Shown: positions 1-64,000 of the stretch, piece by piece | Numbering within the stretch: position 1 is the first letter of the stretch | Layout of the letters: each line of letters begins with the position of its first letter | Assembly: GCF_023055435.1 (NCBI RefSeq) | Contig: NW_025964367.1 | Location: 992,001 to 1,056,000, forward strand | Length of the DNA: 64,000 nt | Reading direction: 5' to 3' | Source of the DNA: Haliotis rufescens | Taxonomy: Eukaryota | Program-made: the position numbers and the translations under genes | The notes under the pieces: generated by a model | The model's input: the letters and a program-made list of their open reading frames with translations, nothing else | Databases searched by the model: none | Told to the model about the DNA's origin: nothing

Positions 1-266
1 TGGCTGCTTGTATCAGTTCGGACTCATGCCGAATTTTTGTGCCACTGAGATACCCTGCCGCAGTTTAACATGAATTCCCCACTCAGACACAGTGTACTGA
101 CTCCGAGCCGACCAGTCCTTGTTTTAGCACCTTAATGCCGAGCGCCAGACAGGGTAACAATAAGTACCATCTTTTAACGTCTTTTGGTATGACGCGGCGG
201 GGATCGAACCCCGGACCTTCCGCTCTCCGGGCGGACGCTCTACCACTAGACCACGGAGGCGGTCTC
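1..266 (-). mobile_element. tRNA-derived SINE, family B (partial at window edge)
   Basis: Reverse complement gaccgcctccgtggtctagtggtagagcgtccgcc...ggttcgatccc contains A/B boxes. Same family at 22445, 40623 and 47070. Confidence 0.8.
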
Positions 267-785
267 TAGCTACATGAAGTCTAAAGATATTGTATGTAGA
301 TATTTTACTATGTATTAGTTGCAAGTGAAAAACACATAAAACACACCTAGAGCCGGGCTGGAAACAACATGATTTTTCCACAGTTAACAGAAATCTCGGT
401 TAAAAAAAAATCTGTTTTACGATTATCATGACCATGTGTCTACGAATCACTATCAAGTAATGATGAAAAAGCTATTCGCTAAAAGATGAGTTTATTCACA
501 CCTACCGGTGGCACCCGTCACAGACACATGCAAAGGCAAGTCAAGCGTTCACCTAGAAAACGAATTAGAAACGTTGCACAAAACGTTATGCAAATGTGGT
601 GCAATAATGTTGTCCCAATAGTACTGACCTGTGACTCTGCCATGGACACAATGGCGCGCTGTTCGGTCAGTCATTGTGATATCATACAATTAACATAATG
701 GACCCACCCCAAAACAATAACGCTTTACGACGTTAAGATACATATATCGCTCATTTGGGTCGTCTCCAAACTCGATTCATTCAGT

Positions 786-956
786 GAGAGTGAGTGAGCG
801 AGTATGGTTTTACGCCGCTTTTAGCAATATTCCAGCAATATCACGGCGGGGGACACCAGAAATGGGCTTCACACATTGTACCCATGTCGGGAATCGAACT
901 CGGATCTTCCGCGTGACGAGCGAACACTTTAACCACTAGGCTACCCGACCGCCCCA
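786..956 (-). mobile_element. tRNA-derived SINE, family A, (ACTC)n tail
   Basis: ggggcggtcgggtagcctagtggttaaa...gttcgattccc head with an actcactc tail. Also present in copy 2 at ~47938-48104. Confidence 0.85.
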
Positions 957-1054
957 AGTCGAGAGTGAACATCGATTCCTTAGAAAACCAGACCCAACGT
1001 CGATTATCCCAGTGCTGACGTTCCCTACACCTCTGGCGCCACTGATTACAAAAG

Positions 1055-1335
1055 GGGGGCACGGGTGGCCCAGTCGTCTAAGGCGCAACGATTCGCTGTG
1101 CAGATTTGCGCCCATTGGGCACGCCAGAAACCTATGATTGTGGGTTCGGATCCCGGTTCGCCCCGATTATATTTTTAGGTTTTACAGCACCATACCCGTG
1201 CTCGTTGGTTTCACCGAAGAGGTAAACGTCTGAGACCTGCATCACTTCGGGCTTTCCTCCCACTTTAACCTGACACGCCGTCATATAACTGGAATATTGT
1301 TAAAAGCGGCGTTAAACCCAACTCACGACGACGAC
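1055..1335 (+). mobile_element. tRNA-derived SINE, family D, copy-1-specific insertion
   Basis: A box (gtggcccagtcgtctaaggcg), B box (ggttcggatcc) and (acg)n tail. TSD gattacaaaag at 1044-1054 and 1336-1346. Empty site in copy 2 near 48194. Confidence 0.85.
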
Positions 1336-1593
1336 GATTACAAAAGACATACAGCAAGTTGTGGGGTGACACGTTGACGTCGTGCACGCATCTGCTATCC
1401 GTGCATACGATTTCACACCGTTTGGACATGAACTCTTGCCTCTAGCAACCGGTCCAATATCTGAGTGACAGTTAGCAACTGACTTCTAAATGCCATCGTT
1501 CTGACTGATCTGTCCTGGGCTGGAGTTGATGCTCTTTGGTCGTCCCGAGCGACATAATATCTTTGATGGTTTCGGGACCTCAATCTGCTGATG

Positions 1594-1756
1594 GGGCGGT
1601 CGGGTAGGCTAGTGGTTAAAGCGTTCGCTCGTCACGCCGAAGACCCGGGTTCGATTCCCGACATGGGTATGTGAAGCCCATTTTTGGTGTCCCCCGCCGC
1701 GATATTGCTGGAATATTGCTAAAAGCGGCGTAAAACCATACTCACACACTCACTCA
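1594..1756 (+). mobile_element. SINE family A, copy-1-specific insertion
   Basis: 15-bp TSD ctcaatctgctgatg at 1579-1593 and 1757-1771. Empty site in copy 2 near 48440. Confidence 0.9.
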
Positions 1757-2292
1757 CTCAATCTGCTGATGACATTCAGAGTTTAGGCAAAATTATGCTG
1801 ACGTGTGCGCAGCTGCAAGATGCGTGGCACCGATCAATAATATTGGTTACTTAATGATTAAATGTGTTTAAAAAAGGGTCTTTGAACATTTTGTTCCAAG
1901 AAAACAATGTGCATCTTACAATGGTAAATCTGGCATATCACCCTTGCACATGCTGTCCGAGGTCACGTGATTCATAACTTTTACAATGTTCTGCTGGGAG
2001 CTTGAATCCTCCGGAAATGTTCTTGCCACATACATCACTTACTTTCATTGCCAGACTTTTGTGTACGTTCTTATAGTTTCACCTCAAAACGAAATATCCC
2101 CAAAAAATTTGGCATTGTATAACACAAAGGACACTGGCCAGCAAATCGAGACAAGAGACGTGCCGATATAAGACCTAGTGTCAATAAGACTTCTTCATAA
2201 TCTTAAACTATGAGTTTGAACACTGAGATTTGTTTCTGAGGCCATCAATAAAATACGACACACTCCTATGGGTATTAATAGGATGGCACATG

Positions 2293-3700
2293 TACTCTTC
2301 AAAAAAGAAACGCGCAAGTAGATTTTTAGTACATGTATTGTACCTAATAAAGTCGATATATTTAATTTAATATCATAGATACTAATATGAAATTTTGGAG
2401 CTCGACAGTCACATGTTGTCGTTGTACTAAGGCATTGAAAACTGTTCATTGTCATGTCACATGAGGCCACAAGGTTGCGCTGACCTCGTGTATCTCGTGT
2501 GACCGCCCCGGGCAGCAGTCACGGATCTGCATCTCCTTGGCACTGACTGGATAAGTGTACGAATTCTGTCCTGTGGAATTCTGCGCCATTCTGCTTCAAA
2601 CGCATTGGCCAGTTGTGGGAGTGTCTGCGGCGTATTCTGACGTTTACGTACACGTCGATAGAGTTCATCCAAGGGGGCCCGACGGCCAGGGCAAGACGTT
2701 GATGTTGCCATTATGAGGGAAGTCTACCGTGACACGAGCTGTGTGCACTGGAGCGTTGTCCTGTTGAAACAGATCCCTCTGGTGGTCAATGATTGGAAGA
2801 AGGTGAGGTTGAAGAATTTGATTCATGTAGCCATGTGCTGTCAAATTTCCCTGAACCCAAAAGATTTCCCGGGGTAGGATATAGACCCCCACCGCCAATG
2901 CCATCGCCGCCACCGAAATTGTCGAATTAACGAACACAATGTGGGGCAAAACGCTCATTTCGACGACGATAAACACATTGTCTCCCATCTCGCCGGTGAA
3001 GAATAAATCGTGATTCATCGCTCAACCACACTCGTCTCCAGTTTCTCAAATTCCAAGGCTGTAAGGTATGGCACCAACGCAAGCGTTGACGATGGATCTG
3101 TTGCACAACAGGGACGATAACTGGTCCTCTGGGTCGGATTCCAGCCTCGCGAAGATGGTGCCTGACAGTCTGGTCCGATATCCTCCTCAAACCAGGGATG
3201 CGTCCTGCAGCTCCGTAGCTGTGGCATTGCGATGACGTAGGTGGAACAGTCGAATGTGGCGATCCTGTGCAGGGCCGGTAACTCTTGGTCGGCCGGTTCT
3301 CGGACGGTCTGCAGTGGAATCGAACTGTGTGTATCGGTCACAAAGGCGGCAAATGGTGCTGTGGTGGACGTTGAAGTGACGTGCAACAGAAGACTGTGAT
3401 TCCCCTCTTTGGATAGGTCCTATGGCGATGTTCCGATCGGCAGCGCTGAGTCTCGGCATTTTCGAACTTGAAAAATGTTGACAGTTGAATGACAGATTAT
3501 TGGCTTATGCTTGCCTTCATGTAGCCACTACCACGAGCTACGAATGCCATAACGTGTACGTGCATTTTGCTTTACTGTTTTCGTCTTTGACATTTTTGAA
3601 CATTTTCCAATAACATATATCCAATTTATGTACCGGATTATTTTTTTCGTCAGGTTCAATGGACTACATACTACCTGTGCGTTTCCATTTATGAAGAGTG
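2293..3700 (-). mobile_element. Tc1/mariner DNA transposon with frameshifted transposase
   Basis: Imperfect TIRs (c/t)actcttcaaaaaagaaacgc ... gcgtttccatttatgaagagtg, followed by TA. Fragments carry MPRLS...HTH, RTGRPRVT, WLSDES, FQQDNAPVH and GGHTRY across several frames. Confidence 0.9.
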
Positions 3701-5454
3701 TATATAAATATGTGTATTCAATTTACATTGTTGCAAAAGAGAGTTATATATAGGAAAATGGAAATATTGGATTATAATATTCCGTTATTATCATGCAATC
3801 TCTAAGACGCTGGCATTTATGAGATAATTCCTGTATTGAATCGAGGAGGCATCATTAACACTTATCCTATAATGGACAACCCAGTCAGGGCACGAAGAGA
3901 GGGCATCAACGCTGACATGTGTTGCCAACTGGACATGTGTTGCCAACTACGCCGACATTTTTTATAAAAAAATAAGAAATGAATTTCACATTGTGGTGGT
4001 AAACTGGAGAATGAATGGTGTGAGTTGTGCAGATTAAAGTCGTGTAAACGCCGGATCTTACGACGAACATTTGAGATGATTTACGTTACCGGTTACATTG
4101 GTTACCCACTAGCGGATATATTCTTCACACTTCCGCAAAACAAAGTAGTTCCAATTCCATAAATATAAAAAAAACAACAGCTTATTTTTAATGAACTAGG
4201 GTTACATTCATTAAAATTTAACTTAAGAAATGACTTTCTTTTTTTCACGCGACCTTCACCTCAAAGAATTTACCAGATACGTATAACATATGTTGACGTA
4301 TGTTATCACAACCGGTGATCAACAAAATGGAGTGTCCACTGATATAAGTATGCGGGATTGAACTTAGGGACGTTCGTTGATTCGGGGATCGTACATACAT
4401 AAAAGTGTCATGTAAGTAGTCAGAAACATTCTGAAAATCTGTGTATTGTTATTCTTGTTTATGTTTTCACTGTAACCAAAAGAAAGAGTCCGAAATGCCA
4501 ATAAAAACTTTGTCGTTGTGCGTGACTTTGCGTCAGTCATGAGGTCACACAGTACGGAAGCTTTGATAATGTCTGTTGAATTTACCAAATCATTGTAATG
4601 TATCTATTTTCTAATTCCCTAATTCTTGCTACGATACTCTTCCCATGCATATTCTAAAAACATAGAGCAATTGTATCTCTTTAAATAGGAGAAAATGCTA
4701 CATAGCATAATATCTGAGTATTGCTTTGTTTACATTTCAAACAAGTGCAGTTTTCCGAGCACAGCTTTCGTTTTCACACCTAATTTATTTCGCTTGAGTT
4801 CGTCTAAACAGCTTGTATTGGTGACAAAGACCATTTACCATTTGATTCTAAAATGAATGACGAATTCAGGGATGTATGTATCACACTTGAGATGGAAAAA
4901 TACGTGATGTAATAAGCGTCTCATAACCGGCAAACGTGAACGTGATTTGGTAAACACTGTCAGTGAAAACGAAACGTTACTTTATTGTCCGACATTGACA
5001 ATCCTCACTATTTTGCTAAGCAGGGGAGGGAACAGAGAAAATGTTCCACTCTGGAATTCACCATGTAAAGTAGTCCCGGTCGAAAATTGTGTGAACGTCA
5101 AAAAGTGAGGTTTATATTTTGTAAACGTCACTATTTGAAGTTTGTTGAAAAAAACAATCAAATGATCGGAAATCCCTTAAATTACAACATATGAATTTAT
5201 AATTAAAATGTTTTGAACCGACTGTTGTACTGCTTTATCGTCCGTTGATATAGGGGCCATTGATATATTTGCACAGATAGTCTTCACAGTATACCTGTTC
5301 AGAGTACGAACATGCTATCAGTTCATCCCAAGAGTGGACACAGGTGGCGCAGGAAAAGGTTACACGTTTAACACATCTCATACCATGAGAAGACACAGAT
5401 GATGAACACAGATCATCCCGAGACGAGTAGACGACACATCAGTGGGAGGTTACA

Positions 5455-5808
5455 TGGTTAAAATAGATCGTCTCCAAAGAAGACCCAATAAAGATCAAAG
5501 GAGACTGTGTCAGTTCAACATAGATCATGTCCAAAGAAGACCCAATCAAGATCAAAGGAGACTGTGTCAGTTAAACACAGATCGTTTCCATAGTAGACCC
5601 AGGCCAGATCGAAGGAGACTGTGTCAGTTAAACACAGATCGTTTCCATAGTAGACCCAGGCCAGATCGAAGGAGACTGTGTCAGTTAAACAGAGATCGTT
5701 TCAATAGTAGACCCAGGCCAGATCGAAGGAGACTGTGTCAGTTAAACACATATCGTTTCCATAGTAGACCCAGGCCAGATCGAAGGAGACTGTGTCAGTT
5801 AAACATAT
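5455..5808. repeat. 57-bp minisatellite (~6 units), distal array, copy 1
   Basis: Unit acacagatcgtttccatagtagacccaggccagatcgaaggagactgtgtcagttaa. Confidence 0.95.
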
Positions 5809-6934
5809 GAGAACGCGTGCTGTGTGCTCTCACATACAATTGGGTAACCTTAGAACATAAAGTTAAGAATATAAATCACAGAGTTGATGGCGAAAGTTCC
5901 AGTATTTATTCTTGAGCAGATGTGATGTAGATACATTCAATACACAATTTCAAGTTATTACAATAATAAAGGTGTACATAAGATATTGTATAATATTACA
6001 GTTTAACATTTACTCAATGAATATTCTCGAGGGAATAAGCTTATAGAATTGATAATTGATTGTTTTGAGAATTAGCATGGTAGAGTTGACAATGGCGGGA
6101 AGATGACTGGCTACAGTTTACAATATTATTAATAATACTAACATTAACGATAAATGTGCGGTAACCCAACAATGTTGAGATATGTATAATAAATTTAAAA
6201 TACAACTATTCACAACAAAGTATGACATGCAATTAATGATAATTGTAAGCAGTATTATAAAAAATATGAACTGCATTTTATAATTCATTGCAACAACACT
6301 GAATAAAACGTTATAAAACACAAACATTCCAAATAATTACTTACATTGTACAACGACCACATAAATACATTACCTGTACTCAGTTCAAGTTAGATATAAA
6401 CAGAGTTATTTGGTCTAACTTCTTACATTTCTAAACAATAAGTACACATGTGAATAATTTGAACAAGGGAAACCAGCTTACCTTAGAACATAATGTTGAG
6501 AATATAAATCACAGAGTTGATGGCGACAGTTCTGGTATTTATTCTTGAGCAGATGTGATACCAAAGGGGCATCTGCTTGGTTTTATATAGTTGAGAGGCC
6601 GAGGAGCTGGAACTGCGCCTTTACTATTATTGGTCCAAAGTATGTAACGCCAATTTTGATTGGATAAGAATTTCTGACCTAAGGCTGGTAATAACTGGCT
6701 GATTTCCCAAGTTTTACTAACCTACTGTTTGACATTAACGATTGATAAAAACAATGCATCTGGTATAATGTTTGCCTTGAGGTAATCCTTTGCCTAAGGG
6801 GGATAATTAGAGGTGACGGGTAGGTAGACACTGACGATGATTGAGCTACACTCACTCGTTGACGGGTATAGAATCAAAATAGCAGGGGATTATGTTTGGA
6901 CAATGGGCATGTTGATTTTGTGCCTTATGGGTAT

Positions 6935-7615
6935 TGTAAGGATCACAATAAATGTCAATTCATCCTAGAACAAAAGAACAATTCTCATTTCCATTCCATC
7001 TTCATTCTCATTCTCAACTCATCACCAATAAATAACCTCTTTTGAATTGGAAGATTGACTGCAAAGGAAAAGTAAACAATCATACGTTTGCAGTTCAATA
7101 TGTAAACAAAACAATAACAATGTATGACAATTACTAAAACAACAAAAGTTGAGAAAAGACATTAAATTGTGACAAAATAATTGCAAGATCATTTGCCCAG
7201 AAAGAATGTATACATAAGTGATTGAAAACTGAACACATTATCATTACTTCAGAAAAGTTACAAATACAACAATTTGGGAAATAAAATTGCTACAGAAATA
7301 TATTGACAATGGAAAAGAAATACAAATGCATGACAACATACCATTTTGGTAGACCCATATTCTTCTTTAATCTTTACTTTTTGCCTTTTTGTCTCTGACC
7401 ACATGGGTCCTCATTCTCTTTTTCGAGAAACTAAAAAGCATGCATGGCATGCAGCCTAAACAGAGTGACCTTCCTTGGCTAAACTCCTGAAGCATGCATA
7501 AAATAATAATCTTTTACATGCTAATTTTGGAATGAAAACTTAGGAAAAAGTTAAACTTGAATAATTTGGAAAAGTAAATAGGAATTATTTTAGAGATGTT
7601 ATTTTGACCGTAACA
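6935..7615 (-). repeat. BEL 3' LTR
   Basis: tgtaaggatc...gaccgtaaca, adjacent to the PPT. Confidence 0.95.
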
Positions 7616-7884
7616 CCCCAGCCCCTTAATTGTACCAATATAAATGGGACAATTACGAATATAGACAAAAGAAAACTATTTATAAATAAAATGCGAAAAT
7701 AAAACAAATGCTTTTAAGATAACAGAGATATACCCAATGAAAATTACCTCTTTTCATCAAGCAAATTGTGTCACAAAATGTATCAATTCAAATTCTTTGT
7801 ATCATAACACGGTATTACAAATTCATTCATTCTTACTCAAATATTAACAGCATTTCAATAAAACACAATGGAATAGATGAAATA

Positions 7885-8051
7885 GTGAGTGAGTGAGTAT
7901 GGTTCCACGCCGCCCCCAGCAATATTCCAGCAATATCACGGCGGGGGACACCAGAAATTGGCCTCACACAATGCACCCATGTCAGAAATCGAACCCGGGT
8001 CCCCAGCATGACAAGGGAACGCCTGAACCACCAGGCCACCCGACCGCCACA
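7885..8051 (-). mobile_element. SINE family A nested in the BEL 3' UTR (A-to-G hypermutated)
   Basis: TSD aatagatgaaata at 7872-7884 and 8052-8064. About 13 T>C changes (plus strand) relative to the other family-A copies. Confidence 0.9.
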
Positions 8052-8129
8052 AATAGATGAAATAATAAAACTTCAAATCATTTCATCACTGAGTTCATAT
8101 GCACTTAATGCATCACTGAATTTCACTGT

Positions 8130-11100
8130 TTATTCATCCGTTTCAAGAACAAAGCACAGTTTTGTTACAGGTCTCTGTAACACGGATGTTTGCGTTTTTA
8201 CAGTCACAGTCCTGACAAGTCCTTTCTTGTCTGCAAACACTTTCAGGACTCTACCGAGAGCCCATGAATTTCTGGGTGTGTTCTCAACAAGGAGAACAAT
8301 GTCGCCTACTTTCACATTTCGCCGTTTCTTTGTCCATTTCTGTCTGATCTGTAATTGGGGTAAGTATTCTTTTACCCACCGTCTCCAAAACACATTGGCT
8401 AAATACTGAATTTGACGCCATCGTCTCCTTACGTAATTGTCCGAGACGTCAAAACTTCCTGGCGGCATATGTTCACCTGCACGAAGAGTGAGGAGGTGAT
8501 TAGGGGTTAGAACACACAGATCATTTGGATCACTACTCACAGATGTTAGTGGTCTGTTATTGATGATTACCTCCACCTCACAAAATAATGTCTGTAACCC
8601 CTCATCATCCAAATGAATCACTTGTTGATGCAGCAGGGAATTTAACACTTTTCGAACTGTCCGAATCATTCTTTCCCATACTCCACCATGGTGTGAAGCT
8701 GCAGGTGTGTTGAATTCCCATGAAATTCCTTTCTGTTGAAGTGATGTATGAATCTTACTCTGATTTAATTTGTTTATCTCATCGCAGAGTTCTCGCTCAC
8801 TTCCGACCAGGTTGGTTCCATTATCGGAGCGAATGGATTTCACTGTCCCTCTCCTAGCAATGAATCTTCTCACTGCATTAATGCATGAATCTGTATCTAG
8901 AGAGAACGCCATTTCTAAATGCACTGCTCTGACTGTAAGGCAGGTAAATATCACACCATACCTTTTCACTTCTTTTCTTGCTCTCTTCACCATTATTGGA
9001 CCAAAGAAGTCCATACCCACGTGTGAAAATGGTGGTTCATCTACAGAGAGACGATCTGACGGAAGACTCGACATTTGCTGCTCCATGACACAAGCTCTGT
9101 ACTTCCGGCACAGGACACACTTGGACACTAGGCTCTTGATAATAGAGCCAGCCCCCATTATCCAATAATTCTGTCTCAATTGGGCCAGCATTGATTGATA
9201 TCCAAGATGTCCAACTTTCTCATGGCTGTCTCTCAATATCAAAGATGTGATAGCAGACTTCTTTGGTATGATAACTGGATGTTTGGCATTGAATGGAATG
9301 TTAGCTTTATCTAGGCGTCCTCCGATTCTCATAATTCCATCAATTACAACAGGATTCAGTTTGACTAGAGGAGATCTGGGTCTCAAACAACACTTACTTG
9401 TTGTCAACATTTTTATTTCTTCATGGAAACACTGTTGTTGCACATGACGTATCAATGTCACTTCTGCTTTTTCAACCATTTCGATTGACAATTGCTTGAA
9501 TTTCATGACCTTTTTCTTCAGGTTTTGGATGAAAAGGAGAATCCATCCAACAGCTCTCTTAAGTCTGGTCCAATCTGAATAGTGACTGATTAACTTGTCA
9601 AGTGGAGAATAGTGAGCTGCATTAAGTGTAGTAGTAGCTACAGTCCTTTTCACCTCTGGATCATTTGCTGGAAGAATCAACTCTTTCTCATTGCTGTTGA
9701 CTTGCCATTCTGATTCTGGTTTCCTTAGGAAATCTGGACCCTTCAACCATATATCAGCCTGGAGAAACTTGTTTACTTTCATACCTCTAGACGCTGCATC
9801 GGCTGGATTAGATTTGGTATGGATGTAGTTCCACTGGTTCTTGTCTGAAGCTTCTCTGATTATCTGAACTCTGTTTGCAACGAATGTGTGGAATCTGTTG
9901 GTGTCATTGGCAATGTATCTGAGTACTGACCAGCTGTCTGTCCAGTAGAAAGTTTCTGTTACTATATATTCCAGTTCATCTCTGATCATTTTGCAGAGTT
10001 TCATTGCAATAGTTGCTGCTGTCAACTCCATCCTTGGTATAGTCACTCGTTTCAGAGGTGCTACTCTTGATTTCCCCATGACGAAGGAGACATGAATTTC
10101 ATTTCTTGAGTTGATTAGTCGTAGATAGGCGACTACTCCATAACCATGATCACTGGCGTCCGAGAACATATGAAGTTGACAGGTGACGACTGATCCAAAC
10201 TCTTCTGTCTTGAAACATCTGGGTAGTTTTATGTTTCTGAGGTGTGATAAACCATTTAACCACTCTCTCCATATCTTCATGTCATCTCCAGATATTTCCT
10301 TGTCCCATTCTACATTGTCTCTACACAGTTTCTGCAGCAGGATCTTGGCAACTAGGACATATGGTGACACATATCCTAACGGGTCATATACTGAGCTGAC
10401 CATGGAGAGTATTCCTCTTCTAGTAGGTGGTTTGTCTTTCACTTTAGTGTTGTATTGAAAACAGTCTTTCTCTACTGACCATGTCACACCAAGAGCTCTT
10501 TCAACAGGGAGTTGATCAGATTTCAGATCGATAGATTTCAGACTCTTTGCTCTCTCACTAGGTTGTATGCTCTCAACTACAGTGTGTCTGTTACTCATCC
10601 ATTTGGTAACACGGAAACCTCCCCTTGCACACAGTTCACGCACATCAGTTACAATAGATTTAGCTATGTCTTCATTCTCAACTGATTTCAGCAGGTCATC
10701 TACGTAGAAGGATCTGAGGATGACATCGGTTATGAGAGGATTGAACATTTCTCTGTTATCTTCTGCAGTTTGGCGTAGAGCAGCTGTCGAACAACTGGGC
10801 GATGATACTGCTCCGAACAAGTGCACACACATGCGATATACTGCAGGTTCTGATTGAAGATCTCCATCTGGCCACCAGTAGAACCTGAGGAAGTCTCTGT
10901 CATCTCGTGGGACTCGTACCTGATAGAACATAGATTCTATATCAGCCATTAGGGCCACAGGCTCTTGTCTGAATCGCAGTAATACACCGATGAGGCTGTT
11001 GGTTAAGTCAGGGCCTTGAAGCAGTAGATTGTTGAGTGATGTTCCTTGATGTGTAGCTGCACAATCAAACACCACTCGGATCTTGTCTGGTTTGTGAGGG

Positions 11101-14036
11101 TGATACACACCATGATGAGGAATGAACCATACCTTTCCATCGTCCTGTTTCAGTTCATCATCAGGCACCTTTTCAGCATAGTTCTTTTCCAGAATGATGT
11201 TCATGAAGTCTTTGTAGTCGCTGAGAAAGCCATTATTTCTCTTCATCTTCTGTTTCAGATTCATCAGCCTCTGATAGGCTTGGTAGTGATTGTCTGGGAG
11301 GCGGACTGAGTCTCTCTTGAATGGAAGGGGTATTGTGTAATGTCCATCATTTAGTGTTATGCTCTCCTTGACTTTCTCCATAAATCTGATATCATTGTGT
11401 GATGGCTGGCGTTTGTCGTCGATGACACGTTCTGGGAAGTCATAGTTGATTGACTGTTGGACAAGCTGACCAAGTTTCTTCAACTCTTCTATTTCCTGAA
11501 TAGCAGTTATATCAGCTCTGTTGACAGTGAAGCAGTTCTGTACATCTGTATGTCTCACAACATTCCACACTACCCATCCCAGTCTGGTAAACGTTGCATG
11601 TGGACTTCCTTGAGGTCCTGTCTTGACATGCAGAGGAGAATAGGCATCTGGAACATTGTTGCCTATTAGTATACCTATCTCAGAGTCAATCTGAGGAAGG
11701 GAAACACCTCTCAAGTGTGGCCATCCAGAGATATCGGTTTGGGTTGGAATATGCTGATGCGTCACTGGCATTCTATCTTTTGTGTAGAGCTTGGGCAACT
11801 GTACAAAGTTCTCTCCTGTCAGATCACTTACTTCCAGGTGGTTGATGCTGTAGGTTATCATAGAGTGTGGGTGTCCCATGGTCTCCAGAGTTATCTTTAA
11901 TCTTTTACCCTCACATCCTAACTTCTGTTTCATGCTGTCAGTGATGAAGGAAACACTGCTTCCAGGATCCAGAAAGGCATAGGTTCTGATAGCGTGACTA
12001 CTTCCTTTCCTTCTCAGCATCACAGGAATTATTGCCATGGTACATTCTTCTTCTCCAGCTCCCATACAACTCACTGTGTTGGAACTACTTTCCCTGCTTG
12101 TTTTCTGTCCATCATGTCTACTGTCTATTTGAGCCTTAGGCTTGCTGCGGTTGAAATGTAGGACTGTTTGATGACTGAGGCCACAGTTGTTGCAGGATAT
12201 GGTTGCGTTGCAGTCCAAACTTTTGTGTCCATAGTGTAGACATCGGAAACATAGTCCCTTTGTCCTTAGATATTGTAGCTTGTCAACATGTTCCATTCCT
12301 TGCCACTGTTTACACTGTTCAAGTCCATGACCTTCATCCTTGCAGTAGATACATGGAGAAAGTAGAGCCTTGACTTTGCTTGGTGTCTCCATGGGTCTAG
12401 TTTCTCTACTCCTTTGTTGATCATCCTGAGACAGATTTGTAGACATGACCTTTGGCTTGGACTTGAACCATTTATCTGGTGTCTTTGACAGTTCACTGAG
12501 GGCTTTTCTACCGTAGACTGGATCATTTGCCTTTTTTGCCTCTCTTCTGACGAACTCTACAAGTGAGCTAAATGGAATGGTTCTACCTTGAGCCTTGATG
12601 TTCTGTACAATGTTTCTCCATCTATCGTGATAGTGATATGGCAGCTTTATTACGAGTTTTCTCATGTTGTCTGGGTAATCAAGAATCTTCATGGAGTGTA
12701 TGCTCTTGATTGCATTCTCACATTCTGTGAGGAAAAGTGCAAACTCGTCCAGTGCCTTTGGATTGTCCACTTTAATCAATGGCCAGTTGAATGCTCGCTT
12801 GATAAATGCTGAAGCAATGGTGTCTGGATTACCATAGCGTTCTTCAAACTCATTCATGATTGCCTCATATGCGTGATATCCATCCAGATAGCTGTAACCC
12901 ACCACAATCCGATTGGCCTCATCCTTCGTGTATTGGTCCAAATAGTTAACTATTTCTTCAGGATCCTCAGTGTTGGTAAGGACATAACTTCTGAACTGTC
13001 TTGTGAATCTTTTGTAGTCGATCGGATCCCCGCTGAATGGCTTCATTTCCACTTGAGGTCTTTTGAGATGTTTGACAACAGATGAGTATTCTAGTAGAGG
13101 ACTTGCATATCCATAGCCTGGAGCTGTCATGACATCAGGATATGTTTGTGGGTAGTAGGGGTCAGGTTGATACTGTGGTGTTGTATCCGTTCTGTATACA
13201 TGTTGAGGAGGAACAGTTCTTGGATAGAATTCAGGAGGAGCATATTGTCCTGGCATTTCATTCTTCACGTGAGTCATATTCAGATCTTCAGCTTCCTGTT
13301 TGGGTGGAAAGTGATTTTCCTCTTGAGGAGCGAATCTGACATAACTTTCTACTGGCTGGGATTTGACATGTGTTTGTTGTGGATCTTCACCTTGTGCAGA
13401 TAGGACTTCTAATTTTTCACCGATTTCCCTCTCATATTCTTCAACTACTCTAGTCTTGGCATCTAGTGCTGCTATTTCTGTTTTCAACTTCAATTCTTTC
13501 TCTTCCATGTGAATTCTAAGCTTCTCCATTTCTAATCTTCCTACGTCCCTTAACGCGGAAGCCCTTGCCAACAATTCTGCCCTCTCTTGTTTATGTTTTA
13601 ACTTGAACATTGAGGTTGAACTTCGGGCAGAAGAAGACTTAACACTGCGAGATTTAACTTCACTTACCGCACTGTTATCATGAAACCATTTCTCAAGGTT
13701 TTGTTTAAATTGTCTTATTACAGGTGTTTCTTCTATGTCAACTTTTTGGTCATATAATGTCTTTTCATTAACATCTAACAGATTTGTGTATTCTTCTTTC
13801 ACACTGTAGTACTTATCTAGCAATGTCATGTACTGTTTATGCTCAAACTGCATCCTCCCAACATCATGCGTGTCCGACATCAAAGACTGAACACTGTCCT
13901 GCTTTGCTTTTAACTGTCTGAATGTTAATTTCAATAATCTCTGTTTCTGTTCTTTAGTGTAAAGCAACCCTCTATCTGTCATTTTCCTGTTTCTACTTGA
14001 AATACTACTGAATAGCGATGCATTATCTTCTTCCAT
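8130..14036 (-). CDS. BEL/Pao gag-pol polyprotein (Gag with Zn knuckles, protease, RT, RNase H, integrase), ~1968 aa, uninterrupted
   Basis: First ATG at 14036 (in-frame TAA just upstream of the TTG at 14054). Knuckles CIYC..H..C, CFRC..H..C and CNNC..H..H; protease FLDPGSS; RT YVDD; RNase H FSDAS/IPRMEL/WTDS/NPAD; integrase HHCC, DFFG, SDNG and WERM. Confidence 0.97.
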   Translation of the reverse strand: MEEDNASLFSSISSRNRKMTDRGLLYTKEQKQRLLKLTFRQLKAKQDSVQSLMSDTHDVGRMQFEHKQYMTLLDKYYSVKEEYTNLLDVNEKTLYDQKVDIEETPVIRQFKQNLEKWFHDNSAVSEVKSRSVKSSSARSSTSMFKLKHKQERAELLARASALRDVGRLEMEKLRIHMEEKELKLKTEIAALDAKTRVVEEYEREIGEKLEVLSAQGEDPQQTHVKSQPVESYVRFAPQEENHFPPKQEAEDLNMTHVKNEMPGQYAPPEFYPRTVPPQHVYRTDTTPQYQPDPYYPQTYPDVMTAPGYGYASPLLEYSSVVKHLKRPQVEMKPFSGDPIDYKRFTRQFRSYVLTNTEDPEEIVNYLDQYTKDEANRIVVGYSYLDGYHAYEAIMNEFEERYGNPDTIASAFIKRAFNWPLIKVDNPKALDEFALFLTECENAIKSIHSMKILDYPDNMRKLVIKLPYHYHDRWRNIVQNIKAQGRTIPFSSLVEFVRREAKKANDPVYGRKALSELSKTPDKWFKSKPKVMSTNLSQDDQQRSRETRPMETPSKVKALLSPCIYCKDEGHGLEQCKQWQGMEHVDKLQYLRTKGLCFRCLHYGHKSLDCNATISCNNCGLSHQTVLHFNRSKPKAQIDSRHDGQKTSRESSSNTVSCMGAGEEECTMAIIPVMLRRKGSSHAIRTYAFLDPGSSVSFITDSMKQKLGCEGKRLKITLETMGHPHSMITYSINHLEVSDLTGENFVQLPKLYTKDRMPVTHQHIPTQTDISGWPHLRGVSLPQIDSEIGILIGNNVPDAYSPLHVKTGPQGSPHATFTRLGWVVWNVVRHTDVQNCFTVNRADITAIQEIEELKKLGQLVQQSINYDFPERVIDDKRQPSHNDIRFMEKVKESITLNDGHYTIPLPFKRDSVRLPDNHYQAYQRLMNLKQKMKRNNGFLSDYKDFMNIILEKNYAEKVPDDELKQDDGKVWFIPHHGVYHPHKPDKIRVVFDCAATHQGTSLNNLLLQGPDLTNSLIGVLLRFRQEPVALMADIESMFYQVRVPRDDRDFLRFYWWPDGDLQSEPAVYRMCVHLFGAVSSPSCSTAALRQTAEDNREMFNPLITDVILRSFYVDDLLKSVENEDIAKSIVTDVRELCARGGFRVTKWMSNRHTVVESIQPSERAKSLKSIDLKSDQLPVERALGVTWSVEKDCFQYNTKVKDKPPTRRGILSMVSSVYDPLGYVSPYVLVAKILLQKLCRDNVEWDKEISGDDMKIWREWLNGLSHLRNIKLPRCFKTEEFGSVVTCQLHMFSDASDHGYGVVAYLRLINSRNEIHVSFVMGKSRVAPLKRVTIPRMELTAATIAMKLCKMIRDELEYIVTETFYWTDSWSVLRYIANDTNRFHTFVANRVQIIREASDKNQWNYIHTKSNPADAASRGMKVNKFLQADIWLKGPDFLRKPESEWQVNSNEKELILPANDPEVKRTVATTTLNAAHYSPLDKLISHYSDWTRLKRAVGWILLFIQNLKKKVMKFKQLSIEMVEKAEVTLIRHVQQQCFHEEIKMLTTSKCCLRPRSPLVKLNPVVIDGIMRIGGRLDKANIPFNAKHPVIIPKKSAITSLILRDSHEKVGHLGYQSMLAQLRQNYWIMGAGSIIKSLVSKCVLCRKYRACVMEQQMSSLPSDRLSVDEPPFSHVGMDFFGPIMVKRARKEVKRYGVIFTCLTVRAVHLEMAFSLDTDSCINAVRRFIARRGTVKSIRSDNGTNLVGSERELCDEINKLNQSKIHTSLQQKGISWEFNTPAASHHGGVWERMIRTVRKVLNSLLHQQVIHLDDEGLQTLFCEVEVIINNRPLTSVSSDPNDLCVLTPNHLLTLRAGEHMPPGSFDVSDNYVRRRWRQIQYLANVFWRRWVKEYLPQLQIRQKWTKKRRNVKVGDIVLLVENTPRNSWALGRVLKVFADKKGLVRTVTVKTQTSVLQRPVTKLCFVLETDE

Positions 14037-14116
14037 AGTTTCTGATTTATTCAATTAACTTCTCATTTAGATTTCTCTTTTCTGATTCTCATGGATAGGG
14101 TCAAAATGTCAATGAA

Positions 14117-14797
14117 TGTAAGGATCACAATAAATGTCAATTCATCCTAGAACAAAAGAACAATTCTCATTTCCATTCCATCTTCATTCTCATTCTCAAC
14201 TCATCACCAATAAATAACCTCTTTTGAATTGGAAGATTGACTGCAAAGGAAAAGTAAACAATCATACGTTTGCAGTTCAATATGTAAACAAAACAATAAC
14301 AATGTATGACAATTACTAAAACAACAAAAGTTGAGAAAAGACATTAAATTGTGACAAAATAATTGCAAGATCATTTGCACAGAAAGAATGTATACATAAG
14401 TGATTGAAAACTGAACACATTATCATTACTTCAGAAAAGTTACAAATACAACAATTTGGGAAATAAAATTGCTACAGAAATATATTGACAATGGAAAAGA
14501 AATACAAATGCATGACAACATACCATTTTGGTAGACCCATATTCTTCTTTAATCTTTACTTTTTGCCTTTTTGTCTCTGACCACATGGGTCCTCATTCTC
14601 TTTTTCGAGAAACTAAAAAGCATGCATGGCATGCAGCCTAAACAGAGTGACCTTCCTTGGCTAAACTCCTGAAGCATGCATAAAATAATAATCTTTTACA
14701 TGCTAATTTTGGAATGAAAACTTAGGAAAAAGTTAAACTTGAATAATTTGGAAAAGTAAATAGGAATTATTTTAGAGATGTTATTTTGACCGTAACA
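14117..14797 (-). repeat. BEL 5' LTR
   Basis: Direct repeat of 6935-7615. Confidence 0.95.
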
Positions 14798-15097
14798 GGT
14801 ATGAATATCGACGGCTTATTGTTTATGTAAGTAGGATGTAAAATGAAAAAGCTTGGCTAACCTTTATCAAATTAATATTAAGCTTATATAAAACATATGG
14901 ACAGTAAATTAATTAGAATGAAATAAAAGTAGAATATTAGAGGAAGCTAATTTTAAATGTACAAGAATTTGGATATACAGGTATATAAGATTAAGTTGGG
15001 AATATTTTATTATAATATTAGCTGTAGTTTTGATTAATTGGATTTAAAATAATGTAAGGAACTTTCAGCGAATTGGGACAAATATGTACACGATGAC

Positions 15098-15322
15098 ACA
15101 CAGACCGTCTCCAAAGTACAGCCGGCCTACATCAGAGGAGACTGTGTCAGTTCAACACAGACCGTCGTCAAAGTAGACCCGGCCTTCATCAGAGGAGACT
15201 GTGTCAGTTCAACATAGATTGTCTCAAAGGTAGACCCAGCCTAGATCAGAGGATACTGTGTTAGTTCAACATAGATCGTTTCCATAGTAGACCCAGCCTA
15301 GATCAGAGGAGACTGTGTCAGT
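15098..15322. repeat. 57-bp minisatellite, proximal array overlapping the lectin stop codon (~4 units)
   Basis: The first unit on the minus strand (15322-15266) is the coding sequence TDTVSSDLGWVYYGNDLC*. Confidence 0.9.
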
Positions 15323-17376
15323 GGGTTGAGGTCGGGGGAGCAGTTCACACTCTCGAGTTCCTCTGTTGTAGTTGACACCGACACAGGCTCCAGACAACAT
15401 ACACTGAAGGACACAGGACAATGGGGACATGTCAGGTGAAGATACAATGACAGGGGAGACAAGTCGTGCTGCTGATGCATTGAAATAGCCGAATCGCTTC
15501 CTGGCTGAAATATGTCCACATAATAGAATTATGGCATCTTAATAATATGTTTACTGTCCGGAGTGTACTATTTAACCTCTTTTGTGTTTCAGAAAACTAT
15601 AGAGTCGGACTTTTGGAAACCCGTTACTGTGCAATATGACTATTTTTCGTGAAACATGGATAATTAATCCAAAACAGGAATCCATGCATATAGATGTATT
15701 ATGTCGTTGTTAAGGCAGGACTCATTGAACTCACTTACTGTTGTTCACTCCGACACACCTCATTTGCAACGAATTACCAAAATCACTCATTAATCAGGCT
15801 CGTTAATCCGACATAGTGATCAGAGGACTCCGTTGTCATCTGCCCGCGAGTACACAGCCCGTGTATTGATGCAAGATGAGTGGGCTGATAGCAGCATATT
15901 ACAACGGATGCAGAGATAAAGAATTTTATGTCTTTATGTTTGACAATTACAATATGATTTCGGAACCTCAATGGCTTTTTAAGATGTGACTTATTTATAT
16001 AGGCCGTCCTACCTGGCTGTACTCCATACACTTCAAGTTCACAGAAGTTGAGAACATCCGCTTTGCCTCTGATTTTCGGTTTCCACAGTCTGATGAACCT
16101 TCCAAACACCGGAGCATCACATGCTATGTTCCCCATGGAACCAAACGTGCCAGTGTAGTTCTTACAGATGGAGAAAGCTGCTGATGGACATCGCGATGGA
16201 TTTCGTACATACACCTGGATTACAAAGTCATGGAGTCTTTCCCCTGAAAGAATAACATTAAAATAATAAACACAGTACTATAATTGTATTTGGCATAAAA
16301 CATTTAGCTTCAAGCATAATTATACAAAAACAGTGCTTAAGATGAATGCGTATATATGTTTCTGTGATGTGGCATGTCTTACAGTAACTTCGTATATTCA
16401 AGCATCTTCAGAAACCATCTGTATGGTCGACTGATACTTATTTGACGATGATAATAATTTGAATGAAAGATGAATTCTGGGTGAAGGTTGACGCAGAGTA
16501 GAAGTAGTTTGAGATACCGTTACGTACCACAGCAGTCTCCCCTGTTGTAGATGGTGACGTTGTGGACACTGTACTGCCCCAGGAGATCCACAACAAACCA
16601 GGGCGACATGTCACCAAAGTTAGTGTGACTGCAGACACCGTCGCGTATATCGGTTCCATGGCTGCCGTCGACAGCATTAGCAGCGATTTCGCGTAAACTA
16701 TTCACGCTGCTCATCCATGCTGGTTTCTTCAGAGCCAGGTTCAAACTTTGGAATTTGCAGACTGAAAATTGAGATTCTAAGTCATATGTGTGTATCGACA
16801 ATGAATTTATCTGAAAGAACCAAATGTTTTATGTTTTGTAAAATGTGTATTTCCAGCTGTCCGGGGCACACATCTGCACATTCGCCTTCATGATATTGAC
16901 ATCATGCAGTATCACCCTCTTTACATTGCTTTGTGACTTAGGATGTTCATGAGATTACTTTACAAGGGAAAATGAGTGACATTACGTGAGGAATAACCAT
17001 TTCCCTGCATTTCAATGCATCGTATCTTTTTCATAATATTTAGAAATAACGTCCATGAACAGAGAGGGTATGTTTTGAAGCAGGACATGTGCTCGCCTGA
17101 GACTGGTTCTGCTCCAGTATGAGTACCATCTATGCAGCCTATTATCTTCTCTACTGCCCTGACATGGCTATAGTCTTACTGATTCGAAGAGAAAGCGTTA
17201 GATATCTAAAAAGCTTCTGTCTCTTATTATATGGCTACAAACCTTCAATTGCTGTACAAAATATATCCGAAGTATAGCCTATAAACCTATTACTTACGAA
17301 TTTAACAAAAAAATGAGACCTCACCATCCAAATATATGACGAGCAGGAAAGAGATCCGGGAGTAGAGGTCTGCCAT
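15266..17376 (-). CDS. F-type lectin (fucolectin) plus C-terminal PAN/Apple-like domain, ~251 aa, copy 1
   Basis: Exons 17376-17325, 16761-16528, 16243-16013 and 15504-15266, all GT-AG with phase-1 introns, total 756 nt in frame. Motifs NLALKKPA, NAVDG, CSHT..PWFVVDL, H-x27-RGDCCGER and LNFCELEVYG. The last exon has C-x3-C-x5-C-VGVNY-x6-C-ELL...WVYY. The N-terminus is a short hydrophobic putative signal peptide. Confidence 0.88.
16985..17165 (-). mobile_element. PIF/Harbinger transposase relic in lectin intron 1
   Basis: Minus strand ~17118-17146 encodes IIGCIDGTH, the Harbinger first catalytic Asp motif. Copy 2 reads GCTDGTH near 55190-55215. Confidence 0.55.
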
Positions 17377-18438
17377 ACTGTCGCTGATCAATTCTATTAC
17401 CAACACGGCTGATGTGTTTAAGAAACTGAAGACTTGAAAATGACAATGTTCAATATTGATTGAAATCTCCTGACAGTACGTTGGCTCAACAGAACGTCTT
17501 TTTGTACCTGTTGGTGGGTTGCTGCAGAAACACAAGTCACAGTGACTTTAGTAGCCTGCAGTGTCGTATCGCTGCACCCTGGATGTTCCGGAAGGTTATA
17601 ACTTAATCATGCTGGTGTTTGTTGTCTGGGGACTGATGCTTCCACAATGATGGATTGTTGTGTTCCATAACTTCGATCGTTAAATGTCTTTTTCAGATGT
17701 AATCGATTTCAGTTGAGAAATGTATCCCAAGGGTATACCTACACTTGTACCCTGGCCGTCTTGTACTTGTCCTTCAAAACCCCTCATGAAACAGTTATTG
17801 ATCTGTTATATACTGACCAACAAAGCAAGGGGTCATGAAGGGGATATGTTTTGGAGTGAAGAACACACATGCAATTTCATAAAGATATCTAAAAAAATAT
17901 TCACGATCCCTAACATGTTTGGTCAGTATATATCCGTGTCCGGCTAAAGACGTTTCATTTCAAAATGAAACACCACAGACAGTACAGATACCGATGTATT
18001 GAGAAGTGCTCAATCGTTGATGTACCGTTTTCATGTTTATTGCAGAACTGCTGTTCTGCGTCGGGCAATAAAGACTGCGAGTGCTACCGAGAGTGCAGGT
18101 CATATTTACCCTGAACACCTGGTGTCATAACTGATTTCATTCACATCATTTTCACCGCTATTTTGCCTTTTACGCCCAAAGGGCCCTTTTTTCGGGTGAT
18201 CATTGAGACTTGTTATTCTCTGGCGTTGACGTTGTAAGGTTCTACATGCATTACTATGACAATCAGTAATTGTATTTTCACTCGACATAATGCTGAAAGT
18301 ACTTATCATATTGCTAGATGATTAATGCTAGGCATTATTCGTGTTAGCAATACAAATAATAATATACCCTTAACTAAATTGTTATCACTCGATTCATGCA
18401 GATGTGATGGCGTAGAAGGAGGCCTATAGCCAAAATGA

Positions 18439-18699
18439 TTTGTTTGCTTTTTAACGCCGCAATCAGCAATATTACAACTATATGACGGCGGTCTGTAAAT
18501 AGCCGAGTTTGGACCAGACAATCCAGTGATTGATGTCATGAGCATCGATCTATGCAATTGGAATACGATGGAATGCATCAACCACGTCAACGAGCCTGAC
18601 CACCTGATCCCGTTAGTCGCCTCTTACGACAAGCATAGTCACCTTTTACAACAAGCATGGGTTCCTTAAGACCTATTCTACCCTGGATCTTTACGGGTG
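18439..18699 (-). mobile_element. SINE family C (core gtcgtaagaggcgactaa, Nin/Deu-domain-like)
   Basis: Same family at 26696, 33876, 42148 and 56500; (aaac)n-type tail. Confidence 0.8.
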
Positions 18700-19299
18700 T
18701 AGCCCTAATGACATAAATGCAGACTTAAATGTGTACTTGTGAAATGTAATTCTCCATATCCTACATAGGCGAAGTATAACATGTGTGTTCTCGTGATCTA
18801 TATACGTGAGTAAATGCATTAAACAATACCGTGTTGGGCTTCACATTGTTTATGTCACCAGTGTCTACAACATATTTGTTGGCTACAAAGATTGTGATTA
18901 AATCACCCGACACGAATATTTTTGATAAAGTAACAATTACGTGTGGAAGTTGACTTTAATCACTATTTATTTGGGGGATTACCTCCCTTGAGCAGACGGA
19001 TGTGTTTCAAATTCAACGAGGATAACATATAACGTCAATTTGTGGTACAGATGTACATCAAGAAGAACTTATCCAGTGTTATGGGAATATCTTAAGAAGC
19101 ATGGAAAGGTCGGATCGATAGGTTTGTGCAACCTAGAGGCCACGGGCATGTAGACATATCTTTTCCCTACACCCCTGCGTAAAACTGGGCGGAGGGGACA
19201 GCTATGGTGTTTAGGATTTTGTTGTGTACAACTGCTTTCATCACAATGTAGACTATAGGATCGGTCACTGCATCACTTAACGAACGATGTCTACATTGG

Positions 19300-21500
19300 A
19301 TTTTGTGTCACTAATACAGGTTGTAAAGGTGAGGTATGTATGAATGTACAGGACAAGGGAATCTTGCTTACATATCCAAAACTGAACCGTACTCGTACCC
19401 AAGAAGTCAGGAGACATCCGTTTGTTTCATTGATAATGTTTGCCGGTGACATAGAAATGAACCCGGGACCGACTGATGGAGACTTCAGGATTAGAATCAG
19501 GCATCATAAATCAGATTAAGGAATCAGACGACAGGTTATCAAGAGACATAGATCTTTGAGAGAAGAAGTGCATTCAATCAAGGCAGAGGTAACTGAACTG
19601 AGAACAGGAGTCAGTATAAACAGAGAAGAACAGGCCGATCTCAGACTAGATGTGTATGAAGCGTCTAACAAAGTGGATGATCTGTATTACAGGACTGACA
19701 GTATTAGTGACCCAGAAAAGACAGAGCAGAAGAAATACTTTTATAGTAAATGGGTACCAGAAGGACTTATGGTTCGGGCAAGGAAACGGTATAAGACACT
19801 TTTAAAAGAGCCAGAGATAGGAATTCAAGAGTAATTTGCTGATGAAGCCATAGATTGCGTGTCGAGGGTGTTGAGCAAAATTTTTAATGTCCCCCACAAG
19901 GACGTAGACGGGAAGATTCCCACACAGGACCACGACTTCTGAGTTCTGGCCTCAAGGCTTGGGACTAGGGAGTAACTCGCTGAGTGTGAGACGAGACCGA
20001 GTGTGGTTGCAGGATGCCTCATGTAGATCCGACAGACAATGTAGATGATTGTGAAAATGAGAATAGAAAGTTTGGTTTTGTAATATATCGGGACTGAATT
20101 CTAAATCAACAGATCAGGACTTTACCGACTACATAAACCCATTTGACCTTATCGGCATAACAGACACATGGATGTAAGAAGATATAGACACAAGTTTGAC
20201 ATTTCAAGGATTCAAGCCCTGGTTCAAAGAAGCTGAAAAGATTTCAAACCCTTCAGACGGTATTGCCATATCAGTTAGACAACAGCTAGCTAAATACTAG
20301 TATGAAAATGGTCAAAAGTGTACGCAAATACCAATGTCTTTCTGAATGAAAATAATATCTCATGGATTAGAAAAAAATATGTCTTCATCATATTTAGAAA
20401 GTAACAAAAATCACACTTTCATGAAACCGTTTGAAACCGATTTTGAGGGACCCATTCATGCAATTTTCACTGCCATTTTGCCATTAACTGAAATTGCAAC
20501 TAAAGCCATGTACTGCCTCTAACAAATAGCTCGAAATCTACACCTACCTGTCGATTGTGTTCTCCCAGCAGTGGGTGTACCGTTGTTATATGGTTTCGAT
20601 ATGTTTGGTTTTGAGAAGGGACAGATTGTAGAAAGAGTTCATCTGTAATATTTCAAATTTCTATCTGGATTACGAAATTCTACACCAAAGTTTATGGTGC
20701 AAATATATAACCGTTTTATCTCGTTTTGGCATAAGCTTACCTTTCCGGATGATACTACAAACTTATCGCATATACTATTTAATTACATACAAAATTACTC
20801 TAATAGAAAAAAAACCCATTTAGTTATTCTTGGTTAAAAATGATCTTAAGTAATTTTAAACAACTACCTGTTTACGACAACCCTTCCTCTTGTATAACAC
20901 CATGGCTAGTCTCAGATATTTACCAGATTTTAAAAGATTTATTTATTTAAAACAGCAAAGTAACATTCTGCCGAGTTCAAAGAGATTTTATCATACACAT
21001 TTTAAACCACTACCAAAGGTTGAAAGTTGTTTATTCCTTCCTAGTATAACATCGTTGTCACTACTTAGATTATAGTACTGTAAAGCATAACTTAACCGTT
21101 GAAACTGACAGTTGGAAAAATGTACCCTTGGGAAACATAGTGTGATATTAATGTAACTCTCCTGCAGTCGGTGACGAATTCCACTACTTGTTTACACTGA
21201 AAGTACTGTTACAACTCAGATTAACACTCATACATGTACAATACAGAAAGTGGCATAAGGTATTATATTTGAGAAAAATGCTGACAAACATTAATATTAT
21301 AAAAGCATGAAACAAACTGTCAAAATGCATTTGTCCATCTGTCTTAGGCAAATGGTGAACACGTGGGAAATTGGTTGGTACCAACCAATTTCTTGATTTT
21401 TTTATGTGATTTATTGAAAACTGTATTTCGCTCGGGTGCCGCCGTCTTTGATAATAAAGTTAAGTGAAGTGAGGTGATGTGATGTGATGTGATGTGGAGT
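19300..21500 (+). mobile_element. Old internally deleted L2/CR1-group LINE with 2A-like motif
   Basis: AGDIEMNPGP (19442-19471), coiled-coil ORF1 remnant, endonuclease remnants (KVWFCNISGL, DLIGITDTW), C-terminal VGDEFHYLF, then AATAAA and a (gaagt/gatgt)n tail. 5' boundary is approximate. Confidence 0.75.
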
Positions 21501-22066
21501 TAAGTGAGGTGGTGAAAGGGCAGGACCCGCCACTCATACAATTTGCATGAAAACGTTAGTGATTGTTTGTTGCCTGACGCAGCACAAAAGTACTCTGCTG
21601 ACGTCCTGTGAAAAAAACAGACAATTAAACAACACGATAGTGCAACACGATACTGATTTTGCTGAAACAAAAAGCGATGTGTTATTTATTAATTACGTCT
21701 ACTGTGAACAAGTGCAGGGTCTCGGGCGATTTTAAGTAAAGAGAAACGTTAAAAAAATATAGCCGAGAGAAGTGGTAGAGGGCTCCAAGAAACCTTTTTT
21801 CTACTGCATTATCAAAGTTGCGATAGATGCCAAATCGCATTGAATCGTAGTGAACGAGAGCAGAGACGTCGGGCTTCAAAAACACTTTTTCTTACTGCAT
21901 AATCAAGGTTGAAGTCTAACTTCCGGTTTCTGAAAACACATTTTGTTTACATCAAAACCTTAAATATGAAAGTCCTATGGTTCTATCTCAGTGTATATTG
22001 GCACTTTTAGTTTAGCTATGTTTGTAGCAAAGTGTTGAGTCCTTCCGGTTTGGATTATGTCATTTG

Positions 22067-22244
22067 TGAGTGAGTGAGTGAGTGAGTGAGTATGGTTTTA
22101 ATCCGCCTTTAACAAAATTCCAGCCATATCAGGGCGTGGGACAACCAGAAATGGGCTTCATACATTGTGCTCAAGTTGGGATTCGAACCTGGATCTTCGG
22201 CGTTACGAGCAAACGCTTTAACCATCAGTGTAACCCACCGCCCC
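22067..22244 (-). mobile_element. SINE family A
   Basis: (gtga)n tail and family-A body, TSD tatgtcatttgt. Confidence 0.8.
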
Positions 22245-22444
22245 TATGTCATTTGTGGTTTCGAAAAACCGATGCTATTATGACTGTTGCTTTCTTTGTA
22301 ACTTAGTTATTCTTACTTAATGTTTGGATAATGTCACTTTCGTTGACAAGGCTGCCTGTCTAACATTTTTTTTCAACTGCAAGCCATGTGACTGTGGTTC
22401 AATTTATATTAAAACGCATATTCCAGAATTTACCAATTTCAGGA

Positions 22445-22670
22445 CCAGGGTCTAGTGGTAGAGCTTCCGCCTGGAGAGCGCAAGGTTCGGGGTTCGATCC
22501 TCGGCCACGTCATAGCAAAACACGTTAAAAGATGGTACTTGTTGTCATCCTGCCTGGCGCTCGGCATTAAGTGGCTAAAACAAGGAGTGGTCGGCTCGGA
22601 GCCAGTGTACTGTGTATGAGTGGGGTGTTCATGTTAAACTGCGACATCGTATCTCAGTGTGCTAGCACTA
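22445..22670 (+). mobile_element. SINE family B (3' truncated)
   Basis: ggtctagtggtagagcttccgcc...ggttcgatcc. Confidence 0.75.
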
Positions 22671-22960
22671 TACATACCAATTTTATGAAACGAGTGAATA
22701 GTTGTGGTATCTGACGAGCGAAAGCAAACAAGGTTGCTGGGGTCATCGAGTGTGCATAAGCTCCTCTCAGTGATCTATCAACTTCACAGGCAATGTCGCT
22801 GAATGAGCCAAGGGATGTTGAGAGCTTTCAATATTTGTTCGTGAAACGCGTTCCGAGAATACATAAGCACGCGTTTTGTTATCACACAATGTGTAATACA
22901 GCTGTATGTTTATTAAATGGGTGATCTCTTCACGGGCAAGTAATAAATATATATACTGTG

Positions 22961-23160
22961 CTGACACAGTCTCCTTCGATCTTGACTGGGTCTAATATGG
23001 AGACGGTCTATGTTGAACTGACACAGTCTCCTCTGATCTAGGCTGGGTCTAATATGGAGACGATCAGGACTGGGTACCATGGTGATGATCTGTCATAACT
23101 TGTGACAGTCTCCTCTAGTGTCTAGATAGTGTCTACTATAGATATGATCTGTGTTAATCT
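22961..23160 (+). repeat. Degenerate copy of the lectin-derived 57-bp repeat in opposite orientation
   Basis: actgacacagtctcctctgatctaggctgggtctaatatggagacgatc matches the end of the lectin last exon. Confidence 0.85.
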
Positions 23161-23509
23161 CGAATCTGGACCAGGCAAAACAGTGATTGAAAGCAAGAGC
23201 AATGAACCATGACCCCAATCCTTTAGCCAAGTCACAAAGCCTGACAACACTCCCATGTTATAAGAATGGGATACTAATCTGACATGAAATCCCCACAGGG
23301 CTATAGATCTGGACGAAATGTTAAGACGACGGTGTTTAGATTCTAAATGTGCGTCCAATAGAGTTTCACATTTGAGACTTTCACACCAAAAAACATGTTC
23401 TTTAATGCCTTTACAGTGCAAGCATCGAGGTTCAACTCGCCTCTTGATATGAGCATTTCACTTGAACAATATTGAATGGCTGGTGAAACCCATTATACAT
23501 GGGGTCATA

Positions 23510-24615
23510 TGCGGAGAAAGATGCATATATCAAAGGTCAAGTAGGGACTACTTTCAGTTTTTACAAACATGGCGTCACCCGTGTCAATCGGCGATCGAGT
23601 CAGAATTAACCATCGCGAATCTTGAGAAACCACTGGGATAATTGTTATCATTGTCAAGATAATAGTCTAAAATACTGAAAATCAGTGTCTTACTGTGGCG
23701 TAGCTCAGGCATTTTACAAGTTTCATCAAATTTGGAGATATAAATTGAAAAACAATTTAGCCAGGACTCTTGCCTAGCGGGATCAGTTTCCATATCTGTG
23801 CTTGTAGACCTTGCGGCTAGGAACCTTTTCCCCAAACTAAAACTGTTAGATTTTATATGTACGTATTGTTACTTTGTTTCTATATGTCCGAATTGTTACC
23901 TTGTTTCGTTTTGTCGCTGTGTGTACATCTGACTGCACTTCGTGATGTTATGACAGATCAGCCAGACGTGACGTCTCATAGACTAGGGTTGGAATAGCTT
24001 CCCTTTGATAAAGGGCCCTTACTCTATTGGCCAGACCGATGGATTGCCGCGATAGGCAAGCAGAAACAATTTGTGTAGGCAACTGTTGTTTGCGTCTATG
24101 TAGTTACGCTGTTGACTGTAGTCACTGTCCGACTGACACACAACTTACCTTCTGACGTAAAATATATATATCCGCACATTCCAGGAAAACTTATAATGTT
24201 TAGGTAATGTTTGTGAGAAATGGGAGGAGATTTGTCGAGCTCAGAATTGAAGAATGATATATGATAAAAAGGTTATCACGCTTGTGTGTTTGGGGATGGT
24301 AAATACCCTGTATCAGGAAAAACAAACTATGTATTCAGCTCGCTAAATACAATGTTTATTCCAAATACAGGATGTTTACCATCCCCAAACACACAAGCGT
24401 GATAACCTCTATATATGTACGTGACACTGCATTAGATTGTTTGTTGTTTTACGGATTTTTTTAACGCATTTTGATGTCGCTTCTTTCGACAAGAAGACGA
24501 AGTGTCAATGAAATAAGGGAAATACCTCATAACTGTCTTTACGTCAACGGACAATCTGGTGTAAAGTATAAAATAACCTCGGTATTTTTTATGTATATTT
24601 GAAAGTCCATTATTG
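23510..24615 (+). mobile_element. Non-autonomous element with palindromic module (Crypton-like)
   Basis: 23510-24408 is homologous to 32758-33692. A hairpin with 34-bp perfect arms spans 24270-24408. 24262-24615 is nearly identical to 35225-35580. Confidence 0.7.
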
Positions 24616-24684
24616 TAATGTGAGAGAGACAATTAAATCCATATAACGGAATTAACCTGGTACCTTCTTCCCTATTCACCTGTA

Positions 24685-24848
24685 GGAGCGGTTGGGTAGC
24701 CTAGTGGCTAAAGTGTTCGTTCGTCTCGCCGAAGAACCGGGTTTGATTCCCGACATGGGTACAATGTGTGAAGCCCATTTCTGGTGTGCCCCGCCGTGTT
24801 ATTACTGGAATATTGCTAAAAACGGCGTAAAAACATACTCACTCACTC
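24685..24848 (+). mobile_element. SINE family A
   Basis: Full head and actcactc tail, flanked by ccctattcacctg duplication. Confidence 0.85.
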
Positions 24849-25082
24849 CCTATTCACCTGGAGCTACAGAATTTTAAAACTTGCTGACTGCTTGAGGGAT
24901 GTTTTGTTTTTTTATTTGATGTTAATGTTTTACGAAACATCAAGTAATTTACTGAAATCCGTGAATATATATGCTTTGCTATAAATTGAACTACAATCAC
25001 AGGATTTTCAGCTGAAAAGTGTGTAAGGCAGGTAACTTTTTTAAATACCGAAAGTGATATAATCCAAACAACAAATGTCATA

Positions 25083-25243
25083 GAGCGGTGGGGTAGACTG
25101 GTGGTTAAAGCGTTTGCTCGTCACGCCGAAGATCCGGGTTCGAATCTCCTCATGAGCACAATGTGTGAAGTCCATTTCTGGTTGTTCCACGCCCTGGCGC
25201 TGCAGGAATATTGCTAAAAGTGGCGTTAAACCATACTCACTCA
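25083..25243 (+). mobile_element. SINE family A (inverted-duplication partner of 22067-22244)
   Basis: Family-A body with flanks homologous to those of the 22067 copy. Confidence 0.8.
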
Positions 25244-26695
25244 CAAATGAAGTAACTCGACACTTCATTAGGAACTAAGCTAGAACCATACGAATTCTAA
25301 TTAAGTAAGGAAGTGTTTTCCGGAATCGGAAGGGACATAATCAAAACAAAAAGTGCCAGTAAACACTGACAAGAACCATAGCACTTCCAGATTTAAGGTT
25401 TTGATGCAGTGAGAATGTGTTTTAGGAAATCGGCAAATTTAACACTAATAGCTTTGTTGCAAAACGAGCTACAACCATGGAACTTTCGTGTTTATAATAA
25501 GATAGCGCAAATGACATAATACGAAAAGAGGAAGTACTAATGCTTTTGTTATAAACTTAGCTAGAACTATGAAACTTTGTGGTTTAAGATTCTGCTGAAG
25601 TAAACAAATTCTGTCCTGAACCGGAAGTGGTTATTTCTTTGAGGAAACGGAACTACAAAATGTACTCTGGATCTACAGACACTGACAGAAGGTATCTGTT
25701 GACTTTCCTCAATAAGACAAGACGTATTTACAGCTTAAGGTTATTTAACTGAGCTAAACGATGGAGAACATTGGATCATTGCCGGCATTTTTCGTTAACC
25801 GAAAGTGAGACAATGCGAATTGGCATCTATCGCAACCTTGGACCTAAGACTGCTCACAGCTATATTTCTGATACGTTTCTCCATACTTAAAATCAGGCGA
25901 CACTCTGCACTACACAGCAGACGTAATTAAAAAAACAACATTTAGGCTTTCAGTTTCAACAAAATCAGTATGTGCGCAACGTGTCTCCTGATTGTCTGGT
26001 TTGTTTACATGCCGCCGCCCCATGCGAGAGTTCTGCTGCGTTGCGCCAGGCAACAAACAAACTGTTACTTTTGTGTGAGTGGCGCCTACTGGCTTCACTT
26101 CACTTCACTTCACTTCACTTCACTTCACTTCATTGTATTCTGAAATATACTGAAATTAACAATTCATCAAAATTGTAGGTACACAAGTTCACACAGGTTC
26201 AATAATTACCTTAGTTGGAGAAACACATTGCGGCAGGTTTTTTCAGGTTTTAAATAGTATAATTTGTCAACATGATTCTCAATTTAAATACATTTGGCCA
26301 CTTTCTGTATTGTACGGGCATTAGCGTTAATCTGGATTGTAAAAGTACTTCACAATAAAACAAGTAGTGGAATTCTTCACCAACTGCAGGAGGGATTACA
26401 GAGTATGATTTCTAGTGGTATATTTTTTACCTACAGTTCAACTGGTAAGGCATGGCTTATGTTACTGGGAAGAAGTAAATACTTTTTTTTTCAAATTCTG
26501 GTAGTTGTTTTGAACGATATTCTAGTAATATCACGGCGAGTCTTCTTAAACAATAATGCAATCAATGACATTTTTATCGTCACGAGACGCTTTCCCTATC
26601 AGTTCATCTTTATCAGTTCTACAGCTGCATTTATTTCAATTAGCCCAATACCAACGTAATGTTCTCTGGCAACACTCTATGTACTTCAGTATGTA

Positions 26696-26951
26696 GGTTT
26701 GTTTGTTGTTTAACGCCGCACTCATCAATATTCCAGCGTTATGACGGCGATCTGTGTATAATCGAGTCTGGATCAGACAATCCAGTGATTGACATCATGA
26801 TCATCTACGCAACTGGGATACGATGACATGCATCAACCAAGTCAGCGCGCCTGACCACCCGATCCCGTTAGTCGCTCCTACGACAAGCATAGTCGCCTGT
26901 TACAGCAAGAATGTGTGTTGGAGACCTTTTCTACCCCGGATCTTCACGGGT
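26696..26951 (-). mobile_element. SINE family C
   Basis: Same body as 18439-18699. Confidence 0.8.
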
Positions 26952-27331
26952 ACACTTCTTCATGTAGCAAATGTAATTCATATAATATGAATTCTGTTTC
27001 TACATTGCTCTCAGTATCTCCACTATCAATATCTAGTTTGGGCGTTAAAATCGCCCATCAGAATTACATATTCACTCTTTCAGTGAAGAGAAGATATTTT
27101 ATGGATGCCAATTTATTTATTCTATTTTGATTATGGTATAGATCCTTATACCGTTGTCAAGCAACAGTTAATCCATCTATAATAGAATAAAGAAGTTGTC
27201 ATTCATAAAATATTTTTACTGTTACTTAGCAACTTCTAAAAATTCCAATCTAACAGTTATATTCACTCTTGGTCATGATATTTGGCTGTGACTTTTCTAG
27301 TTCATGGAAAATATGGCGACAACGCAAACAG

Positions 27332-27351
27332 GCATCATTATCATCTCCATT

Positions 27352-27383
<32 letters not shown>

Positions 27384-27385
27384 TA
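27332..27385. repeat. (CAT)n microsatellite
   Basis: catcatcat run. Confidence 0.9.
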
Positions 27386-28544
27386 TCTCATTCATGTAGC
27401 CACGAGTGAAAATAACTCCTTTTCCCCGTCACGAAAAGAAAGAAACATGATATTTCACGAGTCACATAAAATACTAATATCCTATTTATTATATACTTTT
27501 TGTGTAGTTTACTATTGGAAAATTAAATTATTTCATTACAAATGTAAAACCTTTAAACATGTTAAACGTAAATTCTCCCTACCTAACACACAGGGACGGT
27601 ACACCAACTCTTGTATTTGCGACTTGGAAAGTAGTTTCGTTGTCGCAAAATCTTAAAAAATATAAACAAAAGTATCAAAACATATTCAGGGTCACGAAAA
27701 TTCTTTATCATACATTTCAATATGATTATATATACAAAATCAACTTTAACAAAAAATATTCTTGGAAATTAGGAGACCACTGCTGGAAGCGAAAGAATAC
27801 ACGCTGGTCGAGTAACAAAAATGGCGCTTTGAGTCTCCATTAACGAGTTAAATGAGAAATTTACAATTTATAACAAAACATTTTCGAGAGAATAACAAAC
27901 GGATAGAAGTGATATTAACTCCATAAATGACCAACTGTCATTATTTTTCCTTGTCAATGTGGAACTCACGTAAAAAGGACGTCAACAGTTTGTGTACGGG
28001 CTAGACACTTACGATAAAGGGAGACAGTTGTATGACAATAGTTCCGTCAAAGTTCACAGCAGTGAAATATCAAGTGTTATGTTCACTGCAATGAAAATAT
28101 CACTTTTCTCAACTTCAGAAAACTTAGTCTTTCACACTGAAGTATATTCATCACCATCTTAATCTTCATCTCCATCGTCATCATCTCCTTCATCATCTTT
28201 ATTATCTTCATCTCCATCATCAACATCATCTCCAGCGTCATCATCAGTGTCGAGACAATCACGGTCATTCCATCTGATGCGCACGTAAAATCTCATGATT
28301 CGCCCACACTGTATTCCACGTGCACGTCAACCATCAATAACAATGAATTGTTTAATCATTTTAGGAGCCGAAGATATATTAAGACTAGTATATGGACGTT
28401 AAAATTGTTCTTGGAGCTGCAGGCTCCCATTTCAACGATCAGACACCAAGCCCTCGTGCTTTACATTGAGACTAATAGAAGTGAATAGAACAGGGAACGC
28501 ATGCATCTTCCTCGGACAAGAGCGTCCACTAGCCTATTATATAT

Positions 28545-29535
28545 AGGATAATTCTATCCATTTAGCTATAATATAAGGGTAACGCTACCTTTCAGGGCAT
28601 TATCATATGTAGAAACCCGAGGTCTTCCATTAACTGCCCGACGAAGGAGGGCAGTTGAAAAGACCGAGGGCTTCTGCAAAAGATAATGCCCTGAAAAAGA
28701 GAGTTACCGTTATTATAGCTAAAATGGATGGAATTTGTTATCAAATAAAAAGAAACAACAACATCGGTTTTGAAACATTTACTGCAATCAACACGAATGT
28801 CACTGACCACATTTTACAAATATGGAAACGTCATAGAACAAACTAGATGACGTCACTATAATACGTGACGTCATTTTCTCTACCCTATGACGTCAACTAA
28901 CAAAGGGGCTTGCTAATGGCCTGTCGTCAAGCAATCTGAGGGCATTATCAAGTTACAGTGGGCCGCTCATTTCTGATAACATGCGGGCGGTGTAATGATA
29001 ATTCTATCCATTTTAGCTATAATATAAGGGTAACGCTATTTTTCAGGGCATTATCATTTGCAGAAGTTCGAGGTCTTCAGTTAAATGCCCGACGAAGGAG
29101 GGCAGTTGAAAAGACCGAGAGCGAATCACATCCGAAACAAACATCATGTACAGGACTAAACGGCTCATTATAGCTAAAATGGATAGAATTATCACAAAAC
29201 CGCCCGCATATTATCAGAAATGAGCGGGCCACTGTATCTTGATAATGCCCTCATATTGCTTGGCGACGGGCCATTATCACGCCCGTTGTTAGGTGACGTC
29301 ATAGAATAGGGATAGGTGACGTCACGTTCAATAGTGACGGCATCTTGTTTGTTCTATGACCACTCTCCTACCCAGAGTTCCATGCGGCCGGCAGCCAGCT
29401 AGCATAGTGTTATGCTGAGTCTCCACTGCGACGGAGTGTGTTCTATGACGTTTCCATATTTGTAAAAGTGGGTCAGTAACACATTCGTGTTGATTGCAGT
29501 AAATGTTTCAAAACCGATATTGTTGTTTATCATTT
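28545..29535. repeat. Nested fold-back (inverted repeat) array upstream of the Crypton gene
   Basis: ~190-bp hairpin at 28548-28737 and a larger inverted repeat ~28745-29020 / 29167-29535 centred near 29095. A reversed half-copy lies at 33712-33805. Confidence 0.8.
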
Positions 29536-29589
29536 AACTAACGCATTTATCCATGACATAAGCTTATGACATAAAAACATGTATGTCAT

Positions 29590-30705
29590 ACCCCAATGCA
29601 CTCTCCTACCCAGAGTTCCTTGCGGCCGGCAGCCAGCCAGCATAGTACCTCTGCCACAGGCCAGCGCCATGTGACAATTCGTCACATCTTTCACAGTCCA
29701 TTCAAGATATTGCATATGCTGTTCATCCGTTTCATTTTTGATAAGCTTTCACATTGTGATAAACAAATGTCAAAGAATGGTTACGGTTCATTTAGAAAGT
29801 ATGCTAAAATATGAAAATAAGTGTAGTTATCGTTTGTTTACATTGGTTGTACGGCTCCACGTGCTGTCATCGAAGCCCTTCGGAGAGCTAGCGATACGGT
29901 CACTTTGATGTATAAATATATATTGTCATGCAACTCACTGTCGCAGTTGTAGTAGCATATCTATATAGTTGTGCAAAACAATATGTAAAGCGCCCCCAAA
30001 TTCTTGCATTAGTCTGTTCTATACTGATTTCTGAAAAAGCGCGTTTGTTTACAAACAAGAGAAAAGTCCGGTCACGTGATATGCAAATTAGCCTGTGGCA
30101 GTGGTGTTATGCTGAGTCACCACTGCGACGGAGTGTGACCCCAATGCACTCTCCTACCCAGAGTTCCATGCGGCCGGCAGCCAGCCAGCATAGTACCTCT
30201 GCCACAGGCCAGCGCCATGTGACGATTCGTCACATCTTTCACAGTCCATTCAAGATATTGCATATGCTTTTCATCCGTTTCATGTTTGACAAGTCTACAC
30301 ATTTTCATAAACAAATGTCAAAGAATGGTTAACTTTCATTGAGAAAGTATGCAAATACGTAAAAATCTACTTGTTTTTGCGTAGTTATCCTATGTTTACA
30401 TTGGTTGTACGGCTCCACGTGCTGTCATCGAAGCCCAACGGAGAGCTAGCGACACGGTCACTTTGATGCATAAATATATATTGTCATGCAACTCACTGTA
30501 GCAGTTGTAGTAGCATATCTATATAGTTATGCAAAACAATATGTAAAGCGCCCCAAAATACTTGCATTAGTCCGTTCTATACTGATTTCTGAAAAAGCGC
30601 GTTTGTTTACAAACAAGAGAAAAGTCCGGTCACGTGATATGCAAATTAGCCTGTGGCAGTGGTGTTATGCTGAGTCACCACTGCGACGGAGTGTGACCCC
30701 AATGA
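29590..30705 (+). repeat. ~550-bp tandem duplication
   Basis: Duplicated ORF-track peptides MHSPTQSS (29596 / ~30145) and MQLTVAVV (29928 / 30486). Confidence 0.9.
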
Positions 30706-30710
30706 CATAA

Positions 30711-30775
30711 GTATGCAAATTAGATATGCAAATTAGATAACCGGAAGTGGGACTTTTTTCGCTGGTGCACGTGAG
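30711..30775 (+). promoter_or_regulatory. Putative Crypton promoter: tandem octamer ATGCAAAT x2, ETS-like CCGGAAGT, E-box CACGTG
   Basis: gtatgcaaattagatatgcaaattagataaccggaagtggg...gcacgtg lies within ~80 bp upstream of the ATG at 30794. Confidence 0.4.
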
Positions 30776-30793
30776 TAGGTGTTTACAAACAAC

Positions 30794-32256
30794 ATGGAAA
30801 CCTTTGATGTTGGAGACAATGTATTAATAGATCAAAGGGGAAGTGCTGCAGTGATATCCGTGTTGACAAATGGATATTACAGGTTACTGGTTTTTGGTAC
30901 CGAATTTGAATTTGACTGTGATGAAGGCAGATTATCAAAACTTCCTTGTGGCCAAAGTTTCATCATCGAAACGCCATCGTCGAGCACGGCGAAGCAGACG
31001 ACGAACACAAAGCCGAAAGATGCCCAAGGAAGATTTGTAGTTGTTGAGGACGGCATGATCGATGGTGTGATCCTAGACAATCAAAACAAAAACACAGCCA
31101 AGAAAACTTTGTACGATTTGAAACTGTTCGATAACTTTCTAAAAGTCCAAAATGAATTTCGCCAAATGCACGAAATCCCCCCAATGAACTAGACACACTT
31201 CTCTGCAAGTTTTTCATTAGTGTTCGAAAAACAAATGGGGAAAATTATGAACCAAACAGTCTCACGGGTTTTCAGAGCAGCATCGAGAGATCACTAAAAC
31301 GAATTTTTACGATCACGGGAAGTATTAAAGGGGAGAAAAACTGAACTAAAAAAAGAAGGGCGTGGCAACTTACCAAGGAGAGCCGACCCGATTGGTGATG
31401 AAGAGATCGAGTGGCTCTACAACACAATCCATTTCAGGTTAAGAGGTTTCAATGATCACTACAACATGTGTTGGGGGAACATCACATTGCATGTTGATGG
31501 AGACGATCACGAATATCTTGAACTGTCCATGAGACAAGAAAAGAAAAGGTCCGGTGAGAATCCTCGTGATTGTCGCGACGTTAGGCCCAAAATGTGGGCT
31601 AATGTTGCTGATCCCTCTCGGTGCCCTGTGCAGGTGTATAAGTTGTATGCCTCCACACATCCACTCGACTTCTGTCGAGATGACGATCCCTTTTACATCA
31701 GCACACACGCTTTAGGTATGCCTAAACCTGGCGATCAGTGGTTTATCCGCTATCGTATTGGGAAAAACAAACTTTCCTCTCTCATGAAAAACATGTGCGA
31801 TGCCGCAAGTCTCCAAACATCGAAACGACTCACAAATCACTCTGCGCGCAAACACCTTGTGCAAAAGTTGAATGACAATAATGTTCCGCCAAATCAAATA
31901 ATGCAGATAACTGGCCACAAAAACATCCATTCTGTGAACAATTACTGCCATATTAATCTTGACCAGCACAAGTAAATTTCCCAACATCATTTCACGAAAC
32001 ACTCCATCTCACACTGTGACATCACAGCTTGTTGATGAAACTCCCGTCATGCAGAGCGGCCCCTCGCGTAATGTCCAAATCGACAGTAGACAACACAGTC
32101 AGCGGTCTCAAATAATAAATGTTTCTGGTGGTGTCAACACTATGTTTGCTGGCAACACTACTGGTGGAAACAACGATTAATCTCGTTAAACCTCCAAGCC
32201 CGGTCCCAGTCAAAAGACTCCGGATTGTCATCGAAAGTGATAGTGACACCGACTAA
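30794..32256 (+). pseudogene. Crypton-type (DUF3504-like) tyrosine recombinase, disrupted
   Basis: ELDTLLCKFFISVRKTNGENYEP and KKEGRGNLP; catalytic R (FRLRG), HSAR, TGH and NNY; C-terminal KRLRIVIESDSDTD*. Frameshift near 31190, internal deletions, and a stop at 31973-31975. Confidence 0.88.
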
Positions 32257-32757
32257 TGCATCTTACTCTGACCTCTCAGCCGCGAGACATTCTTCAAGTG
32301 AGAGAGCGGTTTGATTGGAAACTATATATTATAAGTGAAGTTACACCAGAGATATAATCAGATTACACAGAATCGTTGTTGTTACCGTTTTTAAAATCTC
32401 AATTTTTCTGCATAAGTCTGTTCAAGTATTTTGTTTAAAATAATCCGAGGAACTTTTTTTCTCACCAAAGGAATATGCCATAAAGGCGTTAAGAGGTTGT
32501 TTTTTGGGGTTTACACGGATATGGAAAACATGTATCACTACGCCCGATCTATACGTAAGATTTCGACAAGTTGCTGATGTTAATGTTCATGCAATTATTC
32601 CTTAAAAGGGAGGCAAAGGCTCGGCAAATACCGATTAACTAAGACTCGGTTGATATTTCCCATATTAAAAAAAACACTCGTGATGAATCCTCTATTTATC
32701 ATATAATAAGTAGGTTTCTCGGCAGGATAAAGCAAACGGATAAAAACGATATCCGTC

Positions 32758-33692
32758 GGGGTCATATGCGGATAGAGATGCAAATATCAAAGGTCAAGTA
32801 GGGACTAATTTCACTGTTTACAAACAAACATGGCGTCGTCCTCGTCATTTTGGCGATCGAGTCAGAATTGACCATCGGGAATATGGATAAACTACAGGGA
32901 TAATAGCTATCATTATCAAAAGAACAGTCAAATATACTGAAAATCAGTGTCTGACTGTGACGCAGCTAAGGCATTTTATAAGTTTTTGCAACTTTGGAGA
33001 TATAAATTTCGAAACAGTTTTGCGAGGGCACTAGGCCTAGCCAAGCGGGATCAGTAGACACATCTGTGTTTGTAGACCTCTGCGACTTGAAACCTTCTCC
33101 ACAAATTAAAATAGTTGGATTTGGCCGAAATATGTTTGAATTGTTACCTTGTTTCCTTTTCTCGCTGTGTGTACATCTGACTAAACTTCTTAACGTTATA
33201 ACAGGACAGACCGACTGTCAACAACGTCTGAACGTGGCCGTGACGTCTCAAAGGCTAGGGTTAGAGTAGCTTCCCTTTGGCAAAGGGCAGTTACTCTAGC
33301 GGACAGACCGATGGATTGCCGCGAAAGGCAATTAAAAACAATTGTTGTTTTGCGTATATGTTGCTTCGCCACTGTATAAGAAACAGATTTCAGTTGGAAT
33401 GATATTGGCTAATGTCACTGTCCGACTGACACATCACTTACCCTGTGACGTAAAAAAAATTAATGCGCGCATTCCAGGAAAACTCGCAATGTTTCGGTAA
33501 TGTTTGTGAGAGAGGGAAAGCGATTTTGTAGCACAGAATTAAAGAAGGACATTATATGATAAAAAGGTTATCAGGTTATCACGCTTGTGTGTTTGGGGAT
33601 GGAAAATATCCTGTGTTAGGAATAAACACTATGTGTTTAGCGAGCCAAATGCAGGAAATTTACCATCCCCAAACACACTCGCGTGATAACCT
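32758..33692 (+). mobile_element. Second copy of the palindromic-module non-autonomous element
   Basis: Homologous to 23510-24408; hairpin at 33573-33692. Confidence 0.7.
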
Positions 33693-33875
33693 CTATTTAT
33701 TTTTATTTGATAATAAATTCTATCCATTTTAACAGTCGGGCAGTTAATGGAAGACCTCGGGCTTCTGCAAATGATAATGCCCTGAAAAATAGCGTTACCC
33801 TTATATCAACCACTGATCCACCAATGTCATTAATTAATTATTTATTGCTACCGTCTTCACAATACTCATTGAATG

Positions 33876-34085
33876 ACCCGTGCAGATCCGGGGTAGAATA
33901 GTTCTTCAGCAACCCATGCTTGCCGTAAAAGGCGACTTACGGGATCGGGTGGTCAGGCTTGTTGACTTGATTGATGATGCATGTCATCGTATCCCAATTG
34001 CGTAGATCGAGGCTCATGACGTCGATCACTGGATTGTCTGGTCTGGAAAATTGCAGAGTGTGGCAGTAAACAATTTGGTTTGTTT
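33876..34085 (+). mobile_element. SINE family C
   Basis: acccgtgcagatccggggtagaatagttcttcagcaacccatgcttg... Confidence 0.75.
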
Positions 34086-34765
34086 ATAAATTAAAAAATA
34101 GTTTAATGAATTGATTCCAACTTAATACGGCTGCGAATTGCCCGATCCAAGTTTCTCTAAGAAAGAGCAGGCATATTCAAAGAACACACTGTAACATCAC
34201 AAAAAATGTTTGTTTCCATAAATTTATCTTTTCAGAAAAATCATACTTCTTACACAGTAGTGGTTTGCCACGTAACGTAACCAAAGTGAATCAAAGACTT
34301 GCATGGTTTGATGATAGACTTGCATAATGAATGATCATGGATTAGAAGGTGCAAAAACAGGTATGCCGTTTTCTTCGGTGTGTATTCTGGTGAACAAAGT
34401 GACACGTCTAAACACAGTTTTATTAACTGTAATTGTTGAGGCTAACTACGCTCATCATGACGTCACAGTTGAGTGTACAAACATCTTTCCACAACATAAA
34501 CACATGACGAGAGCACCATGACAGACGTATTACTTCCAAACAAGTTGTGGCCATTAAACCATACATTAATAACATGTTTAATCTATACCACTCAAAATAG
34601 GTTAAGGGTCACCCAATTCCGTCACATTACTAAAGTTAATCTGACATAGTACGACAGATTAACTATAGTAATATGAAGAATCCAATCAATCTCATTAAAA
34701 TCAGAACTTAGTTCTCGCTATCGCTAAACAAAGATCTGAGGACATCCCATTACTGATGACGTAAG

Positions 34766-35580
34766 AACGACCTTTCATCCGACAAATCAAAGCGTGGCTT
34801 ACTAGATCATGAAAGTGAGTCGGAATGCGTTTTCTAATCATGCAACCTCGAAAGCGTTAACACTGTGTATTCCGAACGACAGTTACGGCCCGTACGACTG
34901 ATTCCGTCAAAATCATCGTCTATCTCTGCTTCCGAGGGATAAACATTTGAACGAAGGAGGCGTTGCACCGTACGTAGGAAGCACTGCCATACAATCTCAA
35001 CCATATGGTAGACATTCCGGAATGTTCGTTTGTTCAGTTTCCAAATTTTAATCGAGAACTGTGTCAACATATTTTTCAAGCTAGTCTGAAATGGAAGTCG
35101 CCAGGTTGAAACGAGTGCCGTAAAGCTTGAGAAAATTACTTCTAATTGGCTGATGTATATTTTACGAAACTGTGTGCTCAAACATAAATATATACAGATG
35201 TATATAGAATCGAAGAATGACATTATAAGATAAAAATGTTATCACGCTTGTGTGTTTGGGGATAGTATATACCCTGTGTCAGGGAAAACAAACTATGTAT
35301 TCAGCTCGCTAAATACAATGTTTATTCCAAATACAGGATGTTCACCATCCCCAAACACACAAGCGTGATAACCTCTATGTACGTGACACTGCATTAAAAT
35401 GTTTGTTGTTTTACGGAGTTTTTTAACGCATTTTGATGACGCTTCTTTCGACAACAAGACGAAGTGTCAATGAAATAAGGGAAATACCTTATAACTGTCT
35501 TTACATCAACGGATAATCTGGTGTAAAGTATTAAATAACTTCGGTATTTTTTATGTATATTTGAAAGTCCATTATCGTAA
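34766..35580 (-). mobile_element. Non-autonomous element with RecQ-like N-terminal relic and the same palindromic module
   Basis: Minus strand 34973-34996 encodes DCMAVLPT (start of RecQ motif I). Hairpin at 35238-35374. 34766-34890 is homologous to 42737-42860. Confidence 0.6.
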
Positions 35581-36323
35581 AATCGTAAATATCTTCTCGT
35601 GGCCCATGGTAAAACGAGACACCTTCAGAATCAAGGGTCAACTGACCCACATGACTCCACTGTGAATGGCATATGTGACAGGTCCTTATTTAGTATGGAT
35701 GCCAGGGCAGAGGTGATCTGACTGCACCCGATACTGCATCACAAGCACAGGTCAGCCTAATGATCCCTGATGCAGGAGGCAGATGCTGGTGCCACCCAAG
35801 CCTAATCTCCCTAAAAAGACGTGATTCAATGTATTGTGTTGATATTGCCCCTATTCTGTAAAACATGATCATGTACTTGTGCCTTGAATTGTTTTCTTCT
35901 AGACTTGAATTTCGGGTAGATTGACAATGCTTGTTTCAAACTTGTCAAATAAGAGATTGATTAACAGTTTTCTTCAATAATTGTACTGGTCATTTCTTGT
36001 GCAGACATTTGTTTTTGTTTGGGAGGATTATTGTTTTCACTTTCATTACTCTCCTTCATAGAACAGCATAACGTGAACCTCAAACAAGAGTTTGTATCTG
36101 TGGAGTGTCATATCTTAATTACCGCCGTAATATTACTGGAATATTGAGTAAGGCGTAAAACACTCATATTTTAATTTGACCGATGCAATGCGTTTATACA
36201 TATGAAGTGTGTATGGAGATACATGTACCATACTTTCATCTCCAGGTGTTTGTCTACAAGTAATAATACGCTGTATCATCGCTTCCAGAGTAATGTTTTC
36301 CAATTCTACCTTTGGACTTTCAG

Positions 36324-39300
36324 ATACAAGGCAACTTAATGCTGGCCTCGGCAACACAGTTTGTGCTGGGAGCCACCGGCCTTGTTGGCTTCTTTCTCAG
36401 GTTCATCGGTCCGCTCACTGTCGCCCCGACGATCACAGTCATAGGACTGTATATAGGACAGTTTGCCTTGTCACTTTGTGAGCAGCACTGGGGAATAGCT
36501 TTTCTGTAAGTGTCAACCCGTCTGAACGCCGCTCGTTGTGTTGTGGAACACTCAGCTCATGCTTTATGCAACATGACACAATCTGAGTGCTCGACACTCG
36601 TAACAATCATATTCTGTCGTACACTTTCGAGAGTCGCTGCGCTACGTTTGTGTGGTGGTACTATGCTCTGGCTATTTCGCCTTACTTGGGTTCTAGGAAC
36701 CGTGTCATGATTCTCTGGCGATTGAATAACTAGAATCGGTTTCTGTACTCTGTCGAAAATACATTCTTCTGTTTGTTCCCAATTTCATTGTTACCGTGGT
36801 ACTTTTCAATCGTGCAAATCATGTAAAGAATATTCTATTATGTTTATGGTTAACTGTTGTATTGCAAACTATCCTTTCACCGTCGTATGAAAGTATCATG
36901 TCTTCGTGGTAGGGTGGAGATAATCCTACTTAGAGATGTGAATTGCGACAGAAACGAAAGCGTTCAGGCTAACATGATATGTTTCGAGTCAATATATACT
37001 AACAGAAAAAAGTAACTGTGCTTCGCATAAAGTGGTGAAAATGTGATGTTATTTGAAATAACGACATAATATTTGGTCATTCGTCTGATCAATGTTTTAT
37101 CATAATAATTGCATTGACAAAACCCATACCTGGCACCAGGTGACAGAGCAACACGCCCTAAAATAGGGGTTGTGTAACATCTCATTTAATAATGTCAATT
37201 TTGGGTGTGACCACCATTTGCGTTGATGCATGAGAGACAGCGGCAACGTATTGATGACACCAGATGATTGTAAAACTGCCCGGGGGATATCAAGCAAAGA
37301 TGGGCCCATCTGAACTAGCGTTACCGGTTGGTTCTGGTCCTGTCGTAGGAGTCTAACCATCTCATCCCAGACACGCTAAAGCTTTCTCCTGAACGACCGT
37401 AGAACATTGCGCGACCATCAGAGTTGTTCTCCTCTGTGAACAATATACTGCTCCAGCCTTGTCGTCTCAACCTGAGAAGTAAGGTGTAACGTGGAAGCAA
37501 AATTGGGCGTTCCGCGTAGTCGGATGTTGTTCCCCCTTCATCGGTTGCGTATGGTTCTGCGTAATTGGTCTCATTCCAGGACTCGCCCGAGCAGTTAATG
37601 TGGCAGTTTGGTATCGATTCCGGGTGTGGTCGACCGGTCCGAGGAAAATTATGAGTGTTGACTGCTGTGATAACGTCTCCGAAGATATATTCATTATGCG
37701 CTGTTCACATTCAAAAAGCACGTTTGGGAATATTTTGCCCCCAACAAACATACAAAATGTGCGCCGTGCATGATCATGCAAGTACACATTGTGAATCACG
37801 TGATGTCTCCATGAATATATATTGAAAGATACATTATTGAATTCCAGAAAATATTTTTATTGAACTTTATATGAAGCACATTTATGTTTTCCGTTAGTAT
37901 ACAACCATGTGAATACCTATCACAGAATGTTACACTCCACGTTGTTTCGAAGATGAATTTGATAGATATGCGTGTTCAGTGTCATCTTATATAAATGTTT
38001 TCCATGTCAGCATGTCACAGTAATGATGGCATACTTGACATATCTAGCTCTAAAGTATCATACTATGCACTGCAGCAGTGAAGGTAGTGTGATGGGCTAT
38101 TTGGATGAGTTATCGTTTGTCTCTAAGTGGATTGATTTATAACATTTCCTACAGGCACCTTACATGAATCGTGTCTCTGTATCATGCAAGTAAAGCTTAA
38201 ATGTGATGACTAATGACTTACGTCCGATTCTGAGTCCGAGTTGTTTACTTCAGATCCTTGGCGCTGATGATCATATTTGCCCTCTTCTTGTCCACCATTC
38301 GGGTTCCACTTGCAACATATTCAAAACGAGAGGGTTTCCATGCAAGTAGGACACCGATCTTTGAGCTGATACCTGTGAGTATAACAGGCATGTGTACTCG
38401 TTGTTGTGTTTCATGCATTGAATTCTGGATTACCCATTGATTATCTATCCATTCTATCATTATAAATACTATCGACCCATTATCTGTATTAGATACATCT
38501 TGAGTCCACGTCACGTGTGAGTGAGTGAGTGAGTGAGTGAGTGAGTGAGTGAGTGAGTTAAGATTTATGGTCACATCGACAGTATTTCGGCCATATCGTG
38601 CCTTAAACAAGTTACATATTAATAATTCATAAATTTAGAGCAGCAAAGACCTGTCGTCAATAGACAGTAAAACAACTGGAGTATCACAGATTTGTATTTA
38701 AAAGTAGCATGGAACGATAAAAGGGTTATGACTGTAACTGTTAATCTGAAGATAAACCAGCAAACAAAGTTAGGCCACCATGCCAGGGACCATGAGGACT
38801 TACGGTTATTTTAATTTAAATTTTTTACCGTACTTCTGCTATATGTTAACCAGCAAGATTTACACCATCCCTCTGGTTACTGGCGATTGTTAGAAAGTTA
38901 AGCCGACAATTAAAATTACGAGTATGCTACGAATATGCTATGTAAAACTATGGCAGGAATAAATGTGGTCGTTCATACTCTCCCAGGGGGAAAATAATTT
39001 TACGCTACTTCAAACCCATTTGAGAGTATTGCCACTAACAATCTCAATTATCAAATTTACTCATGCCTTTTAATATAATTTTTTTTCAATTTTACAAAAA
39101 TATCCAAAAATGTTGTAACATGATATTTTTAAAAACAACAACAGATGATTAAATGAGAACTCTAGCTAATTAAAAGGCACGAGAGACATTCTTTGGGGCG
39201 TTACTGGTAAGGGAGATATACATTGTAATTCAACACGTCTACGTTTGAGATTAACCAGTCACGAATGCCTGCTGTAGCAGACTCAATGGGACATAAATGG

Positions 39301-42300
39301 CAAATAGTTATGAAAATTATATGTATTGATCAGTGATGACACCTGGTTTTCACAAAAAGGATAAGCAGGGATAGCAATTCATACGGGAAATTGTGGTTGT
39401 GAATGGGCCCGGGGTATTTATGACATTAACGTAGAGATTTAATACACTAGATATCCGAGATTGAAGACGTAGTAACTATTTGGCATCCTTGCCTATAATA
39501 ATTGGTATAAATCAATACTACTTAAACATGAAACGTCAACGCCAGAGAATATTCAGTCTCAATTATCTGCCGAAACTGATTTGGGCGTAAAAGGCAACAT
39601 AATCGTGAAAATTACATAAATGAATCACTGAAGATCAGTGATGACAACTGACATGGGTACAATGTGTGAAGCCCATTTCTGGTGTCCCCCGCCGTGATAT
39701 TGATGGAATATTGCTAAAAGCGGCGTGAAACCATACTCACTCACTCACTCACTATATTTATAAGCAGTATAACAAAGTAAAACCAATAACAAAAGAATAT
39801 CGAAATGCTCCTCAGGTCATCCTCTCCGTCGGGATTACGTGGCTCCTGTCGTTTGTCTTGACGGTGACGGACGTTTTACCCAGCAACTCCACCCAGCACG
39901 GGCATATGGCCAGGACTGACGTCAGAATCAACGCCCTCTACGATTCACCTTGGTTTTACTTTCCACTTCCGTGTAGGTATCGGTATCCAGCCCTTGGGAG
40001 TCCCGGTTAGAGTTGACCGCCAGTTGTTTGTAAGACGAAAATTAATGGTGGTTAGGATCGGTCAAATTTGTTCATTGCAATTAATATCAATGACTGGATT
40101 GTCTGGTCCAGACTCGATTATTTACATCCAGCTGTCATGCAGCTTGGTACGTGTTAGGTTTAACCAGAAACGCACAAACACACCTGTATCTGCATATTCA
40201 TAGAAACCCTTGACTGTCTATGATTAAAGTTTGAGAGCACCTGATTGCTATCCAACTGAAAATCTCAGTGCTTTGACAAAGTTGGTGGCATAAACAAATT
40301 GGGTCGCATGGTGTATTCAGAGGTGTACATATACACACGGCGGGATGTTTAAATTATAAGAGTAAATCGTGGATCCCATGCTGTGGGATTTCGATTTAGA
40401 AGACACAGTACTCGCTGTCTTACAGAGTTTCTAAAACCTCACAAGTCACACATATCTAGGTCACACATATCGGTGTTTTGTATACACTAGACACTGTAAC
40501 TTTGACCATTGTCAGGTGTACTGTTAACATGGAATTTATACAGGTATCTCAAAGATGAGAGACACGAATCATGCTACTCTATTAATTTCATAACATGTCT
40601 ATGCATGTACTACGCAGGCTTAGACCGCCTCCGTGGTCTAGCGGTAGAGCTTCCGCCTGGAGAACGGAAGGTCCGGGGTTCGATCACCCGTCGCTTCATA
40701 GCGAAAGACGTTAAAAGATGGTACTTGTTCTTACCCTGTCTGGCTCCCGGCATTAAGGTGCTAAAACAGGGACTTGTCAGCTTGGAGTCAGTATACTGTG
40801 TCTGAGTGGGGTATTGGTCATGGTAGCTAGCACGATAAATCGGCTTCAGACCTTACTAGTACAAGCAGCTACAAACACACACAAACACGTGCATGCACGC
40901 TATGTAAATGCAATAATCTTGGACGCGACGTTAACCCCAATTTCACCTCACCTCACCTACTTGGACTTGTTACCACCAAGTCACCCCGCACATTATATAT
41001 TCAGTTCAGTTTGGAATGCCTACAGTCAGTGCAGCAGGATACGTTGGAATGCTGGCCGCTACAATTGCTTCTACCATCGCATCTACCGGGGACTATTTCG
41101 CTACAGCGCGTGTGGCGGAAGTTGTTCCGCCGCCGCCTCACGCCGTGAATAGAGGTATAGCAACGGAGGGTTTTTCAAGCACTATCGGCGGAATGATTGG
41201 TGGAATCTGCGCAAGCACTTCCTACAGTGAAAATATAGGTGCCATTGCTATTACAAAGGTAGATATATTAAATATAACATAGATATAATACTATCAGTTA
41301 TGGTGTCACCCTCGCCCAATCTTTTTCTGCTAACCTAATATCACACCGTATACGGCAACTAAAGACACCATAACGAAATTAATATGCCGAAAAGTTTACA
41401 CTATTTGGTATGTTTGTCGCACGTCATGTCAAAACTTAAAACTCAAAACTTAACACTCACAACCTGAGACGTTAAGGGTCAAAGGGAGACTACTCTTCAA
41501 ACCTCAGAGGCCAAACCTTATTGATAATTTTAACTTTATATAATCTTTATTTAAATCATAAAGGTTATATAAAAAACCCATTAACGTCCTTGCCTTAAAA
41601 AATACTGATATTAAAACACAAAACAGTGTCGAAAAACGAACTTCTGCACCAGAATTTTCATGTGAAATATGTGAAGTGGGTGTTGGAAAATCCAAGATGG
41701 CTGTTACTGACGGTATACGGTCTCATATCAGGTCAGTAACAACCATCTTGGATTTTTACTGACGGTATACGGGCTCATGTGGGGTCAGTAGTTCTGCTCT
41801 CAGATTGGTAAATCTCACTTTTAAGGCATAATGAATATGTATATTATTTTTATAGATGTATGTTTTATACTAGTCATATGAACGCAATCAGTACGTCTAC
41901 TGTTTACACTTACTTCGATATGAAATAAATCTGATATTTATCATAGTGAGAAAAATGTACAACTTTAGACTATGGATTACAACTTCTGGTTTGTTGCATA
42001 CAGCGACATTTCGATGAAGATTTTATACCGTTATCAAGCCGGAGTGACAACCAAATAATGAGAGGAATATATGCATGACATGTTGTGAATAAGCAGCAGA
42101 TTAACATTGGCAACAACGGTAATAGATAACAAGTAGATAATTGGATGATTGGTTGGTTGGTTGGTTTGGTTGTTTTACGCCGCACTCAGCAATATTCCAG
42201 CTATATGACGGCGGTCTGTAAATAATCGAGTCTGGACCAGACAATCCAGTGATTGATATCATGAGCATCGATCCACTCAATTGGGATCGATGACGTGCTT

Positions 42301-45300
42301 CAACCAAATCAGCGAGACTGACCACTTGATCCCGTAAGTCGCCTTTTACAACAAGCATGAGTTGCTGAACACCTATTACACCGGATCTTCACGGGTTAGA
42401 TAATTGGGTGAAGCCAGGTCCAGTACAGGGTAAGGATTAAAGGAATTTTACAGTTATGACAAGCTGATTGGGTCCTAATTAAAATAGTCTATTGCTTAAT
42501 CAGATCTTCATAGGTAGACGATATGTAATACCCTTGATACCTCTGTTGATCAAAGCTTTGTGACGGCGGATTTCTATAGCATCTGAGGGTTTTCTTTTGA
42601 TGAAGTCCTGGTGTTTTATTGAGAGGATTTGGACTTTGTCAAACTTAATTTGATGGCTAGGGAATGTTTACTGGTGGTCGCTTTAAGCAATAAACCAGAC
42701 GTTGTTATCCATAAAGTTGTACGTTTTTCTTACTTACCTTTCATCCGACCAATCAGAGCGCCGCTTACCAGATCATGAAAGTGACAGTCGGAATGTGATT
42801 TCTAATCATGCAACCTCGAACACTGTAAAACGGGGTATTCCGAACGATAGTTACGGGCTTGACGACTGAATCTATACAATCTAGACCATATATTAGCCAT
42901 TCGAAAATGTTCTTTTGTTCAGGTTTCAAATTTTTAAGCGAGAATTTGTCAAGANNNNNNNNNNNNNNNNNNNNNNNNNNNNNNNNNNNNNNNNNNNNNN
43001 NNNNNNNNNNNNNNNNNNNNNNNNNNNNNNNNNNNNNNNNNNNNNNNNNNNNNNNNNNNNNNNNNNNNNNNNNNNNNNNNNNNNNNNNNNNNNNNNNNNN
43101 NNNNNNNNNNNATGAACACATGTTGTAGATTGCAAGCAGGAAGGTGTTTGTCACAGCCGGCATTCTCCTGGTTTTGGCTGGCGTGATTGGCAAGATCGGC
43201 GCTGTTTTCACTATCATCCCCGACCCTATCATTGGCGGGGTGAACCTCATCACCCTGGGTATGGTGACGGCCGTGGGCGTGTCCACACTGCAGTTCATTG
43301 ACCTCAGGTCGTCACGGAACCTCATGATAATCGGGACGTCAATGATGCTGGGACTGAAGATTCCCGACTGGATGGCTACACACTCCCAGGCCATTGATAC
43401 AGGTAGATAACCGAAAGAGAGAAGTGTCTCTCTCTTGTCAAGAAATGTTTCTCCAGTACAAACCTACCACAAATCTCGAAACAAATGACCAACTTGCCTT
43501 GTCTATCCCAAACAATACAGACTAAAGTCCTTCGGTGCTCGATCCTCCTCTCATCCAGATGCCTAAACTATGGAACCCCTTCCCTTCCGATTCAAAAGCG
43601 CCCCTAGTATAACTGTTTTTAAATATGGACTCAAAAGATTCAGCTCTTCGCGCGCTACAACTGAATGTGTATACTTTTATTATCTGTTAATAATATCGTT
43701 TAATATCTGGTATATTATATCTGTTGTGTAATACATGTACATATGCTATGTTGGGCATTGAGCATGTCCCTCAGCGGTGTGGAATTTTGCGATATAGAAA
43801 TAGCAATGCTATTATATAAAGATAACAATAAAGGATGCCGCAAAGAGGGTATGGGTGATCCTGGCAGTCAGGCTGGTTAGGCTTATCATCAGCTCAAAGC
43901 CCTTGACCCCTCTACGCGCAGCCCAGACAGCGAATTGGACTTCTCCCATCAAGGGCTGCCTTGTCAGACCCACCCAAAACTTTTCGGAGAATAGGAAGAA
44001 CACGGGTACTCTCACAATGTCAGTCAACAGAATGGGAGGTACAAAAACTAAGGCACCATAAACAATGGGAGTCGGACAACTTGGGATGCAAGCGTGACAT
44101 TTCGAAAGCGAGGACTGCATATTTGCCATGTTTTTCCTGAATCTTGTCAATTACATTAGTGTCAAAAGGGACAGAAATTACAATAACATAAATGATTTAT
44201 TAAAAAGGAAAAGATCAGGATTGTTGATCAGGGTAGGTCTGAGGCTGTACATGGGACTATTCCAAAGAACTTTGTATTTATCATTTCCCTCTACATATTC
44301 TGGGTCGTACCATGCAACCATGTTTTGTCCCGTTTTGGCTTGCGTTCATGCAATGGCGGCTTTGTCATGGCTAAAGATGAGAGATGTTTGTTGACATTAT
44401 TTATTTATTCTACATTGTACATTTTCTCTCATACCCCAAACCGTTGTTTCGATGACGTTTAACTGAAATTAGCGCGTTCTTCGGATCCTGGTCTAACCGC
44501 GCCTGCCTGTGTGAGGTCACGAAATTGTTTTACTCAACGTAAAATCTGTTGTGAGATATTTGTATAAATCACGAAAAAGGAATTAAGGCAAGTGTGACAT
44601 AAGTTTGCTATGAAGTTTTAATTTCCTAAAAAACTTCTGGGGCTTCTGGTTTTTCACGTGAGCAATTGGCTTGCCTTTGCTCGTAACTGCTTCCACCGGA
44701 AGGGCAGGATGCGAACACTTGGTATCACTGTTTGATGGGTGGTTCATAAACACATCTTCATGATATAGTCCGAATCGCATAATCGACTTTGCTATTAGCA
44801 GAGATTCCCTGTCTTAATTTTCTCTATCACGATTTCAAAGACTCTTGCTCAGAAATTGTTTGATCAAGGTTACAACATTCAAGGCCTCAGTAAGCTTTCA
44901 AAAAGTTTTATGGTAGACATGTGGAGGACATTTCCAAATTCGACTCATCACTGACAAAAATTATGTTCGTTGCAAGTCCCTATTTTGACGTGTACCATAT
45001 GTTCCATGTACCAGTTTTTATCAGGTGAATAATTGACTTGCCTTTGCATGTGTTTGTGACGGGTGCCACCGGTAGGGCAGGATACGCGCACCATTTTGCG
45101 AACACCTGGTATCATTACTATCTGATATTTATTCATAAACACTCATGATATAGTCGGAATCGTACAATCGACTCTACTTCACGCACAGACTTCTATTGGA
45201 TACGGAAAGGGTTTTTGTCATTTTAAATATAAATATTGAAAAGGTTTTGTCGTTTTTATTATTCATGTATAGAATATACTCAATGTAAACGCCGCAGACT

Positions 45301-46166
45301 CAGATATTAATTATACTATTATTCCCTCTGTAACTCGTATGAATGCTTTACAGGAAGTGCCAATTTTGACCAGGTGCTGACAGTGCTGCTGTCGACACCC
45401 ATGTTTGTTGCCGGATTCACTGGCTGCTTCCTGGATAACCTTGTGCCAGGTACACTCACATTGGATAAGTATCTATTCTTCCATCATCATTTATCGCAAT
45501 TCTCCATCATCAAGTTTGTTTCACCAAAGTCGTTAAGGTCTAAAACCTGCACCGATTGAGCTTTCTCTCCACACTAAGCAATAACAATGTGAATAGCAAT
45601 GAGAGGCATTCAAAGTAGGAGAAGAAAAGCAATAACACGTTTTTTTCTTTCGTTTACTTTTATTATTTCATCCGTACGACAATATGTATAAGAAACTATA
45701 TCCTTCCAATTTTACTTCTATTAACTTTTTTATTCGTATTACCATAACCGATTCCACATCTCAGAAAAAAATAACCAAGACAATGAGGTCATGAGTGCAT
45801 TGCCATTGGCTTCTTTGTGAAAAGCACTTTGATGGTATACGTAAACATATTCTTATTATCAATAAATAATGATGCTAATGACCTTTATTTATTGATTTAT
45901 ACGAAGGCACCGAAGAGGAGCGAGGCATTACGAAATGGCGTTTGAGTAAGGAAGGGTCTGGCGACTATTACATAACAGGCGAAGATACATACGAGTTTCC
46001 CTATGTCACTCAGTTCATCAGAAGGATAAAATGTTGTGGTTACTTCCCTATGTCTCCTACATTTGACAAGGAATTCAGCTGCGGTTGTTGTTGTAAGAAA
46101 AGGTCAAATAGTTCTTCATATGCTGTAGACAATCCCGTTGCGATGGGAAATATAGAGAAACTGTAG
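36324..46166 (+). CDS. SLC23/NCS2 (nucleobase-ascorbate transporter family) gene, 3' seven exons; 5' exons not found
   Basis: Exons 36324-36505, 38254-38374, 39816-39972, 41005-41258, 43129-43402, 45354-45449 and 45907-46166, all GT-AG and phase-consistent with no stops. Motifs [55 protein letters not shown] (NAT signature), SSRNL and [19 protein letters not shown] near 46968. Confidence 0.92.
37100..37750 (-). mobile_element. Degenerate Tc1-like relic in SLC23 intron
   Basis: Minus strand near 37390-37470 reads [13 protein letters not shown]...[15 protein letters not shown] (cf. W..ILFTDE...DGR..V.RR.GE.F). Confidence 0.45.
38518..38558. repeat. (GTGA)n microsatellite, probably a retroposon tail
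   Basis: About 10 gtga units. Confidence 0.85.
39650..39752 (+). mobile_element. 5'-truncated SINE family A
   Basis: 3' half of the family-A consensus with actcactc tail. Confidence 0.8.
40623..40958 (+). mobile_element. SINE family B, full length
   Basis: gaccgcctccgtggtctagcggtagagc head and (cctca)n tail. Confidence 0.85.
42148..42396 (-). mobile_element. SINE family C
   Basis: (ttgg)n tail plus family-C body. Confidence 0.8.
42955..43111. other. Assembly gap (157 N)
   Basis: Run of N ending 17 bp before an SLC23 exon. Confidence 1.
43440..43815 (+). mobile_element. L2-type LINE 3' fragment
   Basis: Encodes LKSFGARS...PKLWNPLP-like C-terminal remnant and ends in a gcgatatagaaatagcaatgctattat tail. 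Confidence 0.55.
44700..45175 (+). mobile_element. Penelope-like/retroelement relic with a duplicated terminal segment
   Basis: AFKKFYGRH at ~44893-44920; agggcaggat...catgatatagtc recurs at ~44701 and ~45074; related reverse fragments at ~420-555 and ~47570-47700. Confidence 0.4.
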
Positions 46167-47069
46167 CCATGCACATGTCAGAGCATCTACGTTTCAGTTT
46201 AACACAAACCCAAACATTTGCTTCGAACGTTACAGTTTTTAGCGAAATCGTCCATGAAACAATTGCAAATTCACAAGTACACTACCTCTAGCAATCGGTT
46301 GAAATTCAAGAATGCAATGTGGCAGCTCGATAATTTAGCTTGTTTTCGTAGCAATGTATTTGTTTTGTCAAGCAAAGTTTCTAAACGAAACGTAATGTTC
46401 AATGACACATATGCTGATATTGACTTTATTCGCCACGACAATAATCCAGCGATGGAAGCTTTAATCATCTGGAATCTTCATCTGATTGTTCGAGAGAAGG
46501 GATGTGAAATGGTTCATTCTACTTATTCAAGAATGCATTGGAATTAAAGAGACAACACTGTTTCCATATTCAGAGGAAATCTGTGCCAAAAACAGAGTCG
46601 TTTGTACGATTCCGAAACTGCAAACTTCTTTCCTTCTTCCTTTAACTCTCATAATAAGCCCGTCCAGTAACACACCCACAAAGGCTAACACAATGCATAC
46701 TTAAAACCTCATCTGAGGTTGGGATTCTCGTGGAACGGACCTATTCAAAGTGATTTAGAGGCTGGCCTTGGACTTATCCTAACACCGGTGTTCTACTATG
46801 AAAGCAACCATGTATCGTGAGGGCAATTGGATTCAGATTCACTTTATTCAGAATTCCAGGCCATCTAACTCATAGTGCATTACAGTTAGCTAAAATATAG
46901 TTTATGTAGGGAATGGCTTTTGGGTACTTTTACATATACCACTTTTTTATAGGCATAGCTTGCTTTTAATAAACTTGAGCACATAAGAAAATGGTTTGAG
47001 TTTTCATGAAGGTGTGACTACCTGTAAATGTGTAAAGTCAGGCCTGTTGTTCATAACAGCTAGCTACTT

Positions 47070-47415
47070 GAGGTGAGGTGAGGTGAAATTAGGTTTAACG
47101 TCGCGTCCAAGATTATTGCACTTATATAGCGACGTGCATGCACGTGTTTGTGTCTGTCTGTGTGGCTGCTTGTACCAGTTCGGACTTTTGTGCTATAGCC
47201 CACTGAGATACCCTGCCGCAGTTTAACATGAATTCCCCACTCAGACACAGTATACTGACTCCGAGCCGACCAGTCCTTGTTTTAGCACCTTAATGCAGAG
47301 CGCCAGACAGGGTAACAATAGGTACCATCTTTTAAGGTCTTTTGGTATGACGCGGGCGGTGATCGAACTCAGGACCTTCCGCTCTCCGGGCGGACGCTCT
47401 ACGGAGGCAGTCTCT
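47070..47415 (-). mobile_element. SINE family B
   Basis: (gaggt)n tail; counterpart of 1-266. Confidence 0.85.
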
Positions 47416-48961
47416 AGCTACATGAAGTCTAAAGATATTGTATGTAGATATTTTACTATGTATAAGCTGCAAGTGAAAAACACATAAAACACACCTAGAG
47501 CCGGGCTGAAAACAACATCATTTTTCCACAGTTAACAGAAACCTCGGTTAAAACAAAATCTGTTGTACGATTATCATGACCATGTGTCTACGAATCACTA
47601 TCAAGTAATGATGAAAAAGCTATTCGCTAAAAGATGAGTTTATTCACACCTACCTGTGGCACCCGTCACAGACACATGCAAAGGCAAGTCAAGCGTTCAC
47701 CTAAAAAAAACGAATTAGAAACGTTGCACAAAACGTTGTGCAAATGTGGTGCAATAATGTTGTCCCAATAGTACTGACCTGTGACTCTGCCATGGATACA
47801 ATGGCGCGCTGTTCGGTCAGTCATTGTGATATCATACCATTACCATAATGGACCCACCCCAAAACAATAACGCTTTACGACGTTAACATCCATATATCGC
47901 TCATTTGGGACGTCTCCAAACTCGATTCATTAAGTGCGAGTGAGTGAGCGAGTATGGTTTTACGCCCCTTTTAGCAATATTCCAGCAATATCACGGTGGG
48001 GGACACCAGAAATGGACTTCACACATTGTACCCATGTCGGGAATCGAACTCGGATCTTCCGCGTGACGAGCAAACGCTTTAACCACTAGGCTACCCGACC
48101 GCCCCAAGTCGAGAGTGAACATCGATTACTCAGAAAACCAGACCCAACGTCGATTATCCCAGTGCTGACGTTCCCTACACCTCTGGCGCCACTGATTACA
48201 AAAGACATGCAGCAAGTTGTGGGGTGACACGTGGACGTCGTGCACGCATCTGCTATCCGTGCATACGATTTCCAGCGTTTGGACCGTATTGAACTCTTGC
48301 CTCTAGCAACCGGTCCCCAATCTCGGTGACAGTTTGCAACTGACTTCTAACTGCCATCGTTCTGACTGATCTGTCCCGGGCTGGAGTTGATGATTTTTGG
48401 TCGTTCCGAGCGCCATAATGTCTTTGATGGTTTCGGGACCTCAATCCGCTGATGACATTCAGAGTTTGGGCAAAAATATGCTGACGTGTGCGCAGCTGCA
48501 AGATGGGTGGCACTGATCAATAATATTGGTTACTTAATGATTAAATGTGTTTAATAAAGGGTCTTTGAGCATTTGGTTCCAAGAAAACAATGTGCAACCT
48601 ACAATGGTCAATCTGGCATATCACCCTTGCACATGCTGTCCGAGGTCACGTGATTCATAACTTTCACAATGTTCTGCTGGGAGCTTGATTTCTCTGGAAA
48701 TGTTCTTGCCACATACATCACTTACTTTCATTGCCAGACTTTTGCGTATGTTCTTATAGTTTCACCTCAAAACAAAATATCCCAAACTTTTTCGGCATTG
48801 TATAACACAAAGGACACTGGCCAGCAAATCGAGACAAGAGACGTGCCGATATATGACCTAGTGTCAATAAGACTTCTTCATAATCTTCAACTATTAGTTT
48901 GAACACTGAGATTTGTTTCTGAGGCCATCAATACCTATGGGTATTAATAGGATGACACATG

Positions 48962-50086
48962 CACTCTTCAAAAAAGAAACGCGCAAGTAGATTTTTAGTA
49001 AATGTATTGTATCTTATAAAGTCGATATATTTAATTTAATATCATAGATACAAATATGAAATTTTGGAGCTCGACAGTCACATGTTATCGTTGTACTAAG
49101 GCATTGAAAACTGTTCATTTTCAAGTCACATGAGGCCACAAGGTAGCCTTTTCTCGTGTATCTCGTGTGGCCGCCCCGGGCAGCAGTCACGGATCTGCAT
49201 CTCCTTGGCACTGACTGGATAAGTGTACGAATTCTGTCCTGCGGAGTTCTGCGCCATTCTGCTTAAAACGCGTTGGCCAGTTGTGGGAGTGTCTGCGGCG
49301 TGTTCTGACGTTGACGTACACGTCGATAGAGTTAATCCCAGGGGGCCGACGGCCAGGGCAAGGCGTTGACGTTGGCTTTATGAGGGAAGTCGACCTTGAC
49401 AGGAGCTGTGTGCACTGGAGCGTTGTCCTGCTGAAACAGTTCCCTCTGGCGGTCAATGATTGGAAGAAAGTGAGGTTGAAGAATTTGATTCATGTAGCGA
49501 TGTGCTGTCAAACTTCCCTGAACCCAAACCAAGTCAGATTTCCGGGGTAGGATATAGCCCCCCACCGCCAATGCCATCGCCGCCACCGAAATTGTCGAAC
49601 TAACGAACACAATGTTGGGCAAAACGCTCATTTCGACGACGATAAACACATTGTCTCCCATCTCGCCGGTAAATAAGAAATCGTGATTCATCGCTAAACA
49701 ACACTCGTCTCCAGCTTCTCAAATTCCAAGGCTGTAAGGTATGGCACCAACGCAAGCATTGACGTCGATGGATCTGATGCAAAACAGGGACGATAACTGG
49801 TCCTCTGGGTCGGATTCCAGCCTCGCGAAGATGGTGCCTGACAGTCTGGTCCGATATCCTCCTCAAACCAGGGATGCGTCCTGCAGCTCCGTAGCTGTGG
49901 CATTGCGATGACGTAGGTGGAACAGTCGAATGTGGCGATCCAGTGCAGGGGTTGTAACTCTTGCTTGGCCGGTTCTCGGACGGTCTGCAGTGGAATTGAA
50001 CGGTGTGTATTGGTCACAAAGGCGGCAAATGGTGTTGTGGTGGATGTTGAAGTGACGTGCAACAGAAGACTGCGATTCCCCTCTTT
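48962..50086 (-). mobile_element. Tc1 element, copy 2, 5' end removed by a ~1.7-kb deletion
   Basis: Junction ccctcTTT|atac joins copy-1 positions ~3409 and ~5114 through TTT microhomology. Confidence 0.85.
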
Positions 50087-50429
50087 ATACTTTGTAAACG
50101 TCACTATTTGAAGTTTGTTGAAAAAAACAATCAAATGATCGGAAATCCCTTAAATTACAACATAGGAATTTATAATTAAAATGTTTTGAACCGACTGTTG
50201 TACTGCTTTATCGTCCGTTGATATAGGGGGCATTGATATATTTGCACAGATAGTCTTCAAAGTATACCTGTTCAGAGTACGAACGTGCTATCAGTTCATC
50301 CCAAGAGTAGACAGAGGTGGGGCAGGAAAAGGTTACACGTTTAACACATCTCATACCATGAGAAGACACAGATGTTGAACACAGATCATCCCGAGACGAG
50401 TAGACGACACATCAGTGGGAGGTTACATG

Positions 50430-51702
50430 GTTAAAATAGATCATCTCCAAAGAAGACCCAATAAAGATCAAATGAGACTGTGTCAGTTCAACATAGATCA
50501 TGTCCAAAGAAGACCCAGGCCAGATCGAAGGAGACTGTGTCAGTTAAACACAGATCGTTTCCATAGTAGACCCAGGCCAGATCGAAGGAGACTGTGTCAG
50601 TTAAAACACAGATCGTTTCCATAGTAGACCCAGGCCAGATCGAAGGAGACTGTGTCAGTTAAACACAGATCGTTTCCATAGTAGACCCAGGCCAGATCGA
50701 AGGAGACTGTGTCAGTTCAACATAGATCATGTCCAAAGAAGACCCAGGCCAGATCGAAGGAGACTGTGTCAGTTAAACACATATCGTTTCCATAGTAGAC
50801 CCAGGCCAGATCGAAGGAGACTGTGTCAGTTAAAACACAGATCGTTTCCATAGTAGACCCAGGCCAGATCGAAGGAGACTGTGTCAGTTAAAACACAGAT
50901 CGTTTCCATAGTAGACCCAGGCCAGATCGAAGGAGACTGTGTCAGTTAAACACAGATCTTTTCCATAGTAGACCCAGGGCAGATCGAAGGAGACTGTGTC
51001 AGTTAAAACACAGATCGTTTCCATAGTAGACCCAGGGCAGATCGAAGGAGACTGTGTCAGTTAAAACACAGATCGTTTCCATAGTAGACCCAGGCCAGAT
51101 CGAAGGAGACTGTGTCAGTTAAAACACAGATCGTTTCCATAGTAGACCCAGGCCAGATCGAAGGAGACTGTGTCAGTTAAACACAGATCGTTTCCATAAT
51201 AGACCCAGGCCAGATCGAAGGAGACTGTGTCAGTTAAACACAGATCGTTTCCATAGTAGACCCAGGCCAGATCGAAGGAGACTGTGTCAGTTCAACATAG
51301 ATCATGTCCAAAGAAGACCCAGGCCAGATCGAAGGAGACTGTGTCAGTTAAACACATATCGTTTCCATAGTAGACCCAGGCCAGATCGAAGGAGACTGTG
51401 TCAGTTAAAACACAGATCGTTTCCATAGTAGACCCAGGCCAGATCGAAGGAGACTGTGTCAGTTAAAACACAGATCGTTTCCATAGTAGACCCAGGCCAG
51501 ATCGAAGGAGACTGTGTCAGTTAAACACAGATCGTTTCCATAGTAGACCCAGGCCAGATCGAAGGAGACTGTGTCAGTTAAAACACAGATCGTTTCCATA
51601 GTAGACCCAGGGCAGATCGAAGGAGACTGTGTCAGTTAAAACACAGATCGTTTCCATAGTAGACCCAGGGCAGATCGAAGGAGACTGTGTCAGTTAAACA
51701 TA
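50430..51702. repeat. 57/58-bp minisatellite (~22 units), distal array, copy 2
   Basis: Same unit as 5455-5808, expanded. Confidence 0.97.
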
Positions 51703-53122
51703 TGAGAACGCATGCTGTGTGCTCTCACATACAATTGGGTAGCCTTAGAACATAAAGTTGAGAATATAAATCACAGAGTTGATGGCGAAAGTTCCAGTAT
51801 TTATTCTTGAGCAGATGTGATGTAGATACATTCAATACACAATTTCAAGTTATTACAATAATAAAGATGTACATAAGATATTGTATAATATTACAGTTTA
51901 ACATTTACTCAATGAATATTCTCGAGGGAATAAGCTTATAGAGTTGATAATTGATTGTTTTGAGAATTAGCATGGTAGAGTTGACAATGGCGGGAAGATG
52001 ACTGGCTAGAGTTTACAATATTATTAATAATACTAACAAATAACGATAAATGTGCGGTAACTCAACAATGTTGAAATATGTATAATACATTTAAAATACA
52101 ACTATTCACAACAAAGTATGACATGCAATTAATGATAATTGTAAGCAGTATTATAAAAATATGAACTGCATTTTATAATTCATTGCAACAACACTGAATA
52201 GAACGTTATAAAACACAAACATTCCAAATAATTACTTACATTAAACAACGACAACATAAATACATTATCTGTACTCAGTTCAAGTTAGATATAAACAGAG
52301 TTATTTGGTCTAACTTCTTACATTTCTAAACAATAAGTACACATGTGAATAATTTGAACAAGGGAAACAAGCTTACCTTAGAACATAATGTTGAGAATAT
52401 AAATCACAGAGTTGATGGCGACAGTTCCGGTATTTATTCTTGAGCAGATGTGATACCAAAGGGGCATCTGCTTAGTTTTATATAGTTGAGAGGCCGAGGA
52501 GCTGGAACTGCGCCTTTACTTTCCAAAGTATGTAACGCCTATTTTGATTGGATAAGAATTTCTGACCTAAGGCTTGTAATGACTGGCTGATTTCCCAAGT
52601 TTTACTAACCTACTGTTTTACATTAACGATTGATAAAGACAAAGCATCTGGTATAATGTTTGCCTTGAGGTAATCCTTTGCCTAAGGGGGATAATTAGAG
52701 GTGATGGGTAGGTAGACACTGACGATGATTGAGCTACGCTCACTCATTGACGTTGACGGGTATAGAATCAAAATAGCAGGGGATTATGTTTGGACAATGA
52801 GCATGTTGATTTTGTGCCTTATGGGTATGAATTTCGACGGCTTATTGTTTATGTAAGTAGGATGTAAAATGAAAAAGCTTGGCTAACTTTTATTAAGTAA
52901 TATTAAGCTTATATAAAACATATGGACAGTAAATTAATTAAAATGAAATAAAAGTAGAATTATAGAGGAAGCTAATTTTAAATGTACACGAATTTGGATA
53001 TACAGGTATATAAGATTAAGTTGGGAATATTTTATTATAATATTAGCTGTAGTTTTGATTAATTGGATTTAAAATAATGTAAGGAACTTTCAGCGAACTG
53101 GGACAAATATGTACACGATAAC

Positions 53123-53518
53123 ACACAGACCGTCTCCAAAGTACAGCCGGCCTACATCAGAGGAGACTGTGTCACTTCCAGATAGATTGTCTCAAAGGTA
53201 GACCCAGCCTAGATCAGAGGATACTGTGTCAGTTCAACAAAGATCGTTTCCATAGTAGACCCAGCCTAGATCAGAGGATACTGTGTCAGTTCAACATAGA
53301 TCGTCTCCATAGTAGGCCCAGCCTAGATCAGAGGATACTGTGTCAGTTCAACATAGATCGTCTCCATAGTAGACCCAGCCTAGTTCAGAGGAGACTGTGT
53401 CAGTTCAACATAGATCGTCTCCATAGTAGGCCCAGCCTAGATCAGAGGATACTGTGTCAGTTCAACATAGATCGTCTCCATAGTAGACCCAGCCTAGATC
53501 AGAGGAGACTGTGTCAGT
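53123..53518. repeat. 57-bp minisatellite, proximal array, copy 2 (~7 units)
   Basis: The first unit on the minus strand (53518-53462) encodes TDTVSSDLGWVYYGDDLC*. Confidence 0.92.
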
Positions 53519-55446
53519 GGGTTGAGGTCGGGGGAGGAGTTCACACTCTCGAGTTCCTCTGTTGTAGTTGACACCGACACAGGCTCCAGACAACATACAC
53601 TGAAGGACACAGGACAATGGGGGCATGTCAGGTGAAGATACAATGACAGGGGAGACAAGTCGTGCTGCTGATGCATTGAAATAGCCGAATCGCTTTCTGG
53701 CTGAAATATGTCAACGTAATAAAATTATGGCATCTTAATAATATGTTTTCTGTCCGGAGTGTACAATTTATGTATAATAGATGTATTATGTCGTTGTTAA
53801 GACAGGACTCATTGAACTCACTTACTGTTGTTCACTCCGACACACCTCATTTGCAAGAATTACCAACATCACTCCGACATAGTGATCAGAGTACTCCGTT
53901 GTCATCTGCCCGCGAGTACACAGCCCGTGTATTGATGCAAGATGAGTGGGCTGATAGCAGCATATTACAACGGATGCAGAGATAAAGAATTTTATGTCTT
54001 TATGTTTTACAATTACAATATGAATTGATTTCGGAACCTCAATGGCTTTTTAAGATGTGACTTATTTATATAGGCCGTCCTACCTGACTGGACTCCATAC
54101 ACTTCAAGTTCACAGAAGTTGAGAGCATCGTATTTGCCTCTGATTTTCGGTTTCCACAGTCTGATGAACCTTCCCAAGACCGGAGCGTCACATGCTATGT
54201 TCCCCACGGAACCAAACGTGCCAGTGTAGTTCTTACAGATGGAGAAAGCTGCTGATGGACATCGCGATGGATTTTGTACATACACCTGGATTACAAAGTC
54301 ATGGAGTCTTTCCCCTGAAAAATAACATTAAACTAATAAACACAACACTATTATTGTGTTTGGCATAAACACATTTAGCTTCAAGCATAATTATACAAAA
54401 ACAGTGCTTAAGATGAATGCGTATATATGCTTCTGTGATGTGGCACGTCTTACAGTAACTTCGTATATTCAAGCATCTTCAGAAACCATTTGGTCGACTG
54501 ATACTAATTTGACGATGATAATAATTTGTATGAAAGATGAATTGTGGGTGAAGGTTGACGCAGAGTAGAAGTAGTTTGAGATACCGTAACGTACCACAGC
54601 AGTCTCCCCTGTTGTAGATGGTGACGTTGTGGACACTGTACTGCCCCAGGAGATCCACAACAAACCAGGGCGACATGTCACCATTTTTAGTGTGAATGCA
54701 GACACCGTTGAAGAGATGGGTACTATGGCTGCCATCCACAGCATTAGCAGCGACATGTGGTTGCCTCACGCTGCTCATCCATGCTGGTTTCTTCAGAGCC
54801 AGATTCAAACTTTGGAATTTGCAGACTGAAAATTGAGATTCTAAGTCATATGTGTGTATCGACAATGAATGTATCTGAAAGAACCAAATGTTTTATGTTT
54901 TGTAAAATGTGTATTTCCAGCTGTCAGGGGCACACATCTGCAACATTCGCCTTCATGATATTGACAACATGCAGTAGTAACCTCTTTACATTACTTTTCT
55001 TTGTGACTTAGGATGTTCATGAGATTACTTTACAAGGGAAAGTGAGTGACATTATTTGAGGAATAACCATTTCCCTGCATTTAAATGCATCGTATCTTTT
55101 TCGTAATCTTTAGAAATAACGTCCATAAACAGAGAGGGTATGTTTTGAAGCAGGACATGTGCTCGCCTGAGACTGGTTCTGCTCCAGTATGAGTACCATC
55201 TGTGCAGCCTATTATCTTCTCTACTGCCCTGACATGGCTAAAGTCTTACTGATTCGAAGAGAAAGCGTTAGATATCTAAAAAGCTTCTGTCTCTTATTAT
55301 ATGGCTACAAACTTTCAATTGCTGTACAAAATATATCCGAAGTATAGCCTATAAACCTATTACTAACGAATTTAACAAAAAAATAAGACCTCACCATCCA
55401 AATATATGACGAGCAGGAAAGAGATCCGGGAGTAGAGGTCTGCCAT
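53462..55446 (-). CDS. F-type lectin plus PAN/Apple-like domain, ~250 aa, copy 2
   Basis: Exons 55446-55395, 54825-54595, 54314-54084 and 53700-53462. Splice sites are conserved, the frame is intact, and CIHT...RGDCCGER is retained. Confidence 0.88.
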
Positions 55447-56499
55447 ACTGTCGCTGATCAATTCTATAACCAACACGGCTGATGTGTTTAAGAAACTTAA
55501 GACTTGAAAATGACAATGTTCAATATTGATTGAAATCTCCTGACAGTACGTTGGCTCAACAGAACGTCTTTTTGTACCTGTTGGTGGGTTGCTGCAGAAA
55601 CACCAGTCACAGTGACTTTAGTATCCTGCAGTGTCGTATCGCTGCACCCTGGATGTTCCGGAAGGTTATAACTTAATCATGCTGGTGTTTGTTGTCTGGG
55701 GACTGATGCTTCCACAATGATGGATTGTTGTGTTCCATAACTTCGATCGTTAAATGTAATCGATTTCGGTTTAGAAATGTATCCCAAGGGTATACCTACA
55801 CTTGTACGCTGGCTGTCTTGTACTTGTCCTTCAAAACCCCTCATGAAACAGTTATTGATCTGTTATATACTGACCAACAAAGCAAGGGGTCATGAAGGGG
55901 ATATGTTTTGGAGTGAAGAACACACATGCAATTTCATAAAGATATCTAAAAAAATATTCACGATCCCTGACATGTTTGGTCAGTATATATCCGTGTCCGG
56001 CTAAAGACGTTTCATTTCACAATGAAACACCACAGACAGTACAGATACCGATGTATTGAGAATAGCTCAATCGTTGATGTACCGTTTTCATGTTTATTGC
56101 AGAACTGCTGTTCTGCGTCGGGAAATAAAGACTGCGAGTGCTACCGAGAGTGCAGGTCATACTTACCCTGAACACCTGGTGTCATAACTGATTTCATTCA
56201 CATAATTTTCACCGCTATTTTGCCTTTTACGCCCAAAGGGCCCTTTTTTCAGGTGATCATTGAGACTTGTTATTCTCTGGCGTTGACGTTGTAAGGTTCT
56301 ACATGCATTACTATGACAATCAGTAATTGTATTTTCACTGGACATAATGCTGAAAGTACTTATCATATTGCTAGATGTTTAATGCTAGGCATTATTCGTG
56401 TTAGCAATACAAATAATAATATACCCTTAACTAAATTGTTATCACTCGATTCATGCAGATGTGATGGCGTAGAAGGAATGTTGGCCTATAGCCAAAATG

Positions 56500-56761
56500 A
56501 TTTGTTTGCTTGTTAACGCCGCAATCAACAATATTACAGCTATATGACGGCGGTCTGTAAATAGCCGAGTTTGGACCAGACAATCCGGTGATTGATGTCA
56601 TGAGCATCGATCTATGAAATTGGAATACGATGGAATGCATCAACCACGTCAACGAGCCTCACCACCCGATCCCGTTAGTCGCCTCTTACGACAAGCATAG
56701 TCACCTTTTACAACAAGCATGGGTTGCTGAAGACCTATTCTACCCTGGATCTTTACGGGTG
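56500..56761 (-). mobile_element. SINE family C
   Basis: Counterpart of 18439-18699. Confidence 0.8.
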
Positions 56762-57113
56762 TAGCCATAATGACATAAATGCAGACCGAAATGTGTACTT
56801 ATGAAATGTAACTTCTCCTTATCCTACATAGGCGAAGTATAACATGTGTGTCACAAATAGATTACCGTGGAGTGAGGACGTGCTTATGTTGCCTCTCTCG
56901 ACCTGAGCGTCCTTGTAAGCTTACAGGGAGCTACAGGTTATATATGATCTTCACTGGACAGTGGAAAGAATATGAAGTTTGCAAATCCTTCAGAGGGTGT
57001 GTGATTTATTCTCATTTGGATCTTGGATATATACCATGTGGACCTTACTACATTTGGATCCATCAACCTGAAGGTAACTCACTTTATTTCTATTGTCCGT
57101 ACTAGCTGAAAGT

Positions 57114-58519
57114 ATGAGCAACACCAGTTCTCCACGATACTCTACACAGGAACCTGACTCTCTGGACTATGGTATCCTAAATGAGTTACGCGACACACTT
57201 AGTGGGTATGATAGACAGACATGTGAAACTAAGTTGACTACGATATACAGGGATGAGGAAAACCAACTAAATGACATTCGTTTCTCATTGTATGACATTG
57301 CAAAGAGTGAAAAACCTGACTTTCCAGATGGTGTCCTTATAAAGAGGGTGAAAAGAGCCGGCCAGACTAAAAGTGTGCTTATGAAATATGCATCAGATGT
57401 GTACCTGCTCTATAGCTATATTACTGGGTCTGTGCCTGCTCATGTTATTCAATCGGAAGTCATGAGTCGACAGAAATCACGTGCTCACGGTAACAAAGTA
57501 TCTGACGAAAACACTGAGCTTGTGGATGATAAAGACAAAGATGTGCTTGGATGTTTACTCTCAAAACTAATTTGTATGCATGAAGAGATGAATGAACGCT
57601 TTACAGTTATCTATGATAAAATGAACGATTTCCAGTCTAAATATGAAGAGGACATGTTTCACATGATTACTACATTAGAAGAAAAGAACAAAGAACTTGT
57701 TTTCCTTAAAACTAAAGTTCAAGAGAGTCAATCCCGCGAGGAAAAACTTAAGCATGGTGTGTTATCACTGAAGGAAGACCTACAACGTAAGAATGTAGAT
57801 ATTAAAGAGCTCCAAGAAACTCAACAATTGATAAACGAACGTCTGCTATAGATGGGAAAATAGATTGTATGAGCACCAGAAGTAAGCTATTGTACTCAGA
57901 TGCCGTCAAAAGTGCGAATCCTGATGACCTGCGTGTGACATTTGAAAATACAACAACAACCCAAGCAGCAGCTCATTGTCCAGCAATTAGTGATGGCGAC
58001 CCATCTAGATCAACAAACTCAACAATCCGAGACCACAGACAAAAGCCAAACAATGTGAAACACTCGCGACAAGAAATATCACGTGGCCACACGAACAATG
58101 AACCGTCCCTTACTATTACATGCGAAAGCCCCAGTGAAGAAAATCATGCAAGCCAATCAAGAACAGTCCAGCTGAACGATCAGTGGAAAAAAGCCTTCTC
58201 TGGGGCCTCTCGCTTTAAACAAAAGTGGCTTGTTCTGTCTTATGTAAAAGCTGACATGCCCTTTGAAATTGTACAAGACGCGATCAAGGACTATGCAACA
58301 CAGCGTGGTGTTACAATTAGCTATATGAAGCTCCTTAAGCATTGGGAAGGCCGAAATCCAACTTACACAATACGTGTAAATATGCCAACACAATGTGCAA
58401 AGGCAATATTGGCCGATGAAACGTTCTGGCCTGAAAATGTTAACTGCAGAGAATGGGTACCAAAAAGTTCTTGGTATACATATGACAACTCAGGAGCCGA
58501 GAATGAAAAGCTATACTAA
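57114..58519 (+). pseudogene. LINE ORF1 (coiled coil plus RRM-like FWP...CREW), one frameshift near 57845
   Basis: Two adjacent ORFs (57093-57851 and 57869-58519) in different frames. Confidence 0.8.
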
Positions 58520-58557
58520 TAATAAACATTATACATAGTGCACTGTTACTACTCGGT

Positions 58558-61500
58558 ATGCTTCGAATAGCAACTTGGAACATACGAGGCATTATGCACG
58601 GTACACATCAGTTATGTACCAGACTAGACAGCACAGATCTATTCTTTGTGACTGAACATTGGTTAAGTGAACAAAATGCCTCCCTTATGAACACTATACA
58701 TGATGATTTTGATGTTTACTATAAATGCAGCTGTACCAGTACTTCTCAGCGTGGGTCAGGTGGTATAGCAACCTTCATACGTAAAGGCGATTGGTGTAGG
58801 GTATCCGTAATCAATACATCACAAAGCCAAAATGTAATCGGTGTAAGTCTACAAATAGGTAGTAACACATTATATGTGATAGGAACGAGATTACCTTCCA
58901 CTAACATCTTAGACAGTGTATACTTTGAACAGCTGGATTATGTGATGGAATTGTAATGACTGTCCTAAAAAAACATATGGTGGATATAAGCTCAATTGGA
59001 AGAAAGCGTGTGATACTGATCTTATGCTGTATCGCTATGAAACTGAAAATTACTTTCGTGAAGACATATGCAAGTTGTCCCAATTCCAATCCCACAATGA
59101 ATATATTGAAACGTATAATAAGTACATTACAGATGCCCTCCATGCATCTACTGCAGTAAGTATCCCATCAACAAAGTTTAAACCCTACCTCAAACCCTAC
59201 TGGAAAAAAGACAACCTGAAGTTATTACATGATGAAATGCGCAGTAAAATACGACATTGGCAAGAGAATGGCAGGTCACATGCTAAGAACGATGAGAACT
59301 TTGTTAAATATAAAGAAGCAAAGCGTAGTTTTAGAAGACAGCATCGCAGATCCAAACAATCGCTCATAGATAGCAGACTGAAAGAACTTTATGAGGCAGC
59401 TGAAATAGATGTACATGAATACTCTAAAACTGCAAAACGATATCACAAAACTAAGGACCAAGTCCACAAACTTCTTTATAAATGTAACCAAAGTAGTAAC
59501 GCGGAAGGTATTTGTGGAATCTTTGGTAAATACTTTCGAGACTTGTCAATCCCAACCATGGAAAGTCATTTTGACTGCTCTTTTGCTGATGAAGTAATAT
59601 TCTCAGTCAGAAATATTGAAAACAACGAAACATCTGATGCTGATACCGATGTAACTGCTAACCATCCATTGAAGAGACCATTCACCATTGCAGAGGTAGT
59701 GAGTACAGTTAAAGGACTGAAAAACAATAAATCTCCAGGACCTGATGGGCTCACAAACGAACATATTAAGTATGCGGGAAGATCTTTATTAAAGCATATT
59801 ATGGTATTATTCAATGCTATTATTAAACATGAATATATACCCAAAATGTATCATATTGGCGAAATCTTACCAGTATATAAGGGACGAGGAAAAAGTAAAA
59901 GTGATCCATCTAACTACAGGGGCATAACACTAACTTCAGTCCTAAGTAAGCTTTTCGAAAGAATGCTTCTCAACAGAATCGAAAAATGGACAAGCGACGA
60001 TGTAACCTTCCCTCACCCACTACAGTTTGGATTTAGAAAAAATGCTGGTGCTGAAACGGCGGCTCTCACTCTTCTAGAAAGTATTTCATACTTTAACGAA
60101 AGAAACTCACCAGTTTATTGTGCCTTCCTCGATAACGAGAAAGCCTTCGATCGTGTTTGGCTTGACGGTCTCTTCTACAAATTACATAAATTTGGTATCA
60201 ATGGTAAATTATGGAGAATTCTACGTTTGTCCTACAATTCTATGTACTCATGTGTTAGCTTTGTTGGCTTCAAATCTGATGTTTTCCCTGTTAAACAGGG
60301 TGTAGGTCAGGGTCGTGTCATATCAGCATGGCTCTTTACTCTTTATATAAACGATTTGCTTCATGAACTAAGCAATTCCGGTTGTGGACTATGTCTCCCA
60401 TGGGGACGATGCCCAGGAATACTGTTAGCAGACGACACGACCTTGATCAGCTGTAACACAACAGGTCTTCAAATGCTCCTAAACGTTGCAGAAAATTATG
60501 GAAACAAGTGGCAGTTAAAATACAATGTGTTCAAAAGTGCTGTCCTTACTTTTGGATGTAGTAAAAAGATAGTGTCGCCTGAACATCTTTACATTGGTAA
60601 GATAAAATTACCTGTTCGAAAGGCAATTGTCTATGCGGGAGTGTACATAAGTACTGCTAAAACTTCGGTAGAAAGAACGAGGTTAGCATGTGAAAAACTG
60701 AGAAAATTGATAAATGTAAACCATGATTCTGGCCTGTACTTTGGTGGACTTAATCCTATAGCCGCCGTGCGCATCTGGCAACGAGTGATATTACCCTGTG
60801 GCTTATATGGATGTAATGTGTGGGGAAAACTATCATTAAAGGAATATTAAATGCTAGAAATCACTCAACGCTATTTCTGTAAGAAAATCCAGGGTTTTAA
60901 TAAGCGTATGCCTAAAGAAATAGAGAGGGACACAATTGGTGTTATATCAGTACAAGGATACATTGATCAACAAAAGCTTTTGCTCCTTGGTAAGCTATGT
61001 AATTCAAACCTAATGTATATTTTCAAACAAATGTTTCTAGCCCGACTTGGACAGTTTAGATATAAAACAACACTAGTTAATAAGAACAAGTGGGACACGA
61101 AATCACCCATCTTTAGCATGCTACATCTTGTCTCCAAATATAATTTATCTGACGAGGTTAATAATTATATAATGTGTTCAAATTTCATCAAGAAACGATT
61201 ATGGTCAAAACTGGTGAAAGAAAAGATTCACCTACACGAAAAACAATTACTAAACAATGCGTTTCTGAGCAGATTATCTCTGTCAAGATATCTAACAATA
61301 CGATCTGGACGAGAACATAGATTATGGAAACTTGGTCTCGATAGACCAGAATATTTTACTTCCTTAGCGAGACTAGTTCGCTTAGGTTCAATGCCAATAG
61401 AATCAAAGGAATGTATTTGTGGAACAGTTGCGAATGATATAGTGAAACACGTTTTCATGTCATGTCAAAAGAATTTAGAAGAAAGAAATATCATATTTGA

Positions 61501-61699
61501 TAAAATCATTGATTTGCTTGATGTTCAAATATTTGTGAGAATCTGGGCAGACGATGACACCTTTCTGACTTTTTTGCTTGGCGGGTTACCTGAACAACTT
61601 GAAGTAGAATTAGACTACAATGTATGGGCAGAGAGCATGATAAATATTGGTGGTGCAGTAAAAAAGTGGGATGAAGTCATCCGAAGCTGCTTATACTAA
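58558..61699 (+). pseudogene. LINE ORF2 (APE endonuclease plus RT), disrupted
   Basis: ATWNIRG, VTEHW, KSPGPDG, NYRGITL, QFGFR, FLDNEKAFDRV, QGVGQG and LLADD. The endonuclease is truncated/frameshifted near 58956, and there is an in-frame TAA at 60848-60850. Confidence 0.9.
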
Positions 61700-61922
61700 A
61701 CAATGTATGTATTGTAAACAAGTGTACATTTGTAAATAACACATGCTAATTGTCCATCTAATAACACATATAATCAATACGATACATATGTATATGAACT
61801 ACTTCTGACATATATGTAATATATATATGTATGTGTGTGTGCACATTTATAATATAGATGTTGTCCTTTCACTGTTTACCTTGTACTCTTCATGAAATGG
61901 AGGAAATAAAGAAGATCTATCT

Positions 61923-64000
61923 CATCCGTTTGTTTCATTGATAATGTTTGCCGGTGACATAGAATTGAACCCGGGACCGACTGATGGAGACTTCAGGATT
62001 AGAATTAGGCATCATAAATCAGATTAAGGAATCAGACGACAGGTTATCAAGAGACATAGATCGTTGAGAGAAGAAGTGCATTCAATCAAGGCAGAGGTAT
62101 CTGAACTGAGAACAGGAGTCAGTATAAACAGAGAAGAACAGGCCGATCTCAGACTAGATGTGTATGAAGCGTCTAACAAAGTGGATGATCTGTATTACAG
62201 GACTGACAGTATTAGTGACCCAGAAAAGGCAGAGCAGAAGAAATACTTTTATAGTAAATGGGTACCAGAAGGACTTGTGGGTTGGCAAGGAAAAGGTATA
62301 AGACACTTTTAAAAGAGCCAGAGATAAGAATTCAAGAGTAATTTGCTGATGAAGCCATAGATTGCGTGTCGAGGGTGTTGAGCAAAATTTTTAATGTCCC
62401 CCACAAGGACGTAGACGGGAAGATTCCCACACAGGACCACGACTTCTGAATTCTGGCCTCAAGGCTTGGGACTAGGGAGTAACTCGCTGAGTGTGAGACG
62501 AGACCGAGTGTGGTTGCAGGATGCCTCATGTAGATCCGACAGACAATGTAGATGATTGTGAAAATGAGAATAGAAAGTTGGGTTTTGTAATATATCGGGA
62601 CTGAATTCTAAATCAACAGATCAGGACTTTACCGACTACATAAACCCATTTGACCTTATCGGCATAACAGACACATGGATGTAAGAAGATATAGACACAA
62701 GTTTGACATTTCAAGGATTCAAGCCCTGGTTCAAAGAAGCTGAAAAGATTTCAAACCCTTCAGACGGTATTGCCATATCAGTTAGACAACAGCTAGCTAA
62801 ATACTAGTTTGAAAATGGTCAAAAGTGTACGCAAATACCAATGTCTTTCTGAATGAAAATAATATCTCATGGATTAGAAAATATGTCTTCATCATATTTT
62901 GAAAGTAACAAAAATCACACTTTCATGAAACCGTTTCAAACCGATTTTGAGGGACCCATTCATGTAATTTTCACTGCCATTTTGCCATTAACTGAAATTG
63001 CAACTAAAGCCATGTACTGCCTCTAACAAATAGCTCGAAATCTACACCTACCTGTCGATTTTGTTCTCCCAGCAGTGGGTGTACCGTTGTTATATGGTTT
63101 CGATATGTTTGGTTTTGAGAAGGGACAGATTGTAGAAAGAGTTCATCTGTAATATTTCAAATTTTTATCTGGATTACGAAATTCCACACCAAAGTTTATG
63201 GTGCAAATATATAACCGTTTTATCTCGTTTTGGCATAAGCTTACCTTTCCGGATGATACTACAAACTTATCGCATATACTATTCAATTACATACAAAATT
63301 ACTCTAATAGAAAAAAAAACCCATTTAGTTATTCTTGGTTAAAAATGATCTTAAGTAATGTTGAACAACTACCTGTTTACGACAACCCTTCCTCTTGTAT
63401 AACACCATGGCTAGTCTCAGATATTTACCAGATTTTAAAAGATTTATTTATTTAAAACAGCAAAGTAACATTCTGCCGAGTTCAAAGAGATTTTATCATA
63501 CACATTTTAAACCACTACCAAAAGTTGAAAGTTGTTTATTCCTTCCTAGTATAACATCGTTGTCACTACTTAGATTATAGTACTGTAAAGCATAACTTAA
63601 CCGTTGAAACTGACAGTTGGAAAAATGTACCCTTGGGAAACATAGTGTGATATTAATGTAACTCTCCTGCAGTCGGTGACGAATTCCACTACTTGTTTAC
63701 ACTGAAAGTACTGTTACAACTCAGATTAACACTCATACATGTACAATACAGAAAGTGGCATAAGGTATTATATTTGAGAAAAATGCTGACAAACATTAAT
63801 ATTATAAAAGCATGAAACAAACTGTCAAAATGCATTTGTCCATCTGTCTTAGGCAAATGGTGAACACGTGGGAAATTGAGTACCAACCAATTTCTTGATT
63901 TTTTTATGTGATTTATTGAAAACTGTATTTCGCTCGGGTGCCGCCGTCTTTGATAATAAAGTGAAGTGAAGTGAGGTGATGTGATGTGATGTGATGTGGA
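61923..64000 (+). mobile_element. Old LINE relic, copy 2 (AGDIELNPGP at 61950-61979)
   Basis: Homologous to 19415-21498. Confidence 0.75.

What the first reader, a model, noticed from the sequence alone, without database searches (positions are those of the whole stretch)
7885..8051. SINE inside the BEL 3' UTR bears an ADAR-like A-to-G hyper-editing fossil
Seen: relative to family-A copies at 786, 1594 and 47938, this copy has ~13 T>C changes on the plus strand (ggtttt>ggttcc, gctttt>gccccc, ggcttc>ggcctc, tgtacc>tgcacc, gtcttc>gtcccc, gctt>gcct, cacta>cacca, ggcta>ggcca) among ~23 differences, and no plus-strand C>T. Most of the remainder are G>A at CpG. Both the SINE and the BEL are transcribed from the minus strand, so these are A>G changes in the RNA, clustered in A-runs. 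Established: this is the signature of ADAR A-to-I editing copied into DNA by reverse transcription. Inference: the SINE was edited as RNA and then fixed. Because the BEL LTRs are nearly identical while the SINE is ~14% diverged, the SINE is probably cargo carried by this BEL lineage.
Basis: partly seen in the sequence, partly recalled or inferred. Interest (0 to 1): 0.75.

Follow-up and report, generated by a model that had tools for sequence, protein, structure and literature searches.

The report
RNA-edited SINE riding a retrotransposon
A short mobile element lodged inside a larger, recently active retrotransposon has over a third of its adenines changed to guanine on one strand, with a partly different set in a sister copy, most likely because the RNA-editing enzyme ADAR altered the retrotransposon's RNA more than once and reverse transcription wrote those normally transient edits into inherited DNA.

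Summary
Confirmed and extended. The tRNA-derived SINE at 7885-8051 lies, with a 13-bp target-site duplication, in the 3' UTR of an intact young BEL/Pao element. Against the SINE family consensus it has 13 A>G of 33 A on the RNA strand and 0 T>C; 118 other copies have at most 5. Contigs of other samples carry the same letters. Edited sites follow the metazoan ADAR neighbour rule (5' U/A 12 of 21 vs C/G 1 of 12; 3' G 6 of 6; 3' U 0 of 9), though 5' G depletion alone is not significant. A sister BEL carries the same insertion with 11 A>G: 9 shared, 4 window-only, 2 sister-only; 6 private A>G against 0 private T>C exceeds background. So editing likely struck BEL RNA at least twice, confined to the SINE. 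Serial versus parallel rounds is unresolved, the partner strand is unknown, and no RNA showed editing. The scan noted ADAR fossils in other genomes before; none listed was SINE cargo in an LTR element. New variant of a known kind.

The parts
7885..8051 (-). tRNA-derived SINE (family A), full length, sense in the BEL RNA; 13 A>G on the RNA strand at plus positions 7905, 7906, 7914-7917, 7963, 7974, 8002, 8003, 8023, 8032, 8037
   Evidence: tRNA-like head in the sibling copy 879-950, Rfam RF00005 E 0.032, 26.7 bits, under the gathering score of 29
7872..7884 (.). 13-bp target-site duplication of the SINE, LTR-side copy
   Evidence: sequence
8052..8064 (.). 13-bp target-site duplication of the SINE, ORF-side copy
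   Evidence: sequence; also in the C1 copy
7628..8129 (-). BEL 3' UTR that holds the SINE; flanks show no T/C cluster between the two BEL copies
7616..7627 (-). polypurine tract next to the 3' LTR
   Evidence: sequence
6935..7615 (-). BEL 3' LTR (TG...CA, 681 bp); 2 A>G among 14 derived changes in 612 sites, no excess
8130..14054 (-). single uninterrupted gag-pol frame, 1974 aa stop to stop: DUF1759, RT, Pao peptidase A17, integrase zinc finger, DUF5641; no A>G excess
14117..14797 (-). BEL 5' LTR, 1 difference from the 3' LTR
6930..6934 (.). 5-bp target-site duplication of the BEL (repeated at 14798-14802); the empty site survives in the paralogous block near 52828
789..957 (-). ordinary family-A SINE used as seed (duplicated at 47939-48107)
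1592..1755 (+). ordinary family-A SINE, antisense to the BEL RNA and 5.2 kb downstream of the 3' LTR; example of a possible partner strand, not shown to be one

Best explanation
A SINE inserted into the 3' UTR of a BEL/Pao retrotransposon and has been carried by it since; its adenines were likely deaminated by host ADAR while it was part of BEL RNA, in at least two separate events, and the BEL reverse transcriptase likely copied the inosines as G into germline DNA. Shown: the insertion with its target-site duplication in two BEL copies, the one-strand A>G excess, its confinement to the SINE, the neighbour preference, the shared and private sites.
For: 13 A>G / 0 T>C (window) and 11 / 0 (C1 copy) vs at most 5 A>G in the other 118 of 120 copies held; P 1e-10 and 7e-9. 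Neighbours in the window copy: 5' U/A 12 of 21 vs C/G 1 of 12 (P 0.007), 3' G 6 of 6 (P 0.002), 3' U 0 of 9 (P 0.004), the pattern that PMC9989829 section 12 reports across metazoans. Same insertion in the C1 BEL: 9 shared, 4 window-only, 2 C1-only. Private A>G 6 at 22 remaining A, private T>C 0 at 40 T, private non-CpG G>A 1 at 41 G; expected 0.25-1.0 from ORF, four-fold or UTR divergence, P 2e-7 to 4e-4 (3e-3 at worst if the one site explicable by CpG decay is dropped). All 3 of the 3 UAG sites left after the shared edits are edited in the window copy vs 1 of 19 others (P 0.003, a post-hoc test). SINE diverges 10% between the two BELs, UTR flanks 4.5% and 1.3%, ORF 1.8-2.5%. ORF and LTR show no A>G excess. 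Free copies show no hyper-editing: double A>G motif 9 vs double T>C motif 6 genome-wide, none with a one-sided cluster; 6 further double-A>G hits had 2-4 A>G; a triple motif had 0 hits. The edited copy still forms about 150 pairs with antisense ordinary copies (median -272 vs -290 kcal/mol, 25 partners). The genome holds several adenosine-deaminase (PF02137) loci; ADAR1 editing with T/A/C upstream is reported in abalone and oyster (PMC6651903 passages). Independent samples, two species labels, carry the letters.
Against: Only two BEL copies keep the 3' UTR; the C90 and C479 copies are truncated before it, so no SINE-free or unedited BEL was seen and the shared edits cannot be dated relative to the insertion. 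No inverted SINE lies inside the BEL and the SINE alone folds no better than shuffles (z -0.46 and -0.28), so the partner strand is unobserved; PMC9989829 notes intermolecular pairing is negligible in humans though not in several invertebrates. 5' G depletion alone is not significant, and in the C1 copy the 5' U/A preference is not significant (P 0.12). PMC5625713 reports downstream A rather than G preference for invertebrate hyper-editing, and PMC6651903 no strong downstream preference in molluscs. The two C1-only edits were not seen in an independent sample; run X10 gave a mix of C1-type and window-type markers that may be assembly mosaic or recombination. Shared edits in the UTR flanks cannot be tested for lack of an outgroup. 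PF02137 also matches ADAT and ADAD; which loci are active ADARs was not tested.
Confidence: 0.75

Rival explanations
1. One editing event only, on the free SINE RNA (or a host mRNA holding it) before it inserted into the BEL; differences between the two BEL copies are later reversions and ordinary mutation.
For: 9 of the edits are shared, and the overlap is far above uniform chance (P 6e-4). One C1-only G sits in a new CpG and could have decayed back in the window copy. One free copy in a solo LTR on C68 has 4 A>G among 6 differences, so light editing of free SINE RNA may occur.
Against: Needs 4 non-CpG G>A reversions among 14 edited sites in two copies vs 1 among 30 native non-CpG G (P 0.03); the window-only sites are all 5'-U, 3 of them UAG; private sites abut shared ones at one-base distance, which conversion tracts would not give; no hyper-edited free copy among 118.
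Confidence: 0.12
2. Variant of the best explanation: two independently edited RNAs from one unedited BEL master gave the two copies, and the nine shared edits are hot spots hit in parallel rather than inherited.
For: Among the 12 best-context sites (5' U/A, 3' purine) the overlap of 8 is what chance gives (P 0.45).
Against: Among all 3'-purine sites the overlap is still high (P 0.04); three private edits lie immediately 5' of shared ones, as stepwise editing would give; no BEL with an unedited SINE was found.
Confidence: 0.25
3. The copy belongs to a minor SINE subfamily whose diagnostic sites are these residues.
For: None found. One unrelated copy (L220) has three of the G residues in one A-run and none of the others.
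Against: The C-run motif has 14 genome matches: 2 are the BEL copies, 12 belong to another SINE family that shares that block. The best 40 scored of 2708 candidates reach only 88% outside the BELs. Diagnostic sites would not be 13:0 one-sided with ADAR contexts.
Confidence: 0.03
4. DNA-level or polymerase process: reverse-transcriptase error bias, GC-biased conversion, or selection to disable the SINE's Pol III promoter and escape SINE-directed small RNAs.
For: Two window edits hit the A box and one C>T hits the B box; selection could have favoured edited lineages.
Against: RT bias would affect ORF synonymous sites and LTRs, which show no A>G excess; GC-biased conversion is strand-symmetric, yet T>C is 0; 11 of 13 edits lie outside the promoter boxes.
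Confidence: 0.08
5. Sequencing or assembly error in homopolymer runs.
For: Several changes lie in T-runs.
Against: Contigs of run X14 (other species label) cover all 13 sites, X12 12 of 13, X5 (other study) 9 of 13, none with a different letter at these sites as far as tables 3 and 8 tell; a second locus shares nine.
Confidence: 0.01

Closest known systems
ADAR-type A-to-G hyperediting of avian retroviruses (Rous-associated virus, avian leukosis virus), as reviewed in PMC12925331 (passage read; the original 1990s papers not seen)
   Same: Clustered A>G in a non-coding part of an LTR-type genome, fixed by its own reverse transcriptase; up to about half of the A in a duplex region.
   Different: There: exogenous virus in culture, U3 or an inverted repeat of the virus itself. 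Here: endogenous invertebrate BEL/Pao element, germline-fixed and shared across samples, edits confined to captured host SINE with no inverted partner inside the element, and two copies with different edit sets.
L1-made processed-pseudogene insertions with clustered T>C in inverted 3' UTR Alus, 3 of 235 insertions (PMC11702581, passage read)
   Same: SINE in a 3' UTR edited by ADAR and written into DNA by a retrotransposon reverse transcriptase; edits restricted to the SINE.
   Different: Those are one-off insertions in an induced cell system via LINE-1 with an inverted Alu pair in the same mRNA. Here the carrier is the autonomous LTR element itself, which stayed active, so edits are inherited and can accumulate.
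APOBEC DNA editing fixed in vertebrate LTR retrotransposons (PMC4866542, passages read)
   Same: Host deaminase signature fossilised in genomic LTR elements, strand-biased and clustered.
   Different: G>A on cDNA, across the element, reported absent from 19 invertebrates. Here A>G with ADAR context, local to a SINE.
ADAR control of LTR retrotransposons in C. elegans (PMC7084138, passages read)
   Same: ADARs act on LTR retrotransposon RNA in an invertebrate; the authors note such RNAs lack inverted repeats.
   Different: Expression and siRNA effects; the passages seen report no edits fixed in DNA. A captured SINE is one concrete way an LTR RNA gains a duplex.

Membership tests
ADAR A-to-I hyper-editing fixed by reverse transcription | A>G dominates on the RNA strand, with no matching T>C | tested here: met
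   13:0 and 11:0; P 1e-10 and 7e-9 against 61 background copies
ADAR A-to-I hyper-editing fixed by reverse transcription | 5' neighbour U or A favoured | tested here: met
   window 12 of 21 vs 1 of 12, P 0.007; union of both copies 13 of 21 vs 2 of 12, P 0.014; C1 alone P 0.12
ADAR A-to-I hyper-editing fixed by reverse transcription | 5' G depleted | tested here: inconclusive
   1 of 7 vs 12 of 26, P 0.14; only 7 such sites
ADAR A-to-I hyper-editing fixed by reverse transcription | 3' G favoured, 3' U disfavoured | tested here: met
   6 of 6 and 0 of 9; rule from PMC9989829 section 12; PMC5625713 gives 3' A for invertebrates, here 6 of 12
ADAR A-to-I hyper-editing fixed by reverse transcription | Edits confined to a long double-stranded region | tested here: inconclusive
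   Confined to the SINE, which can pair over about 150 nt with antisense copies, but no partner lies in the element and none was observed
ADAR A-to-I hyper-editing fixed by reverse transcription | Region passes through an RNA that is reverse-transcribed | tested here: met
   Between ORF stop and polypurine tract of an LTR element with two copies bearing it
ADAR A-to-I hyper-editing fixed by reverse transcription | Inosine or A/G mismatch between RNA and DNA of the same animal; dependence on ADAR | not testable with these tools
   No matched stranded RNA and DNA; no knock-down
BEL/Pao LTR retrotransposon | Single gag-pol frame with Pao peptidase A17, DUF1759, RT, integrase, DUF5641 | tested here: met
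BEL/Pao LTR retrotransposon | TG...CA LTRs, polypurine tract, short target-site duplication | tested here: met
BEL/Pao LTR retrotransposon | Clade within the superfamily (Sinbad, Sparrow, Surcouf, Tas, Suzu, Dan, Flow; PMC6238403) | not tested
   No reference sequences in hand (passages only)
tRNA-derived SINE | tRNA-like head with A and B boxes, simple-repeat tail, target-site duplication, high copy number | tested here: met
   Boxes, weak Rfam tRNA hit, 13-bp duplication, 25 full-length copies in 400 kb, about 83,000 by extrapolation
tRNA-derived SINE | Identity with a named mollusc SINE family | not tested
   PMC4758252 passages gave no sequence to compare; resemblance to an abalone SINE is recalled, from no call

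The most novel reading that the evidence does not exclude
A captured host SINE turns an active LTR retrotransposon into a recorder of ADAR activity: each round of RNA editing is fixed by the element's own reverse transcriptase, G-U pairing keeps the cargo editable, each new G primes the adenine upstream, and so the cargo evolves by a directional, heritable RNA-editing ratchet that also erodes its promoter and its likeness to the host's most abundant repeat while the carrier stays active.
Probability: 0.45. Interest if true: 0.8.

Novelty: new variant of a known kind. Interest (0 to 1): 0.62.

Why it matters
RNA editing is normally not inherited. Here an intact, recently mobile retrotransposon carries a dated, germline-fixed record of ADAR-type editing, with an internal control (the rest of the element) and tens of thousands of unedited sibling SINEs as reference. 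It implies ADAR acts on retrotransposon RNA in the germline of this invertebrate, suggests how LTR RNAs without inverted repeats become ADAR substrates (by capturing an abundant SINE), and offers a testable case of repeated RNA-to-DNA transfer of edits along one lineage. It also warns that such copies look older than they are (14% vs 6% divergence).

Tried and rejected
No RNA holder listed. Search for a SINE-free or unedited BEL 3' UTR: only the window and C1 copies keep it; C90 stops at window 8557, C479 at 10024; other LTR matches are solo or unrelated inside. Intramolecular partner: no inverted match over 10 nt inside the BEL; in a fold of 6935-8200 only 11 of 167 SINE bases pair outside the SINE; SINE self-folding not better than shuffles. 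Idea that an antisense SINE in the LTR supplied the partner: three such insertions exist in this LTR family (C68, C479, C268) but show no T>C editing and are not in the two UTR-bearing copies; not supported. Other repeat families B (121 copies), C (57), D (30) in the loci held: no hyper-edited copy; largest skews 7:0 and 6:0 T>C among 33 differences, not followed. Pattern was swamped by family B (28 of 30 inspected; 261 not inspected). Ten literature searches listed no paper on germline-fixed ADAR edits in SINE cargo of an LTR retrotransposon; the library lacks most subscription papers, I saw listings only for most hits, and no supplements were read, so this is weak evidence of novelty. No earlier scan note on editing in this genome.

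Full report
Setting. The window is G000:C589:992001-1056000 of a 1.33-Gb animal genome. That it is an abalone is my recollection from the look of the SINE; no call tested it. The finding lies in a BEL/Pao LTR retrotransposon: LTRs 6935-7615 and 14117-14797 differing at 1 of 681 sites, one 1974-aa frame on the minus strand with Pao peptidase A17, DUF1759, RT, integrase zinc finger and DUF5641, a polypurine tract at 7616-7627 and a 5-bp target-site duplication whose empty site survives in a paralogous block near 52828. The SINE spans 7885-8051, minus-strand sense like the BEL, between 13-bp direct repeats at 7872-7884 and 8052-8064.

The observation. Against six other window copies there are 13 plus-strand T>C. 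I built the SINE family consensus from the 25 copies of at least 140 nt found in 40 arbitrarily placed 10-kb stretches. On the RNA strand the window copy has 13 A>G at 33 A, 0 T>C at 37 T, 4 CpG changes and 5 others in 153 scored positions. Of 87 distinct copies then held I dropped the 2 BEL-borne ones and 24 picked for likeness to the query; in the remaining 61, A>G is 48 of 548 non-CpG changes, giving P 1e-10. In the final tally of 120 distinct copies, which includes copies fished with double-A>G motifs, the two BEL-borne copies have 13 and 11 A>G and the other 118 at most 5. Without the edits the copy is 6% from consensus, not 14%.

Not an error, not a subfamily. Contigs of run X14 (second species label) span 7805-7946 and 7941-8286 with 1 and 2 other letters, matching the listed differences at 7876, 8015 and 8199, so all 13 sites agree; X12 covers 12 of 13 and X5 (another study) 9 of 13 with no difference there. 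The C-run motif has 14 matches in the genome: the 2 BEL copies and 12 in another SINE family sharing that block. A triple-edit motif in the second A-run has 0 matches. Matched double motifs give 9 A>G vs 6 T>C copies, none with a one-sided cluster; 6 more double-A>G copies have 2-4 A>G. A looser motif gave 291 matches, 28 of the 30 inspected being the other family. Free SINE copies thus show no general fossil editing, as far as these probes reach.

ADAR signature. Edited A have 5' U or A in 12 of 21 cases vs 1 of 12 for C or G (P 0.007), 3' G in 6 of 6 (P 0.002) and 3' U in 0 of 9 (P 0.004); 5' G depletion alone is 1 of 7 vs 12 of 26 (P 0.14); ordinary copies show no such 5' pattern. PMC9989829 section 12, read whole, gives exactly this rule for metazoans: 5' U and A favoured, G disfavoured; 3' G favoured, U disfavoured in most species. 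Against: PMC5625713 passages give 3' A for invertebrate hyper-editing and PMC6651903 passages no strong 3' preference in oyster and abalone. The genome has several PF02137 deaminase loci, not classified.

Cargo, edited more than once. A second BEL on C1 carries the same SINE at the same site with the same duplication. It has 11 A>G and 0 T>C: 9 shared, 4 window-only (8032, 7974, 7917, 7906), 2 C1-only (8024, 8000). The two BELs differ by 1.8-2.5% in the ORF, 2.3% at four-fold sites, 4.5% and 1.3% in the UTR flanks, but 10% in the SINE. Polarised ORF changes and LTR changes show no A>G excess. Private changes in the SINE are 6 A>G at 22 A, 0 T>C at 40 T, 1 non-CpG G>A at 41 G; 0.25 to 1.0 are expected, P 2e-7 to 4e-4, or 3e-3 in the most cautious form. 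All 3 UAG sites remaining after the shared edits are edited in the window copy against 1 of 19 others (post hoc, P 0.003), and three private edits lie directly 5' of a shared one. A single event followed by reversion needs 4 non-CpG reversions (P 0.03). Because both copies descend from one insertion, private edits must have arisen inside the BEL. Whether the nine shared edits were inherited or hit twice is open: among the 12 best-context sites the overlap is unremarkable (P 0.45). Caveats: two copies only; the C1 copy is rearranged; run X10 shows C1-type markers (7906, a 6-bp gap at 8188, 8248) mixed with window-type stretches, which supports the existence of C1-like sequence but may be assembly mosaic or recombination, and the two C1-only edits were not seen there.

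Mechanism. Shown steps: insertion, carriage, one-strand A>G, confinement, context. Inferred steps: the BEL RNA has no inverted partner of its own and the SINE folds no better than shuffles, so the duplex likely forms with an oppositely oriented family member. There are about 83,000 full-length copies by extrapolation (25 in 400 kb), one antisense 5.2 kb downstream of the present 3' LTR, so a read-through or nascent transcript at successive insertion sites, or an antisense RNA in trans, would do; PMC9989829 passages report trans pairing as important in some invertebrates and negligible in humans. ADAR would edit only the paired 150 nt; RT reads inosine as G (established). The fixed copy is predicted still to form about 150 pairs with antisense copies, so it stays a substrate until favoured sites run out: all 6 A with 3' G are used. 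The second-species contigs show no further A>G, consistent with saturation or simply short time. Two edits hit the Pol III A box; any benefit to the carrier is speculation.

What is known. ADAR-type A>G in avian retroviral U3 and inverted repeats (PMC12925331 passage); edited inverted Alus in 3 of 235 L1-made insertions (PMC11702581 passage); APOBEC G>A fossils in vertebrate LTR elements, absent from 19 invertebrates (PMC4866542 passages); ADAR-dependent silencing of LTR elements in C. elegans (PMC7084138 passages). Ten searches found no report of this configuration, within a limited library and without supplements. Earlier unchecked notes of this scan describe ADAR fossils in SINEs, LINEs and Penelope-like elements of other genomes; they gave me two of the papers above and the avian-retrovirus lead, and are not counted as support.

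Verdict. A real, heritable ADAR-type editing fossil, moderate in extent (39% of A) but unusually well controlled, in SINE cargo of an active LTR retrotransposon, with evidence for at least two editing events on the carrier RNA. New variant of a known kind; interest 0.62.

Noticed in passing
L091 5941-10000 and L092 1-1373 (G000:C1:47259941-47265373): The sister BEL is rearranged: first 275 nt of an LTR, then an inverted block (15 nt of leader, a deleted LTR, 3' UTR, ORF to window 12213), then the rest of the LTR; junctions share a 7-nt microhomology. The UTR-LTR-leader junction resembles a circular or tandem form inserted into its own LTR.
   Followed up: partly
L107 8230-8395 (C68), L110 7626-7792 (C479), L099 8843-9010 (C268): Three separate family-A SINE insertions into LTRs of this BEL family, all antisense to the BEL RNA; none shows T>C editing. 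The C68 copy has 4 A>G on its own sense strand among 6 differences, three at sites also edited in the BEL-borne copies.
   Followed up: partly
window 1-6934 and 14778-21498 vs 47163-64000: Tandem segmental duplication of about 93-98% identity; the second block holds the empty site of the BEL.
   Followed up: partly
window 18439-18698, 26698-26951, 42158-42358, 56498-56760: A second SINE family shares the 3' block of family A (about 38 nt before the tail) but has a different body and tail, suggesting a shared LINE partner.
   Followed up: no
G000:C268:2575433-2668104: At least ten LTR-like copies (81-84% to the window LTR) spaced about 8-25 kb apart in one orientation, apparently amplified in a tandem array.
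   Followed up: no
L086 2659-2908 and L137 5359-5516: Copies of repeat families B and D with 7:0 and 6:0 T>C over A>G among 33 differences each; possibly chance.
   Followed up: no
window 5457-5808, 15098-15322, 50430-51703, 53123-53518: A 57-bp minisatellite present in both halves of the duplication with very different copy numbers.
   Followed up: no

What the first reader, a model, noticed from the sequence alone, without database searches (positions are those of the whole stretch)
15266..17376. Duplicated F-type lectins differ mainly in the loops around the sugar pocket
Seen: the introns and flanks of the two copies are nearly identical, but the proteins differ in clusters. SSVNSLREIAA vs SSVRQPH-VAA; SHGTDIRDGVCSHTNFG vs SHSTHLFNGVCIHTKNG; RGKADVLNFC vs RGKYDALNFC. 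By eye this is ~21 amino-acid changes plus one codon indel against about 6 synonymous changes, while the fucose triad (His...RxDxxxxR), the AVDG calcium motif and the cysteines are unchanged. Established: in F-type lectins (e.g. eel agglutinin AAA) the segments after the SS strand, before C-x-HT, after HT and before LxLCE form the CDR loops that tune specificity. Inference: strong diversifying selection, or loop-swapping gene conversion, on a recognition protein, possibly immune or gamete recognition (oyster bindin F-lectin repeats are a precedent).
Basis: partly seen in the sequence, partly recalled or inferred. Interest (0 to 1): 0.82.

Follow-up and report, generated by a model that had tools for sequence, protein, structure and literature searches.

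The report
Fast-evolving pocket loops in duplicated lectins
Two neighbouring copies of a secreted fucose-lectin gene keep the same sugar-binding core, but the loops around the sugar pocket have changed about thirteen times faster than the genes' own introns; this is a well-supported but not new kind of case of selection for different glycan specificities after gene duplication.

Summary
Two intact four-exon genes on the minus strand (15266-17376 and 53462-55446) each encode a signal peptide, an F-type lectin domain and a PAN/Apple domain. They sit in a roughly 47-kb tandem duplication.

- **Divergence:** non-coding sequence differs by 2.8%, exon 2 by 10.4%. The exon-2 loop stretch is the most divergent 90-column window in 24 kb of aligned duplicate sequence.
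- **Protein changes:** 21 replacements plus one codon indel, against 8 purely synonymous codons. Fifteen replacements and the indel fall in four short segments, three of which align with AAA's CDR1-3 region (His27, Phe45 and Tyr46 among the aligned residues).
- **Conserved core:** the His/Arg/Arg triad, the vicinal Cys-Cys and the AVDGS calcium motif are unchanged.
- **dN/dS:** gene-wide it is about 0.7, not above 1. Site models on four paralogues find about 10% of codons at omega about 15-18 (LRT p=1e-10, or 8e-6 when multi-nucleotide changes are allowed). In codons that are hypervariable in 26 distant paralogues, dN is 0.38 against 0.029 in introns.
- **Gene conversion:** no donor for copy 2's patches exists in the 1.33-Gb assembly.

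Most of the burst lies on copy 2's branch. Expression of these two copies and their tissue are not shown; only a copy-3-like spliced transcript was seen. This is a new member of a known kind, like oyster bindin and eel fucolectin isoforms.

The parts
17325..17376 (-). Copy 1, exon 1: start codon and hydrophobic N-terminus (putative signal peptide), phase-1 donor
   Evidence: identical to copy 2. The signal-peptide reading is inferred from the sequence and was not run through a predictor.
16528..16761 (-). [quoted passage not shown]
   Evidence: Pfam PF22633 2e-9; PDB 3CQO 2e-19 and 1K12 1e-11; intron 2 splice confirmed in a copy-3-like RNA contig.
16685..16702 (-). Copy 1, CDR1-like loop, codons 38-43 (NSLREI; copy 2 has RQPH-V at 54752-54766)
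   Evidence: Residues 37-43 align with AAA 26-32; N38 aligns with His27 at the CDR1 apex. Sites 38 and 39 have posterior above 0.97.
16640..16657 (-). Copy 1, CDR2-like loop, codons 53-58 (GTDIRD; copy 2 has STHLFN at 54707-54724)
   Evidence: I56 and R57 align with AAA Phe45 and Tyr46. Sites 53 and 56 are in the selected class.
16616..16630 (-). Copy 1, CDR3-like segment, codons 62-66 around the invariant His63 (SHTNF; copy 2 has IHTKN at 54683-54697)
   Evidence: H63 aligns with AAA His52. Sites 65 and 66 have posterior of at least 0.97.
16013..16243 (-). Copy 1, exon 3: C-terminal half of the lectin domain (Arg98, conserved Cys137, Arg, Cys163-Glu164)
   Evidence: A profile of nine paralogue exon-3 peptides matches 3CQO at 4e-7 and 1K12 at 0.015. 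The exon 3 to exon 4 junction is seen in a copy-3-like RNA contig.
16053..16067 (-). Copy 1, CDR5-like loop, codons 155-159 (GKADV; copy 2 has GKYDA at 54124-54138), just before the LNFCE strand
   Evidence: It lies in a loop 4 residues longer than in AAA. Sites 155-157 have posterior of at least 0.98. That it faces the pocket is inferred, not measured.
15266..15504 (-). Copy 1, exon 4: linker plus PAN/Apple domain and stop codon
   Evidence: Pfam PAN_1, 25.3 bits against a cut-off of 21.4. It is conserved: dN 0.014 between copies 1 and 2, and 0 between copies 1 and 3.
53462..55446 (-). Copy 2: whole gene (exons 55446-55395, 54825-54595, 54314-54084, 53700-53462), intact frame, canonical splice sites
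   Evidence: Copy-2-type junctions are present in the contigs of two independent DNA runs.
1..26465 (.). Part of tandem unit 1 of a roughly 47.2-kb segmental duplication; collinear with 47163-64000 and beyond. Unit 1 starts 11.6 kb before the window.
35585..64000 (.). Part of tandem unit 2 (continues to about +80 kb). The N run at 42955-43111 lies inside this unit, 7.4 kb past the unit boundary.
15098..15322 (.). 57-bp minisatellite that begins with the last 19 codons and stop of exon 4. The copy 2 array is at 53123-53518.

Best explanation
These are two paralogous genes created by a roughly 47-kb tandem duplication. Each encodes a secreted protein with one F-type (fucose-binding) lectin domain followed by a PAN/Apple domain.

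The scaffold, the calcium site and the primary fucose-contact residues (His63, Arg91, Arg98, Cys94-Cys95) are held constant. The loops that ring the pocket have been driven apart by positive (diversifying) selection, mostly along copy 2's branch. These are the CDR1-, CDR2- and CDR3-like segments in exon 2 and a CDR5-like loop in exon 3. The two further paralogues, copies 3 and 4, vary at the same positions.

The expected consequence is a small set of lectins that all dock a terminal fucose-like sugar but differ in which subterminal sugars or linkages they accept.

Shown: the gene structure, domain identity, clustering of changes, rate excess over introns, site-model support and absence of a donor. 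Inferred: secretion, actual sugar binding, changed specificity, and any immune or gamete role.
For: - **Gene models and domains:**
- **True tandem paralogy:** the units at window coordinates -11630..35584 and 35585..~80000 are collinear. The unit boundary lies on the same gap-free piece as unit 1. Copy 3 is inverted 20 kb further on, and copy 4 is on another contig.
- **Rate excess over introns:** non-coding K is 0.028-0.029. The exon-2 loop window is the top outlier of 22,927 windows.
- **Independent codon class:** in 20 exon-2 codons chosen only because they are hypervariable in 26 distant paralogues, dN between copies 1 and 2 is 0.376, about 13 times the intron rate (Fisher p=4e-10). The rest of exon 2 has dN 0.048, not significant.
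- **Same positions family-wide:** codons that differ between copies 1 and 2 sit in the family's most variable columns (entropy 2.70 vs 1.47 bits, p=2e-6).
- **Site models on four paralogues, 172 codons:** M1a vs M2a gives LRT 45.5, p=1e-10, with 9.5% of sites at omega 18. With double and triple substitutions allowed, LRT is 23.4, p=8e-6, with 10.5% of sites at omega 15. Selected sites are 38, 39, 53, 56, 65, 66 and 155-157.
- **Branch asymmetry:** copy 2 has 12 private substitutions in 231 exon-2 bases against 16 in 1370 non-coding bases (p=2e-4).
- **Mapping to solved structures:** residues 38, 56 and 57 align with AAA His27, Phe45 and Tyr46, which contact the fucose methyl group and subterminal sugars. 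The primary triad is invariant.
- **No template:** no donor for any of the four copy-2 patches at 3 or fewer mismatches genome-wide. There is no local template in the window.
- **Contrast within the gene:** the PAN exon is conserved.
Against: - Gene-wide dN/dS against dS is below 1 (0.68-0.71).
- Only four sequences were used. Site tests are known to give false positives under recombination, and the family does show mosaic history: copy 4's PAN exon has dS about 0.22 against 6-7% in its introns.
- Runs of adjacent changed bases (5 of 6 bases in codons 39-40, plus a codon deletion) look more like one complex event than serial point substitutions.
- Identity along the 47-kb unit is patchy, from 93% to 98.5%. 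The introns may therefore have been partly homogenised, which would understate the age of the copies.
- No spliced transcript of copy 1 or copy 2 was seen.
- No structure could be predicted for the spliced protein, so 'faces the pocket' rests on alignment to AAA and FBP32.
Confidence: 0.6

Rival explanations
1. Loop swapping by short ectopic gene conversion (or another templated event). Copy 2's patches were copied from one or more of the several hundred other F-lectin exons, or from a donor that is now lost or unassembled, and were then retained.
For: - The genome holds at least 150 scored F-lectin exon-2 homologues, out of 338 candidates.
- The changes come as dense multi-base patches plus an in-frame deletion.
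- Copy 2's RQPH and IHTK resemble RQPQ and IHTK in a cluster on another contig at the protein level.
- The family shows mosaic history at copy 4's PAN exon.
Against: - None of the four copy-2 patches (23-25 bases each) occurs anywhere else in the 1.33-Gb assembly at 3 or fewer mismatches.
- A 100-base query over the variable stretch finds only the four close copies, at 81-83%.
- The protein-level look-alikes share only 5-6 bases and use a different Arg codon.
- The framework between the patches stays copy-1-like, so at least four separate micro-tracts, each exactly covering a loop, would be needed.
- Copies 1, 3 and 4 each have their own unique loops.
Confidence: 0.15
2. Old loops, young surroundings. 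The copies are older than their introns suggest. Concerted evolution keeps homogenising the introns and framework, while selection against homogenisation preserves divergent loop segments as islands of divergence.
For: - Identity along the duplicated unit varies from 93% to 98.5%.
- Exon 2 has no site supporting the copy 1 + copy 2 grouping, although 3.5 would be expected from the non-coding rate.
- dS by the NG86 method (0.07-0.095) is nominally above the intron K of 0.029.
- Copy 4 is a mosaic.
Against: - Purely synonymous differences (8 in 173.5 sites) are not significantly above the intron rate (p=0.17).
- Copy 2's loop changes are private and not shared with copies 3 or 4, so they mark no older shared lineage.
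- The tracts that escaped homogenisation would have to be only 15-18 bases long, with conversion in between.
- This rival still requires selection for different loops. It changes the tempo, not the conclusion.
Confidence: 0.15
3. The two 'copies' are divergent alleles (haplotigs) that the assembler placed in tandem, so the contrast is allelic polymorphism rather than paralogue divergence.
For: - An N run (42955-43111) lies between the copies.
- 2.8% substitutions plus many indels, and a copy-specific LTR element, are within the range of allelic divergence I would expect, from my own knowledge and not checked here, in highly heterozygous marine invertebrates.
- The contig depths of the copy-1 and copy-2 types in the DNA runs are unequal and cannot be interpreted.
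Against: - The start of unit 2 (35585-42736) lies on the same gap-free stretch as unit 1 and repeats -11630..-4844.
- The sequences on the two sides of the gap are consecutive parts of the unit, not duplicates of each other.
- Both types occur together in contigs of two runs from two different studies, alongside copy-3/4-like sequence.
- Two more paralogues elsewhere show that the family does duplicate.
Confidence: 0.06
4. Relaxed constraint or decay of one copy, or sequence error in copy 2's exon 2.
For: There is no spliced transcript evidence for copy 2. Most of the changes are on copy 2's branch.
Against: - Relaxation cannot exceed the neutral rate, yet the loops run about 13 times above it.
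- Copy 2 keeps an open frame, all its splice sites, every cysteine, the triad and the calcium motif.
- Its indel is in frame.
- A contig matching both flanks but not the 88 variable bases, and the copy-2-type intron-3 junction, are present in two independent runs.
Confidence: 0.03

Closest known systems
Pacific oyster sperm bindin F-lectin repeats (as summarised in PMC5712786)
   Same: F-type lectin domains that keep the fucose triad. According to the review, positive selection acts on about eight sites clustered around the fucose pocket, with duplication and recombination adding variety.
   Different: Bindin is described as a single-copy gene with 1-5 tandem lectin repeats, alternative splicing and extreme allelic polymorphism. 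Here there are separate tandem genes, each with one lectin domain plus a PAN/Apple domain. Tissue and role are unknown, and allelic diversity was not measured.
Eel fucolectins: Anguilla anguilla agglutinin (PDB 1K12) and Japanese eel isoforms eFL-1 to eFL-7
   Same: Single-domain secreted F-lectins encoded by several genes. According to the review, variation is concentrated in CDR1 and CDR2, while His52 and CDR4 are strictly conserved (PMC5712786). The residues that vary here align with AAA His27, Phe45 and Tyr46.
   Different: About 40% identity in exon 2. There is one extra residue after the His, and the loop before the LxLCE strand is 4 residues longer. The C-terminal PAN/Apple domain is absent from eel lectins. 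Here the rate excess was measured against introns.
Striped bass FBP32 (PDB 3CQO)
   Same: Best solved-structure match to exon 2 (2e-19). It shares the triad, the vicinal Cys-Cys and the calcium motif.
   Different: FBP32 has two tandem lectin domains and no PAN domain. It is a vertebrate serum lectin.

Membership tests
F-type lectin domain (FTLD) | Sequence similarity to solved F-type lectins and to the F5/8-type-C superfamily models | tested here: met
   Exon 2 matches 3CQO at 2e-19 and 1K12 at 1e-11. An exon 3 profile matches 3CQO at 4e-7 and 1K12 at 0.015. Pfam PF22633 scores 38 bits against a cut-off of 27.8.
F-type lectin domain (FTLD) | Fucose motif: His, then Arg-x-Asp-x4-Arg/Lys downstream (written HX24RXDX4(R/K) in PMC5712786; His52/Arg79/Arg86 in AAA) | tested here: met
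   H63, then R91-G-D93-C-C-G-E-R98, in all four copies. The His-to-Arg spacer is 27 residues, one more than in AAA by alignment.
F-type lectin domain (FTLD) | Vicinal disulfide cysteines next to the Arg-x-Asp (AAA Cys82-Cys83) | tested here: met
   C94-C95 aligns with AAA C82-C83. That the disulfide actually forms is inferred.
F-type lectin domain (FTLD) | Cation motif h2DGx (two small hydrophobic residues, Asp-Gly, then a small polar residue) | tested here: met
   A47-V-D-G-S51 in both copies aligns with AAA A36-I-D-G-N40. The C163-E164 pair aligns with AAA Cys146-Glu147.
F-type lectin domain (FTLD) | Binds L-fucose or fucosylated glycans | not testable with these tools
   This needs recombinant protein and a glycan array or inhibition assay.
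PAN/Apple domain | Match to Pfam PAN_1 above the curated cut-off, with the cysteine core | tested here: met
   Copy 1 scores 25.3 bits and copy 2 scores 21.5 bits, against a cut-off of 21.4; copy 2 is at the threshold. There are five cysteines in exon 4. The pairing of these cysteines was not tested.
Lectin genes under diversifying selection at the binding loops (oyster bindin / eel isoform type) | A codon class with omega>1 by likelihood-ratio test | tested here: met
   M1a vs M2a gives p=1e-10, or 8e-6 with multi-nucleotide changes allowed. The test used four sequences only and did not model recombination.
Lectin genes under diversifying selection at the binding loops (oyster bindin / eel isoform type) | Selected sites surround the sugar pocket in three dimensions | tested here: inconclusive
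   By alignment, sites 38, 56 and 57 match AAA His27, Phe45 and Tyr46, and sites 155-157 lie in the loop before LxLCE. No model of the spliced protein could be made, so no distances were measured.
Lectin genes under diversifying selection at the binding loops (oyster bindin / eel isoform type) | Expressed in a recognition tissue (sperm, haemocytes, mucosa) | not tested
   Only contig-level RNA runs of unknown tissue were available. They gave a copy-3-like spliced contig and one unspliced copy-1-identical contig.

The most novel reading that the evidence does not exclude
Copy 2's loop codons were rewritten in one or a few bursts by a non-point process aimed at the loop-coding segments. This would be cassette-like micro-conversion from the genome's reservoir of several hundred F-lectin exons, or another templated or error-prone repair event. 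It would make this family a germline loop-shuffling system for an invertebrate recognition lectin, rather than ordinary stepwise positive selection.
Probability: 0.1. Interest if true: 0.8.

Novelty: new member of a known kind. Interest (0 to 1): 0.45.

Why it matters
This is a clean, internally calibrated example of how a recognition lectin diversifies after duplication. The introns of the same genes serve as the neutral yardstick, and the changes fall on the residues that tune specificity in solved F-lectins. It yields a short list of nine to twelve codons to swap between copies in binding experiments. It also adds a lectin-plus-PAN/Apple architecture that the F-lectin review read here (PMC5712786) does not mention. 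It does not open a new question, because the same pattern is already described for oyster bindin and eel fucolectins.

Tried and rejected
- **Donor search for gene conversion.** I ran a 100-base DNA query, four pattern searches at 3 or fewer mismatches, a codon-level comparison with 26 distant paralogues, and a local k-mer search. None found a donor.
- **Public protein searches for a close orthologue.** The search for homologous proteins with copy 2's exon 2 found no candidate. That search sees only proteins of 42-133 aa, so the blank says little. The full HMMER scan gave 2583 F-lectin hits, but none above about 52% identity. Ten short hits carried no PAN domain. The organism could not be named: run labels are coded, and the cluster names of distant hits span eel, salmonids and a gastropod.
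- **Joined spliced protein.** Exons were searched one by one by reference. The joined CDS was used only inside local scripts. As a result, no 3-D model and no distances to the pocket are available.
- **Reads.** All four runs laid were contigs, so depth, copy number and expression level cannot be read. At the 88% likeness I chose, copy-2-type exon-2 contigs fell just below the threshold. They appear only as a junction that skips the 88 variable bases.
- **Haplotig artefact.** Considered and judged unlikely from the geometry of the repeat relative to the gap.
- **Relaxed constraint.** Rejected because the rate exceeds neutral.
Full report
**What is there.**
- The finding's coordinates hold a four-exon gene on the minus strand: exons 17376-17325, 16761-16528, 16243-16013 and 15504-15266. 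All introns are GT-AG and the product is 251 aa.
- A second copy in the same orientation lies 38 kb away: exons 55446-55395, 54825-54595, 54314-54084 and 53700-53462, 250 aa.
- Searched exon by exon by reference, exon 2 matches the Pfam galactose-binding-like model PF22633. It also matches the solved F-type lectins FBP32 (3CQO, 2e-19) and eel agglutinin AAA (1K12, 1e-11).
- A profile of exon-3 peptides matches the same two structures.
- Exon 4 matches PAN_1 above its cut-off.
- The protein therefore reads as a hydrophobic N-terminus (putative signal peptide, inferred), one F-type lectin domain and one PAN/Apple domain.
- The joined spliced protein was not sent to any search or folding tool. 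It was used only in local scripts.

**Family membership.**
- By alignment to AAA, His63 matches His52, Arg91 matches Arg79, Asp93 matches Asp81, Cys94-Cys95 matches Cys82-Cys83, and Arg98 matches Arg86.
- AVDGS is the h2DGx cation motif, and Cys163-Glu164 matches Cys146-Glu147 (motif definitions from PMC5712786).
- There are two small differences from AAA: one extra residue after the His, and a loop 4 residues longer before the LxLCE strand.
- Sugar binding itself is untested.

**The observation.**
- The two CDSs differ at 21 replaced codons plus one deleted codon, and at 8 purely synonymous codons.
- Fifteen replacements and the deletion sit in four short segments: codons 38-43, 53-58, 62-66 and 157-159.
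- The introns are not 'nearly identical'. They differ by 2.8% in substitutions (74 of 2619) plus indels.
- Exon 2 differs by 10.4%.
- Across 24 kb of aligned duplicated sequence (mean 2.7%), the window 16617-16709 is the single most divergent of 22,927 windows, with 22 of 90 columns changed. The next windows are mis-registered satellite or SINE alignments.

**Context: a real tandem duplication.**
- I stitched 134 kb of the contig around the window. Two collinear units of about 47.2 kb appear, at window coordinates -11630..35584 and 35585..~80000, at 93-98.5% identity.
- The only N run (42955-43111) lies inside unit 2, 7.4 kb past the unit boundary. The sequences on its two sides are consecutive parts of the unit, not duplicates of each other. 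A haplotig mis-join at the gap therefore does not explain the repeat.
- Copy 1's unit carries a young LTR retrotransposon insertion at 6935-14797, with LTRs 99.85% identical.
- The genome (1.33 Gb) has two more close paralogues: copy 3 is inverted 20 kb beyond the window, and copy 4 is on another contig. There is also a fragment, and at least 150 more distant F-lectin exon-2 homologues.
- All four close copies have the lectin + PAN + 57-bp minisatellite layout.

**Rates.**
- Gene-wide pairwise dN/dS for copies 1 and 2 is 0.68-0.71 (dN 0.050-0.068, dS 0.073-0.095). By the literal test 'dN/dS>1' the gene as a whole does not qualify.
Purely synonymous differences do not differ from the intron rate.
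- To avoid choosing loop codons after seeing the data, I took the 20 exon-2 codons that are hypervariable (entropy of at least 2.5 bits) in 26 distant paralogues. There, dN between copies 1 and 2 is 0.376, about 13 times the intron rate (p=4e-10). In the remaining 50 codons dN is 0.048, not significant.
- Codons that differ between the copies sit in the family's most variable columns (p=2e-6).
- I wrote maximum-likelihood codon site models for the four close paralogues (172 codons). The tree ((1,2),3,4) is backed by 21 non-coding informative sites against 7 and 6 for the alternatives.
- M2a beats M1a with LRT 45.5 (p=1e-10), with 9.5% of sites at omega 18.
- Dense multi-base patches can fool such tests, so I added rates for double and triple substitutions. 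The LRT is then 23.4 (p=8e-6), with 10.5% of sites at omega 15.
- The selected sites are 38, 39, 53, 56, 65, 66 and 155-157, with 41, 55 and 142 at lower posterior.
- The excess is lopsided. Copy 2 has 12 private substitutions in exon 2 where about 2.7 are expected (p=2e-4). Copy 1 has 3.
- The PAN exon is conserved.

**Where the sites sit.**
- By the phmmer alignment, residue 38 matches AAA His27 at the CDR1 apex.
- Residues 56 and 57 match Phe45 and Tyr46 in CDR2, and residues 65-66 follow the fucose-binding His.
- The review PMC5712786 names exactly these AAA residues as forming the fucose-methyl pocket and touching subterminal sugars. It reports CDR1/CDR2 variability among eel isoforms, and eight positively selected pocket sites in oyster bindin.
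- Sites 155-157 lie in the lengthened loop before the LxLCE strand. That this loop faces the pocket is inferred from the fold, not measured.

**Selection or conversion?**
- The patches are dense: 5 of 6 bases changed in codons 39-40, plus a codon deletion. That is the footprint expected of a templated event.
- No template was found. Each of the four copy-2 patches is unique in the assembly at 3 or fewer mismatches.
- A 100-base query finds only the four close copies.
- Protein-level look-alikes (RQPQ, IHTK) on another contig share only 5-6 bases.
- The window holds no local template.
- The framework between patches stays copy-1-like, and every close copy has its own loops.
- I therefore favour positive selection (0.6).
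- Two variants remain open: conversion from an unsampled donor (0.15), and older loops preserved while concerted evolution homogenised the surroundings (0.15). The second is hinted at by patchy identity along the unit and by copy 4's mosaic PAN exon. Both variants still need selection to keep the loops different.

**Independent reads.**
- Only contig-level runs could be laid.
- Two DNA runs from different studies contain three things:
  - copy-1-type exon 2 with a single difference, which is a Leu40-to-Ile change in CDR1;
  - a copy-3/4-like exon 2;
  - copy-2-type junctions, namely the copy-2 form of intron 3 and a contig matching both flanks but not the 88 variable bases.
- The two types therefore coexist in other individuals, and the differences do not vanish. 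Depth cannot be interpreted.
- One probable RNA run has spliced contigs that confirm intron 2 and the exon 3 to exon 4 (lectin to PAN) junction. They carry copy 3's letters and copy 3's distinctive exon-4 start.
- Another run has a 162-base contig identical to copy 1 that includes 42 intron bases, so it is unspliced or genomic.
- Expression of copies 1 and 2 is therefore not shown.

**Verdict.** It is not supported for gene-wide dN/dS>1 or for a conversion donor, and it is untested for function. This is a new member of a known kind.

Noticed in passing
window 6935-14797: LTR retrotransposon inserted only in copy 1's unit. LTRs at 6935-7615 and 14117-14797 differ at 1 of 681 bases. One uninterrupted 1974-aa ORF lies on the minus strand (8130-14054). 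Another first-stage note calls it BEL-like; the family was not tested here.
   Followed up: partly
window 15098-15322, 53123-53518, 5457-5805, 50430-51700; also L054 5173-6124 and L007: A 57-bp minisatellite whose unit equals the last 19 codons plus stop of the PAN exon follows every close copy of the gene. Related arrays about 80% alike, with up to 22 units, lie elsewhere in the duplicated unit.
   Followed up: partly
window 15747-15920 (intron 3 of copy 1): Very high-copy repeat. Summed contig depth is hundreds to thousands of times that of the neighbouring bins in all four runs, including the RNA-like ones. It is probably a SINE-like element.
   Followed up: no
L054 4825-5055 (copy 4, other contig): Copy 4's PAN exon lies about 6 kb downstream of its exon 3. 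Its dS against copies 1-3 is about 0.22, although its introns 1-2 differ from theirs by only 6-7%. This points to a mosaic history, with recombination or conversion among paralogues.
   Followed up: partly
window 15467-15504 vs L002 2771-2807: The first 12 or so codons of exon 4 (the linker between lectin and PAN) are unrelated between copies 1/2 (RKRFGYFNASAA) and copies 3/4 (QQFNYFR...), while the rest of the exon is nearly identical.
   Followed up: no
L007 / L012 (other contig, 36 kb from copy 4): Gene fragment with exon 1, the first 37 bases of exon 2 and a PAN exon followed by a long minisatellite. It is probably a deletion-derived pseudogene.
   Followed up: no
beyond the window, window-equivalent 69220-71174 (L009/L051): A satellite with a period of about 39 bp and roughly 50 units lies inside tandem unit 2, with no counterpart in unit 1.
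   Followed up: no
window 16696: In DNA run X1 the copy-1-type exon-2 contig differs from the window at one base. The change turns Leu40 into Ile, inside the CDR1-like loop, so it is a possible replacement polymorphism at a hypervariable site.
   Followed up: no
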